A DNA stretch of 64,000 bases from a virus. Below, one piece after another: positions 1 through 64,000 of this stretch. The stretch covers positions 1,390 through 65,389 of the IMG/VR virus record IMGVR_UViG_3300029860_000005; one strand, written 5' to 3'. The notes under the pieces were generated by a model. The model did no database searches. It saw only the letters and a list, made by a program, of their open reading frames with translations, and was not told where the DNA came from. A program made the position numbers and the translations under genes. Within the stretch, counting starts at the first letter, position 1, and the number at the start of each line of letters is the position of its first letter.

Positions 1-1042
1 TTTTATTACTTAAAAGATTTTGATTTGCGATTATCTATTCAATTTTTTCCAAGCTAGTGTCTCTGATTTTAGTTTGCCTATTCTTGATATTAGTACAATT
101 ACGACAAGCTTGTTCTACTCTTGTCTCTGCTTGACCTTTACATCCACGTTTTGTTGAAGGGACAAGTTCGTATCCCTTAAAATCAAGCATTGACTCGAAT
201 AGCATGAGCTTTTCTTCTTGCGTCCCAACACGAGTAGTTGCATTAACTAAAGGAGCAATATAGAAAGCTACTCCAATAGGCGTAATCTCATTATTAAAAT
301 GAAACTAATCTCTATTGATTATGCCTCTGAAGTAAGGATTGGTGATTTGTTGTAAGCCTTTATTAATTAAATGTTTTGTTTCAAAATCACGCATATCCAT
401 CATGTCAGCCACCATTCCAAGGGCAACTAAATCCAGTATATGATCCGCATACTGAACATTCATAAGTTCATCAATATAACAACAAAACTTATAAACCATT
501 CCTACGCCAGATAAAGATTTAGTTGGATAATCACATAATTGGTTGTTAATAATACAAGCATACTATGATATTTTATCAGCTTCATGGTGGTCTATTACCA
601 ACACGTCAATACCATTTTTATATAAATATTCGTGTTCTAAATAATCATTTGATGAAGAATCTGGAGCAATTACTAATTTAATATCTTTATCAATACTATC
701 TGGTATAATTCCGTGTTGTTTTCCTGCATGGACACGATAAAAAATATTGTTTTGCACAAACGCAGGAAAAAGACAGTATAAGTAATTCATGAGTGCGGCC
801 GCCGAAGTATAGCCATCACAATCACTATCTACCTATATAAGAACTTTGTCATTTTGTGCAATATGTTTGACGAGCATTTTTGCACCATTTTCTATTCTAT
901 CAATAGTTGCTGGTTCGATAATGTCGTCATCAGTGGTATTAAGATAATGAGGAATATCTTGTAATTTAATTCCTCTATTGGTTAGCACCTGTTCGACCGC
1001 CGAATACTGCGGGATGCGAGGGGCTTTTAGTTGATAGTCCAT
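1..1042 (-). CDS. DHH-family phosphoesterase (RecJ-like), partial at window edge; single frame interrupted by in-frame TAG at 305-307, 563-565, 833-835
   Basis: Track ORFs 305..499, 563..790, 833..1042 are in one frame (start/stop offsets divisible by 3). DHH motif 'VLVIDHHEADKIS' is present. Reading TAG at 833 as Q gives 'LI-Q-VDSDCDGYTSAA', a DxD(G) motif spanning the junction. Confidence 0.6.
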
Positions 1043-1111
1043 AGGCTATTCAACCTCCTTTCATAATACCACCACTATTATTTAAGAATTTCTATAATTT
1101 ACTTATTCATA

Positions 1112-1429
1112 TCAGTCCTCTCCTACTGGATTACCATAGTAATGATAAGCAGTATAAGGAAGGGCTTTTGTGCATGGAAAAATAATAGTTTCAATAACTG
1201 AAAGAGGGGTTTGACGAGAAATATAAGAAATATTACACTTATGACCTCTGGCATTTCCAGTAGAAATAACTACTTTCCAATAATCTTCATTTTCAAAAAC
1301 TATAGAATAACGATTAATAGATTTATTTTTCTCTATTGGTTTTATACCCATTGCTTTATATTGTTCTTCAATTCTTTCTAATTGTTCAGTTCCTTCAATA
1401 AAAGTATTACACCAAACAATACCTGTCAT
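1112..1429 (-). CDS. hypothetical protein
   Basis: 105-aa ORF with TGA stop, packed between neighbours. Confidence 0.4.
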   Translation of the reverse strand: MTGIVWCNTFIEGTEQLERIEEQYKAMGIKPIEKNKSINRYSIVFENEDYWKVVISTGNARGHKCNISYISRQTPLSVIETIIFPCTKALPYTAYHYYGNPVGED

Positions 1430-1716
1430 AAACCGCTCTCTCCCATCTTATGCCCTAATGGACAAATATGAAAAAAAACAGGAATTTCCATTTCCGTATA
1501 TCCTTTTTCTAAATCTCCATTATATCTAATTACTTTTCGAGTTTCAATTCCACTTGAGATACAATTACTGGTTTTGTCATAATATTTATTACATTTATCG
1601 CAATAAATACAACTTCGGAGCAAACTATCTCTTTGTTTTTTTAATCCTTCAATTTGCGCGCTCAGTGAAATAATTGTATCATTTATAGAGATAGGAATAT
1701 CATAATCATCATTCAT
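1426..1716 (-). CDS. zinc-ribbon protein (2x CxxC)
   Basis: 96-aa ORF; CxxC...CxxC pattern (CIYCDKC ... C). Confidence 0.4.
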   Translation of the reverse strand: MNDDYDIPISINDTIISLSAQIEGLKKQRDSLLRSCIYCDKCNKYYDKTSNCISSGIETRKVIRYNGDLEKGYTEMEIPVFFHICPLGHKMGESGL

Positions 1717-2816
1717 ATAAATATCCTTTCCTTATATAATTGTAAAAATTTTTCTTTACCATCATCAATTGGTGAATCTTTGTATTTTGTAATCATATTT
1801 TTATCAAAAATAAAAGATATAAGCACATCATTTTTAAATTTAGTTCTAATCTTTAAAAGATTTAACTTTAAGTGTTGAAATTCTGCGTCTCCAATTTCTT
1901 GGAATTGTCTATCAAAAGCAATTATAATTTCTTGCGCGCCACTATCTAATAATAATTGAATTTGATGCGAAGAAACATTACTTCCGCAACAAGCTACTGA
2001 TATATTGTTATTCCAACCGAAATCAGTAGCATATTTCAATACTGATTTTTCACTTTCAAAAATTATTGCTTTTTTCATTATGCCAATGGCATTTTTAGAC
2101 CAATTTAATCCATATAAGTTCATTCCAAGAGGATGATTATATAATTGATTATTTATTTTCATTGGTCTATATTTTCCATATAGCTCCGCTTCGTCTTTGC
2201 ACATAGTGCGTCCGCGCAAGCCCACAAATCTTCCACTAATATCATAATGAGGAATTGTAATTTGATCGGCTCCTGGATAAAAACCAATACGTGCTTTATT
2301 AATTACTTCTTGAGAAATTCCCTCATCAAGCCAAGGAATTATTTTAATATTATAATTTAATCTATTTAAAATAGAATCATCATAATCTTTTAAAATAATT
2401 TTATTATTTTTTAATTCAATCTCTTGGATACGAGAATAATTTGATAAAATTTTCCAATCATCTAAAGTTTTACCCATGTCGTCATCTTTTATCATGCCTG
2501 ATAAACCAAAACGACGAGCAACCCATAAAACTGAATCATTTAAATCAAATTCTTCATCATATTGAATTTTCATTACTTTAGAACATAATTCAAAAATATC
2601 AAAAGTTGAATCACATCCTGTGTAGCATTTAAATAATCCTGTATTTTCATAAAAATAAAGTTTTCTGCTACCTTCTCCAGGAGGATTATGACAAATGGTG
2701 GAAGAGAGAATCCCGAATTCTGTATATTCAGGATTTCCCCCCCATTCAATTAATAAATCATAAATATTTTCAAGCCCAAGAGCTTGACGAATTTCTGATT
2801 TATCAAATACTATCAT
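1713..2816 (-). CDS. DnaG-like DNA primase (CHC2 zinc finger + TOPRIM)
   Basis: 'CHNPPGEGSRKLYFYENTGLFKCYTGCD' CHC2 finger; acidic TOPRIM-like 'IIFESEKS', 'AFDRQ'. Confidence 0.65.
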   Translation of the reverse strand: MIVFDKSEIRQALGLENIYDLLIEWGGNPEYTEFGILSSTICHNPPGEGSRKLYFYENTGLFKCYTGCDSTFDIFELCSKVMKIQYDEEFDLNDSVLWVARRFGLSGMIKDDDMGKTLDDWKILSNYSRIQEIELKNNKIILKDYDDSILNRLNYNIKIIPWLDEGISQEVINKARIGFYPGADQITIPHYDISGRFVGLRGRTMCKDEAELYGKYRPMKINNQLYNHPLGMNLYGLNWSKNAIGIMKKAIIFESEKSVLKYATDFGWNNNISVACCGSNVSSHQIQLLLDSGAQEIIIAFDRQFQEIGDAEFQHLKLNLLKIRTKFKNDVLISFIFDKNMITKYKDSPIDDGKEKFLQLYKERIFI

Positions 2817-2985
2817 AAGTAATTACTTTAGAACAATTTCTCATAAGTCCGCACTGTTCATTAACATAATGGACAAGCATTTCTTGCGGACGAAGCTTAG
2901 CAAGACTGGGAACAGCTTTATAAGAACGAATAATCTCCTTAGCCATTCTATTACTCATCTTGTATTCAACATTACCACTCTTCAT
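2803..2985 (-). CDS. hypothetical protein
   Basis: 60-aa ORF preceded by AAGGAGA RBS. Confidence 0.3.
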   Translation of the reverse strand: MKSGNVEYKMSNRMAKEIIRSYKAVPSLAKLRPQEMLVHYVNEQCGLMRNCSKVITYDSI

Positions 2986-3002
2986 AATTTTTCTCCTTAA
3001 TT

Positions 3003-4268
3003 TTAAAAAGCTGACTCTTCTTCAAGAGTAATTTTTATATCATCAATAGGAACAAGTTCATAAGCATATGTAGTACAAAACATAGGAATAATTCTACAAG
3101 TTCCTAAATCTGCTTTACACCATAAAATAACTCCTTTATACCTACCACGTCTATTTTTATAGACAGATATTTTAATAGTTGGAGTATCAAATAATTTTGT
3201 GTTTAGTATTTTTTCCAATGAAATTAAATCATCATCTTGGACATTTAAAAGAATTGATCCATAATCTACTTTATCGGCAATAGATTTTGCTCCACGCAAA
3301 AGATTCTGATCAGGAGTTTTAGAATCAACATAATCACCATTTAATTGTGTTGCTGACATAATAAAAACACCATATTGATTACAGATATCTTTTAATTTGT
3401 TAGATAGCATAAAAAGTATATTATCTTCACGAAGTTTTACTCCACCACTACGACGAGTAATTTCTTCAAGAATTTTCATACTTGTATGAATATAGTCATG
3501 GAAGATATATTTTACATCGTGATCTCGGATGCCTTTTTTGATTTCATTTTCAACATCCTGTAATGAAAAATCGGGTAATTCACGAATATATAATGGGCTA
3601 TCTTTAAGAATTTTCGCAGCTTCTATTACTCGTTCTTTTTCATTTCCTTGATATTCATTATAAATAATATGTTCTTCATTTACGTTAGAAAGAAAAGCAA
3701 GCATCATTGTTTGAATTTCATTTTTATCTTGCTCTGTAGTTATATACAATACTGGTTCTTGGATTCCATTTTTGATCCAACTTCCAAAAGTATCGTCATA
3801 TATTTTATTACAAGCAATATAACACGAATCCGCAATCATAGAACGAGTTTTACCTACACCTGTGGCCGCGGAGCGCAAATAAAACTTTTTAAGTCTCGCA
3901 CCACGAGTAACTGTATTAATTAATGGCCCATATAGAGGACTTCCTGCTATTGGATGTTGCTCTAAATCATCAAGCAATTCAAAGATTCCATCACCTGCTT
4001 GAACCGCGACTCCTTCAACGTCATTTACATACTCATATTTAATTTGTTCTATGCGGTCATCAATTAATTGTGCGATATGCTCTAATGAAGAATTATCAAG
4101 ATTATCTTCTTGTAATTGTTTTTTTTCAGTATCTAAAATATTATCAGGATCATAAATAAAAGAAACATCAATGCCATATCTGTCATAAGCACGAAGTAGA
4201 GACATTTTTTTTAAACGACCATAATAATAATCAAATGACAAAGGTTTCGCATTTTCAGAAACTTTCAA
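3003..4268 (-). CDS. DnaB-family replicative helicase
   Basis: Walker A 'ATGVGKTRSM', RecA-fold C-terminal half, 421 aa, TAA stop followed by an RBS for the next gene. Confidence 0.7.
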   Translation of the reverse strand: MKVSENAKPLSFDYYYGRLKKMSLLRAYDRYGIDVSFIYDPDNILDTEKKQLQEDNLDNSSLEHIAQLIDDRIEQIKYEYVNDVEGVAVQAGDGIFELLDDLEQHPIAGSPLYGPLINTVTRGARLKKFYLRSAATGVGKTRSMIADSCYIACNKIYDDTFGSWIKNGIQEPVLYITTEQDKNEIQTMMLAFLSNVNEEHIIYNEYQGNEKERVIEAAKILKDSPLYIRELPDFSLQDVENEIKKGIRDHDVKYIFHDYIHTSMKILEEITRRSGGVKLREDNILFMLSNKLKDICNQYGVFIMSATQLNGDYVDSKTPDQNLLRGAKSIADKVDYGSILLNVQDDDLISLEKILNTKLFDTPTIKISVYKNRRGRYKGVILWCKADLGTCRIIPMFCTTYAYELVPIDDIKITLEEESAF

Positions 4269-4545
4269 TAACCATTCTTCACCTTTATTAACTTTAAATG
4301 TGGCTTCATATTTAGGTCGAGAAGAAAGAAAATCACTAATATTTTCTAAAGTAATTTTCTAAGCTCCTAATTCATGAATTTTATATATTGCTCCAAAAAC
4401 AATTCTATGAAATTCATCAGCAAAATCTTCATCAGTTATTGTATATCTATCAGTAAAATCCAAAAGCTAAGGAGTATTATATACGCACCCTATAACTTGT
4501 GTAATCGCTGTTGGGTCTACATATTTACTCGGCATTTAAGTCCTC

Positions 4546-4875
4546 CTATTCATCTAAAAATGTAAAAACTGATCTTTTTCGAGGTTCTTTTTTAGGAATA
4601 GGAATTTTTATTTCCTTTAATTTAGGAACGTAATCAATAACATTTTTATCTTTATTGGATTGTTGAATCATCCAAAGATTATAATAATAATTGTAAGCGT
4701 CTTTATAAATAAAAGGTATAATACCAATTCCACCATTAGCTTTATTTTTATTATTTCCTTTAACCTCATAAAAATAAACTAAGGCTTTTAACATTCCAGA
4801 ATATGTATATTGATATTCTCTGATATAATCATTCATTTGCTTGCGGACGCGAGCATTAATATATGATTCTCCCAA
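4546..4875 (-). CDS. hypothetical protein (ends at TAG; region 4270-4545 may be TAG-containing coding continuation)
   Basis: ORF stop is TAG; several in-frame-possible CTA triplets on plus strand downstream. Confidence 0.3.
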   Translation of the reverse strand: MGESYINARVRKQMNDYIREYQYTYSGMLKALVYFYEVKGNNKNKANGGIGIIPFIYKDAYNYYYNLWMIQQSNKDKNVIDYVPKLKEIKIPIPKKEPRKRSVFTFLDE

Positions 4876-5122
4876 TAAATTTTTTACATATTCTTCAAAT
4901 TTTTCTTTATCTAAATCTTCTTTTGTTTTTACTTTTTCGGGCGGATTATGAACTTGTAAAGGAGTGTCTTCATTTTCAGCCTATTTAGCACATTCAGGGT
5001 GCGCATATCTTCGAGATTTTATTTGAACATAAGGAAACTTATCTCTATCAAAAGTCTGCTGACAATAAATACATTTAACTTTATGTATATAAATTACTCC
5101 TTTCCATTACTTTATATAAATA

Positions 5123-5150
5123 TTATACAATATTTTTAAATAAAAGTCAA
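5123..5150 (-). promoter_or_regulatory. sigma70-type promoter TTGACT-17-TATAAT
   Basis: minus strand TTGACTTTTATTTAAAAATATTGTATAAT. Confidence 0.5.
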
Positions 5151-5153
5151 ACC

Positions 5154-5190
5154 GGAGCGACTTTTATCACTCCGGTTATAAATTATATTT
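5154..5190 (-). terminator. rho-independent terminator after gene 5194..6189 (CCGGAG...CTCCGG hairpin + T-rich tail)
   Basis: inverted repeat then TTTGACTTTTATTT on minus strand. Confidence 0.45.
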
Positions 5191-5193
5191 TAT

Positions 5194-6189
5194 TTACTTA
5201 TTTTCCATTTGAGGAAGAAGATCATCTTTAATTTCACCAACAATTAAAGATACAAATTCTGCCTGCTCGGGAGTGGCGTCAGAAATTTTCTTACCTTTGC
5301 CCAAATATTTATCAATAATTTGAGTGATACGAGGACCAAAGAATCCAGGGTTCTTATTCATCATATCTCCAGCAAGGTTTTGGAATTCAGCCATAAGTGC
5401 TTCATAATCATAAGTAGGAGCTTCAGGGGCAACGACCATCTTTTCATCAGTGACAAATTTACCACCATTGTCAGCAGCTTCCTTATCAATAGCCTCATGG
5501 ATGGCATTAATAAGACTATCATAATTCATAGGAATTTCGCTCTCAATATACTTAAAACGACCACCGCAGTCAATAAGGTCATTACCAGAACGAAGAGTTA
5601 AGACAGACATTTGGCCTGCTGCCTTTTGATGGGCATATCCATAAACATCAGCCATACCGGTGATAATAGTGCGAGTGGATTGAGAAAGATTTGGTCTTAC
5701 TGCCACAACCTCAGTACCATCAGGACGAGTTACAGTTTGTTCTTTTTCATGTCCAATAAAGAAAACGGCATATCCAAGACGAGTTAAACCTCTAAAAACT
5801 TCATTAAATTCATCTTTAAACTTAGACCAGCCCTTACCATAACCAAGGTCTCCAAGAGATTCAATTTGATTTTGATTACAAATATATTTCTCACAATACT
5901 TAGCAGCTTCATCAATAGTATCTACAATAATAGCGTTATACATTGCCTTTACTTCTGGACGCTTCAAATCACGATAGACTTGCTTCATTTCTGCCCAAGA
6001 AGTAATATCTGCGGCCATAACACCAGGAAGGCAGTTATAACCTTGCTCAAAAGCTAAAAGCAAAGAATTTGGCATTTGAGTTGCTAAAGTAGTCTTACCA
6101 GTCTTGGGTTTACCATAAATAAAAGTAATATAACCAGAAAGATCTTTACTTACCTTATGAGGTTGAATTTTAGTTAAATCAATAGCCAT
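5194..6189 (-). CDS. RecA-fold ATPase, AAA_24/Sak4-like recombination protein
   Basis: Walker A 'GKPKTGKTTLA', Walker B 'AIIVDTIDE', 331 aa. Confidence 0.6.
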   Translation of the reverse strand: MAIDLTKIQPHKVSKDLSGYITFIYGKPKTGKTTLATQMPNSLLLAFEQGYNCLPGVMAADITSWAEMKQVYRDLKRPEVKAMYNAIIVDTIDEAAKYCEKYICNQNQIESLGDLGYGKGWSKFKDEFNEVFRGLTRLGYAVFFIGHEKEQTVTRPDGTEVVAVRPNLSQSTRTIITGMADVYGYAHQKAAGQMSVLTLRSGNDLIDCGGRFKYIESEIPMNYDSLINAIHEAIDKEAADNGGKFVTDEKMVVAPEAPTYDYEALMAEFQNLAGDMMNKNPGFFGPRITQIIDKYLGKGKKISDATPEQAEFVSLIVGEIKDDLLPQMENK

Positions 6190-6336
6190 TATGTTATTTC
6201 TCCTTATTTGTTTTAATTATTATCTCTTTAAGTATTTCTTCTAAATTTAGTATATTACAAAAATCATCATATAAATTAACTTTAGCGCGATGACCTCTTA
6301 TTGTGAGGTCATCGCTATTTAATGGCTAATTCATGA

Positions 6337-7284
6337 TTAGAATTTAAAGCCTTCCGTAGCAGTGGGTGCAACAGTAGTAGCAGTAGTGGCATTCTGCTTA
6401 GAAGCTTTATATTCATCTTGGCGCTGCTTCAAAGTAGCAAGATAAGTCTCACGTGCGGCCATAGCTTCAGTAAGCTCTTTCGCAGTGATAGAACTTTCAT
6501 CATCCCAAACATAAGGCTCCTTAGCGCCGCCGGTAATAACAAAATCCTTACGAGTGCTCTGAACCTCACGGACATTATCGTCGCCAAATGCAGACTCTTC
6601 ACGAATCTCACGCTTAATTACTTCAGATACCTGACGACCCCAAAGCTTTGTGAATACAGGCTCAGAAGGAGAAGCTCCAAGACCCTCATAATAAGCCATG
6701 GCTCCAGGATTAGTAGCTGTAAACTCAACAGGAAGTAAAGACTTGCGGAAATCAAAAATTGCTCCCTTAACAATTACCTTTTCAGGGATATTGTGCTCTT
6801 CATCAGCATCAACATGAGTCACATTGGTGATAATCATATCACACTTAAAAGTATTGCGCTGCTTTTCATCATCAATAAGAGTGGTAGTAGTATGAACAAA
6901 CCCGCCCTCATTGCGCTTAGTGCTTACAAGCTCTTCCTTGCCATTACGATCAGAATAAAATTCATTAAGACCAATCGCAGAATCGACACGAAGCTTAGCA
7001 GCTTTATCTTCTCCATCAGCCATATAATTACCGATTGTACCATCAATAATATTCTGAAGAATACTATATGTAGCATTAGGAGTGCCCTTAGTAGTAATTT
7101 GAGTTACATAAGTAAAATGAACCTGGACGATATTAGTAAGAGCATTATCAGTAGCAATACTAATAGTACCAGAAATAAAAGGAGTGCCGGGATTCTTAGA
7201 ATTTGGTCCGGTTACCTTATTTTCCAAAGCATGTTCGTACAAGATACCTTCAATATGAGTAGCATTTTCCATTACTTTCTTCAT
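6337..7284 (-). CDS. hypothetical protein (possible ssDNA-binding protein by position in replication module)
   Basis: 315-aa ORF between recombinase ATPase and regulator; no motif recognised. Confidence 0.35.
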   Translation of the reverse strand: MKKVMENATHIEGILYEHALENKVTGPNSKNPGTPFISGTISIATDNALTNIVQVHFTYVTQITTKGTPNATYSILQNIIDGTIGNYMADGEDKAAKLRVDSAIGLNEFYSDRNGKEELVSTKRNEGGFVHTTTTLIDDEKQRNTFKCDMIITNVTHVDADEEHNIPEKVIVKGAIFDFRKSLLPVEFTATNPGAMAYYEGLGASPSEPVFTKLWGRQVSEVIKREIREESAFGDDNVREVQSTRKDFVITGGAKEPYVWDDESSITAKELTEAMAARETYLATLKQRQDEYKASKQNATTATTVAPTATEGFKF

Positions 7285-7298
7285 AAATAAATTTCTCC

Positions 7299-7676
7299 TT
7301 AATTAAATAAATTCAATAAATTAATATTTTTTCCTTTTTCTGTTAAAGTATAAATAATTGGATCTTGACTAACTTTTTCTACGAAACCATCAGATACTAA
7401 TTTGCGCATGGAACCCGCAACTCCACGGCTAGACACGCCGAGATATTCGGCAATTTCTCTTGATTTAACAAGAGGAATATCTTTATTATTATCTTGCATC
7501 CATTTAATAATGGCTTTTCCGCCCTCAGTAAATAGAGGCTTTTCAGTTTCTTCTTTAGCTTTTAACGCTTCCCAATAGATACTAGCGTCTTCACTCATTA
7601 CTACTGGATAGCGGTTTTCATTAGTGGCAACAATTAATTCTTCAACATAATCAATAAATGCTTGTTTCTTACTCAT
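7299..7676 (-). CDS. winged-helix transcriptional regulator
   Basis: 'EIAEYLGVSSRGVAGSMRKLVSDGFVEK' HTH-like segment. Confidence 0.45.
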   Translation of the reverse strand: MSKKQAFIDYVEELIVATNENRYPVVMSEDASIYWEALKAKEETEKPLFTEGGKAIIKWMQDNNKDIPLVKSREIAEYLGVSSRGVAGSMRKLVSDGFVEKVSQDPIIYTLTEKGKNINLLNLFN

Positions 7677-7714
7677 TTTAAAAAGTTTATAACCTTTCTT
7701 TATCTTATATAAAT

Positions 7715-7743
7715 ATTATATAATATTTATTTAGAAAAATCAA
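7715..7743 (-). promoter_or_regulatory. sigma70-type promoter TTGATT-17-TATAAT
   Basis: minus strand TTGATTTTTCTAAATAAATATTATATAAT, ~30 nt upstream of gene 7299..7676. Confidence 0.5.
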
Positions 7744-7750
7744 GTTATGA

Positions 7751-8275
7751 TTAATTTACCAATAGTTCTTCCGCATAAGGAAGAGTTTCAATCCATTTAC
7801 AGAATTCTCTCCATTCGGGAAGATGATGGTTTTTTCTCTAAATATATATGTTTCTTAAACATCTATAATTAGTAGTTAATCTTGCGGTAAGCAAAAATCC
7901 AGCAGGATTAGAGTATAGAATCTCGAGATATTTTTCTTTTCTGATTTCCTCTAACTGCTCAAGCATTTTAATTTTCTCATTTTTATTTTCAGTTTCACAA
8001 TGCTTAATTCTATCAATAATACTTAAAAGCTTATTATAAATATCAACTTTCTCACGCATTATTTCAATGATTCTTGGATCAACATATTCATTATATTGCT
8101 CATTTAAATCAAATTTAGTAATGCAATGCATTGTGGATTGTGAAGATACAAATTCAAGGAATCTGTATCTTTCTGCTTCGACCCAAGCCTTATTGGAAAA
8201 AGTTAAATCAAAATTAACTCTAATACCAGTTAAAAATTGGGCATGAGCCATATTACCACTTTTCGTGGCAGACAC
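7751..8275 (-). CDS. hypothetical protein with in-frame TAG at 7838-7840 (read-through adds 28 aa, ends TAA)
   Basis: After TAG the same frame continues 'RKNHHLPEWREFCKWIETLPYAEELLVN' to a TAA. Confidence 0.4.
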
Positions 8276-8415
8276 AAGACTCTAACATCTTGTCATATCT
8301 CTATCATTAATTGGATGTTGCTCGGTATCCGTTCTCATTGGATACCCAGAAGCAACCATACTTTCTGGCAAGTCATAGACTCTCACATTACTGACGATTT
8401 TATTATTTTTCATAA

Positions 8416-8691
8416 TCAATCCTCATTACTTAAAGTATATCCGCTTAGATTATGCCCAAGAGAACGAACAAAACAATCAAGTTCATCAATAAATACCATA
8501 CTGCCTTTTGGATAATTCCCATTTATATAATCATAATATGAAATAAAATCAATTCCAATAATTCCATATCCTTCTGACTTAATTCTCATAGCATCAGGAT
8601 TAGAACAAGCAATAATAGCATTTTTCTCTTTGGCTAACAGTATTAATCTACTCGTTTTTCCTGTTCCACATTTATCAATTATTCTATACAT
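8416..8691 (-). CDS. small P-loop NTPase (possibly truncated)
   Basis: 'DKCGTGKTS' Walker A, 'VFIDELD' Walker B, only 91 aa. Confidence 0.35.
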   Translation of the reverse strand: MYRIIDKCGTGKTSRLILLAKEKNAIIACSNPDAMRIKSEGYGIIGIDFISYYDYINGNYPKGSMVFIDELDCFVRSLGHNLSGYTLSNED

Positions 8692-9116
8692 TATTTTATA
8701 CTATACCCAAATTCCTTAGCTTTAAAATAGTCTTGCCAGTAATCTTCTCGCACATCTAGCTCTTCACGAGAACATTCTTCTATTACTTCAAAACTAAAAT
8801 TTTCTACTCCAATAGCCAACATAGCAGGATAAAGTTTATTGCGTGTGGCGGGCTCTGCCCCAATTCCGCGTTTAATATGCTGTTTCCAACGTGCGGAAAG
8901 ATCGACTGCTTGACCCACATAACACATTTGATTTTCTAAATTAGTAATTTTATAGATTCCTGTATGGATTCCAGAACCAATTACTCGACCAATTAAATCT
9001 GTGGTTGGTTTTTCATAATAGCTTTTCCAAATTACTTTATTTAAAATATCTTTATCACGAAGTTTCGGCTCAATAGAACGAAGAAGACTGATTTCATCAA
9101 TATCTATTTGAGACAA
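8691..9116 (-). CDS. GIY-YIG family endonuclease (homing-endonuclease-like)
   Basis: 'GIYKITNLENQMCYVGQAVDLSARWKQH'. Confidence 0.6.
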   Translation of the reverse strand: MSQIDIDEISLLRSIEPKLRDKDILNKVIWKSYYEKPTTDLIGRVIGSGIHTGIYKITNLENQMCYVGQAVDLSARWKQHIKRGIGAEPATRNKLYPAMLAIGVENFSFEVIEECSREELDVREDYWQDYFKAKEFGYSIK

Positions 9117-9704
9117 CTATAATTTATAGAAATCAGCTTGGTTTTTAATTTCTTCGGCGCGTTTCGCAGCATTAACTGCGGCCGCGACTTCTCTGCTATG
9201 TAATTGAATTTCTTCATCTAATTTATTTAATTCTTCTTTTTTAGAATTAATTAAATTAGATAATTCTAAAGAACAATCAACAAGAGTTGATTGATATTCA
9301 TTTTCATATTCTTCTTTAGCTTTCGTATATTTAAATTCTTGTTTATTTAAATCATATTCAAGGCGAACACGAGCATTTTCCATTGATTGCTGATAGAAAA
9401 TATCCGCTGATTGCTTTGCTTGATTCTATAAAGAATTTAAACTATTTTCAACTTCGTCTCTTTTGGACTAAAGAATATTTAAATTATTTTCTACTTCTTC
9501 TTTTCTGGAAGTAATACTTTTTACTGCCGTTGATAATATTGTATACTAATCATCTAAATCTGAATTTTTATATTCAAGCTCTTTATTTTGTTTTATTATT
9601 TCTTCATTAAGCTTTTGAATATTATTTAGTCGTGGACGTAAAATAAAATATATTAAAAATCCACCAATAATAAACGCCAGTATAGCAATTATTAAAGTAA
9701 GCAT
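9117..9704 (-). CDS. membrane-anchored coiled-coil protein with two in-frame TAG (9426-9428, 9546-9548)
   Basis: ATG at 9704 ('MLTLIIAILAFIIGG' TM helix), TAGs and downstream ORF 9117..9383 share one frame (offsets divisible by 3). Confidence 0.45.
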
Positions 9705-9763
9705 AAATATTTAAAAAAGAAGGGGCAGATATTAAATATCTACCCCTTAATAATTTATATTAA

Positions 9764-10054
9764 TTACTCCGCGTCAGGAGCGTCGGGATCAAAGCTCATA
9801 CCAGCGGGAGTGAGAGAGAGGAACTTGACCTGCTTATGAGTGCCATCCTCAAGCTCAACCTCAGCGGGAGTGCGAAGACCGAGACCCTTGCGCTGAATAG
9901 CACTGGTAAAGATACCATCAACAGAACGCTTCTCGAGACCGAGAGCCTCAGCAACATCAGCAGCGGTAACTTCCTGACCGTTAACTTCCTTCAAATAATT
10001 AAGAACCTTCTTAGAATTTTCCTTCATAGCCATAATAATAATAATCTCCTTCAA
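9764..10054 (-). CDS. small DNA-binding-like protein, GC-rich compared with neighbours
   Basis: 96-aa ORF directly downstream of a consensus promoter; composition atypical. Confidence 0.35.
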   Translation of the reverse strand: MKEIIIIMAMKENSKKVLNYLKEVNGQEVTAADVAEALGLEKRSVDGIFTSAIQRKGLGLRTPAEVELEDGTHKQVKFLSLTPAGMSFDPDAPDAE

Positions 10055-10106
10055 ATAATTAAATATTTTTTTTATTTTTTTCTTTTAACCTTTAGGTTAT
10101 GTAAAT

Positions 10107-10135
10107 ATTATAGTAAAAAATTTTTTATTTGTCAA
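10107..10135 (-). promoter_or_regulatory. sigma70-type promoter TTGACA-17-TATAAT
   Basis: perfect consensus hexamers. Confidence 0.55.
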
Positions 10136-10325
10136 GAATTTTTCCAAGAATTTCTTGAACCATTTCATCAATGGTTGTAATATCATCAAGACTGTGAACG
10201 TGGCTCGAAAGTTCCATAATTTGATTCTGGGCTTTACGAACAGCTTGCGGGTCTTCACTTGTCTGAACGATTAATTCTGCATTAGCAATTTTTTTTGCGA
10301 GATTCTTGAGTTCTTTTGTTTTCAT
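10125..10325 (-). CDS. hypothetical protein
   Basis: 66-aa ORF with its own consensus promoter. Confidence 0.3.
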   Translation of the reverse strand: MKTKELKNLAKKIANAELIVQTSEDPQAVRKAQNQIMELSSHVHSLDDITTIDEMVQEILGKILDK

Positions 10326-10358
10326 TTAAAAATTTTCTTCCTTAATTTTTACAAGTTT

Positions 10359-10387
10359 ATTTTACAAAAAATTTTTTTATTTGTCAA
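10359..10387 (-). promoter_or_regulatory. sigma70-type promoter TTGACA-17-TAAAAT
   Basis: by eye. Confidence 0.45.
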
Positions 10388-11495
10388 AACATTCCGCCAA
10401 AGTGCAGTCGGTAATGTTCTTATCATCACGGAATCCTTTAAAAAATCCATGTCTTAAAGTGTGGTCTTTGCTATTTTTTTCCATACACTGTATGGCAACT
10501 ACTCGATTAAGGTATTTTTCAGGTTCTTTAGCAAAAGCTTCTTTAAGTTCATCGGTTAATCCAGAGGATACCGTTCCAATTTCAATAAGATTTCCTTTAT
10601 CATCATAGGCGCCTAACTTCATAGATGTCTTCCATCCATAATAATAGCCTTTGGTAATTGGTTGCCAATCAGTATCGCCATATTGGCAAACATGCAACTG
10701 AATAGTAGTACCATCATCTAAAACTTTTTCCCAATAAGGCCAAGTCGTGATTTCTTTACCATCATAATATTTAGTTGCATCTTCAAATCCAATACAAATA
10801 CAATCAACATAGTCCATTTTTTTAATTTTAATAGAAGACCATGCCGGTCGTTTATCTGGAACATACGGAGCATCTTTTTTCTTCAAAACTGCGCCTTCTT
10901 CACCCGCCGTAAGAGCGGCCGCAGTAAACTCTTGAATATTATCAAGAACTGCATCTGCAAGTTCCATATAAGAATATTGACTTAAATTAAATTTATCCCA
11001 AATGGCTTTTAATACCTGATAACGTGTCCAAGCACCCTCATTTTGAATATTAATTCCATTATATTTAATAACATCATGTAAATAATAATGAATTAATCCA
11101 CTGGACTGCTGACGTTTAATCGCTTCAGGTGCTAAACATCCCATAATTTTAGTCACATCTTTAGAAGTTTTACCTGGATAATAAATTTCACCTATTAAAA
11201 TAGTGCCGGAAGGTAAATCTTTGAGTGCTTCATGAATATGAGGGACATTTGCCAACTTTTCAGTTAAAATACCAGTATTTGCACTTATATTACGACTAAA
11301 TAAATAATCATAATGTTCTGTCTTTTCATACTGATACCAATATCCATCTTTTTTCAATTCAGCAAAATATTCACCGCCATTACAAACAACGGGGAAAAGA
11401 CTCTCTTTACCATCGGGCAATTTCCAAATTTTCATTGCTTGAATACAATCTGCTTCTGGAGCATACTTATCAAGCAATTCTTTAGAGAAACTCAT
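10377..11495 (-). CDS. ATP-dependent DNA ligase
   Basis: adenylation motif I 'ELKKDGYW' (KxDG), 372 aa. Confidence 0.7.
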   Translation of the reverse strand: MSFSKELLDKYAPEADCIQAMKIWKLPDGKESLFPVVCNGGEYFAELKKDGYWYQYEKTEHYDYLFSRNISANTGILTEKLANVPHIHEALKDLPSGTILIGEIYYPGKTSKDVTKIMGCLAPEAIKRQQSSGLIHYYLHDVIKYNGINIQNEGAWTRYQVLKAIWDKFNLSQYSYMELADAVLDNIQEFTAAALTAGEEGAVLKKKDAPYVPDKRPAWSSIKIKKMDYVDCICIGFEDATKYYDGKEITTWPYWEKVLDDGTTIQLHVCQYGDTDWQPITKGYYYGWKTSMKLGAYDDKGNLIEIGTVSSGLTDELKEAFAKEPEKYLNRVVAIQCMEKNSKDHTLRHGFFKGFRDDKNITDCTLAECFDK

Positions 11496-11514
11496 TGATT
11501 TATTTCCGTCCTAT

Positions 11515-11543
11515 CTTTAAATATATTATAGAAAAATTTTTTA
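11515..11543 (-). promoter_or_regulatory. sigma70-type promoter TTGATT-17-TATAAT (DNA ligase)
   Basis: by eye. Confidence 0.5.
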
Positions 11544-11586
11544 AAAAAATCAAGTAAAGGAGGATACAATCCTCCTTTATGAGATT

Positions 11587-14010
11587 TTATACCTTAGTTG
11601 CTGACTTAATCTTGCTAGACTTAATAATCTGATTACCAACAGAAATACGTCCAAGAGCAGGAATATCTTTTGCGGAAACGCAAATAGATGCTTTATCCCC
11701 TGTAATAAGTAGATTATCTTCATCAGCAATTAACGCAGTTGCGGTCAATGGACCGGTAGACCCACTCGTTTTATATATATTAAGTCCTTTACCACCACGT
11801 TTTTGTAAAGTCAATTCATTTAAAGATAATTTCTTTCCTAAGCCGTTTTCGCTAAATACCGCTATAGAATCAGTATCATGTCGAATTGGCATAGTAGAAA
11901 TTACTTCATCACCTTCGTTAAGATTAATACCTTTAACTCCAGCAGTAGCACGAGAGGTCGCAGTAATGTCTGTAGAATTAAATTTAATTCCCATGCCATT
12001 TTTAGTTGTTAATACAATAGGCTCATCTTTAATTAAACATACAGATGCTAAACTATCACCTTCGCGCAAACTAATTGCGACAATACCGGTCTTTTTCTTT
12101 GTATTAATATACTCTTCCAAAGCAGTCTTCTTTACAAGTCCATTCTTAGTAGTAAATAATACATATTTGGCATCAGTGTCTCTATAAATTGAATACATTG
12201 TCTCAGGATTCTCGTCAGGAGCCATATTTACAAGACTTTTAATAGATTGGCCTTGTGAACTATTTGTTCCTACTGGAATATTGTCAACTAAAAGGCGATA
12301 CATTACACCTTTATTTGAGAAAATCATTAGAGAATCAATGGTATTAGTTCTTAAAACACAAGAGGTAATATCTTCTTGAGATTTAATACCTTTACCATTT
12401 TTCTTTTGCGTGCGATAAGAAGCTGTCGGAATACGCTTAATTGTTCCGCCCTCAGTCATTACAACAACACACTTCTCAGGTTCAACATACTCAATTTCTT
12501 TATCTTCTTTTTCTACTGGAGCTTGAATGATTTTAGTAATACGCGCATCACCATAAGTATTTTTAATAGTAATGAAAATCTTTTCAAGTTCATCAGTGGG
12601 GTCTTTAAGAATTAAAGCTAAACGCTCACTCTCTTTAATTAAATTATCTCTTTCCTCTTGGATTTCAACTTTTTCTAAACGAGCTAATCTACTTAATTTA
12701 ATATCAAGAATTGCTTTAGCTTGGTCTTCATCTAACTTATATTGAGTCATTAAAGCTTGACGAGCAACAACCGCACTTTCGCTCTTTTTAATAAGAGCAA
12801 TTACATTATCAATATCTTCAAGTGCTTTAAGAATACCATTTAAAATATGAATACGAGCTTGTGCTTTATCATATTCATATTTTGTTTTTCTTAATATTAC
12901 ATCTTTTTGATGACTAATATAAATTTCAATAAGTTGTTTAAGATTTAAAAGTTTTGGTTTCTTATTAACAAGAGCAACCTGATTAAAACTATATGTTTCT
13001 TCAAGACGAGATAACTTATAAAGTTTAGAAATAATAGGCTGAGCACTAACACCTTTATCCAGTTCAATTACAAAACGCACTCCATCCTTAGTGCTTTCAT
13101 CTCTAATGGCAACAATACCATTTAGTTTACCTTCTTCACAAAGTTTATCAATTTCTTCGCAAAGTGTGTCCTTTGAAACTTTATAAGGAATAGTAGTAAA
13201 TACAATTAAATCATGCGTTTTCTCATGCTCGATGATATAATCAGCTCTCATGCGAGCACGACCCTTACCAGTCAAATAAGCAGTTTTTAATTCATCTTTA
13301 TTAATAACAGTTCCACCAGTAGGAAAATCAGGGCCTTGGACAAATTGAAGCAAATCTTCAACTTTACACTCGCTATTGCGCAAAGTGTAAATAATTGCAT
13401 CCATAATTTCAGTTAAATTATGTGGAGCAAAAGAACAAGCCATGGCAACTGCAATACCAGTAGTGCCATTTACAAGAAGGTGCGGAATTCGGCCCGGCAA
13501 ATACACTGGTTCATTTTCAACATCAGTATAAGCTAATTGCCAATCGCAAGTATTCTTTTTAATGTCAGCAAGCATTTCTTCGCCAATTTTAGATAACTTA
13601 CATTCAGTATAACGATATGCTGCTGGCTCTCCACCATCACGACTACCATTATTGCCATGGAATGAAATTAACGGATAACGCATCGTCCAAGGTTGGCTTA
13701 AAATACATAAAGCTCCATAAATAGAGCTATCACCATGAGGATGAAAACGGCCCATGGCATCACCAACTGGCTGAGCGCACTTAACAAACTTTTTATTATT
13801 AAAGTATCCCTTATCAAACATATCATAAAGAATACGTCTTGCAACTGGTTTTAATCCATCTTCCGCAGATGGAATTGCTCTATCAGTTATTACACTTAAA
13901 GAGTAATCCAGGAAGGATTGCTCCACTTCATTAACTATTGGAGTTTTTAGAATCTCTCCCATATTTTTTAAGGACCTCCTCAGCTGTAATTTTTCCAGTA
14001 GCAAGACCAT
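11587..14010 (-). CDS. type II DNA topoisomerase subunit A (GyrA/ParC-like)
   Basis: 807 aa, breakage-reunion domain features, located next to the GyrB-like gene. Confidence 0.75.
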   Translation of the reverse strand: MVLLLEKLQLRRSLKNMGEILKTPIVNEVEQSFLDYSLSVITDRAIPSAEDGLKPVARRILYDMFDKGYFNNKKFVKCAQPVGDAMGRFHPHGDSSIYGALCILSQPWTMRYPLISFHGNNGSRDGGEPAAYRYTECKLSKIGEEMLADIKKNTCDWQLAYTDVENEPVYLPGRIPHLLVNGTTGIAVAMACSFAPHNLTEIMDAIIYTLRNSECKVEDLLQFVQGPDFPTGGTVINKDELKTAYLTGKGRARMRADYIIEHEKTHDLIVFTTIPYKVSKDTLCEEIDKLCEEGKLNGIVAIRDESTKDGVRFVIELDKGVSAQPIISKLYKLSRLEETYSFNQVALVNKKPKLLNLKQLIEIYISHQKDVILRKTKYEYDKAQARIHILNGILKALEDIDNVIALIKKSESAVVARQALMTQYKLDEDQAKAILDIKLSRLARLEKVEIQEERDNLIKESERLALILKDPTDELEKIFITIKNTYGDARITKIIQAPVEKEDKEIEYVEPEKCVVVMTEGGTIKRIPTASYRTQKKNGKGIKSQEDITSCVLRTNTIDSLMIFSNKGVMYRLLVDNIPVGTNSSQGQSIKSLVNMAPDENPETMYSIYRDTDAKYVLFTTKNGLVKKTALEEYINTKKKTGIVAISLREGDSLASVCLIKDEPIVLTTKNGMGIKFNSTDITATSRATAGVKGINLNEGDEVISTMPIRHDTDSIAVFSENGLGKKLSLNELTLQKRGGKGLNIYKTSGSTGPLTATALIADEDNLLITGDKASICVSAKDIPALGRISVGNQIIKSSKIKSATKV

Positions 14011-14455
14011 CAGCTAACTCATTCCACAAATGGCCATCATGCCCGGAAATTTTTCTTAAATCAATTTTGACTTTTTTTTCTGTTTCATAATAATCTTTAA
14101 TTAAATCAAGATTTTCTGGAACTTTTTTATTGGATTTAATCCAATTATTGCGCTCCCATCCATACATCCAATTGGTAAAAGTATTTACACAATAGGCTGA
14201 ATCACTATATACAGTAGGAATATCATTAGTCCATTCTCCATTGTCATGCTTGCCATATTTTTTCAATACATGAAGAATAGCTTTAATTTCTTCGCGGTTA
14301 TTGGTAGTATCTTCAAAAGCGTTTATTTGACAAGCATCAATTACAACACCGTTCTCAGGATTGCTATCATATTCAATAACAACAAATCCATAACCACCGC
14401 TATTATTTATTTTACCGTTTCCACGACAAGATCCATCAGTATAAATCGCAATCAT
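13931..14455 (-). CDS. ribonuclease H (RNase HI-like)
   Basis: 'MIAIYTDGSCRGNG' N-terminal RNase H motif. Confidence 0.65.
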   Translation of the reverse strand: MIAIYTDGSCRGNGKINNSGGYGFVVIEYDSNPENGVVIDACQINAFEDTTNNREEIKAILHVLKKYGKHDNGEWTNDIPTVYSDSAYCVNTFTNWMYGWERNNWIKSNKKVPENLDLIKDYYETEKKVKIDLRKISGHDGHLWNELADGLATGKITAEEVLKKYGRDSKNSNS

Positions 14456-14747
14456 GTGATGGCCTCCCTAAAAATTCATTTTCTCCACAATCAATATGAA
14501 AAGAAGTATTAGTAAAAATAGTAATTTTATCAATAAAATAATCATTAATAATATTTACTTTGTTATCTGGAAATAACTTTTGTAATTGCTCGTGGAGGTC
14601 TCTACAAGTAATTATATCAATATCTTTATTAACATGAGCTAAAATAACATCATCTTTACGAATAGGAATTATTTCAATAGGGGTTCCTTTATAATTACTT
14701 ACATATCCCTTATCAGTTTTATACATCAATATTGGCCCTTTCTGCAT
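14436..14747 (-). CDS. hypothetical protein
   Basis: 103-aa ORF. Confidence 0.3.
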   Translation of the reverse strand: MQKGPILMYKTDKGYVSNYKGTPIEIIPIRKDDVILAHVNKDIDIITCRDLHEQLQKLFPDNKVNIINDYFIDKITIFTNTSFHIDCGENEFLGRPSHDCDLY

Positions 14748-16629
14748 TTAACTCAATGAAAGATTTACGAGGGCCGACTGATTCACCCATCAAATCCATA
14801 AATGTTTTATTTACAAGATTCATATCATCCATTGTAATCTGTTTTAAAGTGCGAGTTTCTGGATTCATAACCAATTCCATTTCATGAGTGTCCATTTCTC
14901 CAAGACCCTTCATTCGGCCCAACTCAAAAGATCGGTTCATAGTTTTTCTGAATGTTTCAAGAGCAGCGTCATCTTTAAGATATTTAATATTTGTGCCCCA
15001 AGTTGCTTTATAAAGAGGTGGAACTGCCGCATAAATATAACCTTTTTCAATTAATTCAGGTGCAAATTTCCAGATAAATGTAAGAAATAAAATACGAATA
15101 TGGCTACCATCAACATCAGCATCCGCTGTGATAATAATCTTACCATAACGTAATTTAGATTCATCTACAATTACTTTACCATCTTTAACCTCAAGACCAA
15201 AAGCATCAATCATCGCACTAATTTCTTTATTTCCTAATGCTTTATGCAAATCTGTTTTTAAAGTATTAAGAATTTTACCTCTTACAGGCAAAACTGCTTG
15301 CGTATTGCGATTACGAGCTTCTTTAGTAGGACCTTCTGCGGAACGACCTTCAACAATAAAAATTTCACATTCGCTTCTATTTTTACTATTGGCATCGCTT
15401 AATGTGCCGGGTAAAATAGTTCTTTTCTTCGTATCAACTTTACGAACAGTTTCTTTAGCCTTTTTCGCTTTTTCACGGGCCGCGCGTGCCAACATTGCCT
15501 TGTCTACAATAGCTTTAGCATCTTTTGGATTATTGTCAAGCCAAACTTTTAAATCTTTTGAGACAAGGCGTTGAACAATAGTTCTTGCTTCACTACTGGA
15601 TAAAACATCTTTGGTTTGACCAGAGAAAACTGGATCAGGCATAATAAATGAAAGAACAATACTTAATCCTTCTTTAAGTTCTTCACCAGTGATATTAGCA
15701 TCTTTCTCTTTTAAAAGACCTTTATCACGAGCATATTCATTAATAGAAGTAGTAAGTGCTGTTCTAAAACCGGTCAGATGTGTTCCACCACTATTAGGAA
15801 TTGAATTAGTATAAAGTTTATAAGTGTCGCTATAAGTATCATTATACTCCATAGCAATTTTTACACCAATTCTATCTTCAATATTTTCAGTATAAAAAAT
15901 TGAAGTAAGAGAAGTTTTATTGCTATTTAAATCTTTAATATAATCAAGAATACCATTTTTTGAAGTAATCTCTTCTTCTGGTTTATCAAGATAAGTAAAA
16001 TGAAATACCATACCAGGAGAAAGATAAGCTAATTCTTGAATTTGTTTTCTTAAAGCATCATAATCAAGAAGAATACCTTCTTTAAAGATACTTTCATCTG
16101 GCAAAAATTTAACCCAAGTTCCAGTCTCTTTACCAGCCCATTTTTCTTCTTGATAATCTTTTAATTTTCCTTTTTCAAAAGACGCAACAGCGTGTTTACC
16201 ATCACGGAAAGATGCTACTTGAAAATATCGAGAAAGAGCATTAGTGGCTTTGGCACCAACGCCGTTCATACCACCAGATGTATTATATCCAGTTTTTCCA
16301 TTGCTATCAAATTTTGCACCAGTATGAAGTTTAGTATAAATATTTACCAATGTTTCACTACCGTCTTTAGCTTTTCCAAAAGGAACACCACGTCCATTAT
16401 CGCGGATTTCAACATAACCATCTTTAGATACTGAAATATCGCAACGAGTACAATGACCATTTAAATATTCATCGACAGCATTTGAAATAATTTCAAGAGT
16501 AATATGCTTAACTCCATCGGGTCCAGTAGAACCAATATACATACCTGGTCTAAGGCGAATTGCTTCTATACCTTCAAGAGTTTTAATATCTTTTACTCCA
16601 TAAGAATCTAAATTAATTGTCGTTGCCAT
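14719..16629 (-). CDS. type II DNA topoisomerase subunit B (GyrB-like ATPase + TOPRIM)
   Basis: 'GLEAIRLRPGMYIGST', GHKL ATPase and 'EGRSAEG' TOPRIM-like motifs. Confidence 0.8.
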   Translation of the reverse strand: MATTINLDSYGVKDIKTLEGIEAIRLRPGMYIGSTGPDGVKHITLEIISNAVDEYLNGHCTRCDISVSKDGYVEIRDNGRGVPFGKAKDGSETLVNIYTKLHTGAKFDSNGKTGYNTSGGMNGVGAKATNALSRYFQVASFRDGKHAVASFEKGKLKDYQEEKWAGKETGTWVKFLPDESIFKEGILLDYDALRKQIQELAYLSPGMVFHFTYLDKPEEEITSKNGILDYIKDLNSNKTSLTSIFYTENIEDRIGVKIAMEYNDTYSDTYKLYTNSIPNSGGTHLTGFRTALTTSINEYARDKGLLKEKDANITGEELKEGLSIVLSFIMPDPVFSGQTKDVLSSSEARTIVQRLVSKDLKVWLDNNPKDAKAIVDKAMLARAAREKAKKAKETVRKVDTKKRTILPGTLSDANSKNRSECEIFIVEGRSAEGPTKEARNRNTQAVLPVRGKILNTLKTDLHKALGNKEISAMIDAFGLEVKDGKVIVDESKLRYGKIIITADADVDGSHIRILFLTFIWKFAPELIEKGYIYAAVPPLYKATWGTNIKYLKDDAALETFRKTMNRSFELGRMKGLGEMDTHEMELVMNPETRTLKQITMDDMNLVNKTFMDLMGESVGPRKSFIELNAERANIDV

Positions 16630-17302
16630 TAGATTCCTCCTTAACTTTAGGAATAATTTGATTCAATTTATGACCATAAATTGAATCATTAGCTAATTCT
16701 TCTAAATATTGTTTATTATTAACTAATTCTTCAATTTGATTTAATTTATAATCATAAACTAAATCATCGTATAATTTTTTTAAATATTTTTTATTAAGTA
16801 ATTCTTCAATAGGAGTTCCATTTTTCCATTTAAGAAAAATTACATTAACAAAAGACTTAACAACTGGATGCATTAAAACCTCTTCACGCTTTTTAAGCCA
16901 CCAATTTAATTCACTTTCTGCATTGAATTTATCTTTCATATAGGCGGCTCCCGCACCCAAATAATCACAAAGAAGCTCAACGGTATCTTTATAGGGCATT
17001 AATAGTGCTTTTGGATGGCCTACTCCACCATCTTTAATATCATCAATCCAATACTCCCAATGATGAGTATTGTGGCCTTTATGATGTTGCCATGCTTTAC
17101 TAAACCCATTAACATCTTTACAATTATCAATTGGAGAACGATTACCGGTCCAATAATGAGCGGATTCAATGAATTCAATAGGAGTAAACTTGGATAAATC
17201 ATGCTTAATACCGCGCCAAGGAATACCAGCCATTTTACAATATTTAAATACATACTTTTTATGTGTTAAAACAGTATTTAAATGATTAATATAATTACTC
17301 AT
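16613..17302 (-). CDS. hypothetical protein (His-rich)
   Basis: 229-aa ORF. Confidence 0.3.
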   Translation of the reverse strand: MSNYINHLNTVLTHKKYVFKYCKMAGIPWRGIKHDLSKFTPIEFIESAHYWTGNRSPIDNCKDVNGFSKAWQHHKGHNTHHWEYWIDDIKDGGVGHPKALLMPYKDTVELLCDYLGAGAAYMKDKFNAESELNWWLKKREEVLMHPVVKSFVNVIFLKWKNGTPIEELLNKKYLKKLYDDLVYDYKLNQIEELVNNKQYLEELANDSIYGHKLNQIIPKVKEESNGNDN

Positions 17303-17342
17303 ATTTTTTCTCCAATAACATATTTCTTTATTTTATAAATAT

Positions 17343-17371
17343 ATTATAACAAAAATATTTTGGAAAGTCAA
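17343..17371 (-). promoter_or_regulatory. sigma70-type promoter TTGACT-17-TATAAT
   Basis: by eye. Confidence 0.5.
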
Positions 17372-17405
17372 AAAATCGTGGCTTAAAATGCCGATTTAAA
17401 TAAAA

Positions 17406-17434
17406 CTTGACAGAGATAAAAAATTTTTGTATAA
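17406..17434 (+). promoter_or_regulatory. plus-strand TTGACA-17-TATAAT consensus promoter pointing at the bidirectional terminator 17463..17510
   Basis: ttgaca gagataaaaaatttttg tataat on plus. Confidence 0.4.
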
Positions 17435-17462
17435 TATATTTAAGAGAAGCGCCCAGAGATAT

Positions 17463-17510
17463 AAATAAAAAAATTGGATAGTATATTTTATATACTATCC
17501 AATTTTATAT
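17463..17510. terminator. bidirectional hairpin terminator (AAATTGGATAGTATA/TATACTATCCAATTT) flanked by A/T runs
   Basis: 15-bp perfect inverted repeat. Confidence 0.5.
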
Positions 17511-17905
17511 TAAATACCATAATCAGTATTTATAGGATCACTATTATCGCTATAATCGTCTTCAGTATAATAACTCATAGAGGTAGTTTCAGTATTATCT
17601 ACTGTTGGTGTATTATTTAATTCTTCTTTATAATTATTATAAGCTTCATCAAGCTCTTTCATAACTGAAGCATATTTAATGCCATCTTTAGTATTTTCAG
17701 CCATTGATTTTTTATAATAGTATACTTGGCTCACGCCATATGCCGCCCAAGGAAGACTTGCGCTTGCGGTAAGCCAGGGTAAAGAACCCATATATCCATT
17801 ATAAATACAATAAAATGCTAAAACAATATATGCTAATGTTGAAATCCAAATTAAAGCAGATTCTTGAATTAACAGAGTTTTAGAAAATTCTCTTTTTTGT
17901 TTCAT
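17510..17905 (-). CDS. membrane protein
   Basis: two predicted TM helices; precedes the lysis genes. Confidence 0.4.
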   Translation of the reverse strand: MKQKREFSKTLLIQESALIWISTLAYIVLAFYCIYNGYMGSLPWLTASASLPWAAYGVSQVYYYKKSMAENTKDGIKYASVMKELDEAYNNYKEELNNTPTVDNTETTSMSYYTEDDYSDNSDPINTDYGI

Positions 17906-17906
17906 A

Positions 17907-18125
17907 TTACACCAATCCTTTATCTTTCATAATTCTATAAAGAACTACAATCATTTCTTCACGAGTCATAAATTTTTTATACATTTTACGATTTAAATTA
18001 TCGCCTTTAATATATCCTTTACTTTCAGCCCACGTTCTTTCCGTATCAGACCAAGAACTTGCATTTTTTTCGGCTTGTTGATTTAAATAAACTTCCATCA
18101 TTTCATTAAATTTATCCTGAGTCAT
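17907..18125 (-). CDS. hypothetical protein
   Basis: 72-aa ORF. Confidence 0.3.
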   Translation of the reverse strand: MTQDKFNEMMEVYLNQQAEKNASSWSDTERTWAESKGYIKGDNLNRKMYKKFMTREEMIVVLYRIMKDKGLV

Positions 18126-18305
18126 ATCTTCATCCTCCTCATTAATATTTATATTATCACCGATTTTTTGTTTAAATAACTACCATTGGTAATCGCCACT
18201 TGTTTTATAATAACTATTCATGTCAGTTCCGCATAATGGACGAGGGCATAATTTACCAGTTACATCATAGTGGCGAATAACGTGGTTCGCAGGTATATTG
18301 TATTT

Positions 18306-18746
18306 CTACATTAATTGTTTTACCAATTGTACTGTATTTTCTAATGCTCTTGGATCAAAATACCAATCAGTATCACCGGCTATAATATTAGATTTATTTA
18401 TTTTACAGGGTCTTACTTCAATTCCAATAGAATTAGCATTTCTACATTCAGGATGTTTATACCCTTTTCTTGTGCCACAGTGCCAAGCGATATCTTCATC
18501 TTTAACACTACGATAAATAATATCTTTTTCATCAACACAATAATGGGCTGATGATTTAGCGACAGGGTTTTTGAAATAATTACTAATATTTTTCGCTGTC
18601 CCTAAAGAACCAAAATAATGTATTACAATATATTTTATTTTTCTATTATTGCCTTTTTGATAATTAGATGTTGTTAAATTATCTACAATTTTCATATCTT
18701 CACCTTTTCCTATAAATTGATCATATATTTCAACTCCATAATACAA
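18306..18746 (-). CDS. N-acetylmuramoyl-L-alanine amidase (Amidase_2/PGRP-type endolysin domain)
   Basis: 'IVIHYFGS...SAHYCVD...IAWHCG' zinc-amidase motifs. Confidence 0.6.
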   Translation of the reverse strand: MYYGVEIYDQFIGKGEDMKIVDNLTTSNYQKGNNRKIKYIVIHYFGSLGTAKNISNYFKNPVAKSSAHYCVDEKDIIYRSVKDEDIAWHCGTRKGYKHPECRNANSIGIEVRPCKINKSNIIAGDTDWYFDPRALENTVQLVKQLM

Positions 18747-19208
18747 TCTCTACTATTGGATTTTTAAACTCTAATCTTTTGGTCGTTCAAACTATGTTAA
18801 AACTATATTTGAAGCAGTCTATATATCTTTACAATTTATTAAAGTATTCCAAACGGTAGGATAATATGTAGAAAGTTGATAAATTAAAAATTCAAGTTGT
18901 GTATTTAAGTTTCCTATTGAAGTATTCTTCTTTTTTGTAAAATCATATAACTGTTTTTTAAGGCTCCAATAGGTCCATTGAGCTAAGCCATATCCAGCTT
19001 TATCATAAATAAAATTAGTATATTTACCATTATCTACTTGTTTTGTATACTATTCATCATTTAATCCAAGTGTTTTTTCAAAACTATTTTGAAGATTTTT
19101 TGGATTAAAATTTGATTCAGCTTTTAGGTTTCCCATTAGCCCGGCCGTTCCATAAGGGTTTTTTATTTGTTTATACAAATAATTCCAAGCTATTTCAATG
19201 TTAGTCAT
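18747..19208 (-). CDS. phage lysozyme-like domain (GNLKAESNFNP motif), interrupted by several TAG including a TAG-TAG pair; may be fused to the downstream amidase
   Basis: Minus-strand frame from ATG 19208 reads 'MTNIEIAWNYLYKQIKNPYGTAGLMGNLKAESNFNP...' broken only by TAG. Confidence 0.4.
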
Positions 19209-19225
19209 ATTATCCTCCTTTCTAT

Positions 19226-19262
19226 AAAATAAAAAAGAAAGAGAAGAAATAAATCTTCTCTT
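19226..19262 (-). terminator. rho-independent terminator after PhoH gene
   Basis: AAGAAAGAGAAGA...TCTTCTCTTTCTT + T-run. Confidence 0.45.
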
Positions 19263-19270
19263 TCTTATAA

Positions 19271-20533
19271 TTACATATGTTCAGCTAATGCCGCAATTTT
19301 AGAACGATGAATTTGTTTTAATTCAATTTCACCATATACATCTGATCCTCTAAATACTTTAGAAGCACGACGCATACCATTATTGGCTCCAGCAAAAGCA
19401 ATATCATCAACTTGAGTTTTATCATCGCCATCAATGATACAAATACCATCTTCACCGATACGTTGTAAAGTCAATTTCATAAGCGAAATATCCATATTTT
19501 GCGCTTCGGAGATATAAATACCTGCTTTCATTCCAGTAGTATCATAACCACGAATATCACTTAATGGTAAAAGAACTAATTGCTCGTTTTCAATCATGCG
19601 CTCTACAGTTAAACGACCACCAAATTTACTAATTAAAAGATTGCCGATTTGGCTATCAAGTAATTTTTCATCTCGAGTGCCAGGATAAAAACCTAATTTT
19701 GCAGAATTTTTAGTGGCAATTGTATTACAAAATACAATAATTTTATCAATACGTCCACGTTCAAATTGATTCATTAAGAAAGCTAAACTTAAATAAGTTT
19801 TACCTGAACCCGCAGGGCCACGAACCATAGTAATAGTATTATTAATAAGACTATCTGCGAATAAAGCTTGATAAGGGTCATCTTTCATAGGTTTTACTTT
19901 TCCAAATTGAGCAGAATCAAAATTACCAAATGAAATAGGACGATAACCATCACCAGTATAACATACTTTATCAACGATATTATTATCTTTATCTTTTATA
20001 ATTAAATATTCATTAATATGTAAATTATAAACATTTTCATATTGGTTAGAATAGAAATCAGCCATTTCCGCATTTGACATTGTAATTTCTACATATCCCT
20101 TATATTCATCAATTAATTCTTCATCTATGCTTTGGATATGATCTTTGTCAAAGAAAAGATTTGCCATCGCTTTTAATGATAAATCATTAGTGATAAATAT
20201 AGTATTTGGATGAGCTAATTTAAATTCAATTGCGGTAGATAAAATTTTACTATCATCAGTAATTGGAAGGTTAGAATCTTCAATTATTTTTAATCCATCT
20301 AATTTAAATAGTTGGATAATATAATTATCAGGGTTTTCATTCAATTTATGTAATACTTTACGAGCTGAATATTTAACATCAGCATCTTTATTTGAGGATG
20401 TTTTTATATTTTCTAATTCTTTTAAAGTAATAGAAGATATAACAGGTGTATATTCTTCCTCTTGGAGAAATGTATCAACCGCCATCAGCAAACTACAAGT
20501 ATCATAAAATTTATACATCTTCGTACTCATCAT
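19271..20533 (-). CDS. PhoH-like ATPase with N-terminal PIN-like domain
   Basis: Walker A 'GPAGSGKT', 420 aa. Confidence 0.7.
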   Translation of the reverse strand: MMSTKMYKFYDTCSLLMAVDTFLQEEEYTPVISSITLKELENIKTSSNKDADVKYSARKVLHKLNENPDNYIIQLFKLDGLKIIEDSNLPITDDSKILSTAIEFKLAHPNTIFITNDLSLKAMANLFFDKDHIQSIDEELIDEYKGYVEITMSNAEMADFYSNQYENVYNLHINEYLIIKDKDNNIVDKVCYTGDGYRPISFGNFDSAQFGKVKPMKDDPYQALFADSLINNTITMVRGPAGSGKTYLSLAFLMNQFERGRIDKIIVFCNTIATKNSAKLGFYPGTRDEKLLDSQIGNLLISKFGGRLTVERMIENEQLVLLPLSDIRGYDTTGMKAGIYISEAQNMDISLMKLTLQRIGEDGICIIDGDDKTQVDDIAFAGANNGMRRASKVFRGSDVYGEIELKQIHRSKIAALAEHM

Positions 20534-20825
20534 CTTCTTTCTCTTCTATGTTTGGTATAGCAAATCCGACTGCGTGAACTGAAGTCTTTGTATCGGTTGC
20601 TAATTTTTCGATTTGGGAATTATACTCTGCTATTTTTAGAGTTAATTTTCCCTTTACCAATTCGAGAAAAGTTGTCAATAAACTAACTAAACTATCTCCT
20701 ATTGGGTATAAAAATGCGATAAATATTATTCCGAATATAAATGTTAAAATAAATATTCACCCTTTCATTAGGGATTTGAAGATTTTTACCTCTTAACATT
20801 TATAAAAATTTATATATTTTTATTT

Positions 20826-21263
20826 TTAATTCTTGGCCTCATTACGATGTTTACGAATATTCTGGTAAAATTTATCTTTTTCTTTTATGATATAATTTAA
20901 TTCGTCTTTAGCATTTTTAATAGAGTCATTTACATAACTAATATCTTCTTGTCTTTGGCGGATTTGTCGTTGAAGCATTTTATTTTCATAGGATTTAGGA
21001 TTAAAATATTTGCTTCTATTCATTGAATAATATAATTGATTTAAAGCTCCAAGTTGAATTTTTAATTCTTTTTTATATGCTTGTAAAACTTTAATATAAG
21101 CTCGTTTATAAGCAAAATTACATCCAGTTTTTTCATTTGCCATATCCATATCATCAGGATGACATTTAGCGATACCATAAATAATATTACCATCTTTATC
21201 TTCAATTAAACAAGAAGCTTCGCCTGATTCAGGATTATAACTAAATAAAGGTTCTTTTTTCAA
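20826..21263 (-). CDS. hypothetical protein
   Basis: 145-aa ORF. Confidence 0.3.
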   Translation of the reverse strand: MKKEPLFSYNPESGEASCLIEDKDGNIIYGIAKCHPDDMDMANEKTGCNFAYKRAYIKVLQAYKKELKIQLGALNQLYYSMNRSKYFNPKSYENKMLQRQIRQRQEDISYVNDSIKNAKDELNYIIKEKDKFYQNIRKHRNEAKN

Positions 21264-21324
21264 AGTAATAGAACTCCTTTCTATCTATTTCTATAAATAT
21301 ATTAACATAAAAATTATTAAAAAG

Positions 21325-21365
21325 CAAAAAAATAAAGGCGAAAGTATTATACTTTCGCCTTTATT
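21325..21365 (-). terminator. rho-independent terminator after radical SAM gene
   Basis: AAAGGCGAAAGTAT/ATACTTTCGCCTTT + T-run. Confidence 0.5.
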
Positions 21366-22658
21366 TTAATTTAATAATTCATCTATCCATTCTTGCTTCA
21401 TATTATTTGGAAATTCTTTATCTATATTATGTTTTTTATAATATTTATTCCAAAATTCAATATTAGCAAGAGCACGAGCTTTGTGCATAGGACAAATATA
21501 AGTAACTCTTTTATTAAGAACGCCTGTTTCTTGATAATTGTAAGCTTGACACCAAGCGCAACCGACTGCAATGGGACATTCACGACATTCATCAGAAGAT
21601 TGAGTATAAGAGTCAATGGCTTTTAACTCTCTTGTTAATTGTTTTTGCTCTTCTGTTGTTGCTATTTCATTTTTATTTACATTTCCTATAATAAGAGGTG
21701 GAACAGAATCACCTAAAGCATCTTCCATATAGCGTAAACAAGGATATAAATTACCTGTATAGTTTAGAGCAATCATAGCTCCATTTCCACCGCACCAATT
21801 TTTTAGTTCATCTTCGTTAGACCAATCTTTAGGTCTAAAAAATTTTGAATCTGGATATTCAAAAAATGAAATATACACGTCTTCTTCTAAATCGTTGTCG
21901 AGAAGGTAATTTCCTAATTTAGTCAATTCTTTATAATAAATTTTAGCATAATCTAAATTCCACCCTTTTTCAAATACTACATTTCCTAATATAGATGTAA
22001 AACCTAAATCTAAAAGATTTTTTACAGCATCAAATAAATAATTTATATTACTAGGAGATAAAGTAACTTTGGAACAAGGATATTCTCCAGTTTTTTCTCG
22101 CCAATCTTCTATTGCTTTTACTACAATATTATAGCTACCTGAACCATCAGGAAATTTTCTGCAAGCATCATGTAATTCTTTATTTCCATCAATACTAATA
22201 GAAACAGACAACCATTGTTTATATTTATCTAAAAATTTTTGCACTTTTGGATCAAAATATAATGTTCCATTAGTACAAATTAAAAATCTTGTAAAATAAA
22301 TTAATGGACTATTCATTTCAATTAATTTAGAAATTGTATAATCCATTACTTTATCTATTAAGTCTATATTTAAAAAAGGTTCTCCACCAATAAAATCAAA
22401 AATTAATCCTTTAACATTTTTTGGATTAAAATATTCATTTTCTTTAGGATTTATTGCTATCATATCTATATAATTTTTAGCAGTTTCAAAATCCATTAAA
22501 TGATTTTTTTTACATATTTGATAACAATAACTGCAACGTAAATTACAAGAATCGGTTACTTGTAATGTTATATCAAAAATTTTGTCATCTTTATCTGTTA
22601 ATAATTCTGGATATAACCTTTGTACTGTATCGTTATACTGTTCGAATTTACGTCTCAT
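21366..22658 (-). CDS. radical SAM enzyme with C-terminal SPASM/twitch-like Cys cluster (anSME/peptide-maturase-like)
   Basis: 'CNLRCSYC' Cx3Cx2C; C-terminal 'CRECPIAVGCAWCQAYN'. Confidence 0.7.
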   Translation of the reverse strand: MRRKFEQYNDTVQRLYPELLTDKDDKIFDITLQVTDSCNLRCSYCYQICKKNHLMDFETAKNYIDMIAINPKENEYFNPKNVKGLIFDFIGGEPFLNIDLIDKVMDYTISKLIEMNSPLIYFTRFLICTNGTLYFDPKVQKFLDKYKQWLSVSISIDGNKELHDACRKFPDGSGSYNIVVKAIEDWREKTGEYPCSKVTLSPSNINYLFDAVKNLLDLGFTSILGNVVFEKGWNLDYAKIYYKELTKLGNYLLDNDLEEDVYISFFEYPDSKFFRPKDWSNEDELKNWCGGNGAMIALNYTGNLYPCLRYMEDALGDSVPPLIIGNVNKNEIATTEEQKQLTRELKAIDSYTQSSDECRECPIAVGCAWCQAYNYQETGVLNKRVTYICPMHKARALANIEFWNKYYKKHNIDKEFPNNMKQEWIDELLN

Positions 22659-22963
22659 TTTACATCATCATTAATGGTTACAATAATTGTTTGAGTTGAA
22701 AAATCAATACTCCAATAAGCATTATTGCCATATTTATTTAAACCATAATATTTTGTTACATCATTTCTAATTTTATCATATTCAATAAATTTTTCAACAT
22801 ATTCTTGATGATATCTTTTATAATTATCAGTATCCATATTATTAAATGAACTACTATTCATCATATAAGTGATAATACTTTGACGAGCAAGAAGATCTTG
22901 ATAAGCTCGTTCTAATTTATCATTTAATTCTACGTTATTAGCATTTACTGTAATTGTTTTCAT
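22655..22963 (-). CDS. hypothetical protein
   Basis: 102 aa, translationally coupled to the radical SAM gene. Confidence 0.3.
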   Translation of the reverse strand: MKTITVNANNVELNDKLERAYQDLLARQSIITYMMNSSSFNNMDTDNYKRYHQEYVEKFIEYDKIRNDVTKYYGLNKYGNNAYWSIDFSTQTIIVTINDDVK

Positions 22964-22989
22964 TATTTTTCTCCTTTTTATCTTATAAA

Positions 22990-23709
22990 TTAACTTTTTA
23001 AATTTTTAGAATATAAAGATTTTAAAGCATTAATTGCTTTTTGCATTTCAGATTTAGTACAGACATTTCCATTATAAGAAGTGTTCTACATTTTAGAAAT
23101 ATTTGTGAATATTTCGTTTTTTAAGTTTGTATTGACTTTAGTGTTAGAAGAAACTTGTGTAGATAAAGGGCTATATCCACGCCTAAATAATTCTTTGTTT
23201 AGCATAGTATAAATATTAGCAATATCAGCAGCGTATAAAACAATTCTTAAATTAATAGAATTATAAAGATTTATATTAGCTGAAGTAGAGCATCCATTAT
23301 CACACCCGCCAGTACAAGTACCAGTACAAGCAGAACAATCAAGCCTACAAGTATCAGAGCAACCTTGACATCCTCCAGAACAACTTCCTGTGCAATCAAA
23401 ACGACAAGCGGCGCTACAACCATCACAATCTCCTCGACAACTTCCAGAACAACTACTAGAACATCCTGATCCGCAGTTTCCAGAGCAGTCACCTTGACAA
23501 GTAGAATCACAAGCGGCGCACCAATTACCACATGTACTGGAACATCCAGTATCACAACCGCCTTCACAACTACCTTGGCAACCTCCCTAACAGACAGTGC
23601 CACAAGTTTCACAAAGAGAACAATTACCACCACAGCCGTTATCACAACCGTTAGTACAACTTATAGTGCACTATCCCTTGCACCCAACTGTACTACAATT
23701 ACTAGCCAT
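22990..23709 (-). CDS. Cys/Gly/Asp-rich repeat protein (~240 aa, repeats of C-x(2-3)-C with GC/DC/SC), three in-frame TAG (23671, 23587, 23086)
   Basis: Hand translation of minus strand from ATG 23709: 'MASNCSTVGCKG-Q-CTISCTNGCDNGCGGNCSLCETCGTVC-Q-GGCQGSCEGGCDTGC...'. A 720-nt frame interrupted only by TAG. Replaces track ORF 23271..23645. Confidence 0.5.
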
Positions 23710-24278
23710 ACATTATGTCCTCCTTTAAATATTTTTTACGATATTCTCTAATTCATCTAATTTATTAAATAATTTATATCTAATAAAGATACTGCTCAAT
23801 AAAGAATAATATCTTAGATTATTATTTTCTTTTATTTGATAATTATTGAAAAATACAGTATTATTTTCAATAGTATCTGAATCAGCTTGCACTTCTAAGA
23901 ATAAATAATCAATTTCAGTTTGTATATGAATATTGTTTTTCAGATAATCTATTTTATTTATAAAATTTTGAAGTTTGTTAATCTTATCTAAAGAATGTAA
24001 AAATTCAAAATTTTGAATATTATAAAAAATAATGGCAATATTTTCTTGATTAATTTCTCCTTCAACTTCATTCAGCTATGAAATTAATTCATTATCATCA
24101 AATAAAGCACTTTAATATAAATTATAGCAAAATTTTTTTGATTTTGCAAATTTTATTTACCTAATTTATTTATAAATACTGGGTTTATTTTTAATGAAAA
24201 ATGACCATTTAACATTTTGTTAGAAAAATTTCTATGGGTGTGAGCAATTGGAACTACGGCCGATCGCGTTAATCAGGG

Positions 24279-24317
24279 ATAAAAAAATAGACACTATGAA
24301 ATAAATCATAGTGTCTA
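24279..24317 (-). terminator. rho-independent terminator after flotillin gene
   Basis: TAGACACTATG/CATAGTGTCTA + TTTTTTT. Confidence 0.5.
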
Positions 24318-24323
24318 TTTAAA

Positions 24324-25709
24324 TTACTTATTCAATGCCTTTGTAAGCATCTCTTTAATGTCGATACCATTTTCAGACATTGCTTCAATGACCTGGTTTG
24401 CGGAACCCATAACATCCTTTACAAGACGAGCAGAGTTTCCATCGCCATACTGGATGATCTTATCCACATTGGTAAGAGGGGCTGCCGCGTTTGCCACGAT
24501 TTGAGGCATTGCATTGAAATACATTTCAATGATAGAAGCTTCACCCATCTTCTTCTGTGCTTCTGCTTTCTTGTCGATTGCTGTAGCTTCAGCTTCACCA
24601 ACGGCCGCAATACCAGCAGCTTTCTGTTCGGCTGCGAACTTTTCTGCTTCAGCGCGAGCACGCATAGCTTTTGCTTCCTGCTCGATCTCATAAGCCTTAG
24701 CTTCAGCATCCTTCTGACGACGAATCAGGTCTGCCTCAGCCGCCTTTTCCGCAGCATACTTATCAGCATCAGCCTGTTTACGAACCAATGCAGTCAGTTC
24801 GTATTCCTTAAGCTCGATTTCTTTCTGCTTCAGTTCAGCTTCACGCTCGGCCTTTGCGATATTCGCATTAGTCGCAGCAACATCCTTGAGCTTACGCTGA
24901 TTTTCAGACTCAATGCCAGCGGCCGCCTCTGCCTGAGCTTTCTTGGTATCAGCTTCCTGCTTCAACTGAGCCTGCTTGATAGCAAGATCATTATTGCGGA
25001 TTGCGATTTCCTCAGCGGCCTTAACCTTAGCGTCATTAGACTGCTTAGCATTTTCCGCACGAGCGACCTCAATCTCACGTTCTGCGTTGGACTTAGCGAT
25101 CGCCGCGTTCTTGCTAATCTGAGCGACATTATCAATACCGAGGTTAGTGATAACATCATTATCATCAGAGAAGTTCTGAACGTTAAAGGTAATCAGCTCA
25201 AGACCATAACGCGCCAGATCAGGAACTGCGTTCTCCTGGACTTTCTCACTAAACAGCTTACGATCGCTAACCATATCAGTCAGCTTCATTTGACCAACGA
25301 TTTCACGAATATTACCCTCAAGAAGGTCATTAATCTTACGAGAAATTTCATCACGGCCTACATTAAGGAAGTTCTGAGCAGCGAGCGCAATCATTTCAGG
25401 ATCTCTGCCTACACGAACGGAAACCGTAGAATCAACACGAACGTTAATGTATTCGGCAGTAGGGACCGCAGATCCAGTCTTTACATCAATTTGAATAGCT
25501 CCGAGAGCAAGCTTATCCAAACGTTCGAAGAAAGGAATCTTCAAACCAGCTTTACCAACAAGAATTCGAGGTTTCTTATGGACACCACTGATGATATAAG
25601 CCATATCAGGCGGAGCCTTTACATAACCATTGAGGAAAATGAAAATTACCAGTAGCGCAATAAGAACTACAGGAATTGCCGGAAGGATAAATGAAATAAT
25701 AGCGGGCAT
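24324..25709 (-). CDS. SPFH/band-7 flotillin-like protein
   Basis: N-terminal TM, SPFH core, long Ala/Glu/Lys-rich coiled coil, 461 aa; GC-richer than neighbours. Confidence 0.7.
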   Translation of the reverse strand: MPAIISFILPAIPVVLIALLVIFIFLNGYVKAPPDMAYIISGVHKKPRILVGKAGLKIPFFERLDKLALGAIQIDVKTGSAVPTAEYINVRVDSTVSVRVGRDPEMIALAAQNFLNVGRDEISRKINDLLEGNIREIVGQMKLTDMVSDRKLFSEKVQENAVPDLARYGLELITFNVQNFSDDNDVITNLGIDNVAQISKNAAIAKSNAEREIEVARAENAKQSNDAKVKAAEEIAIRNNDLAIKQAQLKQEADTKKAQAEAAAGIESENQRKLKDVAATNANIAKAEREAELKQKEIELKEYELTALVRKQADADKYAAEKAAEADLIRRQKDAEAKAYEIEQEAKAMRARAEAEKFAAEQKAAGIAAVGEAEATAIDKKAEAQKKMGEASIIEMYFNAMPQIVANAAAPLTNVDKIIQYGDGNSARLVKDVMGSANQVIEAMSENGIDIKEMLTKALNK

Positions 25710-25735
25710 GAATAATTCTCCTTATTTATTTAATT

Positions 25736-25999
25736 TTAAATTTTATACTTATATTTGAATAATGCTTCAATAGCATCATCAATCGAATTATAGTATCCAT
25801 TATGTTCAAATTCTCCATCTTCATCCCATAAGAAAGAGATTTCTACACCTAATGGACCTTGTTCCAATTTTTCTTTTACTTCTTTGTAAATTGCTTCTTC
25901 CATTTGTCTTGTTATTAATTTTTCCCAATCTTCATAGGACATTTTTCCAGTAATAAGTTTTTTTGTTAAATCATTACCTTTATAATCATAAAGTGCCAT
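25736..25999 (-). CDS. hypothetical protein
   Basis: 87-aa ORF. Confidence 0.3.
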   Translation of the reverse strand: MALYDYKGNDLTKKLITGKMSYEDWEKLITRQMEEAIYKEVKEKLEQGPLGVEISFLWDEDGEFEHNGYYNSIDDAIEALFKYKYKI

Positions 26000-26010
26000 T
26001 TAGTTTTTCC

Positions 26011-26571
26011 TCATTCATCAAGAAATGATTTACATTCCTCAACTTTGGCTTTCATAGCATCAATGATTACATCAAGATTAATGGGATATCCATGATGAGA
26101 ATCAACACCTACATGATACATATAAGGTCGATCTTCAAAGAAATTAGTAGTTTGATGAGTATGACCGTAAAGATTCAAAGTCATTTGATGAAGATTTTCT
26201 CTTTCAAGATTGCCAGTCATACAAGGGAAATGGGTCATAAAGAAATGGTATTTACGATAATTTAGCATAATCGCCCAATCCATTTCAACAACATTAGGCA
26301 AATCCGCGTAAAGCTTCTGCCGAGTTGCTGTATCATGGTTGCCAAATACAATATGGAATTTACCCTTGAGACGTTTAACATATTCAATATTAGAAGGGTC
26401 TCCAAGCATTAGATCACCAAGAATATAAACGTCATCTTCATCAGAAATAATACTATTCCATTTCTCAATGTAATCTTCATTCATTTCTTTAATTGAAGAA
26501 TAGCCACGAGCTTTCCAAATAAATTCTCGATCATGTCCAAAGTGCATATCACTGGTTAAAAAGATTGCCAT
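26011..26571 (-). CDS. calcineurin-like metallophosphoesterase (Pnkp-type phosphatase candidate)
   Basis: 'GDLMLGD', 'GNHD' MPE motifs; overlaps the adjacent P-loop kinase gene. Confidence 0.6.
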   Translation of the reverse strand: MAIFLTSDMHFGHDREFIWKARGYSSIKEMNEDYIEKWNSIISDEDDVYILGDLMLGDPSNIEYVKRLKGKFHIVFGNHDTATRQKLYADLPNVVEMDWAIMLNYRKYHFFMTHFPCMTGNLERENLHQMTLNLYGHTHQTTNFFEDRPYMYHVGVDSHHGYPINLDVIIDAMKAKVEECKSFLDE

Positions 26572-27086
26572 GTATGAATCACTTCTCCTTTTTCATTAAC
26601 CTCTTGGATAAGGTTATATTTAACATATTCTTTAAAAGTGGGAGGAGTAAAAGAATTTGCCATACTCCGAATCACTTCTTCTGGAACCTGCGCTCGACCA
26701 TCACGCTGTTTATTGCGCTCAATGCAAACTTCAACAGGAACATTAAAATAAATAACATTCACATTAAGATTTGCATATCCTTTTGCGTTAATTGCTTTAA
26801 GAAGTTTCTTGCGGGAGCCGGGTCCAAGATGCGTGGCATCCGCATACACATCATCATAGTCTCTTAAAGAAAGAGTGATCGCTTCAACAAAAGCATGCCA
26901 TACGCTTTCTTCTTTGGCAAAATAGCTTTCATCATCATTTAACATTTGAAAACGAAGAGCATCACGAGAAACAACACAACCACATTGAGGCCAACGATTT
27001 TTAAGCCAAGTGGATTTACCCGAGCCTGGTATTCCGGACATAATCCAAAGATTCTTTTGCTTCATTTTTATACACCCCATTCTCAA
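26556..27086 (-). CDS. P-loop kinase, polynucleotide-kinase-like
   Basis: 'MSGIPGSGKSTWLKN' Walker A at N-terminus, 176 aa. Confidence 0.5.
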   Translation of the reverse strand: MRMGCIKMKQKNLWIMSGIPGSGKSTWLKNRWPQCGCVVSRDALRFQMLNDDESYFAKEESVWHAFVEAITLSLRDYDDVYADATHLGPGSRKKLLKAINAKGYANLNVNVIYFNVPVEVCIERNKQRDGRAQVPEEVIRSMANSFTPPTFKEYVKYNLIQEVNEKGEVIHTWQSF

Positions 27087-27276
27087 AATTTTCTTTAAAC
27101 TCTTCTACTTCTTCTGGAGTTCTACATTCGATATGATTTACTTCTTCTTTGCAATAAATACAATACAGCTTTTTACGATGAAATTTACCATGTTGAAGAC
27201 TTACTCGACGAGATAAAGGGATTCCTTTTCGTCCACAATTCATACAGTAAAAATCATGATTTTCATAAGATGCCAT
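27016..27276 (-). CDS. zinc-ribbon protein (paralog of 58825..59001)
   Basis: 'FYCMNCGRK...KKLYCIYCKEE' four-Cys ribbon. Confidence 0.35.
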   Translation of the reverse strand: MASYENHDFYCMNCGRKGIPLSRRVSLQHGKFHRKKLYCIYCKEEVNHIECRTPEEVEEFKENFENGVYKNEAKESLDYVRNTRLG

Positions 27277-27281
27277 TTAAA

Positions 27282-27482
27282 TTACTCCTTTGAGCGAGAA
27301 GGAACCGCAATATTAATAAAAATCTTAATGATAAACATTTGCCAATAAGTAATGTTTGGAAAGCAAAACCAAGGAATAAGAGCGGTATTCCAAATAAATA
27401 GCATAATAGCTACTTCAATGAACATAAAAGCTACACTCGCAACCGCCAAAGAAATATCATCATAATCGTTCATTTTTATCAA
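27282..27482 (-). CDS. small membrane protein
   Basis: 66 aa, hydrophobic. Confidence 0.3.
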   Translation of the reverse strand: MIKMNDYDDISLAVASVAFMFIEVAIMLFIWNTALIPWFCFPNITYWQMFIIKIFINIAVPSRSKE

Positions 27483-27507
27483 TTCCTTTCTTAACCTTAT
27501 ATATATA

Positions 27508-27536
27508 TTATATATTATTTTTTATAAAAAATCAAT
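27508..27536 (-). promoter_or_regulatory. sigma70-type promoter TTGATT-17-TATAAT
   Basis: by eye. Confidence 0.5.
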
Positions 27537-27544
27537 AAAGATTT

Positions 27545-27823
27545 TTACGCTTCCTCTAAATAATTTTCACACTCTTCAGCATCATATTTGACAGTTAAAT
27601 TTGTAGCATCGAGATAACCGCCATCATAGTAAAGTATATCGTGTTTAACAGTAGCATTTTTATAAATTTCTTCCTCGTTAGTATCTTTTACAATTTTAAA
27701 AAGATCACATAAAAATCTACAAGCAGACTCAATAGTGTCAAATTCAAGAGCTTTATCATCCCAACAGAGTGGATTAACACCCTCTTTTGTTTCATAAATA
27801 TGATATTTCATACCTCTAACCAT
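27545..27823 (-). CDS. hypothetical protein
   Basis: 92-aa ORF. Confidence 0.3.
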   Translation of the reverse strand: MVRGMKYHIYETKEGVNPLCWDDKALEFDTIESACRFLCDLFKIVKDTNEEEIYKNATVKHDILYYDGGYLDATNLTVKYDAEECENYLEEA

Positions 27824-27834
27824 TATTTTTCTCC

Positions 27835-28554
27835 TTACATAGTAAATTCAATAGTCTCGAATGTATCAAGGTCAATAAGACAAGTTTTTCCAGTAGCAAA
27901 AGAACCATTATCAATATCGCACTTATGTCCATCGCAATACCAAAAATGATTCATATTTTCCAAATCAAAATCTTTATAGCTTTTACCTACTGCAATATAA
28001 GGATCATAATTAGGCATCAGCAGAAAAGGCGTATGGCCATGAATACAGAAAGTGCGGTTTGCAGATGGACCTTCGGGCCACGGGTCATAAAAATGCTCTC
28101 GGCTCCAAATTAAATCACGAAAATTAGGTTTATCACCAAGTGTATAACCAGCATGAGAAAGAAGAATAATTTGATTATTCTTATTCATATAGGTTTCTTG
28201 CAGAGAAAGTTTAGCAAGTTCATGATACCATCCAGGATTAGCGTGCTCTCCAATTTGCCAGTCTTCAAATGTTTTTGCTCCACCATTATTACAAAGAAGA
28301 GCATAATCATAATAGAAGCCCTCATCTTTAAGATAATCTTTCATAGTTTCTAACAGCATATTTTCATGATTACCTTTAAGATAAATAACTCTTTTATCAG
28401 CGATGGCATCTTTAATAATTTCCCAACCATCATTTCCGCGGTCCGCACAATCACCCAGACAATAAAGAGTGTCGTTAGGATCAAGATATTTCATAATTTG
28501 ATCCCAAAGAGGTTTCATACCATGAATATCACTAACCGCATATGTTTTATTCAT
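27835..28554 (-). CDS. PPP-family Ser/Thr protein phosphatase (lambda-phosphatase-like)
   Basis: 'GDCADRG', 'GNHE' motifs. Confidence 0.6.
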   Translation of the reverse strand: MNKTYAVSDIHGMKPLWDQIMKYLDPNDTLYCLGDCADRGNDGWEIIKDAIADKRVIYLKGNHENMLLETMKDYLKDEGFYYDYALLCNNGGAKTFEDWQIGEHANPGWYHELAKLSLQETYMNKNNQIILLSHAGYTLGDKPNFRDLIWSREHFYDPWPEGPSANRTFCIHGHTPFLLMPNYDPYIAVGKSYKDFDLENMNHFWYCDGHKCDIDNGSFATGKTCLIDLDTFETIEFTM

Positions 28555-28588
28555 AAAATATCAATCCTTTCTTAATTTATATATATAT

Positions 28589-28617
28589 ATTATAATATAT
28601 TTTTATAAAAAAATCAA
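28589..28617 (-). promoter_or_regulatory. sigma70-type promoter TTGATT-17-TATAAT
   Basis: by eye. Confidence 0.5.
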
Positions 28618-28825
28618 GAGTGAGAAATTATCCCACTCTTGTAAGTTTCATAAATAGATTACAAATATTTAACCCTAAGCAACTTGCTAAAATCCAAATA
28701 TTCCAATATAACATTTTGTCAGTGTCTTTATACTTTTTAATAAAAGTGCATTGAATCCACTGGATAAGGCAGAAACACCAAATGGCAAAACAAGCCCAAA
28801 ACAAAGCTAAAAACAAATAATACAT

Positions 28826-29269
28826 TTAATTTCCCTCTTTTAATTCTTTTCTTACTCGCATTAAAATTTTTCCAAGTTTGTTATATGCCATAGTATCTTG
28901 GCATCGGACACAATGGCACACGCCCCATGTATTATCATGCCAAGTATTTCCTTCTTCAAGCCAAGCTTCTCCGGTTTTCTCAAGGGCAGTCCGCAAAGTT
29001 GGGTTTTGTGTAAATTTAGCTTTTACGCCTTTATACATAACATCTTCTTTAATGTCTTCCCAGTCTTTACGAATTACACAATGTCTTCCTAATCTCTTGG
29101 ATTTGCCAGGAGTAGGAGCCAATCTAATTTCTTCTGCATCCCCGGGGTTCGCTGCTTTCATTGCCTGAAAATAGTTTTCTACCGTGAGATATCTTTTTCC
29201 TTCTATTGTAATTGGAGAGTAAAAAAAGTTACTTAAAAAAGCAAAATCTCCTTCAAATTTATTAATCAT
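28826..29269 (-). CDS. NADAR (YbiA-like) domain protein
   Basis: 'FLSNFFYSPI...YLTVENYFQAMKA' NADAR signature. Confidence 0.55.
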   Translation of the reverse strand: MINKFEGDFAFLSNFFYSPITIEGKRYLTVENYFQAMKAANPGDAEEIRLAPTPGKSKRLGRHCVIRKDWEDIKEDVMYKGVKAKFTQNPTLRTALEKTGEAWLEEGNTWHDNTWGVCHCVRCQDTMAYNKLGKILMRVRKELKEGN

Positions 29270-29497
29270 TTAAATTTCCTCAAAGTTCTGAAGATCTAAT
29301 TCGGCTAAATCTTCAAAATCAAAATCTTCATTGTCATCAATATTGACACCATACATTTCGGCGCCTTCTTTAAGATACTGTCTTCGACCTTCCATGTACC
29401 ATGTCCAGTTATCAACGCCATCCCCTTCAAGAACATTAAGTTCATTTTCAGCTTTAAGAAGTTCAAGAAGTCTTTCTTTAGAAACAATATAATTCAT
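29270..29497 (-). CDS. small acidic protein
   Basis: 75 aa, consensus promoter upstream. Confidence 0.3.
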   Translation of the reverse strand: MNYIVSKERLLELLKAENELNVLEGDGVDNWTWYMEGRRQYLKEGAEMYGVNIDDNEDFDFEDLAELDLQNFEEI

Positions 29498-29526
29498 AAT
29501 AATATCACCTTTCTTTTTATATAAAT

Positions 29527-29555
29527 ATTATATAATAATTTTTTAAAAAAATCAA
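29527..29555 (-). promoter_or_regulatory. sigma70-type promoter TTGATT-17-TATAAT
   Basis: by eye. Confidence 0.5.
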
Positions 29556-29569
29556 AAAGGAGATAAGAA

Positions 29570-30106
29570 TTATTCCTTATCTCCTTTTTCTTGAATAAAA
29601 GTTTTAATTGGTTCGCTTACAAAACAACAAATATCGCACGCAACCTTTACTGATTCTTCTGGATCGTGTTTCAAGTATAGTGCGGTTGTTGCATAAGGAG
29701 CGCCTGCTCCAATGGCAAAATAGTCTTTGATCTCTCTTACCATAAACTTACAAATATGGAAAAGATGTCCTTTATAGGCGATAAGAAATTCATTTCTTAG
29801 AAATCCATCACCAATAAGAGTATTTTTCCATTTTGAAAATTCAATAATGTAATTAAGAATTTCTCGTTCATTAGCTTCAACTGGCTGATGATTTTCCATA
29901 TAAAGCCACATTAGACTTTGTTCATCACCATAACCAACTCCGCCAAGAATTATGTCGTTAATCTTAGCAATCTTAGCAAAATTAACATTAGGTTCCTTTT
30001 CATAGCCATTAGTAAGAATACTATCAGCACTCATTACAATTCTATCATCATAAACTTTAGCAGCGACAACGCTCATTTCAATCCTCCAACTGACAGATAT
30101 AAACAT
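29570..30106 (-). CDS. HslV/proteasome-beta-like Ntn hydrolase
   Basis: 'MSVVAAKVYDDRIVMSADSILTNG' resembles HslV '[23 protein letters not shown]'. Confidence 0.45.
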   Translation of the reverse strand: MFISVSWRIEMSVVAAKVYDDRIVMSADSILTNGYEKEPNVNFAKIAKINDIILGGVGYGDEQSLMWLYMENHQPVEANEREILNYIIEFSKWKNTLIGDGFLRNEFLIAYKGHLFHICKFMVREIKDYFAIGAGAPYATTALYLKHDPEESVKVACDICCFVSEPIKTFIQEKGDKE

Positions 30107-30560
30107 CTTCGTGATGGAGAATTTTTCTAATCATTAATTGAATAATATCCCAGTCTCCTCCACCAAGACCACACCCAATTTTATAAGGAAAAGCAATTGG
30201 AACATAGCCAGGAACTAATTTATTTAAATTTTCTAAACAGCTAGCAAATGCTTCATAATTAGTATATCTACATGGGCCATATCCATAATCATATTGAGCA
30301 AATAAACTTGCTACTCTATGACCATCTACGGTAGTAGTGCAAGCAACTGCACCAAGTAAAATGTCATCAGGTGGATTTTCTAATCCTGCGACTTGCGCTT
30401 CCGCGTTTTCAATAGTTTTTTTATAATCTACATAGACTTCAGGCCAACGAATACGGATTTGTTTGGCAAGGCCTGCGCCCATAACGCCTTAACAATTCAC
30501 TTGATGACAAATTACAATTTTAGGAGGTAAGTCTAATAGACTTTTATTTTTATAATAAGT
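30078..30560 (-). CDS. TARG1/OARD1-like macro domain protein, interrupted by an in-frame TAA (30489-30491) exactly at a conserved Gln position
   Basis: 'ITYYKNKSLL...IVICHQVNC-*-GVMGAGLAKQI...PYKIGCGLGGGDW'; track ORFs 30489..30677 and 30078..30482 are in the same frame. Confidence 0.45.
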
Positions 30561-30567
30561 AATCTGT

Positions 30568-39784: not shown

Positions 39785-40137
39785 TTATCAGAAGTTTTCC
39801 AGGTAAAAAAATCATAAATATCTTCGCTATTGTTGATTGGGTAATGTTTTATTTTTCCATTCTTGTCTTTAATTTCACAAATAGATGTTTCATTATTAAC
39901 TTTTTCCCAAATTAATTCATTAAAAGTATCAAATTCTTCATCAGTTTCAGGAAATCCGCGAGAAGAAATAATCATATCCCATACCATTGATACAGGATAA
40001 CAAAATACATCTTCATACCAAGCTCCAAAATCATCTTCAAGATTAAAAACTTGATTAAAGATATTAAAAAGTTTTTCTCTAATGCGAAAAATTTCAATTA
40101 AGCGATCAATATTACTAATAACAGTTTCTTTATCCAT
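39781..40137 (-). CDS. hypothetical protein
   Basis: 118 aa. Confidence 0.3.
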   Translation of the reverse strand: MDKETVISNIDRLIEIFRIREKLFNIFNQVFNLEDDFGAWYEDVFCYPVSMVWDMIISSRGFPETDEEFDTFNELIWEKVNNETSICEIKDKNGKIKHYPINNSEDIYDFFTWKTSDN

Positions 40138-40196
40138 TTTTATCTCCTAAAGAAAAAATGGGTTAGATATTTAATTAAATATCTAACCCATTAAAA

Positions 40197-41732
40197 TTAC
40201 TTAATACAAGCGTAGCGCTCGCTATTAAGCTTTTCCATCATAAGATCGTATCCAGTCTTTCCAGAAAGGATAGTCTCAAAAATGGTAGGACTCATGCCGG
40301 ATACAAAGGAAATACCATTCTTAACAGTCATAGGAATATTGTTCTGACGAGCATCAACATTCCAGAAGATAAGATTAGGCATCTTATATCCATAAGCGTT
40401 CCATTCCTTTTCAATCTTCTCCATCAGAGTATTACTGACAGTGCCATAACTACCACAACGAACGCAGGAATTAAATTCCATATCACTAATGATAATCAGG
40501 TTTTCGGGAATCTCATCCTGAGAGCAACCATTCTTAATGGCAGTCTTAAGCATAAGGTCAAAGGCAGATTCGATATTAGTAGAACCGCCCCAAGGAGCAG
40601 AACTAATACGCTTTACCTTATCGCAGAAATCAACACCTTCAACTTCCATGAAGTGAGGAGCAGACTCGAAAGTCATAAAATGATTTGCGAACGGGCCCTT
40701 AGCCTTATCTGCACAATACATACCAATAGAAATAGCTACATTGATAGGAGCAGAAGCTTCACTACCAGTCATAGAACCGGAAGTATCAACGAGAGCCATA
40801 CCATTAAAAGTTTTACCGGCAAAGTAATCAGCGAGATTCGCCCAATACTTATTAATCATAAGACGATCAGTATTGTCCATAGAGATAGCATGATCATAAC
40901 CATACCGACCATAACCGCCATAACCCATAAGGTTCATAGCCTTAGCAACACACTCATAAGGATAGAGAGCCTTGGCATTAACCGTGGTGGTTTCATCCTT
41001 GGCAAAATTCTCATAAGTGCGGGCGCCGGCCTTCTGACGCTCAATGTCATGACGCGCAAAAGCATTCTTATAGATAAGACCTGCGCGAGAAGGAATCTTA
41101 TCGAACTCAATCTTATCCCACTCGCCCGCAGACATCAAACGCTCAAGGACGTTAATGCGCTTACGAAGAATAGAGAGAGTCTTACGATACTGACGAGGAG
41201 TCATATTAAGATGCTTACGAGTCTTCATGCCGAGATACTGAGACTTCGCGGAACTGGTGTTCTCGCTCTTCAGCCACTTAGCCAAAAGAGAAGGAGTCTT
41301 ACACTGAACATCAAGAGCCAACTGCTCCTTAATGAGAGTATATGCTTCATCCTCAATGGCCGTACCATCAAAGACGTAAAGGTCGTCCCAACGACCAAAC
41401 TCAGGGACATTCTTCAAATTGCGAATAACGGCCTCAGATTCGTTATTTGCTAGCCACTTCATACAAATGCGGAAGAAGCGACGCTCACCTTGACCACCGC
41501 GCACATCGCGGATATAAAACAGACACTTCAAGGCATAAAGAGGATTCTCACGATATGCCTTCTGGAACATAAGAAGAACATCCTCATCACTACGCTTACG
41601 CATAGAAGCGCCGAGCGCGAACATGTCCAAAAGATCACTGGTCGTGGTCTTATGAGTAAGCGCGCCATTCTCCGTGAGAGTATAATTAGTCTCATTCTTC
41701 ATGCCATTCAAAAAAGTATTCATAGTCTTCAC
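40197..41732 (-). CDS. vWA-domain protein with TROVE/Ro60-like N-terminal region (DUF2828-like)
   Basis: MIDAS 'LVDTSGSMTGSE' (DxSxS); 511 aa; sits directly beside the tRNA and Y-like RNA array. Confidence 0.5.
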   Translation of the reverse strand: MKTMNTFLNGMKNETNYTLTENGALTHKTTTSDLLDMFALGASMRKRSDEDVLLMFQKAYRENPLYALKCLFYIRDVRGGQGERRFFRICMKWLANNESEAVIRNLKNVPEFGRWDDLYVFDGTAIEDEAYTLIKEQLALDVQCKTPSLLAKWLKSENTSSAKSQYLGMKTRKHLNMTPRQYRKTLSILRKRINVLERLMSAGEWDKIEFDKIPSRAGLIYKNAFARHDIERQKAGARTYENFAKDETTTVNAKALYPYECVAKAMNLMGYGGYGRYGYDHAISMDNTDRLMINKYWANLADYFAGKTFNGMALVDTSGSMTGSEASAPINVAISIGMYCADKAKGPFANHFMTFESAPHFMEVEGVDFCDKVKRISSAPWGGSTNIESAFDLMLKTAIKNGCSQDEIPENLIIISDMEFNSCVRCGSYGTVSNTLMEKIEKEWNAYGYKMPNLIFWNVDARQNNIPMTVKNGISFVSGMSPTIFETILSGKTGYDLMMEKLNSERYACIK

Positions 41733-41767
41733 CTAAATCTTTAACAAGATTCCTTTCTGAAAATTTA

Positions 41768-41844
41768 ATGGAGGCAAGGGTGAGATTCGAACTCACGAAT
41801 ACCGGCTTTGCAGACCGTCCTCTTAAACCACTTGAGTACCTTGC
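41768..41844 (-). tRNA. tRNA, probably Cys (GCA), atypical D-arm
   Basis: acceptor GGCAAGG/CCTTGCC, T-arm GTGAGTTCGAATCTCAC, CCA encoded; anticodon loop CUGCAAA. Confidence 0.45.
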
Positions 41845-41860
41845 CATATGAGTAAATTAA

Positions 41861-42172
41861 TTACTCATAAATATAAATTTCACCATCTTGAATGTTTAAT
41901 AATTCAATAGGAAGCGTATTACATCTTTTAATCCATTCGTCATGACCAATTACAGCAGATGCTCTATTAGGATAGCTTTCAACGATAATCCATTGATCAC
42001 TATCTATTTTAATACCAGTTTCATAACGTCCAGTATCATTAGTATAACAAGTATCAATAGTAATAAAATGTTTATTATTAATTAATTCTGTAGTATCTAC
42101 TACATCACCGCGAATATCAAAACCGGCAGAAAGAGTATCTAAAAAATTTAGAAAATCATTTGTATTCATCAT
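41861..42172 (-). CDS. hypothetical protein
   Basis: 103 aa between tRNAs. Confidence 0.3.
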   Translation of the reverse strand: MMNTNDFLNFLDTLSAGFDIRGDVVDTTELINNKHFITIDTCYTNDTGRYETGIKIDSDQWIIVESYPNRASAVIGHDEWIKRCNTLPIELLNIQDGEIYIYE

Positions 42173-42286
42173 ATTACTATTCTCCTTAAAAAAAATAAAG
42201 CTGATAAACTAATTAAATTCATAATTAAATTAGTTTATTAACTTAACCTATGTTATTACGCAATAAATAATATTATTTCCAACTTA

Positions 42287-42361
42287 TGGTGCGGTTGGAG
42301 GGACTTGAACCCTCGGCCAATAGCTTAAAAGGCTACTGCTCTACCACTGAGCTACAACCGC
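42287..42361 (-). tRNA. tRNA-Lys (UUU)
   Basis: cloverleaf by hand: GCGGTTG..GTAGC CTTTTAA GCTAT..GAGGGTTCAAGTCCCTC CAACCGC A CCA. Confidence 0.7.
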
Positions 42362-42544
42362 ATAAAAAACAAGACGCTCTTCTTTTTAATTTCATTACAA
42401 GCAAAAAGATTAATAGCTGGATGCGTCTTTAATAGTTATTTATAATTTATCTGCTCTCTTAATTTTTAGTTTTTTCAAACAATCCTCCAAAGAGAACAAA
42501 TCGTCTATTTTCTAATATAATTTTCATATAAACGACTTTAAATT

Positions 42545-42691
42545 CTAGAGCCAAGCCATTTATATTACTTATTATATCATACTCATAGACCTACAAGCAT
42601 TTGATTTTACATCAATCCTTTTTAGTAGAAACTTAAAATAAGTTAATAGCACTGGAAACCCAGTAAAAAAAATTTGCTGTATGGCTCTATG
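42545..42691 (-). ncRNA. structured RNA element of the 'ACAGCAA' family (closing helix TAGAGCCA/TGGCTCTA, internal hairpins)
   Basis: leader 'CATAGAGCCATACAGCAAATTTT' pairs with 'GGCTCTAG' about 130 nt downstream. Confidence 0.3.
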
Positions 42692-42741
42692 TAGTTAATT
42701 AATCAGGCATCGCGATTTATCATAGACCGAATTAATAACTA

Positions 42742-42816
42742 TGGAGCAAGTGAAGGGGATCGAACCCTCATTCTCGGCTTGGAAGGCCGATGCACTAGCC
42801 ATTGTACTACACCTGC
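42742..42816 (-). tRNA. tRNA-Gly (UCC)
   Basis: anticodon arm TCGGC CTTCCAA GCCGA; T-loop TTCGATC; CCA encoded. Confidence 0.65.
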
Positions 42817-42904
42817 GTAAGCATTTTCTTTATATTGTTGAAAATGCCAAACAATCAATAAAGAGAATAAGAATTGAAAAAAATTTTGTACGTTTTATAT
42901 ATTT

Positions 42905-42933
42905 ATTATATATTAAATTTTTAAAAATGTCAA
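42905..42933 (-). promoter_or_regulatory. sigma70-type promoter TTGACA-17-TATAAT (tRNA-Gly transcription unit)
   Basis: by eye. Confidence 0.5.
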
Positions 42934-42939
42934 ATTTTC

Positions 42940-43251
42940 TTATTTCCTAATGTAATATCGCATATAATCTTGATATGCTTTTTCACGAGTAGGAAATTCA
43001 TAATTTAAATAAGGATATACTCGCCAACGATACCAACGTGAAATTTCATTTTTATAAAAAGTTTCAAAATCACCTTCTATGGTATAATAATCGCAAATAT
43101 CATAAGAACAAAAAAGTTTTTTATACTCTTTGTAATTATAAATTTCTTCAGAATTTTTTAATTTTTGACGAACTTTTTTATTTGCGTATCTCTTATATCC
43201 GCGGTCTTTGCGATCGCCACTATAAGGTGTTTTTTTTCTACTTCTACTCAT
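42940..43251 (-). CDS. small basic protein
   Basis: 103 aa, Lys/Arg/Tyr-rich. Confidence 0.3.
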   Translation of the reverse strand: MSRSRKKTPYSGDRKDRGYKRYANKKVRQKLKNSEEIYNYKEYKKLFCSYDICDYYTIEGDFETFYKNEISRWYRWRVYPYLNYEFPTREKAYQDYMRYYIRK

Positions 43252-43581
43252 TCTTTTAACCTCCTTTAAAAGATGTTAAAAGATAGTCATTCGAGAACCC
43301 ATTGGACTCACTCCTTTTAGATTAACTTAAATAATAATATGGTAGCTATGACCCGGTTTCATGGTCAATTACGAAGAGCAGTTAAAAGTTGTTATCTTTT
43401 ACCTAAAATCTCTCTTCAACTTCTTACGAAGGACTAAGCCGTATCATTTGGTTTTCCCAACTTATTTCGACTTGCAGATTTGTTACCTACTGCTGTACTA
43501 CCTGTTGGCCTGTCTATGTCAACCCCGACCCGTCTATCTAATTTTCATTAGAGGCAACTGCCGTTAGCTATTATTATTTAA

Positions 43582-43669
43582 TGGTGCGGGCGACGAGAAT
43601 CGAACTCGTACGAGGGTTTACCTCATGGGATTTTAAGTCCCAGGCGTCTGCCAGTTCCGCCACGCCCGC
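43582..43669 (-). tRNA. tRNA-Leu (UAA), class II
   Basis: GCGGGCG acceptor; anticodon loop CTTAAAA; long variable arm; CCA encoded. Confidence 0.65.
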
Positions 43670-43860
43670 GGATGTCAGCTTTAATGTCAGCCAACAACTT
43701 CCTCTTCAAGTTCCAGCCAGAATTACTGACGCTCAGTCCGTCTATTTTTTCTCTCGCGGGCTTTAGATAATATTTACAAGACCTTAAATAACATCCTTGA
43801 AGTTTGGTAAAGATTTTATTCTTATATTTGCTGATAAGGTCTTTCTTCATTTTATATAAA

Positions 43861-43889
43861 TATTATATAATATTTTTTATAAAATGTCA
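43861..43889 (-). promoter_or_regulatory. sigma70-type promoter TTGACA-17-TATAAT (tRNA-Leu)
   Basis: by eye. Confidence 0.5.
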
Positions 43890-44036
43890 AATTTTCTTTT
43901 GTTTGGTATAAATATACCTTTTTAAAAATTTACAACCACCGCAACCATTTTTATTTTTACAACGATAACAATTATCAGTGTCAAAAGAAAAATACCAAGG
44001 TGGTTGTGGTCGCATTTTTCTTATTTTCTTTTTCAT
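43886..44036 (-). CDS. possible small Cys-rich ORF (approx.)
   Basis: hand translation 'MKKKIRKMRPQPPWYFSFDTDNCYRCKNKNGCGGCKF...'; 3' end uncertain. Confidence 0.2.
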
Positions 44037-44047
44037 TTTCTATATAT

Positions 44048-44076
44048 ATTATATATTAAATTTTTATAAAAATCAA
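44048..44076 (-). promoter_or_regulatory. sigma70-type promoter TTGATT-17-TATAAT
   Basis: by eye. Confidence 0.45.
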
Positions 44077-44099
44077 ATAAAATATTTTAATTCAAGTAC

Positions 44100-44231
44100 A
44101 AGACCTATTATTTTCGGTTCCGTTGGGTTTAACCACTTCCCTACCTCCGCCATATAATGGTGGGGAGGGCAGGATTCGAACCTGCGTAGCATCAGCGACG
44201 GATTTACAGTCCATTTTGCTGTTAAGGTCTT
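44100..44231 (-). ncRNA. Y-RNA-like/permuted tRNA-like element. Order on the minus strand: leader, tRNA-Tyr-like 3' half (anticodon arm GUA, variable arm, T-arm, CCTCCCC, A, CCA), 6 nt, then 5' half (G GCGGAGG TA GGGAAGTGGTTAAACCC A ACGGA). Leader AAGACCT pairs with trailer AGGTCTT.
   Basis: Acceptor strands complementary at 6 of 7 positions; ACGGA (in 5' half) pairs with TCCGT of the 3' half; leader carries 'ACAGCAA'. Confidence 0.4.
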
Positions 44232-44248
44232 TTTTAATTTATAAATAT

Positions 44249-44277
44249 ATTATATATTAAATTTTTAAAAATGTCAA
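44249..44277 (-). promoter_or_regulatory. sigma70-type promoter TTGACA-17-TATAAT (Y-like element at 44100..44231)
   Basis: by eye. Confidence 0.5.
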
Positions 44278-44283
44278 AAAATT

Positions 44284-44307
44284 GCGGAAATTAGTGTAAA
44301 GTATTTT
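44284..44307 (-). terminator. hairpin GTGTAAAGTA/TACTTTACAC after gene 44312..44605
   Basis: inverted repeat. Confidence 0.35.
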
Positions 44308-44311
44308 TACT

Positions 44312-44605
44312 TTACACACCCGCGTCCTCACAGCTTATGTCCATCTTATTGAATTTACGCAAATCCGCGATCTTCCAATTATAAGTAGGAGAATAATTCC
44401 ACGCTTTTCCGCGCCTTCTTCCTCTATTCTTACTCTTGGCTGAGCACATAGGGCATGAACAATGAATTTTATTTTTACTAAATTGATGGAGATTATCATA
44501 ATAGGGATGAGTAAGATCACCATACACTTCTTTGGTGATTCTACGTTTTCTCAACGCTTTTCTTTTGGAAACATCACGATTATAAGCACGAGAATTAGAT
44601 TTCAT
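44312..44605 (-). CDS. basic zinc-ribbon-like protein
   Basis: 97 aa, 'HCSCPMCSAK'. Confidence 0.35.
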   Translation of the reverse strand: MKSNSRAYNRDVSKRKALRKRRITKEVYGDLTHPYYDNLHQFSKNKIHCSCPMCSAKSKNRGRRRGKAWNYSPTYNWKIADLRKFNKMDISCEDAGV

Positions 44606-44629
44606 ATAATATCCTCCTTATTAAATTAG

Positions 44630-44723
44630 TTGGCGCGGTCGGTAGGACTCGAACCTACAATCGACGCTATGAACGCCGACACTCGCTTTCCAGGCGAGCC
44701 GACTACCAATTATCGCACGACCG
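44630..44723 (-). tRNA. tRNA-Ser (GGA), class II
   Basis: GCGGTCG acceptor; anticodon arm CTCGC CTGGAAA GCGAG; long variable arm; CCA encoded. Confidence 0.65.
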
Positions 44724-44726
44724 CAT

Positions 44727-44817
44727 ATGGCGCGGGCGAGAGGATTCGAACCTCTGGAGGGTTGCCCCTCGCCGGTTTTCAAGACCGGTGTAATAAGCCA
44801 AACTCTACCACGCCCGC
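44727..44817 (-). tRNA. tRNA-Ser (UGA), class II
   Basis: GCGGGCG acceptor; anticodon arm CCGGT CTTGAAA ACCGG; long variable arm; CCA encoded. Confidence 0.65.
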
Positions 44818-44850
44818 ATATAAAGGAGAAGAAAATCTTCTCCTTATTTA

Positions 44851-45222
44851 TTACATCTCCTTAAGGAGACAATTTACCTCGTTCTCGGCAAAAGACTTAT
44901 CGCGAGAAGCATCGTTGAAATAATTCACCATCTTGTCGTAATGAGCCTGAGCCTGATCGAGAAGAGCCTGAGCTTCCTTCATCTTATACTCGGCGCGCTT
45001 CATACGCTTTGCGGAAACCTTCGCATTACAACGCGCGGCTGCAAGCTTCTTGCCATTTTCAACATTAAAGCTATCACGAGGATCACACTTAGCATAGCCC
45101 TTGACTGTCCGACCGGCATATGTAGAAACCGCGCTCACAGTCTTTTTACCCTTGGGATCGTTATACTCATAAAACTTATACTTGTCCAGAGAATAATTCA
45201 TAATTTTACACCTTTTACACAT
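44851..45222 (-). CDS. hypothetical protein
   Basis: 123 aa. Confidence 0.3.
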   Translation of the reverse strand: MCKRCKIMNYSLDKYKFYEYNDPKGKKTVSAVSTYAGRTVKGYAKCDPRDSFNVENGKKLAAARCNAKVSAKRMKRAEYKMKEAQALLDQAQAHYDKMVNYFNDASRDKSFAENEVNCLLKEM

Positions 45223-45243
45223 TTATTTTAATCTTTTGATTAA

Positions 45244-45319
45244 TGGAGCTGGAGACAGGAATCGAACCCGCGACATCTTCATTACAAATGAAGCGCTCTA
45301 CCTGCTGAGCTACTCCAGC
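45244..45319 (-). tRNA. tRNA-Thr (UGU)
   Basis: GCTGGAG acceptor; anticodon arm CTTCA TTTGTAA TGAAG; CCA encoded. Confidence 0.65.
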
Positions 45320-45451
45320 ATATCGGCACTAACGCAGTTCCCGCGTTCTTTCTCCCAATTTCTTTAACTTATCAATTAAAGAGTTCGTTGCCGAAAGAAA
45401 AGTATAAGAAAAAAAATTTTTGAAATCTTTCTCTCTCAACTTTCTATATAT

Positions 45452-45480
45452 ATTATATATTATTTTTTTAAAAATGTCAA
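45452..45480 (-). promoter_or_regulatory. sigma70-type promoter TTGACA-17-TATAAT (tRNA-Thr)
   Basis: by eye. Confidence 0.5.
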
Positions 45481-45577
45481 AAAATTTTTAAAAGTAGTTT
45501 ATTGAAGAAATTGTTGAAATATTTTTATAATTGATTTTCTATGGCCTTTTGGACCAATTGTCCGCAATTATTAAATC

Positions 45578-45982
45578 CTATGTTTTATCATCATATCCAA
45601 TTATTGTAATTGTATGATTGGAATATTTTTCGCATTTCCAGAAAGATAAAATAACAGGTTTATTCATATCAATTAAATTTTTAATTGTAGTAAAATTATA
45701 TCCAAATTCTTTTAAATAATTTGAATGAGTTTGACATTTTTGTTTAGAAAAATATTCTAAAGATTTATTAAAAATATTTTTAATAAGTAGAGGATTGGTT
45801 CCTCGTTTATCATTATAACAATATTTTTTTCCAATAGATTCAACTATATTATAAATTTCTCTTTCAGAAGGATTCCTAAAACGAGTATAACAAATAGATG
45901 TTATACTCGTTAAAGAACAATTACGTTTATCTCCAAAATCTTTTTGATCTAAAAAGAAAAAAATTTTAATACGATGTTCCAT
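45578..45982 (-). CDS. possible papain-like/C39-like cysteine peptidase
   Basis: C-terminal 'NHTITIIGYDD' His-containing motif; weak. Confidence 0.3.
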   Translation of the reverse strand: MEHRIKIFFFLDQKDFGDKRNCSLTSITSICYTRFRNPSEREIYNIVESIGKKYCYNDKRGTNPLLIKNIFNKSLEYFSKQKCQTHSNYLKEFGYNFTTIKNLIDMNKPVILSFWKCEKYSNHTITIIGYDDKT

Positions 45983-45985
45983 AAA

Positions 45986-46690
45986 TTACTCGCCCCAACA
46001 AACAGGCATCGTAACCCAAGCGGAACCATTATAATATTTCAACCCAGAATTTGATGTAGTATCTACCCATAAAAGTTTTTTGTCTGTTGGAGCAGTTGTC
46101 CCAACATAAAAAATATTTTTTGGAAGACTATTTATTGTGGTATTAAGACTACTAATAGAAGATTTCGCACTACTAACATCAGATGAAAGAGAATTTACTG
46201 TAGTTTTAGTAGTCTTTAAATCGTTTGATAAAGTGCCTACGGATGTTTTAGTATCTTTAACATCAGTAGATAAAGTGCTTACAGTAGATTTTGTGGAGCT
46301 TAAATTAGAAGATAATGTGCTCACTTCAGAATTAGTTGAATTTAAATTATTTGATAAAGTGCTAATAGAAGATTTAGCATTGTTTATGTCAGTAGACAAT
46401 GTACTTACAGAATCCTTTGTAGAATCTAAATCAGATGAAAGAGATTCTACAGTAGATTTCGCGGCTGCACTTATATCATTTAATAATTCCGCGGGAGTGC
46501 GATAATAAATCTATCCATCATTGCCAATAATAGCAATATTACCAGTGCCATTAACCGCAGAAGTAAGTTTTAAATTAGAGCTTGTAATTTGACCGTTTGC
46601 TTCAATTGTAGTATTACCGACTGAAACGTCATTAGCATTTTTTTCAGCAGTAGAAACAAATTGATCAAAAATTCTTGGTTTAGCCATAAA
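45986..46690 (-). CDS. tail fibre protein with ~11-aa Ser/Thr repeats, one in-frame TAG (~46511)
   Basis: repeats 'SxVSTLSxxLxxTK'; C-terminus 'LLWVDTTSNSGLKYYNGSAW'. Confidence 0.45.
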
Positions 46691-46711
46691 TATTTTCTCC
46701 TTTCTTGAATA

Positions 46712-47569
46712 TTAAATCCAAGCCACGGGGACAGGGGTCCAAGTACCTGTGGTAGAAGTTCTATATTTAAAAGTGCCAGTAGAACTGGTAGTATCGATCC
46801 AGAGTAATGGGGTAGTTCCAGACGCGGGTTGCGTAGATCCAATATAGATAGCATAATCAGTAGTAGTTCCAATTACTGGAGTTTTATCTATTATAGACCA
46901 AGACCCATCTGCGCGCAAGTATTTAGTAGTGCTACCATCTGATTTTGGAACAACACCATTTTTAGTGGTTGAAAATAATCCAATATCATCAGCATTAACA
47001 TTAACTGAGGCTGCTCCTTCAATACCCATTACAGTAAGATAATCACCTTTTTTAGCAGTCCAATCTACTAAAGTAAGAGTGTTATTACTAATAGTGTAGT
47101 TATCATTTTCTTTCATCATTACACCATTATAATAGGCAGTTAATGTGCCAGAATCATTATTAAAATCAAAAGGAATAGTAAATGTTGATTGTGTGGCATC
47201 TGTTACAGTAAAAGTATATTTATTAGTAATTGAGTGATAATCAACACCCTCGGTTGCCGCTGTAATAGTAGTACCATCACTTTTTAAAATACCAGTTGGA
47301 AGAGAAACAAGAGTAGCTTCAATAGGAGTTTCCCATGTCTCACCGTCTGTATTTTTTACTAAAGCATCACCAGCGGTTCCACCATCAGGAAGACAAGAAC
47401 TAAAATCTAAATCATTAACTTTAGTTATTCCATCACCAATTTTTATTTTATTTAAATCATCATAGATGATAATTTCACCTTTTAAAGGAATAAAATTAGT
47501 CGCTTTTGCCCAATTCGCGGAACTATCATGCTTTTGGACTATGCGACCTTGATATGTTTTATTAGCCAT
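46712..47569 (-). CDS. tail fibre protein
   Basis: C-terminus 'LLWIDTTSSTGTFKYRTSTTGTW' paralogous to the upstream fibre. Confidence 0.45.
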   Translation of the reverse strand: MANKTYQGRIVQKHDSSANWAKATNFIPLKGEIIIYDDLNKIKIGDGITKVNDLDFSSCLPDGGTAGDALVKNTDGETWETPIEATLVSLPTGILKSDGTTITAATEGVDYHSITNKYTFTVTDATQSTFTIPFDFNNDSGTLTAYYNGVMMKENDNYTISNNTLTLVDWTAKKGDYLTVMGIEGAASVNVNADDIGLFSTTKNGVVPKSDGSTTKYLRADGSWSIIDKTPVIGTTTDYAIYIGSTQPASGTTPLLWIDTTSSTGTFKYRTSTTGTWTPVPVAWI

Positions 47570-47594
47570 ATTATTTTCCTTTCTTTAAAAATTT

Positions 47595-49140
47595 TTATTG
47601 TTTAACTGCATTTGCTTGAAGCCAGGTCAGTAGGTCACCGGTTGGAGGGTCCAAAAATGTGACAGTGCGGTAGGCAGAATTGATCCAATTTGCATTTCCC
47701 GCTACATGGTCTGCATCTGGACTGCTAACAAAAATTTCATTTACTGTTGTATTATTGTACTTGATATAAGTTGAACCCATAGGGGGCAATCCGAATTGTT
47801 ATTGAAGTAAAATTCTCCCCATTTGAAATAAAATTCAACGAAGAAGCAGTAAAATTAGCAAGAGAAGAATAATTATCATTAATAATTCATATTTCTTTTG
47901 GAACAATAGGTGGGTCAGGAGCAACTTTCGCGCGCACTAAAGAATTATTTATTTTTATAATATCATTTTTAGAATCCTACTTTGTTCTTATTAAATTACC
48001 ATTTTCTGCTATATTATTACTATCAGTAGAAATTAAACTATTATTAGCAAGAACAATATTTTTATTTTGTAATAATATTTTCATTAATTGTCTCCTTTCT
48101 TTTAAGAGATTATTTTAGATTGATAAATTATTTTATTTTATATTATAAATATTTATTGAGATGGCATAATATATCCAGCAATATTTAATGTATAATATGT
48201 ATTTGACCAATAATAACTTGAATTGCCAATCGTCATATAAAATTTTGAAGAATTTTGGTCAAAAAAGTGTGAAAAATTAATATTATTATTATTATATCCA
48301 TCAAACTAAAATACATCACCATTTACAGCATAATATCCGTCTAAAAAAGCATAAATCCCTCCATCAGAAGGGACGTAATATCCATTTGGCTTAATTGAAA
48401 TAGATTGTATCTAAAAATTAGGTGGCATAGCTATACCATCCCAATATATTGTCTGCGTATTGCCAAAAAGTGTATTTCCAGCGCGAGCAATACAATAAAA
48501 AAAATCCTATCGAGTTCCAGTTACTCCAAAAATATTTACTCCACTTTTAATATTACTTGCAGTTAAATTACTACTTCCACTTACTCTTATAGCTCCAGTT
48601 GTATATTTTCCGCTATCAACTACGGTTTGATTATATCTTCCAGGAGTTTTGGTAATTGTAATGTTTTATTTGTTCCACTTGATAAATAACCACTAGTTCC
48701 TACACTTGAAGTAATTAAACCATTACTATTAATTGTAGGATTATTAAGCACACCAGTTGGCATAGCATTAACAGTTACTTTAGATAATCCATCATAATCA
48801 TTATCAGGCATTATAATTTGAGAAGAGGTTGATGGTGTAATAATTTTATCTTGTAGTTTAGGATTTCCACCACCGCCACTTATTACTTCTATACTCACAT
48901 TAAACCTCCTTTATAGACAAAAAAATGGTGTTACCTCTTTTGTATAATTAGAAGTAACACCATTTAAAAAATAGTTTTCTCAATAATCATTTCCAAAAGA
49001 GTAAAACCAAAATATATATTTATAAATTTTAAGTTATCAATTTCAAACTTAAATTTTTATCTACATTATATATTAATTTTTGGAAATAATAATATATTGA
49101 ATTCGACCAAAAAGAAAAAGGCTCTCAATTAAGAGAGCCT
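47595..49140 (-). other. block of TAG-interrupted structural (tail fibre-like) coding sequence; includes track ORFs 47595..47789 and 48620..48898
   Basis: continuous minus-strand coding bias with many plus-strand CTA triplets and no long standard ORFs. Confidence 0.3.
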
Positions 49141-49144
49141 TTAA

Positions 49145-49525
49145 TTAAATATTTACCGTAGAAGTTCCGCAATCAAAAATGATATAATTAGTTTGCGCGA
49201 GCGCCTCAATAGAGGGTGTACCCCACGTTCCATCGCCTTTAAGAAAATTGTCCTTATTGGCGACCGCAGGCGCCGGCACTAAACCTTTTGCTCCATTGCT
49301 AGAACTGGTTGCGCCAACCATTACATCAATATTATTTTGAACGACGGTCCAATCTGCGATTTTAAAAGCGGAATTATAATCACCAACACATACAATCATA
49401 TCTCCTGGCTCAATTTTTCCAAGAGAGCTAAGAGTGAATGTGGCATTGGATTTATAAGTCCAACCTGTTTTATAATTAGTTAAATTTGTGATATCGGTAG
49501 CATTTGAAACCACACCTTTAAACAC
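49145..49525 (-). CDS. Ig-like structural protein
   Basis: 126 aa, beta-rich composition. Confidence 0.3.
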   Translation of the reverse strand: MFKGVVSNATDITNLTNYKTGWTYKSNATFTLSSLGKIEPGDMIVCVGDYNSAFKIADWTVVQNNIDVMVGATSSSNGAKGLVPAPAVANKDNFLKGDGTWGTPSIEALAQTNYIIFDCGTSTVNI

Positions 49526-49678
49526 AAGAGAAGAAGCAAGAGTCGTCTCAAGCTAAGTGAGACGATTTCTTGCGTCAGAGTCTTTCAGGTGGTAAATGAC
49601 GCTACCTAAGTTGATTTTGGAAATCAATTTCATATTATCTGCCATTTACTCACCACCTTATATTAAAATTTAACTAAA

Positions 49679-51148
49679 TTAAGCCTTAGTGATGGGACTG
49701 ACTTCAATTTCAACAGTCTTAGCAGTCTTAGTGATAACATCAGTCTCAGGAGTGATAGCAACGCTAAATGCAGCAGTAGCATCGGCCTTATCATAGCTAA
49801 CGCCAGTAATAAGAGCGTCTTTAACTTCAGTACCAGCAAAGTTAAGAGTAGCAGCAGTACCAGTAAAGGTAGCAGCATCAATTACAGGTTTAACATAAGT
49901 AACATTAGTAACTTTCATATCTTCAACTTCAGTACCGGTAAAGGTGCTATTAATAGCATATTTATTACCAGTAAAGGTAGGTTGAGATACTTCAACACTG
50001 GCGCCAGTCATAAGAGCGTCAGAAGCACCAAAGGTAGGTAAAGCACCAGACAAAACAGGAGCAGTATAACTAACATCACCAGAAGCAGTAACAGCATTAG
50101 AGGTGCCTGCCAGAGTAAAGATTAAGGTCTCAGCATCATCACCAGAGCCAACAGTAGCAACAATACCTTCAGTAGCAAAGGCGCTTTTAACATCAGTAGC
50201 TTTTTTAACAGAGCCTTTAGTAATACTATAAGCAGTACCAGCATTCTTCATTTCTTGAACTGTGGCAGTTGTAGGAGTAACAGTAGCAGTGGGTTTAGAA
50301 ATAGTACCAGCAATAGCAATACCATTATCGGCATCAGCAACAAAACTAGAAGTTACGGAACCTGCGGGTTTATAAGCTTCAGCAGTAATAGAAGCAGCAG
50401 TAGCAGCTTCAGCATCTTTAAGAGTAACGTTAATAGAACCACCAGAAATAGCAGAACCAGTAATCTTACCAGCAGGAGTGTAATTAGCCTTGGTAAGAGT
50501 GGCATCGGCGGCCTTAGAAGTAACAGCAGCATCACCAGCGACAGTGACAGGTTTCATGGTGATGCTATCAACGGTCTCAATTGACCCGGAACCAGAAGCC
50601 TTATCAGCATAGGCCATTGCGCCAAGAGTAAGAGCTTTCTGAAGTTCAGAGACAGAAATATCCTTGTTAAGTCGAATACCAGCAATGGTAATAGTATTAG
50701 AAATATAACCACTAAGGTCAGTCTTGGTGGAACCAATTTTTTCCCAAGCATAGGTATAAGCACCCTCAGCGCCAGAACGAATAGTAATCCACTCAATATA
50801 AGTACCAGCAGAAGCCTGAGCATCAGCAACCATGTAAATCTTATACATAGTGTCTTTAGAAGCTGCTACAGAAGGACCAGTAGCTCCACCATCAGTATCA
50901 ATTACAACATCAAAACTATGAATTTGTCCGACTTGAGAATCAACATAACTCTTAACGACAGAAGCATCAACAAGGCCTTCACCAGAAATTTCAGTGGCAA
51001 CTGCCTTCCAAGCGGCAGCACCAAGAGATTCAAGAGCATGTTTACCAAGAAGAGTAGTTAGATCCGCACGGCCATCCGCATCTTTTACATAAACTGTAGT
51101 GCCATTGGCGAGTTTAATTTTAGAAATATAAGTCTTAGTATCAGGCAT
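49679..51148 (-). CDS. Ala/Thr-rich structural protein (Ig/BIG-like repeats)
   Basis: 489 aa; GC-richer codon usage. Confidence 0.4.
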   Translation of the reverse strand: MPDTKTYISKIKLANGTTVYVKDADGRADLTTLLGKHALESLGAAAWKAVATEISGEGLVDASVVKSYVDSQVGQIHSFDVVIDTDGGATGPSVAASKDTMYKIYMVADAQASAGTYIEWITIRSGAEGAYTYAWEKIGSTKTDLSGYISNTITIAGIRLNKDISVSELQKALTLGAMAYADKASGSGSIETVDSITMKPVTVAGDAAVTSKAADATLTKANYTPAGKITGSAISGGSINVTLKDAEAATAASITAEAYKPAGSVTSSFVADADNGIAIAGTISKPTATVTPTTATVQEMKNAGTAYSITKGSVKKATDVKSAFATEGIVATVGSGDDAETLIFTLAGTSNAVTASGDVSYTAPVLSGALPTFGASDALMTGASVEVSQPTFTGNKYAINSTFTGTEVEDMKVTNVTYVKPVIDAATFTGTAATLNFAGTEVKDALITGVSYDKADATAAFSVAITPETDVITKTAKTVEIEVSPITKA

Positions 51149-51729
51149 AATATATATATCTCCTTTATTTTATTTATTTCTTAATCCCAAGGAAGATCAA
51201 GAGTTAGACATTCTTTATCTTCGTCGTCTAATACGAATTTAATAGAATTTACACCATCTGTAATAGCTTTTTGAGTCATTGTTCCATCTATATTACTTCC
51301 TGAAGTCTCATAAAGTTTCATAATACCAGCAATATTTTCTGTTGCCTCTGGAGTTAAACAATAATAACTATCCCCATCGGAAATATAGACAGAAGATTTC
51401 GCGTTTTTATCAATATAAATGTGTTTTTGACTTTTTTCTAATTCAGTTGTGTAAGTGCTATCGGTATAAAATTTATTATTAAGATAATAACCTGTAAGAA
51501 TTATATTATTGTTATTATCAGAATAAACTAATTGATTATAAGAATTAATTCCATCACCAATCTTAATTCTTAGACCATAATTTATTGTATCAACTAAACA
51601 AACCTCTCCACGAGCGGGAATGAATTTATTTCCAACTTTTTCATAATTATAGTCATTATCGCGACGTAATTTAATAATAGAATTAATCTATTTTATATTA
51701 GGCATTAATTAGCCTCCTTTCTACCTTTT

Positions 51730-52101
51730 TTAGGCAGTAGGAGCACTACCACCATCAATAATTAAACCATCGAGTATATCAGTTAAATCATTTTCATTAG
51801 GAACTTGACTAAATTGGTTGTTATTAATAACATTGTAACTAATCCAGTTGCCATTTTTATCTTTAATTGAAATGGTTTCACCTTCATAATTACCATATTT
51901 AGCAACCCAAAGACGTGCTTCATTTTCATTTTCAAAACGAGTCTTTTTAACAATTTGTTTTAAATTGCCTTTTTCATCATAATAATAAACTTCTCCGCTA
52001 TTTTTCTCGTTATTTGTTACAATAAGAGTTTCATTAGAGATAACCTCTTCAGCGATGCTATTATTAATTTTATCTTTATTCAGATATGCTAATTTAAACA
52101 T
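51730..52101 (-). CDS. hypothetical structural protein
   Basis: 123 aa. Confidence 0.3.
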   Translation of the reverse strand: MFKLAYLNKDKINNSIAEEVISNETLIVTNNEKNSGEVYYYDEKGNLKQIVKKTRFENENEARLWVAKYGNYEGETISIKDKNGNWISYNVINNNQFSQVPNENDLTDILDGLIIDGGSAPTA

Positions 52102-52241
52102 CAGTCAATCCTCCTTCCTTAGATTTTCGTGGTTACTACATAATAGCCATCAATGTAGTCTTGCTCGTAACCATCGGCAATCATTGCTTCTGGAAGTTGA
52201 TGACTGAATCTACCACCAGAAATAATAAATTCAGCATTGCC

Positions 52242-53609
52242 CTAAATTGTAAATAATTCTTTGCCAGTACTTTCAAAAGTACCACCTGTAATTATAGTTT
52301 TACCAATATTAAGAGTATCATTGTTTTTAACACCTTGAACAGTAGCCTTACCATCATTTGTTGAGAAATAACCACCATTAATAGTAACAATTTTACCAAC
52401 ATTATAAATTGGGCCGTAGAATTTACCATCATTAATAGTTAAAACACCATTATCATCATTTTTAATAGTAACATAAGCGTTAATAAAAGTACCACCATTA
52501 ATAGTTAATTCAGGAGACTCAGCATTTTCACCATTAATATGTTCTTTACTATAATCATAATAACCATTATCAACTAAGCTGGATAATCCGCCAGGAGAGG
52601 AGAAGACACCGTCACTAATAGTCATATAACCATGATTTTTTAAAACATATCCTCCATTACCTTTTTCATCAATAGAACGAGAATAGGTTCCATTTTTAAT
52701 TGTAACGTTACCATTGTTTTCAACAACAGCTCTACCATTTTTATTACATTCTACGTTACCATTACCAGTTAAAGTAAGGTCACCAGTATTTTTAATTACA
52801 ACAGGGCAAGTGTCATTATTAACAATAACAGCATTATTCATATCAACAGTAAATCTTTTATTCGTGGAAATTGATTCATCTGCCTCAAGGCCACTATTTA
52901 ATTTAATAGTTCCGCCATCTTCAACAGCATCAATAGCTTCATTTACACCAATAAAAGTTTGTCCATTGACTTCAACTGAAGTGTCATCTACGGTTTCACC
53001 ATATACTTTAATAACATCTAAATCAGTTTTTAAAGCATACTTGTCAAGTTCAACTTTCTCAACATAATTTTTTGCGATTTCTGTCTTAACATCTTCTACT
53101 TTTTGGCCGACTTCAGTAACTTTATTATCTATATCAGAAATTTTTTGATTAATTTCGCTAATAGAAGAATCAATTCCATCAAATTTTTTATTTAAGTCAG
53201 TAGTTAAATCTTTGATACTAACTTTAATAAGATTATCTGTTTCTTCTTTATTATAATAATTGCTAAGATCAACTGCATGAAAAATTTCCCAATTGTCGCC
53301 GTCCCAAATATAGAGACTACGTTCCGCGGTTACTTGATAAATATCACCTGTTTCCGCGGATTCTGGTAAATTACTTTTTTCTGCGACTGTACCAATAAAA
53401 TGAATAGCCCCTTCATTAACACCAACGTATTTGAGTTCGCCCCAAGTAGAAGTGCCATCACCAATTTTTACTTGGCCTTTATTTTTTCCGTCGAGAGTTA
53501 CGCATGGTTCGCCCGCTTTTGGAATATAAGTATTAGCAACTGCATCCCATTGAGCTTGATATCCACGACGGAATTGAATAAGGGTCTGTAAAGTTTTCTT
53601 ATTTGCCAT
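52242..53609 (-). CDS. right-handed beta-helix tailspike/pectate-lyase-like protein
   Basis: repetitive 'NxxIxNxGxxT' coils, e.g. 'VIVNNDTCPVVIKNTGDLTLTGNGNVECNKNG'. Confidence 0.45.
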   Translation of the reverse strand: MANKKTLQTLIQFRRGYQAQWDAVANTYIPKAGEPCVTLDGKNKGQVKIGDGTSTWGELKYVGVNEGAIHFIGTVAEKSNLPESAETGDIYQVTAERSLYIWDGDNWEIFHAVDLSNYYNKEETDNLIKVSIKDLTTDLNKKFDGIDSSISEINQKISDIDNKVTEVGQKVEDVKTEIAKNYVEKVELDKYALKTDLDVIKVYGETVDDTSVEVNGQTFIGVNEAIDAVEDGGTIKLNSGLEADESISTNKRFTVDMNNAVIVNNDTCPVVIKNTGDLTLTGNGNVECNKNGRAVVENNGNVTIKNGTYSRSIDEKGNGGYVLKNHGYMTISDGVFSSPGGLSSLVDNGYYDYSKEHINGENAESPELTINGGTFINAYVTIKNDDNGVLTINDGKFYGPIYNVGKIVTINGGYFSTNDGKATVQGVKNNDTLNIGKTIITGGTFESTGKELFTI

Positions 53610-53632
53610 TTACAAATTTCCTCCTTATTTAT

Positions 53633-53851
53633 TTATACTGGAACTTCTCCGCCATCAATAACCTCATATGTATTATCATCATTAATGTAAGGAAGATCAT
53701 TCCAAGCATGAACACCATCGCCAACTTTTAATTTGCCAGTGTCTAATTCAAAACCCGGTTCTCCCGGACCTAAAAGAATATTTTTTTTAGCCCAAGTTTC
53801 TGCGTTTCCACGTTTAAAGTAAAACTTTGACTTCATATAAACATCAGCCAA
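53633..53851 (-). CDS. small structural protein
   Basis: 72 aa. Confidence 0.3.
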   Translation of the reverse strand: MADVYMKSKFYFKRGNAETWAKKNILLGPGEPGFELDTGKLKVGDGVHAWNDLPYINDDNTYEVIDGGEVPV

Positions 53852-53865
53852 TTAAATACACCTCC

Positions 53866-54138
53866 TTAATCAATACTACCGCCATCCCAAATATATGTAT
53901 TATCAGGATTAGAAGGTTCAGAGCTCCCGCCACTACCACTATTATTACTATTGGATTTTTGTTCAACCCAAGTATTATTATCTTGATAAATATATAATTT
54001 TGATGATTTAGGAATAAAAGCAGTACTGCCAGGGAGCAATGAAATTGTTGGAATTTTTTCAATATCTTCAACAGAATCAACTATGAATTTTTTTAATCCA
54101 TAATTAACTTTACCATTTTGATGTGTTAAAGTATACAT
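53866..54138 (-). CDS. small structural protein
   Basis: 90 aa. Confidence 0.3.
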   Translation of the reverse strand: MYTLTHQNGKVNYGLKKFIVDSVEDIEKIPTISLLPGSTAFIPKSSKLYIYQDNNTWVEQKSNSNNSGSGGSSEPSNPDNTYIWDGGSID

Positions 54139-54239
54139 CTTATTGCCTCCTCTTTTATTACATCATTCTAAATAATATAAAAAAATATTCTTTATGAATA
54201 TAAAAAATTGGCCTACTGAAATTCTCAGTAGGCCAATTA

Positions 54240-56273
54240 ATTTTAATAATTATTATATGCAGTTAATAAAGTATCTAATTGTGCTTTAAAACTCGCATCA
54301 CCTGATGTTACTTTAGTATTATTCCCTAATGCGGTTGCGACTGCGTTAAACCAAATGACCAATCGTAATGGATTTGCATTATTGATAGTAATAATTGAAC
54401 TATTTAAATAAGTATTTATATATTCTGCAAAAGTATTTGCTTCACTTCTGGAATAATTTTTCCAAGTAAATGCAGGCCACCAGACTGCATAATAAGTTAT
54501 ATTAGATGTTTCGGCAACAATTGAAGGCGTTGTTCCCTTTTTATAAGTCGCGGTTTTTGCTGAAGATGATGTAGACCATCCTTTAAAAATATAATTAGAC
54601 TTTGTTGGAAAATTAGATCCATTTATATTAAAAGAAGAATTAGCATTAACGGTCTATGATCCAGGTCCACCAGAACCGCCATTTGCATTATAAGTCACAG
54701 TAATTGTATTTATTTTCCAAATGGCATAAAAAGTTGTTGAACCACTTACTGATACTGCACTTCCTGCATTATATCCAGAAGTTGCTGATGAAGAAGTGCT
54801 CCATCCTTGGAAAGTATAACCAGTACGAGTAGGCGCGGAAGCCATTGTAGCAGTCATAGAATCAGCATAAACATAATTTGTAGACCAAACAGTATTAGTA
54901 CCATCATTTTTATTAAAAGTTATTGTATATTGTCTATAATATTTATACTACCATGGTATAGAATATGTATTGCTAGCGCTCCAAGCAGCATTTACATACC
55001 AATAGTAAGTAGTGTTTGCTGATGCCACTTGTTCAATTTTAGTATCGTATCCAGTTCCTGCTCCATCATCGTCTGTTTTCAATGTTGTTCCACTAACAGC
55101 ACTTCTTCTATCAGTTCCTGAACCTGCTGATAAAAGTGAAGAACTTAAATAACTACAATAATCAGGAGTATTAGAATTACTAGTTGTTTTAAAAACTAAT
55201 TTTCCAGCATAACCTGGTGTTGTTACTGTAATATATCCTGCTTTATAAGCAGGTACAGAAGTAGTACTGCTTATTCCACCAATACCGCTGCCTATAGTGT
55301 ATATATTAATTGGGGCCATCCAAGAGCTTATTGATTCAAAATAAAAATAAAGTTGTCCTGAAAAAGCAGCAGGACTACTCCAAGGAGCCACCGTTATTCT
55401 ATAAGTTGTATTAGCTGTTACAGAAAATTGAGTTATTTTAAAATGATTATTTCCTCCACTCTAATCATCAGAGGTTAAATAATTTGTTATTGCCTAATAT
55501 CCATTAGAAGCGCTTGAATTTAGTCCTATTGAACTAGCATATCCTATAGTTCCATAATCATCAAAACTACTTCCAGAGGCATAAATTGTAAAGAATCCAT
55601 TTGAGCTGGGGGTATAATCAATATATCCAATTCCATAAGAAGATAAATTATAATCTGCATAAGTATTAACAGCTCCACTATAATTACCTAAATTTTGTAA
55701 ATACCATCCGGTTGGAGCTTCTGTATAAAAGAAAACTATATAAGGATATGTTGAACTGTGATCGGTACAAACGGAATCTGTTCCATCATAATTTCCATTT
55801 TCTGCCTACTCTACGCATTTTGACCAAGTGCTATGATAAACATAACCCTAATAAGTATACCCACTAATAGTAGGAGCTGTAATGCTTGAAGAAGAAGTGG
55901 AAGTTTCATAGCCCATATAACCTCCAGCGGTTAAATTATAGCAATCCCAATAATAATCCTCATCAGAGCCACCGCTACCTCCTCCGCCTCCACCAGATTC
56001 TTCATCAGTCCAAGCAACTCCTGTTCCAGATGCTCCATTATACCACTGGCCTGCTGTATAATAATCTACTTCCCAAGCATATTCATACCTTGTGTCAGGG
56101 GTTAATCCTGAAATTAGAACCCAAGGAGCTCCAGTTGTTGAAGGACCAGTATCCGAAGTTCCATCATCTAAGCAGACATATAACCTTCTACTAACCTGAT
56201 CTGAGCTTAATCCACTTGCTTCAAAAATTAATGAAGTAGTAGTACTACTTGTGCAACTTACAGAAACAGCCAT
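54240..56273 (-). other. large TAG-interrupted tail fibre/receptor-binding gene (includes track ORFs 54654..54857, 54948..55391, 55848..56273)
   Basis: Ser/Thr/Gly-rich beta-type composition, frame broken mainly by TAG. Confidence 0.35.
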
Positions 56274-56791
56274 TTAATTTCCTCCTTTTATCTTAAAAAT
56301 TTCTAAAAGCATTTTTAAATCGCGGTTTTCGGTCTTTGCGTTTGATGCCGGTCGGACCACATTAACCGCCCTTATTTAAGCAAACAAAAATGCTCTTAAA
56401 TTTTGTCATCATGTTCTTTTACTCCGCAAGCGCTAACCCGTAGGTTGCCTTACGCTTCCTTCCACTATCAAAGAACAATCAAACTCCATTTAAGAGCATT
56501 TCCTCGGTTTGTTTTCAGTATTCAATTTGGTTAGATTTAAATAGGAAATCTTACTTATTCCGCACCGATCAGCATTAAAATTAACAATAGTGCCAAATCA
56601 CCTTTAATATAAATATTCCTTACCTATTCTTAATCACTCTTTCGTTGTGGTTAACGTCTTTTCTTCAGCCTGTTAGGAAAAGAAACCTATCGTTTTAAAT
56701 AAACAACGCCATCGCCATTTACGACCTTGCCACTTACTCAGGTACGATAAGCAGTTTTTGCGATTACTATAAAGTATACTGCCAAATACTT

Positions 56792-56881
56792 TGGTCGGAG
56801 ATGAGGGAATCGAACCCACTCGAGCGACTAAGCGCACCGGTTTTACAGACCGGGGTGTCTACCTTATCACGTTAATCTCCG
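56792..56881 (-). tRNA. tRNA-Tyr (GUA), class II
   Basis: CGGAGAT acceptor; anticodon arm CCGGT CTGTAAA ACCGG; long variable arm; CCA encoded. Confidence 0.6.
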
Positions 56882-57221
56882 AAATATATTTCCTATAATC
56901 TTTAATAAATCGCCAGTAATCTTCTCGATTATAAGGAATGTTATTATATTTATTAAAATCATGCGCGAAAGCACAATAAATTAGAAAATCTAAATGTTTA
57001 GATTTTAATTGGACATGCCACTCATAAGAACCATCAAGTCTAGCTCCATAAGCACGATGAAATAAAGTATATTCTCCAAACCGCACTTTATCCGCAAGTA
57101 TAATTTTAAAATCATCTCGATTATTATGAATATTTAAAACGTCATAACCAAGACCATTTTTGGTAAACTTATGAGAACCACCAAAAGTTTCTTCACAATA
57201 ATTTAAATAAATATCAAACAT
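56859..57221 (-). CDS. hypothetical protein
   Basis: 120 aa. Confidence 0.3.
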   Translation of the reverse strand: MFDIYLNYCEETFGGSHKFTKNGLGYDVLNIHNNRDDFKIILADKVRFGEYTLFHRAYGARLDGSYEWHVQLKSKHLDFLIYCAFAHDFNKYNNIPYNREDYWRFIKDYRKYISEINVIR

Positions 57222-57456
57222 TTTTTTATTTGAGGGTTTTAATTAGGTTAACCCATAACCTCCGATAGTGTGTCTACTGGACCAAGGAAATACCCGATCG
57301 CCGCATTTCGCTCTTTAAAAGATGGACGCTTCTAATCCTACTTCCTATCGTATAAAAGGACTTATCAATGACTGTTATACATATTGCCTTTATTATCTTT
57401 ATAAACAAATTAGCATTACCCAGTGCTACCGCGAGGAGGTTTTGTTTTTAGCACCG

Positions 57457-57528
57457 CGGAGGGGGTGGGTGTCGATCCCACTTATCTGGTTTTAGAGACC
57501 AGCGCATTTGCCGCTATGCTACCCCTCA
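57457..57528 (-). tRNA. amber suppressor tRNA, anticodon CUA (reads UAG), with tRNA-Gln-like identity elements U1, G10, U35, G73
   Basis: Hand fold: TGAGGGG TA GCAT AGCGGCAA ATGC G CTGGT CTCTAAA ACCAG ATAA GTGGG ATCGACA CCCAC CCCCTCC G. All stems Watson-Crick except 1:72; anticodon 'tag' on plus 57493-57495. Confidence 0.65.
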
Positions 57529-57789
57529 ATAAACTCCTTAATTCAACTTACGGAGTTTTCGCTTCATCTTATTAATGAGACGCTGATTCATAACTTCACC
57601 ATGGGAATACAACTTCGCAATGCGATTTTCATAATGTTCTTTAGTGCGACAAATCACAATTTTTCTCCTTAAATTGAATTTATGGTCCAGAGAGGATTAT
57701 CTGCGTCATCTAGACCCAATTTTTTATTCATTATATATTCTTTCAGAGTAGCAAATTCTTAATTAAATATATAACTTAGCAGAACTCTG

Positions 57790-57835
57790 GTGGCACGGCC
57801 GGCTGGACTCGAACCAGCAGATGCAGGAGTCAGAG
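57790..57835 (-). ncRNA. orphan tRNA-like 3' end (T-arm GCTGGTTCGAGTCCAGC + CGGCCGT G CCA) with no detectable 5' partner
   Basis: sequence read by eye. Confidence 0.25.
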
Positions 57836-58235
57836 CTCAAAAGTTGGACTTGCACCAACATTCTCGGTTTTATAGGACCGGAAGCCTACTAACAGAACTT
57901 ATATAATACTACTTAACCCCGTCATATTATATAACCCATTTAACTGATTTTGAGAAAGTCCTGTGCCTTACCATTTTGGCGACGACCGTATAAAACAAGA
58001 CACCAAAGAATTTCAATCAATTCATTTCATCTATTTGTCGATTAATTCTCTCTTACCCCAAACAGACTACACCTTCGACAGGTAATCAAAAGTTATTGAT
58101 AAAACAATATCTCTGTTATCTTCTAATATAGAAAAGAAAATTCGCAGTTTGTGGTGTCTTTGATATATTTAAAACACGAACGCTGTGCTCAACCATTACA
58201 CTAATTACAGCTGATTATTGGAATCGAACCAATCC

Positions 58236-58320
58236 TGCGTTCGGTGGTACGGGATGAGGGACTCGAACCCACGACCTCCTGAATGTAAGTCAGATGCGCT
58301 ACCAGCTGCGCTAATCCCGT
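58236..58320 (-). tRNA. tRNA-Val (UAC) with a 9-nt tandem duplication in the T-arm (gttcgagtg gttcgagtc); possible pseudogene
   Basis: ACGGGAT acceptor; anticodon arm TCTGA CTTACAT TCAGG; 85 nt instead of 76. Confidence 0.45.
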
Positions 58321-58329
58321 ATAAGCAAC

Positions 58330-58524
58330 TCAATTAATAAAAGTTGCTACAAAATCCTTTTCAGTCATATACATAGGAGCAGAAGCAAAACCACCATCAT
58401 CAATCTTACAATACAGAATAATATCTTCCGCATTAGGATTGGAAGCACGAGTAATTGCCTTTACAAGCTCCTTATTGTCGATGGAATTATAATAGCAACC
58501 AAAATCAACAGAAGTCTTTTTCAT
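58330..58524 (-). CDS. hypothetical protein
   Basis: 64 aa. Confidence 0.3.
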   Translation of the reverse strand: MKKTSVDFGCYYNSIDNKELVKAITRASNPNAEDIILYCKIDDGGFASAPMYMTEKDFVATFIN

Positions 58525-58558
58525 TTTTTATCAATTCCTTTCTTAACTTTCTATATAT

Positions 58559-58587
58559 ATTATATTATATTTTTTATAAAAAATCAA
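58559..58587 (-). promoter_or_regulatory. sigma70-type promoter TTGATT-17-TATAAT
   Basis: by eye. Confidence 0.5.
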
Positions 58588-58612
58588 AAAAGTTATTTCA
58601 AACTAGACACGT

Positions 58613-58727
58613 TAGAAAACATAATTTCAAGTTATGTGCGTTAACCAATTTCGCCAAAACCCCAATTGGAGTTTACAGGATTTGAACCCGTATACCTTTC
58701 TAATGAAAGAATTGCTGTATGTGTCTT
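58613..58727 (-). ncRNA. Y-RNA-like/permuted tRNA-like element. Leader GACACATACAGCAA..., T-arm ACGGGTTCAAATCCTGT, AAACTCC A, then 5' half GGGGTTT TG GCG..CGC A CATAA CTTGAAA TTATG. Trailer GTGTCT pairs with leader AGACAC.
   Basis: acceptor strands complementary (AAACTCC/GGGGTTT with one G.U). Confidence 0.4.
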
Positions 58728-58728
58728 A

Positions 58729-58804
58729 TGGTCCAAGTGGAGCGACTCAAACGCTCGGCCTCTTCATCCCAAATGAAGCGTTCTATCAACTGAACTACAC
58801 CTGG
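58729..58804 (-). tRNA. tRNA-Pro (UGG)
   Basis: CCAGGTG acceptor; D-stem GTTC/GAAC; anticodon arm CTTCA TTTGGGA TGAAG; CCA encoded. Confidence 0.65.
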
Positions 58805-58824
58805 AAATAAACTATATTTTTATT

Positions 58825-59001
58825 TTAAACTAAATCAATTCCATCTAAAATAAAATTTTGTTCCTTTTTACAATGAACGCAATACATTATTTTTCGATGT
58901 TTCTTTCCTTTGTAAGAAAATCTTTTAAAATTCTTAACTTTAGGAGCGGTCATTTGTAAATGACAAACAGGACAATGAAAATACCTTAATTGAAATTTCA
59001 T
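58825..59001 (-). CDS. zinc-ribbon protein (paralog of 27016..27276)
   Basis: hand translation 'MKFQLRYFHCPVCHLQMTAPKVKNFKRFSYKGKKHRKIMYCVHCKKEQNF...'. Confidence 0.3.
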   Translation of the reverse strand: MKFQLRYFHCPVCHLQMTAPKVKNFKRFSYKGKKHRKIMYCVHCKKEQNFILDGIDLV

Positions 59002-59163
59002 TATTTATACCTCTTAATTAAGACGATTTTTTAAATCACAATCAAGTATCCTATTAATTAAATTACATTTAAAAATACAGTTAAGGTCCTGCACCACACA
59101 TCCGATCTTTGTTCCCCACATATAGGAGTAGGTATGGCCTTTAGGCAGAATCGTATTTGTTAT

Positions 59164-59240
59164 TAACTGCCCATGGTAGTCCAGGTGAGACTTGAACTCA
59201 CGACCCTGCGATTATCAGTCGCATACTCTAGCCAGCTGAG
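59164..59240 (-). tRNA. tRNA-Ile (GAU)
   Basis: AGTTCGG acceptor; anticodon arm TGCGA CTGATAA TCGCA; CCA encoded. Confidence 0.65.
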
Positions 59241-59247
59241 CTACCGA

Positions 59248-59376
59248 ACTATAAACAAGACTAAATTATCAATACTATTGCTCTACCAATTGAGCTAACT
59301 CCCGATGGCCGGGAGCAAAGGACTTGAACCTTTAACACATAGTTCCCTTATGATAAAAATTGCTGTTTTAGTCTTT
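59248..59376 (-). ncRNA. Y-RNA-like/permuted tRNA-like element. Leader AAAGACTAAAACAGCAA..., ACTAT GTGTT AAAGGTTCAAGTCCTTT GCTCCCG G CCA, T, then 5' half CGGGAGT TA GCTC AATTGGTA GAGC A ATAGT. Trailer TTTAGTCTT pairs with leader AAGACTAAA.
   Basis: acceptor 7/7 complementary; anticodon stem formed in trans by ATAGT (5' half) and ACTAT (3' half); transcribed from the promoter at 59390..59418. Confidence 0.45.
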
Positions 59377-59389
59377 AATTTATATATTT

Positions 59390-59418
59390 ATTATATAATA
59401 TTTTTTTATAAATGTCAA
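59390..59418 (-). promoter_or_regulatory. sigma70-type promoter TTGACA-17-TATAAT (Y-like element + tRNA-Ile)
   Basis: by eye. Confidence 0.5.
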
Positions 59419-59427
59419 AAAGTTTTA

Positions 59428-60290
59428 TTAAGTAGTTAAAAACGCATTATAACCTTTTGATTTTAAATCGTTAATTACTTTTATAGCATTTGCTTTGACA
59501 GAAAAAGCACCGACTTGAACTTTATAATACTTACCAATCTTACGAATATAAGCATTTTTATAACCTGCTCCAATAGTATCAGGTAATGCTTTAATTTTCA
59601 ATAAGAAAGCGTCAGCATTAGATTTAGATCCAAAAGCACCAAGTTGAACACGATAAATAATTTGCGGTTTAAGGTAAATAGCCATTACATTATCAACTGC
59701 ACGATTGCCCCAATCTTTAGTGATACAAGTTCCATTATGAAGAACTTTTGTGCTACCACCGCCATCAAGGTTAATAGCATAATCAACTTTTAATGCTAAA
59801 AGTAAATTCTACATTTCTGTAAATGCCATACCTGGCTTTTCAATAGCGATTAAATAAATATTAAATTTATTATATGCCAATACTGTTCTACGAGCTTTAT
59901 AATTTAACTCTTTAGCATAAGTAATTTGAGTTTTTTTGCCAGCCTTAATTAATACTGGATAACCGCTAACAAAATCTTCAAACTTTTCTGTTCCAATTAT
60001 ACCGTATTTCAATTCACCATTAATGATACCAAAACCTTCTTTATAAGAAGAAGTGGAATTAATGATTATACCATTGTCCATATAATTAAAACAAGTGCCA
60101 CCATTATCCATACTAAAGAAACCACCATTAGTTAAAATAGTAGGTTTAACCGCACAACTATCATAGTATTGCTTTAAGGTCTAACGCGGTTGAGCACATA
60201 ATGCCATATCCAACTTACTAATTTCTTCTTTTGGAATTTCAATAATTTTTACATATGAATAATTGCTTGGAGAATATATCTTCATCAAAT
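59428..60290 (-). CDS. cell-wall-binding enzyme: NAGPA/phosphodiester-glycosidase-like domain (DGGGST) + C-terminal SPOR repeats, with in-frame TAGs
   Basis: track ORFs 59428..59685 (SPOR 'YRVQLGAF...') and 59809..60111 joined by TAG read-through; upstream 'NLDGGGSTKV'. Confidence 0.4.
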
Positions 60291-60345
60291 CACCTTCCTT
60301 AATATTTTTAAGATTTCAATGATTCTTATTAATGAAATATACCCT

Positions 60346-64000: not shown

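Follow-up and report, generated by a model that had tools for sequence, protein, structure and literature searches.

A minus-strand unit of three genes in the window (the whole 64,000-nucleotide stretch of phage DNA that was analyzed) encodes a cysteine-repeat protein, a small companion protein, and a radical SAM (rSAM)/SPASM maturase; all three genes are genuine, coupled to one another, and conserved. With moderate confidence, we interpret the unit as a phage CXXX-repeat rSAM system in which companion-assisted thioether stapling of the Cys protein would yield a late virion fiber or stalk element. The coordinates that an earlier note, made by a model from the letters, had assigned to the rSAM gene, the coupled open reading frame, and the Cys frame were exact, and the features discussed here are as follows:

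21329..21367, minus strand: intrinsic terminator directly after the rSAM gene (18-pair stem, then a T-run)
21366..22658, minus strand: radical SAM/SPASM maturase of the TIGR04115 family, 430 aa, without an N-terminal RRE domain
22655..22963, minus strand: companion protein of 102 aa, distantly TIGR04116-type, translationally coupled to the rSAM gene
22990..23709, minus strand: CXXX-repeat protein gene, the presumed substrate; 239 aa, TAA stop, three in-frame TAGs read as Gln
22993..23289, minus strand: C-terminal, nonrepetitive helical domain of ~99 aa, a homologue of the domain located N-terminally in canonical CXXX-repeat proteins
23290..23697, minus strand: Cys-repeat region, residues 5 to 140, with 36 Cys (26.5% of the region), mostly C-x3-C
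23725..24100, minus strand: remnant of a fourth operon gene, from DNA alignment with L094, L095, and L097
24121..24149, minus strand: promoter-like site, TTGCAA-17-TATAAT with TG before the -10 (consensus scan, 10/12)
24285..24320, minus strand: intrinsic terminator after the upstream SPFH/flotillin gene (15-pair stem, then a T-run), the upstream limit of the unit
57456..57528, minus strand: suppressor tRNA, anticodon CUA (ARAGORN; Rfam tRNA, 52 bits)

The setting is a large gut-type phage of about 195 kb. On the minus strand, the genes follow each other in the order substrate, companion, rSAM, and ~330 bp separate the rSAM start from the Cys frame upstream of it. The promoter-like site, defined solely by its match to a sigma-70-like consensus, is kept in the three related loci used for the alignment (L094, L095, and L097). 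The fourth gene is intact in relatives, where it encodes about 164 to 180 aa; here, a 79-bp deletion took its ribosome-binding site, its start codon, and about 24 codons. No protease or exporter gene was found in the cassette, and none was conserved in the 44 loci surveyed. Its neighbors in the window are the SPFH/flotillin gene and a PhoH-like gene, and the tail fiber genes of the window are found at 46 to 54 kb; since the cassette does not lie beside them, the argument for a structural role rests on relatives. A sigma-70-like promoter and terminators of its own would also be compatible with an accessory "moron" gene.

The Cys frame had been missed by the open reading frame track, and the proposal in the earlier note that it is a real gene requiring code 15 was borne out by its 239-aa translation, by its three TAGs, and by the conservation of the frame. 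The TAGs occupy codons 13, 41, and 208 (23671-23673, 23587-23589, and 23086-23088), and a ribosome-binding site (AAGGAGG) is present 7 to 8 nucleotides 5' of the ATG at 23709, a start codon that is kept in relatives. Because a tRNA(CUA) is present, because Gln is found opposite the in-frame TAG in orthologues (12/20 residues), and because the neighboring endolysin shows full Phage_lysozyme2 and Amidase_2 matches only with its 8 TAGs read through, we conclude that TAG is read as Gln in this phage; the three TAGs of the substrate gene thus need the TAG-to-Gln suppressor tRNA of the phage. Neither the enzyme and companion genes nor the 11 upstream genes contain any TAG, whereas the substrate gene has three and the endolysin gene, 2 kb downstream, has eight, a distribution that may speak in favor of late expression of the substrate.

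One could object that the Cys frame does not represent a gene at all, being either a pseudogene with three stops or a shadow of the alternative, Val-rich frame at 23271..23645. Under code 11 the frame is indeed interrupted three times, and ORF finders and public gene calls report the alternative frame, the latter often enough across the Cys repeat of relatives (e.g., P0038 and P0124). However, in an alignment with seven relatives, 35 of the 37 Cys columns were conserved, and the fraction of differing codons that were synonymous amounted to 51% in the repeat and 58% in the tail, compared to 6 to 17% in the other two frames, with third-position changes predominating among the differences. Additionally, TAG is aligned with Gln codons in relatives, and the suppressor tRNA is there to read it. 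The conservation of the Cys frame is far above chance, and since it is this frame, and not 23271..23645, that is conserved in relatives, the objection, which the earlier note itself had raised, fails. The synonymous-change test refutes the alternative frame, and any doubt that the Cys frame represents a gene is, in our view, negligible.

The layout described previously, a repeat followed by a nonrepetitive tail, was correct, although the lengths needed adjustment, with the repeat covering ~136 aa rather than ~150 and the tail ~99 aa rather than ~90. Successive Cys residues are mostly separated by three positions (C-x3-C, 28/35), less often by two (C-x2-C, 6/35), and once by four (C-x4-C, 1/35), and a composition count showed that Gly, Ser, Thr, Asp, and Asn account for most of the remaining repeat positions. 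Repeat number differs among close relatives (L005, for instance, is longer by 19 aa), and sequence inspection of the 239-aa protein revealed no signal peptide. A search of the translated frame for repeat families, as suggested in the earlier note, yielded no match in Pfam or NCBIfam and only an unnamed family (phrog_6085) among the PHROGs; TIGR04114 (cutoff, 20 bits) was not matched, and TIGR04117 reached 7 bits (E = 5.9; cutoff, 50), a score in which low-complexity correction may mask a true relation. The BFVD search returned uncharacterized gut-virome relatives only, and AlphaFold gave no confident repeat structure, either in the window-lineage protein (mean pLDDT, 41) or in a canonical relative. 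Many canonical CXXX-repeat substrates are marked by a precomputed Pfam family, PF27846.

The substrate thus combines two parts, a CXXX array that varies and a helical domain of ~100 aa that is conserved. The domain stands at the C terminus here and at the N terminus in most relatives. Profiles of the C-terminal tails (A3) and the canonical N-terminal domains (A2) were aligned by hhalign with a probability of 93% (E = 3e-7; 87 columns), and because of this homology we consider the domain order to be permuted in this phage lineage, with repeats first and domain last. In the window lineage, three helices were predicted for the domain at low confidence (pLDDT of about 50 to 63), whereas the canonical helical domain was modeled at a pLDDT of 84 to 94, as the only confident part of the canonical relative's model. 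Substrates of enzymes that are ≥40% identical to that of the window range from ~160 to 480 aa, with 17 to 95 Cys and a conserved helical domain of ~105 aa, and some of them carry further, receptor-binding-like domains. In two loci (L144 and L162), a 230-aa CXXX array is fused to two ALK_LTK glycine-rich domains, a domain that is also found in a neighboring tail-region protein of ~900 aa. In another type (L103), the helical domain is followed by 62 Cys and then by a 190-aa C-terminal domain, a layout best described as a putative anchor, stalk, and head. PDB sequence searches with the domain profile and with the C-terminal domain of L103 gave nothing significant.

The enzyme is a full member of TIGR04115, named "radical SAM peptide maturase, CXXX-repeat target family" in NCBIfam, with a score of 401.1 bits (E = 5.7e-120; model positions 4 to 359 of 359) against a curated cutoff of 350, and homologues that are 48 to 51% identical carry the same CXXX-repeat target family name at NCBI. 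Both Cys signatures reported previously, the CX3CX2C motif (C38/C42/C45) and the C-terminal cluster, which belongs to a 7-Cys SPASM set (C289, G302-x4-C307, C358-x2-C361-x5-C367-x2-C370, and C389), were invariant in 16 homologues; the enzyme therewith has the complete SPASM Cys set, for two predicted auxiliary clusters. Pfam identified Radical_SAM, Fer4_12, and, at threshold, SPASM. The next best NCBIfam families all remained far below their cutoffs, led by PapB (NF047865; 186.8 bits versus 340; E = 6e-55) and the SCIFF maturase (TIGR03974; 119.3 versus 425), and the same was true for QhpD (TIGR03906; 95.1 versus 453) and the anaerobic sulfatase maturase (anSME; TIGR03942; 73.8 versus 349). 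Membership in the QhpD family, whose type of cross-linking the earlier note had brought up, was rejected on the basis of this score and of the lack of dehydrogenase genes nearby. Housekeeping rSAM enzymes were discarded as well: the HMM classification gave TIGR04115, neither NrdG nor QueE was among the best 25 of the 62 NCBIfam families matched, a QueE-like PHROG reached an E value of only 0.042, and neither enzyme gave a significant full-length family match. The match to prokaryotic viperin (pVip) was confined to model positions 1 to 100 of 257, and PADLOC assigned no defense-system identity. The closest solved structure is CteB (5WGG; E = 3.5e-19), in an alignment of query positions 22 to 395 with chain positions 91 to 441; because this alignment begins at the radical SAM core, we conclude that the N-terminal RRE domain is missing.

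The companion gene overlaps the rSAM gene by an ATGA stop/start junction. Its product matches TIGR04116 ("CXXX repeat peptide modification system protein") with 17.2 bits (E = 0.004) and misses the cutoff of 50, as do all of 50 companion homologues, five of which score below an E value of 0.01. Profile alignment with the ~91-aa Bacteroidales-type companions nevertheless gave a probability of 93.5% (E = 2.4e-7; 87 columns), and both groups share a C-terminal W-x-[IL]-[DN]-F motif. The homologues (75 clusters, about 90 to 120 aa) are all stand-alone proteins or tandem duplicates, and the companion gene is located directly upstream of the rSAM gene in 29/44 loci. Candidate companion-enzyme fusions were rejected, with the longer homologues carrying unrelated C-terminal extensions or wrong-frame N termini. 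A PDB search with the companion profile returned nothing significant.

The context of the family was surveyed in 44 nonredundant loci. Genes for enzymes with ≥40% identity are almost always part of a late region, in a phage or a prophage, where they follow tail fiber genes and precede lysis genes, with a tail fiber-like protein encoded 1 to 5 genes upstream in 32/44 loci; upstream neighbors include Baseplate_J, Mu gp48, tail-collar fiber, and Mtd_N proteins, and downstream neighbors include endolysins and holins. An adjacent CXXX-array gene and companion were seen in most relatives, which, together with the TIGR04115 match, confirmed the earlier assignment as a maturase locus with the order substrate, small protein, rSAM/SPASM; the enzyme and companion appear to be strictly co-inherited with the Cys array. 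Of the two options given in the earlier note, a RiPP-like product or a cross-linked structural protein, the putative structural protein is the one that this context favors.

The search of related phages that the earlier note had suggested located the cassette in at least 238 stretches of uncultured phage contigs in IMG/VR and commonly in Clostridia prophages, including two copies in PBSX-like prophages on a single Caproicibacterium chromosome (CP135996.1, near 854 to 868 kb and 1,317 to 1,331 kb). In 50,697 phage records, no match was found to the cassette at the nucleotide level, and protein searches of the same records retrieved two unannotated metagenomic records and no cultured phage genome. 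The remark that such a cassette is unusual for a virulent phage therefore holds for cultured phage genomes but not for uncultured contigs and prophages. Among the candidates scored, 6,659 rSAM homologues had an E value below 1e-20. Bacteroidales relatives encode short CXXX peptides (60 to 210 aa) with twin-arginine signals and adjoining tatA/tatC genes. A literature search on the CXXX-repeat family, by name, accession number, and phage context, found no experimental or otherwise relevant paper, and TIGR04115 is known as a set of database models, defined by genome context. New here are the phage and prophage late-region context, the substrates with a helical domain, the permuted order, and the receptor-binding-like fusions.

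Compared to the CXXX system described by these models (TIGR04115/04116/04114/04117), the unit shares an enzyme that is a member by cutoff, an adjoining CXXX target with a companion of ~100 aa, and the same rSAM/SPASM Cys pattern. It differs in that its target does not match TIGR04114 or TIGR04117, its companion falls below the TIGR04116 cutoff, its domain order is permuted, its target gene is TAG recoded, and its host genome is a ~195-kb phage; moreover, the short twin-arginine peptide of the Bacteroidales loci is replaced by a 239-aa protein with a helical domain. CteB, the SCIFF maturase of thermocellin from Clostridium thermocellum, is likewise an rSAM enzyme with SPASM, two auxiliary clusters, and thioether chemistry. 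However, its N-terminal peptide-recognition domain (about residues 1 to 90) is absent from the window enzyme, and SCIFF contains six Cys in 45 residues instead of a long array. That an rSAM-SPASM enzyme may staple several Cys thioethers into a protein subunit, and not into a peptide released afterwards, has a precedent in QhpD acting on QhpC of quinohemoprotein amine dehydrogenase (PMC10114670), although QhpC is linked to Asp/Glu at fixed sites, while here there is neither a dehydrogenase context nor a regular acidic partner. Finally, the repeat stalks of tail fibers (collagen-like Gly-X-Y and "LDxxGKIPxxQLP") resemble the CXXX proteins in neighborhood, variable repeat number, and, in some members, an anchor-stalk-distal layout. 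Trimeric folding, however, holds those stalks together, with no modifying enzyme required.

On this basis, we propose that the helical domain would serve as a docking handle and that the companion, replacing the RRE domain missing from the enzyme, would bridge this handle to the enzyme. The latter might then proceed along the repeat by 5'-deoxyadenosyl radical chemistry, with a Cys thiol held on an auxiliary cluster, and join Cys sulfurs to carbons of nearby residues in sactionine- or ranthionine-type thioethers, as in PapB and CteB. A floppy Cys/Gly/Ser chain would thereby become a stapled rod that is protease resistant and redox insensitive. Made late, the modified protein would be part of the virion or decorate it, as a fiber or stalk, and not be a small secreted peptide. 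We infer the thioether cross-linking by analogy with relatives whose models score far below their own family cutoffs on this enzyme, and the virion-fiber role is suggested by genomic context in relatives.

Alternatively, the unit might be a classical RiPP system on a moron cassette, in which the helical domain would be a large leader (here a follower) that is cut off, and the cross-linked small or medium-sized peptide would be freed at lysis to serve as a bacteriocin or a signal or to manipulate the host. In favor of this view, a substrate, a small protein, and an rSAM/SPASM enzyme in this order form the standard RiPP layout, every one of the nearest named families consists of RiPP maturases, a promoter-like site and terminators belong to the unit itself, and short CXXX peptides do occur in the Bacteroidales relatives. 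The junction of tail fiber and lysis genes is a common accessory-gene site in prophages, and leaders of 70 to 100 aa occur in the NHLP and Nif11 classes. We nevertheless regard such a product as possible but rather unlikely, given that none of the 44 loci revealed a conserved protease or exporter, that phage-type substrates measure 160 to 480+ aa and contain as many as 95 Cys, with large receptor-binding-like domains attached to some of them, that the substrate lacks a signal peptide, and that the helical domain can be at either end. Less probable still is an array that binds metal or iron-sulfur clusters in the manner of metallothionein, or that undergoes other radical chemistry, such as an anSME-like conversion of Cys to formylglycine. 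Gly- and Ser-rich C-x2-C/C-x3-C arrays are reminiscent of metal-thiolate proteins, anSME is a recognizable relative of the enzyme, and the twin-arginine signals and tatA/tatC genes of the Bacteroidales loci provide an export route for proteins that are folded or loaded with a cofactor in the cytoplasm. However, a dedicated, co-inherited rSAM/SPASM enzyme with a companion would be superfluous for plain metal binding, the anSME score lies far from its cutoff (74 versus 349 bits), and the nearest characterized relatives (QhpD, NxxcB, PapB, and CteB) are, without exception, rSAM-SPASM enzymes that form thioethers (PMC10114670).

A further question is which residues would accept the Cys sulfurs. 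To the earlier note, Cys-Asp/Glu pairs suggested QhpD-type thioethers; in such a reading, of the QhpD or PapB type, each ring would link a Cys sulfur to an acidic residue close by, at its beta or gamma carbon. PapB, the second-best family for the enzyme, is also the nearest characterized one, and its Cys-periodic substrate PapA (freyrasin, a ranthipeptide of Paenibacillus polymyxa) receives six thioethers, forming repeated small rings along six CXXXD motifs, with Cys bound to an auxiliary cluster (PMC12373016). Furthermore, all examples of Asp/Glu beside Cys listed previously are present; by our own count, an acidic residue is found at -1 or +1 of 10/36 Cys, and some of these positions are retained in relatives (CDNGC, and xxDC before the last repeats). 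As a family feature, however, the pairing did not hold up. In the CXXXD register of PapB (i+4), we counted Asp or Glu at only 2/36 Cys, with the next Cys replacing the acceptor Asp in 28/35 units, and several acidic positions are substituted in relatives that are ~90% identical. Asp and Glu together make up 8.9% of the repeat here (Asp alone, 7.4%), and in 32 canonical relatives Asp amounts to only 2.7%; the majority of Cys therefore lack an acidic partner, and acidic residues are too few to serve as acceptors for most of them. The window substrate is also about five times longer than PapA, and a separate companion is present. With both PapB (187 versus 340) and QhpD far below cutoff, regular links of the QhpD/PapB type are unlikely, and we give this reading a very low probability.

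Thioether stapling of a virion element, then, remains our preferred interpretation. Stop-codon recoding conceals the substrate gene in this phage, and since gene callers often pick the wrong frame across the Cys repeat, even in standard-code genomes, CXXX substrates are underrepresented in protein databases. The TIGR04115-type family is very large, with hundreds of phage and prophage loci, and genome-mining tools likely count such loci as ranthipeptide-type in gut Clostridia. We further speculate, while considering it unlikely, that CXXX proteins constitute an unrecognized virion appendage of phages of anaerobic gut Firmicutes, in which dozens of thioether staples, rather than trimeric folding or disulfides, would provide stiffness and resistance to proteases and reductants, and in which the helical domain would be both docking handle and particle anchor. 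If this were true, radical SAM chemistry would be part of virion assembly. As for the members closest to the window enzyme (≥40% identical), which are nearly all phage-borne and would act on whole proteins with as many as 95 Cys, the question shifts from which antibiotic peptide is produced to the use that phages may make of a heavily stapled protein.

The cassette comprises three genes on the minus strand, which is the orientation of every gene around it in the window:

21366..22658, minus strand: radical SAM (rSAM) gene, 430 aa
22655..22963, minus strand: companion ORF, 102 aa, in ATGA overlap with the rSAM start
22990..23709, minus strand: Cys-repeat protein gene, 239 residues, with TAG at residues 13, 41, and 208

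The Cys frame lies 26 bases upstream of the companion ORF and encodes 36 Cys within residues 5 to 140, spaced as C-x3-C (28 times), C-x2-C (6 times), and C-x4-C (once), with chiefly Gly, Ser, Thr, Asp, and Asn at the remaining positions of the repeat; the final 99 residues are nonrepetitive. Translation bore out the earlier note's description of this frame, with segment lengths that differ slightly.

The Cys frame is a real gene, and its TAG codons are read as sense. The window contains 17 tRNA genes, and the one at 57456..57528 has the anticodon CUA (PMC9523058 and PMC10879173 deal with code 15 and its suppressor tRNAs). Complete Phage_lysozyme2 and Amidase_2 matches in the endolysin gene (17907..19208) are obtained only when its TAG codons are read through, the standard code leaving just a 52-aa ORF. 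In orthologues from related contigs, Gln stood opposite an in-frame TAG in 12 of 20 cases, and two of the relevant TAG positions of the Cys gene swap with CAA or CAG among relatives. An rSAM relative is encoded at nine IMG/VR loci, eight of them with 87 to 90% identity (contigs of 47 to 197 kb). The Cys frame, including its tail, was kept in all eight of the latter, and 35 of 37 Cys columns were conserved among relatives. The alternative minus-strand frame (23271..23645), considered earlier as the possibly conserved one, can therefore be set aside: the synonymous share of differing codons was 51% (repeat) and 58% (tail) in the Cys frame versus 6 to 17% in other frames. The Cys frame is often overlooked by gene callers, in standard-code genomes as well, in favour of the Val/Ala-rich alternative, which is in some cases called as a fusion with the companion or enzyme (relatives' locus L010, positions 4988 to 5695; relatives' proteins P0038, P0124, and P0146). 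As a consequence of this choice of frame, protein databases contain too few CXXX substrates, or garbled versions of them.

No TAG codon occurs in the enzyme gene, the companion gene, or the 11 genes upstream; the substrate gene has three and the endolysin gene eight. Recoded stops are reported to concentrate in the late genes of such phages; on that premise, the substrate could be completed only once the suppressor tRNA is active, and the modifying proteins could be made at any time.

The rSAM enzyme scored 401 bits on NCBIfam model TIGR04115 ("radical SAM peptide maturase, CXXX-repeat target family"; cutoff, 350), and the next-best NCBIfam families were all far under their own cutoffs:

PapB: 187 bits (cutoff, 340 bits)
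SCIFF maturase: 119 bits (cutoff, 425 bits)
QhpD: 95 bits (cutoff, 453 bits)
anSME: 74 bits (cutoff, 349 bits)

The CX3CX2C motif and the full SPASM Cys set are present and invariant across 16 homologues, so that, as judged from sequence, this TIGR04115 member has all its cluster ligands. QueE, NrdG, and viperin identities were rejected in family-model searches; a housekeeping role of the QueE or NrdG kind, raised in the earlier note, is thus not borne out. Among solved structures, CteB (5WGG) is closest, and the alignment begins at CteB residue 91; hence, unlike CteB, the window enzyme is without an N-terminal peptide-recognition domain.

The companion matched TIGR04116 only weakly (17 bits; cutoff, 50), being too divergent for this curated model. 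Its profile aligns with that of the companions (~91 aa) from CXXX loci of Bacteroidales (probability, 93.5%; E value, 2.4e-7), and in 29 of 44 loci a member of its family is encoded immediately upstream of the rSAM gene. Since the enzyme falls in TIGR04115 and the companion is related to the TIGR04116 type, the cassette belongs to a system already known as a database family, for which a literature search found no paper with any experiment.

The enzyme family is very large, with 6,659 proteins below an E value of 1e-20 among the candidates scored. Stretches encoding an enzyme relative numbered at least 468 in the set of species-representative genomes and, in IMG/VR, at least 238, counts that include distant rSAM/SPASM enzymes because tblastn matches were accepted up to an E value of 1e-3. 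Across 44 nonredundant loci, the usual gene order was large tail-region proteins, Cys-repeat protein, companion, enzyme, and lysis genes. The substrate, companion, and enzyme genes of the cassette form a coupled and conserved unit. A tail-fibre-like protein was encoded one to five genes upstream in 32 of the 44; Pfam matches upstream included Baseplate_J, Mu gp48, P2 gpI, tail-collar fibre, and Mtd_N, and those downstream included GH25, amidases, CHAP, holins, and XhlA. The Caproicibacterium chromosome CP135996.1 carries the cassette twice (L010 at 1317302-1330621 and L011 at 854248-867567), with identical enzymes in two different PBSX-like prophage tail modules, each time between fibre genes and a GH25 endolysin gene.

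In the window, sequence features suggest that the cassette is its own transcription unit:

24320..24285, minus strand: strong terminator-like hairpin, upstream side (predicted from sequence)
24149..24121, minus strand: promoter-like site, kept in relatives
21367..21329, minus strand: strong terminator-like hairpin, downstream side (predicted from sequence)

In relatives, a fourth gene (about 164 to 180 aa) heads the operon. Compared with relatives' loci L094, L095, and L097, a 79-bp deletion in the window (~24090..24100, minus strand) removed the start of this gene, i.e., the ribosome-binding site, start codon, and ~24 codons, leaving the conserved promoter-like site intact. The cassette is flanked by an SPFH/flotillin gene on one side and, on the other, by a 160-aa ORF, then a PhoH-like gene, the endolysin gene, and a probable holin gene. 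The lysis module (17510..19208, minus strand) lies 2 kb downstream, as in prophage relatives; the endolysin is followed by a 131-aa protein without a family match but with hydrophobic, membrane-like stretches by eye, which is probably the holin. Elsewhere in the window, we noted an Rfam RAGATH-33 RNA match (43440..43568, minus strand; 122.7 bits versus a gathering score of 120.4) within a tRNA island (41769-45319), as well as two adjoining genes unusual for a phage, encoding an 832-aa protein with Major Vault Protein shoulder and vault-repeat domains (37219..39717, minus strand) and a DUF2828/DUF7788 protein of 508 to 526 aa, depending on the start chosen (40197..41777, minus strand).

Across relatives, the substrate consists of a variable Cys array and a conserved helical domain that sits at either end. 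Canonical substrates are not short peptides: a ~105-aa N-terminal domain, helical by AlphaFold (pLDDT, 84 to 94) and with no informative neighbour in a structure search, precedes 17 to 95 Cys in CXXX and CXX units. Many of them (among proteins P0134-P0245) have a precomputed Pfam match to PF27846.1. The C-terminal tail of the window protein, for which three helices were predicted with low confidence, is homologous to this domain (hhalign probability, 93%; E value, 3e-7; 87 columns); the domain order is therefore reversed in the window lineage, with repeats first and domain last, as it is in L155 (a 185-kb code-15 contig with two copies), L025, and L029. In L144 (5797-8226) and L162 (4544-6994), a 230-aa CXXX array is joined to two ALK_LTK glycine-rich domains, array first, in fusion proteins of ~810 aa (ALK/LTK-type domain, Pfam E value of 4.5e-102), and an adjacent ~900-aa tail-region protein shares that domain. 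In the L103 type, the helical domain is followed by 62 Cys and these by a C-terminal domain of 190 aa. The window example is thus a variant of the known system in four ways: a permuted substrate, a stop-codon-recoded substrate gene, a divergent companion, and a large virulent-type phage as carrier.

In the mechanism we propose, the helical domain would be a docking handle, the companion would take the place of the recognition domain missing from the enzyme, and the enzyme would travel along the array, joining Cys sulfurs to carbons of nearby residues. Thioether linking is proposed because the nearest characterized relatives perform it: in CXXXD repeats, PapB forms six rings (PMC12373016), and thioethers are likewise made by CteB, QhpD, and NxxcB (PMC10114670). 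Conservation is highest in the repeats beside the domain, the remainder varying in sequence and number, as would suit a handle that sets the register. The QhpD-type Cys-Asp/Glu crosslinking suggested earlier is not favoured; such links on a regular basis seem unlikely, since an acidic residue at i+4 is present for only 2 of the 36 Cys, Asp makes up 2.7% of the repeats in canonical relatives, and several acidic positions differ among close relatives.

As to its role, indirect signs point to a fibre or stalk element associated with the virion more than to a released peptide: in relatives the cassette lies beside fibre genes, substrates reach 480 aa, some are fused to receptor-binding-like domains, codon usage is of the late type, and no conserved protease or exporter was found beside the cassette in the mapped loci. 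The neighbourhood argument does not apply in the window itself, where the tail-fibre genes lie at about 46 to 54 kb and not beside the cassette. (Those genes form a run at 46712..56273 on the minus strand; they are tail-fibre-like and have domains of the Mtd_N [major tropism determinant N-terminal] type, and the same stretch also encodes a 676-aa Listeria-Bacteroides-repeat protein with six TAG codons.) The less favoured alternatives are the classical RiPP reading, in which a peptide is released, and a metal-binding role or other chemistry of the Cys array. Short peptides do accompany the more distant enzymes (35 to 39% identical) of Bacteroidales genomes: L034, L036, L037, L039, and L041, from Bacteroidales and Ignavibacteriaceae genomes, encode one to four short Cys-repeat peptides each, with the rSAM, a protein of ~315 aa, a companion of ~91 aa, and tatA (also tatC in L041) after them. 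These peptides have a twin-arginine signal (SRR[ED]FFKKAAK) and in some cases a lipobox as well, suggesting that the modified product of the distant systems may be exported through Tat.

More widely, the CXXX family is in essence a system of phage late regions whose targets are whole proteins, a pattern that a literature search did not find described. The Caproicibacterium chromosome, from a cultured genome, offers a practical way in for experiments, and the late-region pattern makes the function of the family testable.

Follow-up and report, generated by a model that had tools for sequence, protein, structure and literature searches.

The locus analysed here raises the question of how a phage comes to read the TAG codons that lie inside its own genes, i.e. 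which tRNA decodes them, which amino acid is inserted, and how that tRNA acquires its mature 3' end. The window (the whole 64,000-nt stretch of viral DNA that was analysed) encodes on its minus strand a tRNA with the anticodon CUA, which is followed one base on by a predicted self-cleaving ribozyme (Table 1). We consider it very probable that this tRNA effects the code switch in a gut phage of about 190 kb with TAG recoding ("genetic code 15"), working by the pathway proposed below. Code-15 gut phages, CUA suppressors and tRNA-linked theta ribozymes have all been published, and the locus is a clear new example rather than a new kind of system. It combines a suppressor tRNA, a cis-acting ribozyme predicted to make the tRNA 3' end, and lysis and virion genes loaded with TAG, and thus offers a compact and well-resolved example of a phage rewriting an infected cell's genetic code. 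The genome requires annotation with translation table 15, as the endolysin, helicase and fibre genes otherwise look broken.

Table 1. Features of the window discussed in the text, with their coordinates
Feature	Position	Strand	Evidence or remark
Amber suppressor tRNA, anticodon CUA, 72 nt	57457..57528	(-)	ARAGORN, Rfam RF00005, position-by-position parse, compensatory changes
Anticodon C34 U35 A36	57493..57495	(-)	Plus-strand letters TAG
Single C between G73 and ribozyme G1, at the C74 position of the CCA end	57456..57456	(-)	Homology with phAss-1 G73-CCA
Theta-type minimal HDV-like ribozyme, predicted self-cleaving, 53 nt	57403..57455	(-)	Segment match to the published layout
Cytosine predicted to be catalytic, at the start of J4/2 (CUAA)	57413..57413	(-)	Place in the published layout
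tRNA array	41769..63703	(-)	Small ORFs and a tail-fibre-like gene block lie between the tRNAs
DHH (RecJ-like) protein, truncated at the window edge	1..1045	(-)	In-frame TAGs
DnaB-like helicase	3003..4535	(-)	2 in-frame TAGs
GIY-YIG domain protein	8691..9704	(-)	4 in-frame TAGs
Endolysin (Phage_lysozyme2 + Amidase_2)	17907..19208	(-)	8 in-frame TAGs, 32% of Gln-type codons
Repeat-rich fibre-like protein, 676 aa	54243..56273	(-)	6 in-frame TAGs, 40% of Gln-type codons
NAGPA + SPOR cell-wall-binding hydrolase-like protein	59428..60285	(-)	2 in-frame TAGs
DRB0094-like RNA ligase, candidate	31144-32526	(-)	Pfam/NCBIfam match at or below cut-off; TAG-free
Metallophosphoesterase, candidate	33235-34017	(-)	Pfam/NCBIfam match at or below cut-off; TAG-free
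RlaP-like nucleotidyltransferase, candidate	34211-35017	(-)	Pfam/NCBIfam match at or below cut-off; TAG-free

The suppressor tRNA and the in-frame TAG codons

The first-pass annotation had described a 72-nt minus-strand cloverleaf with perfect D, anticodon and T stems and a CUCUAAA loop bearing the anticodon CUA, and all of these elements were recovered. ARAGORN, applied as the tRNA-predictor check which that annotation had proposed, folds the region as a tRNA with a CTA anticodon at 57456-57528 (-) and places the anticodon at the same bases. The stretch 57457-57528 (-) is an end-to-end match to Rfam RF00005 (52.3 bits, where the gathering score is 29; window-wide E = 2.3e-8), and the Rfam alignment and a position-by-position parse agree on the anticodon. 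No mismatch interrupts the D stem of 4 bp or the anticodon and T stems of 5 bp each, the D loop is 8 nt long and contains GG, and the 7-nt anticodon loop (C32 U33 C34 U35 A36 A37 A38) has U33 and a purine at position 37. The discriminator is G73. U1 is present as had been claimed, but the weak 1:72 pair ascribed to it is a U1·C72 mismatch, which is unusual for an elongator tRNA because a mismatch at 1:72 weakens EF-Tu binding in the initiator tRNA of E. coli. Features that had gone unremarked are the variable loop of 4 nt, a T loop (AUCGACA) in which A54 replaces T54, the missing CCA, and the adjoining 3' ribozyme.

Seven distinct gut-metagenome variants of the tRNA and ribozyme, which are few and closely related sequences, were compared. 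Across them the tRNA stem cells are paired in 266 of 266 cases, no helix is broken, and two pairs have changed in a compensatory manner (U28-A42 with C28-G42, and G49-C65 with A49-U65). The tRNA element, being invariant or compensated in all seven, is not a chance match; by its anticodon and cloverleaf it is an amber suppressor, and it is predicted to read UAG. The unconstrained MFE fold of the tRNA and ribozyme unit recovers the cloverleaf and the P1/P3 helices of the ribozyme, but the MFE z-score of the unit, -0.2, is uninformative. A scan for promoters and terminators yielded nothing exceeding chance, and no similar tRNA was found in the E. coli genomes searched.

The in-frame TAGs that had been claimed are genuine, in that they fall inside the conserved, Pfam-recognised domains of phage genes, namely those of the endolysin, DnaB, DHH, GIY-YIG and NAGPA + SPOR proteins, whose ORFs are restored when TAG is taken as sense. 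One ORF continues its "I.GG.F" repeat motif beyond its TAG, and endolysin orthologues have CAA at several of the TAG sites. A family search with the 676-aa fibre-like protein gave no match. Free of TAG are gyrB, the ligases, PhoH, the RNA-repair block and the called gyrA ORF (11587-14010). The stops that end the chosen ORFs comprise 60 TAA and 13 TGA; at least one ORF, that at 56859-57221, appears to rely on TAG for termination, and that TAG sits inside the tRNA-Tyr gene.

The meaning of TAG was addressed by a census of DNA-level exchanges between TAG and sense codons in the window and 35 related loci, which gave 72 distinct events. Glutamine codons are the partner in 33 of these (46%; CAA 25, CAG 8), as compared to 9 for lysine and 7 for serine, and the log-likelihoods of -157 (Gln), -231 (Trp) and -237 (Lys) place Gln 73 units ahead of the next amino acid. 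The excess does not stem from mutational proximity, since CAA is two mutations away from TAG. Judged by these substitutions between relatives, Gln is by far the best fit to the meaning of TAG, and the independent census supports the decoding of TAG as Gln that the first-pass annotation had advanced. Two other lines were discarded. The residues at TAG sites in database protein homologues are Q by construction, because the closest proteins were themselves called with TAG read through, and the gain in ORF length under alternative stop sets is non-discriminating, because taking TGA as sense lengthens ORFs too.

The predicted ribozyme adjoining the tRNA 3' end

The other 16 tRNAs of the window (Cys, Lys, Gly, two Leu, three Ser, Thr, Tyr, Val, Pro, Ile, Arg, His and Phe) all encode CCA; the suppressor is the sole exception among the 17, and is also the only one of them with a ribozyme. 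In the published layout, theta ribozymes have a P1 of 6-7 bp starting from G1, a short J1/2, a P2 of about 7 bp and a P3 of 3 bp, together with an L3 of the form U-CC-NNNN, the GG of P1.1, a short L4, a J4/2 that starts from the catalytic C (CUAA), and the 3' strand of P2 (PMC10879173). The sequence after the suppressor agrees with this layout in all 13 segments, including the G1·U pair, the GG/CC of P1.1, the CUAA of J4/2 and a perfect 7-bp P2. In order, these segments are GGUGCU (P1 5'), AA (J1/2), AAACAAA (P2 5'), ACC (P3 5'), U, CC and UCGC (L3, containing the CC of P1.1), GGU (P3 3'), AGCACU (P1 3'), GG (P1.1), GUAAUG (L4), CUAA (J4/2) and UUUGUUU (P2 3'). The P3/L3 element (ACC-U-CC-UCGC-GGU) is identical to that of HDV itself, and GG-GUAAUG-CUAA is identical to the corresponding part of theta-0092, a suppressor-linked member that is active in vitro. 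A C to U change at the catalytic C inactivates theta ribozymes in vitro, the Mg2+-dependent self-cleavage having been shown to be lost in four other members (PMC10879173). The predicted cut 5' of G57455 (G1 at 57455, G73 at 57457) falls within +/-5 nt of the tRNA end, and in theta-containing phages a theta ribozyme follows 85% of the suppressor tRNAs, with 96.4% of such genomes using code 15 (PMC10879173).

A strict-layout scan covered the window and some 110 further loci, about 80 of them chance carriers of the core 13-mer, and returned this sequence as its sole match. When viral contigs were scanned for a suppressor with the CUCUAAA loop followed by a theta core, 84 matches were obtained, of which only the window's own family (loci L001 and L002) is real. 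A relaxed descriptor scan for further ribozymes in the window returned only candidates without the canonical core, as frequent as in shuffled sequence (about 2 per window). An alternative register, with a 7-bp P1 from C57456 and a cut exactly after G73, is disfavoured, as all published members begin with G. In a MAFFT alignment of the published theta sequences the 6-bp and 7-bp P1 classes are out of register.

It might be supposed that the sequence after the tRNA is a mere HDV look-alike that does not cleave, with host RNases (RNase Z or exonucleases) forming the 3' end as they do in other tRNAs lacking CCA. In keeping with this, the match to Rfam RF02682 (HDV-F-prausnitzii) scores 26.1 bits against a gathering threshold of 44, P1 and P2 are invariant in the seven variants and hence provide no positive covariation in this lineage, P1 has 6 bp rather than the 7 bp of the commonest published form, and the exact tRNA/ribozyme sequence is not found among those entries of the supplementary tables of Kienbeck et al. 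(PMC10879173) that were searched. However, the P4 region of the Rfam model is missing here, and it is because of the low score and the lack of P4 that the ribozyme is placed not under RF02682 but in the P4-less theta subgroup, whose published members include some with a 6-bp P1 closing in G1·U. The fit of 13 of 13 segments and the core shared with an in-vitro-active member also speak against a look-alike, as do the absence of the rest of the layout from every one of the roughly 80 loci that carry the core 13-mer by chance, the confinement of all variation in the seven variants to L3 and L4 with no helix-disrupting change, and the position one base from a tRNA end, which is the defining context of the family. 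We regard a look-alike as distinctly improbable and favour a theta-type ribozyme that is predicted to cleave in cis.

Amino-acid identity and origin of the suppressor

U1, G10, U35 and G73 had been put forward as the main GlnRS determinants of this tRNA. All four are present, but the listed set does not discriminate, since the suppressor agrees with the published bacterial Gln set (PMC9976931, Table 1) at 7 of 11 positions and with the published Trp set at 7 of 10. The bacterial GlnRS set consists of G73, U1-A72, G2-C71, G3-C70, G10, U/C34, U35, G36, A37 and U38 (PMC9976931). The suppressor has G73, U1, G2-C71, G10, C34, U35 and A37, and departs from the set at A72 (here C, with 1:72 unpaired), G3-C70 (A-U), G36 (A, by necessity) and U38 (A). 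The Trp-set positions that it shares include G73, G4-C69, G5-C68 and A9. U35 is the deciding position.

The body of the tRNA is more informative. U1 occurs in 8 of 9 bacterial tRNA-Gln and in none of 47 tRNA-Trp (A1 in 44 of the 47), and a 4-nt variable loop in 5 of 9 and 4 of 47, respectively, the Gln panel being small in both comparisons. By these features (U1, G73 and the 4-nt variable loop) the suppressor body fits bacterial tRNA-Gln and is unlike tRNA-Trp. Because of U1 and the variable loop, a tRNA-Gln(CUG) with G36 changed to A, as had been proposed, appears the likelier origin, although the anticodon arm is unlike that of the sampled tRNA-Gln. Among 120 sampled bacterial genome loci the exact arm was found in tRNA-Trp, Ser, SeC and Cys, and none of these loci has it in a tRNA-Gln. 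Crude pairwise identity to 345 bacterial tRNAs, computed without the anticodon arm, was rejected as a guide to isotype, no isotype standing out.

The anticodon arm raises the alternative that the suppressor descends from tRNA-Trp(CCA) by C35 to U, and either inserts Trp (code-32-like) or now accepts Gln like Su7. Positions 24-45 are about 95% identical to many phage tRNA-Trp genes, and the arm CUGGU-CUNNNAA-ACCAG bears CCA in 45 of the 120 sampled bacterial loci and a Gln anticodon in none. The agreement with 7 of 10 Trp identity positions points the same way, as does the charging of E. coli tRNA-Trp(CUA) by GlnRS; furthermore, 19% of 180 theta-linked suppressors were typed as Trp by tRNAscan-SE (Kienbeck et al. 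2024, PMC10879173). Yet insertion of Trp is at odds with the census, where TGG partners TAG in 3 of the 72 events as against 33 for Gln codons, and a Trp origin is at odds with the counts for U1 and the variable loop. Moreover, a bacterial tRNA-Gln(CUG) with the loop CUCUGAA exists, one change away from CUCUAAA, and the related phAss-1 suppressor is typed as Gln. Descent from tRNA-Trp thus seems unlikely to us beside derivation from a tRNA-Gln(CUG).

Far less credible still is the notion that this is a tRNA-Pyl, or that it has some other use (decoy, pseudogene), with the in-frame TAGs being pseudogenising or programmed stops. The label "tRNA-Pyl" does come from ARAGORN, but the program gives it to any CTA anticodon. 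In genuine tRNA-Pyl the anticodon stem has 6 bp, the variable loop 3 nt and the very small D loop no G18G19, and a pylS gene accompanies it. The suppressor has a near-canonical cloverleaf, with 5 bp in the anticodon stem, 4 nt in the variable loop and 8 nt, GG among them, in the D loop, and the annotated proteins include no PylS-like product. The apparent termination of the ORF at 56859-57221 at a TAG would suit a stop function; against it, the TAGs lie inside conserved domains of genes that are intact across relatives, where they swap with CAA/CAG, and the tRNA stems show compensatory changes.

Proposed pathway and relation to known systems

As a Gln-inserting suppressor, the tRNA would be part of a long transcript that runs through the tRNA array on the minus strand, its 5' end probably being made by host RNase P and its 3' end in cis, by the theta ribozyme cutting 5' of G1 (57455). 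To judge from the motif, the cut would leave ...G73-C74 with a 2',3'-cyclic phosphate, an end that the host CCA-adding enzyme and/or the phage phosphoesterase and nucleotidyltransferase candidates might heal and extend to CCA. Charging with Gln would most simply be performed by a host GlnRS reading U35, G73, G10, G2-C71 and the already open 1:72 position. In a host without GlnRS the indirect Gln route would be awkward, because ND-GluRS depends on a modified U34 and GatCAB on U1-A72 (PMC9976931). The charged tRNA would then read UAG against competition from RF1, allowing translation of the TAG genes, chiefly those for the endolysin, for further cell-wall enzymes and for fibre-like virion proteins; suppression would be unnecessary for most replication and RNA-repair genes. 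The earlier view that the phage enforces this decoding itself is right in so far as the phage has its own CUA tRNA and in-frame TAGs, but "itself" is overstated, because host factors govern how the tRNA is charged, processed at its 5' end and supplied with CCA, and how it competes with RF1.

The candidate RNA end-healing block, itself weakly supported, spans 31144..35017 (-). PDB sequence searches with the phosphoesterase, nucleotidyltransferase and RNA ligase candidates returned nothing usable. From the enrichment reported in PMC10879173, a link between these candidate genes and the suppressor may be inferred. A more speculative proposal, which we consider doubtful, is that the maturation of the suppressor is gated on purpose, to time the code switch. 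The suppressor alone would need a ribozyme cut, and then healing and extension of the C74 cyclic phosphate, before charging, and the nearby block, horizontally acquired and free of TAG (DRB0094-like RNA ligase, metallophosphoesterases and RlaP-like nucleotidyltransferase), could heal and extend this end. If this were true, the TAG-rich lysis and fibre genes would be translatable only once the phage enzymes accumulate. The relation of suppressor maturation to the timing of late genes and lysis is left as a question by the authors of the theta-ribozyme study (PMC10879173); with 16 CCA-encoding tRNAs versus one CCA-less, ribozyme-tailed suppressor, the lineage is a good system in which to study whether maturation times late expression and lysis.

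CUA suppressor tRNAs are known in TAG-recoded gut phages of the crAss-like, Lak, Agate and other clades (10.1101/2021.08.26.457843), and TAG recoding in gut phages has been validated by metaproteomics (PMC9523058). Like the code-15 gut phages of Borges et al., the window phage has low GC, in-frame TAG concentrated in lysis and virion genes, variably recoded replication genes, its own CUA tRNA, TAG behaving as Gln and TAA as the dominant stop. Unlike the known ones, it belongs to a different lineage with no near match in deposited phage records: a near-identity search with 19 kb against 50,697 such records found only a 57-nt tRNA-Thr match. A tblastn search with GyrA for host inference gave about 40% identity to assorted records and indicated no host. 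The annotated proteins of the window include no release factor or synthetase.

The tRNA-associated theta ribozymes of Kienbeck et al. (2024, PMC10879173) share with this locus the 13-segment layout, the sequences of P3, L3, P1.1, L4 and J4/2, a predicted cut no more than 1 nt from the end of a CCA-less phage tRNA, a CUA suppressor partner, a code-15 genome and a DRB0094-like RNA ligase gene (a candidate in this case). The window member differs in its 6-bp P1 and in retaining one C, the C74 equivalent, before the cut, and the system in that one window tRNA has a ribozyme while the other 16 encode CCA.

As a predicted UAG reader inserting Gln, the suppressor also resembles E. coli supE (tRNA-Gln, CUG to CUA) and Su7 (tRNA-Trp, CCA to CUA, GlnRS-charged), each of which became a Gln-inserting UAG reader by a single anticodon change, with U35 and G73 driving GlnRS recognition (PMC9976931). 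These are host chromosomal mutants with partial suppression, whereas the window suppressor is a phage gene for systematic recoding, and differs from them in its 1:72 mismatch, A3-U70 and lack of U38. The closest full-length tRNA is the tRNA-Sup-CTA of phAss-1 (OQ749652; PMC10607447), which is 76% identical and comes from a gut phage that likewise recodes TAG to Gln; its tRNAscan-SE isotype was given as Gln by its authors (PMC10607447). It differs in having an encoded CCA, a canonical T loop (UUCGAUU), no ribozyme and the next tRNA 6 nt on, and the two genomes are unrelated at the DNA level. Both suppressors have U1·C72, G73, the anticodon loop CUCUAAA and a variable loop of 4 nt, and the presence of U1·C72 in these otherwise distant tRNAs points to a rule in the design of amber suppressors that accept Gln.

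Suppressor tRNA and its predicted 3' ribozyme

ARAGORN predicts seventeen tRNA genes, all of them on the minus strand of the window at ~41.7-63.7 kb, and one of these has a CTA anticodon; it bears the label 'tRNA-Pyl', which ARAGORN gives to any such anticodon. The Rfam tRNA model spans this gene end to end, and a base-by-base reading agrees with the first-pass annotation in the coordinates, stems, loop and anticodon position, as well as in G10, U35 and G73, whereas the 1:72 pair that it described as weak is a U·C mismatch. In the T loop A54 and A60 replace the usual T54 and pyrimidine 60; the suppressor of the human gut phage phAss-1 has a canonical UUCGAUU.

A permissive Rfam scan detects an HDV-like ribozyme match, absent from the first-pass annotation, directly 3' of the suppressor, with a score below threshold. 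The theta class of HDV-like self-cleaving RNAs lacks P4 and cuts within a few bases of phage tRNA 3' ends (Kienbeck et al. 2024, PMC10879173). In that study 20% of theta-associated tRNAs are suppressors (99.7% of those CUA), genomes with such suppressors are 96.4% code 15 (TAG read as Gln), and an encoded CCA is rare among the partner tRNAs (4.5%). The window ribozyme segments identically to the published tables, which include members with a 6-bp P1, L4 GUAAUG and J4/2 CUAA. Its GG/GUAAUG/CUAA stretch is identical to that of theta-0092 (suppressor-linked and active in vitro), and its P3/L3 13-mer to the HDV one. When the window and ~110 other loci were scanned with the strict layout, the window ribozyme family was the sole match, although the core 13-mer occurs by chance in ~80 of these loci; a relaxed descriptor found no further convincing copy in the window. 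The cloverleaf, P1 and P3 are recovered by an unconstrained MFE fold. By the G1 rule of the theta family the cut is predicted between C57456 and G57455, which would leave G73-C74 with a cyclic phosphate; an alternative 7-bp register from C57456, cutting directly after G73, would be atypical. The suppressor and the ribozyme fall in well-described classes, namely code-15 gut phages with CUA suppressors and suppressor-linked theta ribozymes.

Coordinates and make-up of the suppressor, its ribozyme, TAG-bearing genes and neighbouring elements
Feature	Position (strand)	Description
tRNA genes, ARAGORN	41769-63703 (-)	17 genes
CTA tRNA, ARAGORN	57456-57528 (-)
Suppressor, Rfam tRNA model	57457-57528 (-)	52.3 bits, gathering score 29; E = 2.3e-8 (whole window)
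Suppressor acceptor stem		U1·C72, G2-C71, A3-U70, G4-C69, G5-C68, G6-C67, G7-C66 (base-by-base reading)
Suppressor positions 8, 9, 26		U8, A9, G26 (base-by-base reading)
Suppressor D arm		perfect 4-bp stem (G10-C25 ... U13-A22), 8-nt loop AGCGGCAA
Suppressor anticodon arm		perfect 5-bp stem; loop C32 U33 C34 U35 A36 A37 A38
Suppressor variable loop		4 nt
Suppressor T arm	57468-57474 (-), loop	perfect 5-bp stem; loop AUCGACA
Suppressor discriminator	57457	G73
HDV-like ribozyme match	57401-57455	26.1 bits, threshold 44
Ribozyme segments	57455 to 57403	GGUGCU/AA/AAACAAA/ACC/U/CC/UCGC/GGU/AGCACU/GG/GUAAUG/CUAA/UUUGUUU
Ribozyme P1		6 bp, closed by the G1·U wobble typical of HDV
Ribozyme P2		perfect, 7 bp
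Ribozyme P3		ACC/GGU
Ribozyme P1.1		GG paired with CC in L3
Predicted catalytic C	57413 (-)
Endolysin, Phage_lysozyme2 + Amidase_2		8 TAGs; 32% of Gln-type codons
DnaB helicase		2 TAGs; 11% of Gln-type codons
DHH/RecJ-like protein, truncated by window edge		TAGs present
GIY-YIG protein		4 TAGs; 21% of Gln-type codons
NAGPA + SPOR protein		2 TAGs; 25% of Gln-type codons
Fibre-like protein, 676 aa		TAG 40% of Gln-type codons
Cys-rich protein		TAG 38% of Gln-type codons
gyrA ORF	11587-14010	TAG-free; one counted TAG at 14016
239-aa protein	22990-23709 (-)	3 in-frame TAGs
120-aa ORF	56859-57221 (-)	ends at TAG 56861-56859
tRNA-Tyr(GUA)	56795-56881 (-)	C1-G72, long variable arm
24-42 kb block	24000-42000 (-)	GC 0.39-0.41 (vs ~0.30)
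RAGATH-33 RNA (RF03102)	43440-43568 (-)	122.7 bits, gathering score 120.4
ORFs sharing an N-terminal motif	45488-56273 (-)
Degenerate tRNA-like element	58588-58663 (-)	RF00005 24.5 bits, below threshold; UGA anticodon
Twister-P1 match	63223-63273 (-)	41.2 bits, threshold 67.2; E = 4.5e-6 (23 kb)
phAss-1 second CUA suppressor (OQ749652)	6079-6166	88 nt

IMG/VR relatives are ~99% identical at the suppressor and ribozyme; with 11 further gut contigs from a metagenome scan, the 126-nt unit is represented by seven distinct variants. Four of its eight variable columns make up two compensatory tRNA pairs (U28-A42 to C28-G42 and G49-C65 to A49-U65); the remaining four are unpaired, two in the tRNA at positions 26 and 54 (the latter A or C, never U) and two in the ribozyme, at the final base of L3 and at one base of L4. 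Pairing is kept in 266/266 pair cells of the seven variants, in which U1·C72, G73, C74 and every ribozyme helix are invariant. With two compensatory pairs and no pair lost, covariation thus lends positive support to the tRNA structure. For the ribozyme the support within the window lineage is the absence of disruptive change, and covariation is seen family-wide in the published list.

TAG as a probable glutamine codon

Coding in the window is almost entirely on the minus strand, and once stops are limited to TAA and TGA many long frames prove to be interrupted by TAG alone. Clear Pfam domains run across the TAG positions in the restored endolysin, DnaB, DHH/RecJ-like, GIY-YIG and NAGPA + SPOR proteins, bearing out the in-frame TAGs of the first-pass annotation, and the 'I.GG.F' repeat of a fibre-like protein is unbroken across its TAG. 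The 73 chosen ORFs stop at TAA (60) or TGA (13). TAG makes up 51/473 (11%) of the Gln-type codons, unevenly among genes: per-gene counts are zero in gyrB, DNA ligase, PhoH+PIN, radical SAM and AAA_24 as well as across the 24-42 kb block, and the one TAG counted for gyrA lies in an extension upstream of its start codon. The same pattern has been described for recoded gut phages, with recoding heaviest in lysis and structural genes and variable in replication genes.

Database homologues were considered as evidence for the inserted residue and rejected: the closest show Q at all eight endolysin sites, but this is a product of the gene caller, since translating their contigs with the standard code does not give these proteins. 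The comparison was therefore made on codons in the DNA, pairing window ORFs with their orthologues (67-97% amino-acid identity) in related contigs, namely 15 from IMG/VR (47-197 kb), gut assemblies in ENA and Logan, and 11 metagenome contigs; each site/codon combination was counted once. Among 72 distinct TAG-sense events, 33 pair with Gln codons (CAA 25, CAG 8), followed by Lys (9), Ser (7), Asp (4) and others (≤3 each). Scoring these events with the substitution spectrum observed for each amino acid in those alignments gives log-likelihoods of -157 for Gln, -231 for Trp and -237 for Lys. In an initial census, Gln codons made up 0.47 of TAG partners, matching the synonymous share of true Gln codons (0.50). 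As CAA is two mutations away from TAG, the Gln excess reflects selection rather than mutational neighbourhood. These comparisons are strong evidence that TAG is in all probability read as Gln; the suppressor is real, and the functional reading in the first-pass annotation is right.

The 120-aa ORF ends within the 5' portion of the gene for tRNA-Tyr, at a TAG that is kept in relatives and whose readthrough would extend the ORF through this tRNA; the TAG may be a true stop in a genome that otherwise reads TAG as Gln. In the 239-aa protein, which has no family assignment, the N-terminal 150 residues are nearly all Cys/Gly/Ser/Thr/Asp repeats of the C-x3-C type.

Origin and identity of the suppressor

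The window lineage was not found among deposited phage genomes, in which the closest full-length relative of the suppressor is the 'tRNA-Sup-CTA' of phAss-1 (76% identity). The two tRNAs have U1·C72, G73, a variable loop of 4 nt and the anticodon loop CUCUAAA in common. Because GlnRS opens the 1:72 pair, a mismatch there should favour this enzyme, and the retention of U1·C72 in two otherwise diverged suppressors suggests that it is functional. The tRNAscan-SE isotype given by the phAss-1 authors for their suppressor is Gln. In the second CUA suppressor of phAss-1 the anticodon arm is followed by a long insertion; the theta-ribozyme supplementary table (PMC10879173) enters near-identical sequences as 'Gln CTG pseudo', a label that apparently stems from an anticodon assigned within the insertion.

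The first-pass annotation derived the suppressor from tRNA-Gln(CUG), to which descent from tRNA-Trp is a real rival. Over positions 24-45 many phage tRNA-Trp genes agree with the suppressor at ~95%, and among 120 bacterial genome loci sampled the anticodon within the exact arm CUGGU-CUNNNAA-ACCAG is CCA (Trp) in 45, UGA (Ser) in 33, UCA (SeC) in 11 and GCA (Cys) in 7, and a Gln anticodon in none; the suppressor also agrees with 7/10 published identity positions for Trp against 7/11 for Gln (PMC9976931, Table 1). However, among 317 parsed bacterial tRNAs U1 is present in 8/9 tRNA-Gln and 0/47 tRNA-Trp (A1 in 44), and a 4-nt variable loop in 5/9 and 4/47 respectively, while a bacterial tRNA-Gln(CUG) was found with the loop CUCUGAA, a single change from CUCUAAA. 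The Gln derivation is thus favoured by U1 and the variable loop and not by the anticodon arm or the identity sets. The architecture of the body favours Gln, and we consider a tRNA-Gln origin quite likely. Ancestry matters little for function, because GlnRS itself charges the CCA to CUA mutant of E. coli tRNA-Trp (Yaniv et al. 1974, as related in PMC2965240).

End maturation and the tRNA array

An encoded CCA follows 16/16 of the other window tRNAs, and the suppressor alone has C and a ribozyme instead; its maturation would therefore need the predicted cleavage, removal of the cyclic phosphate and completion of CCA. This 16-to-1 contrast and the conserved U1·C72 mismatch are the additions to the known picture. 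In the 24-42 kb block in-frame TAG is almost absent, CAG is favoured over CAA (28 to 0 in the MVP-like gene) and TGA stops are commoner. Its products include a DRB0094-like RNA ligase, three metallophosphoesterases and an RlaP-like nucleotidyltransferase, all with weak matches at or below curated cut-offs, as well as Band-7/SPFH, NADAR, an 832-aa MVP (vault)-like protein and a DUF2828/DUF7788 protein; PDB sequence searches with the candidates gave nothing informative. DRB0094-type ligases are 140-fold enriched in theta-bearing phages (PMC10879173). A part of these proteins in healing the 3' end of the suppressor would be hypothetical; by composition and content the block resembles an RNA-repair or vault-like module gained by horizontal transfer.

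The RAGATH-33 RNA, of which no mention was found in the literature searched, begins 16 nt past tRNA-Leu(UAA)-CCA; Leu(UAA) is the commonest partner tRNA of theta ribozymes elsewhere. The twister-P1 match, between tRNA-Phe and tRNA-Ser(GCU), keeps the conserved core bases with one stem deleted, and the array may hold a second, twister-P1-like kind of self-cleaving RNA. The degenerate element between tRNA-Pro and tRNA-Val has an irregular T-arm region and no ARAGORN call, and tRNA-Tyr(GUA) scores poorly with the general tRNA model (35.6 bits) and better, though below threshold, with that for tRNA-Sec (42 bits). Directly ahead of most of the 17 tRNAs stands ...TAT or ...TTT, and the small ORFs lying between the tRNAs have strong AAGGAG ribosome-binding sites; a 41-aa ORF (start GTG in the window, ATG in relatives) ends 9 nt ahead of the suppressor. 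The arrangement suggests long polycistronic transcripts that would later be processed. Between two tRNA clusters, several ORFs combine unrelated C-termini with a common, conserved motif at the N-terminus that is characteristic of Mtd_N/tail-fibre proteins (e.g. 'LIQFRRGYQAQW...GE' and 'IIKLRRDNDYNY...GE'), which points to a putative cassette of alternative receptor-binding proteins.
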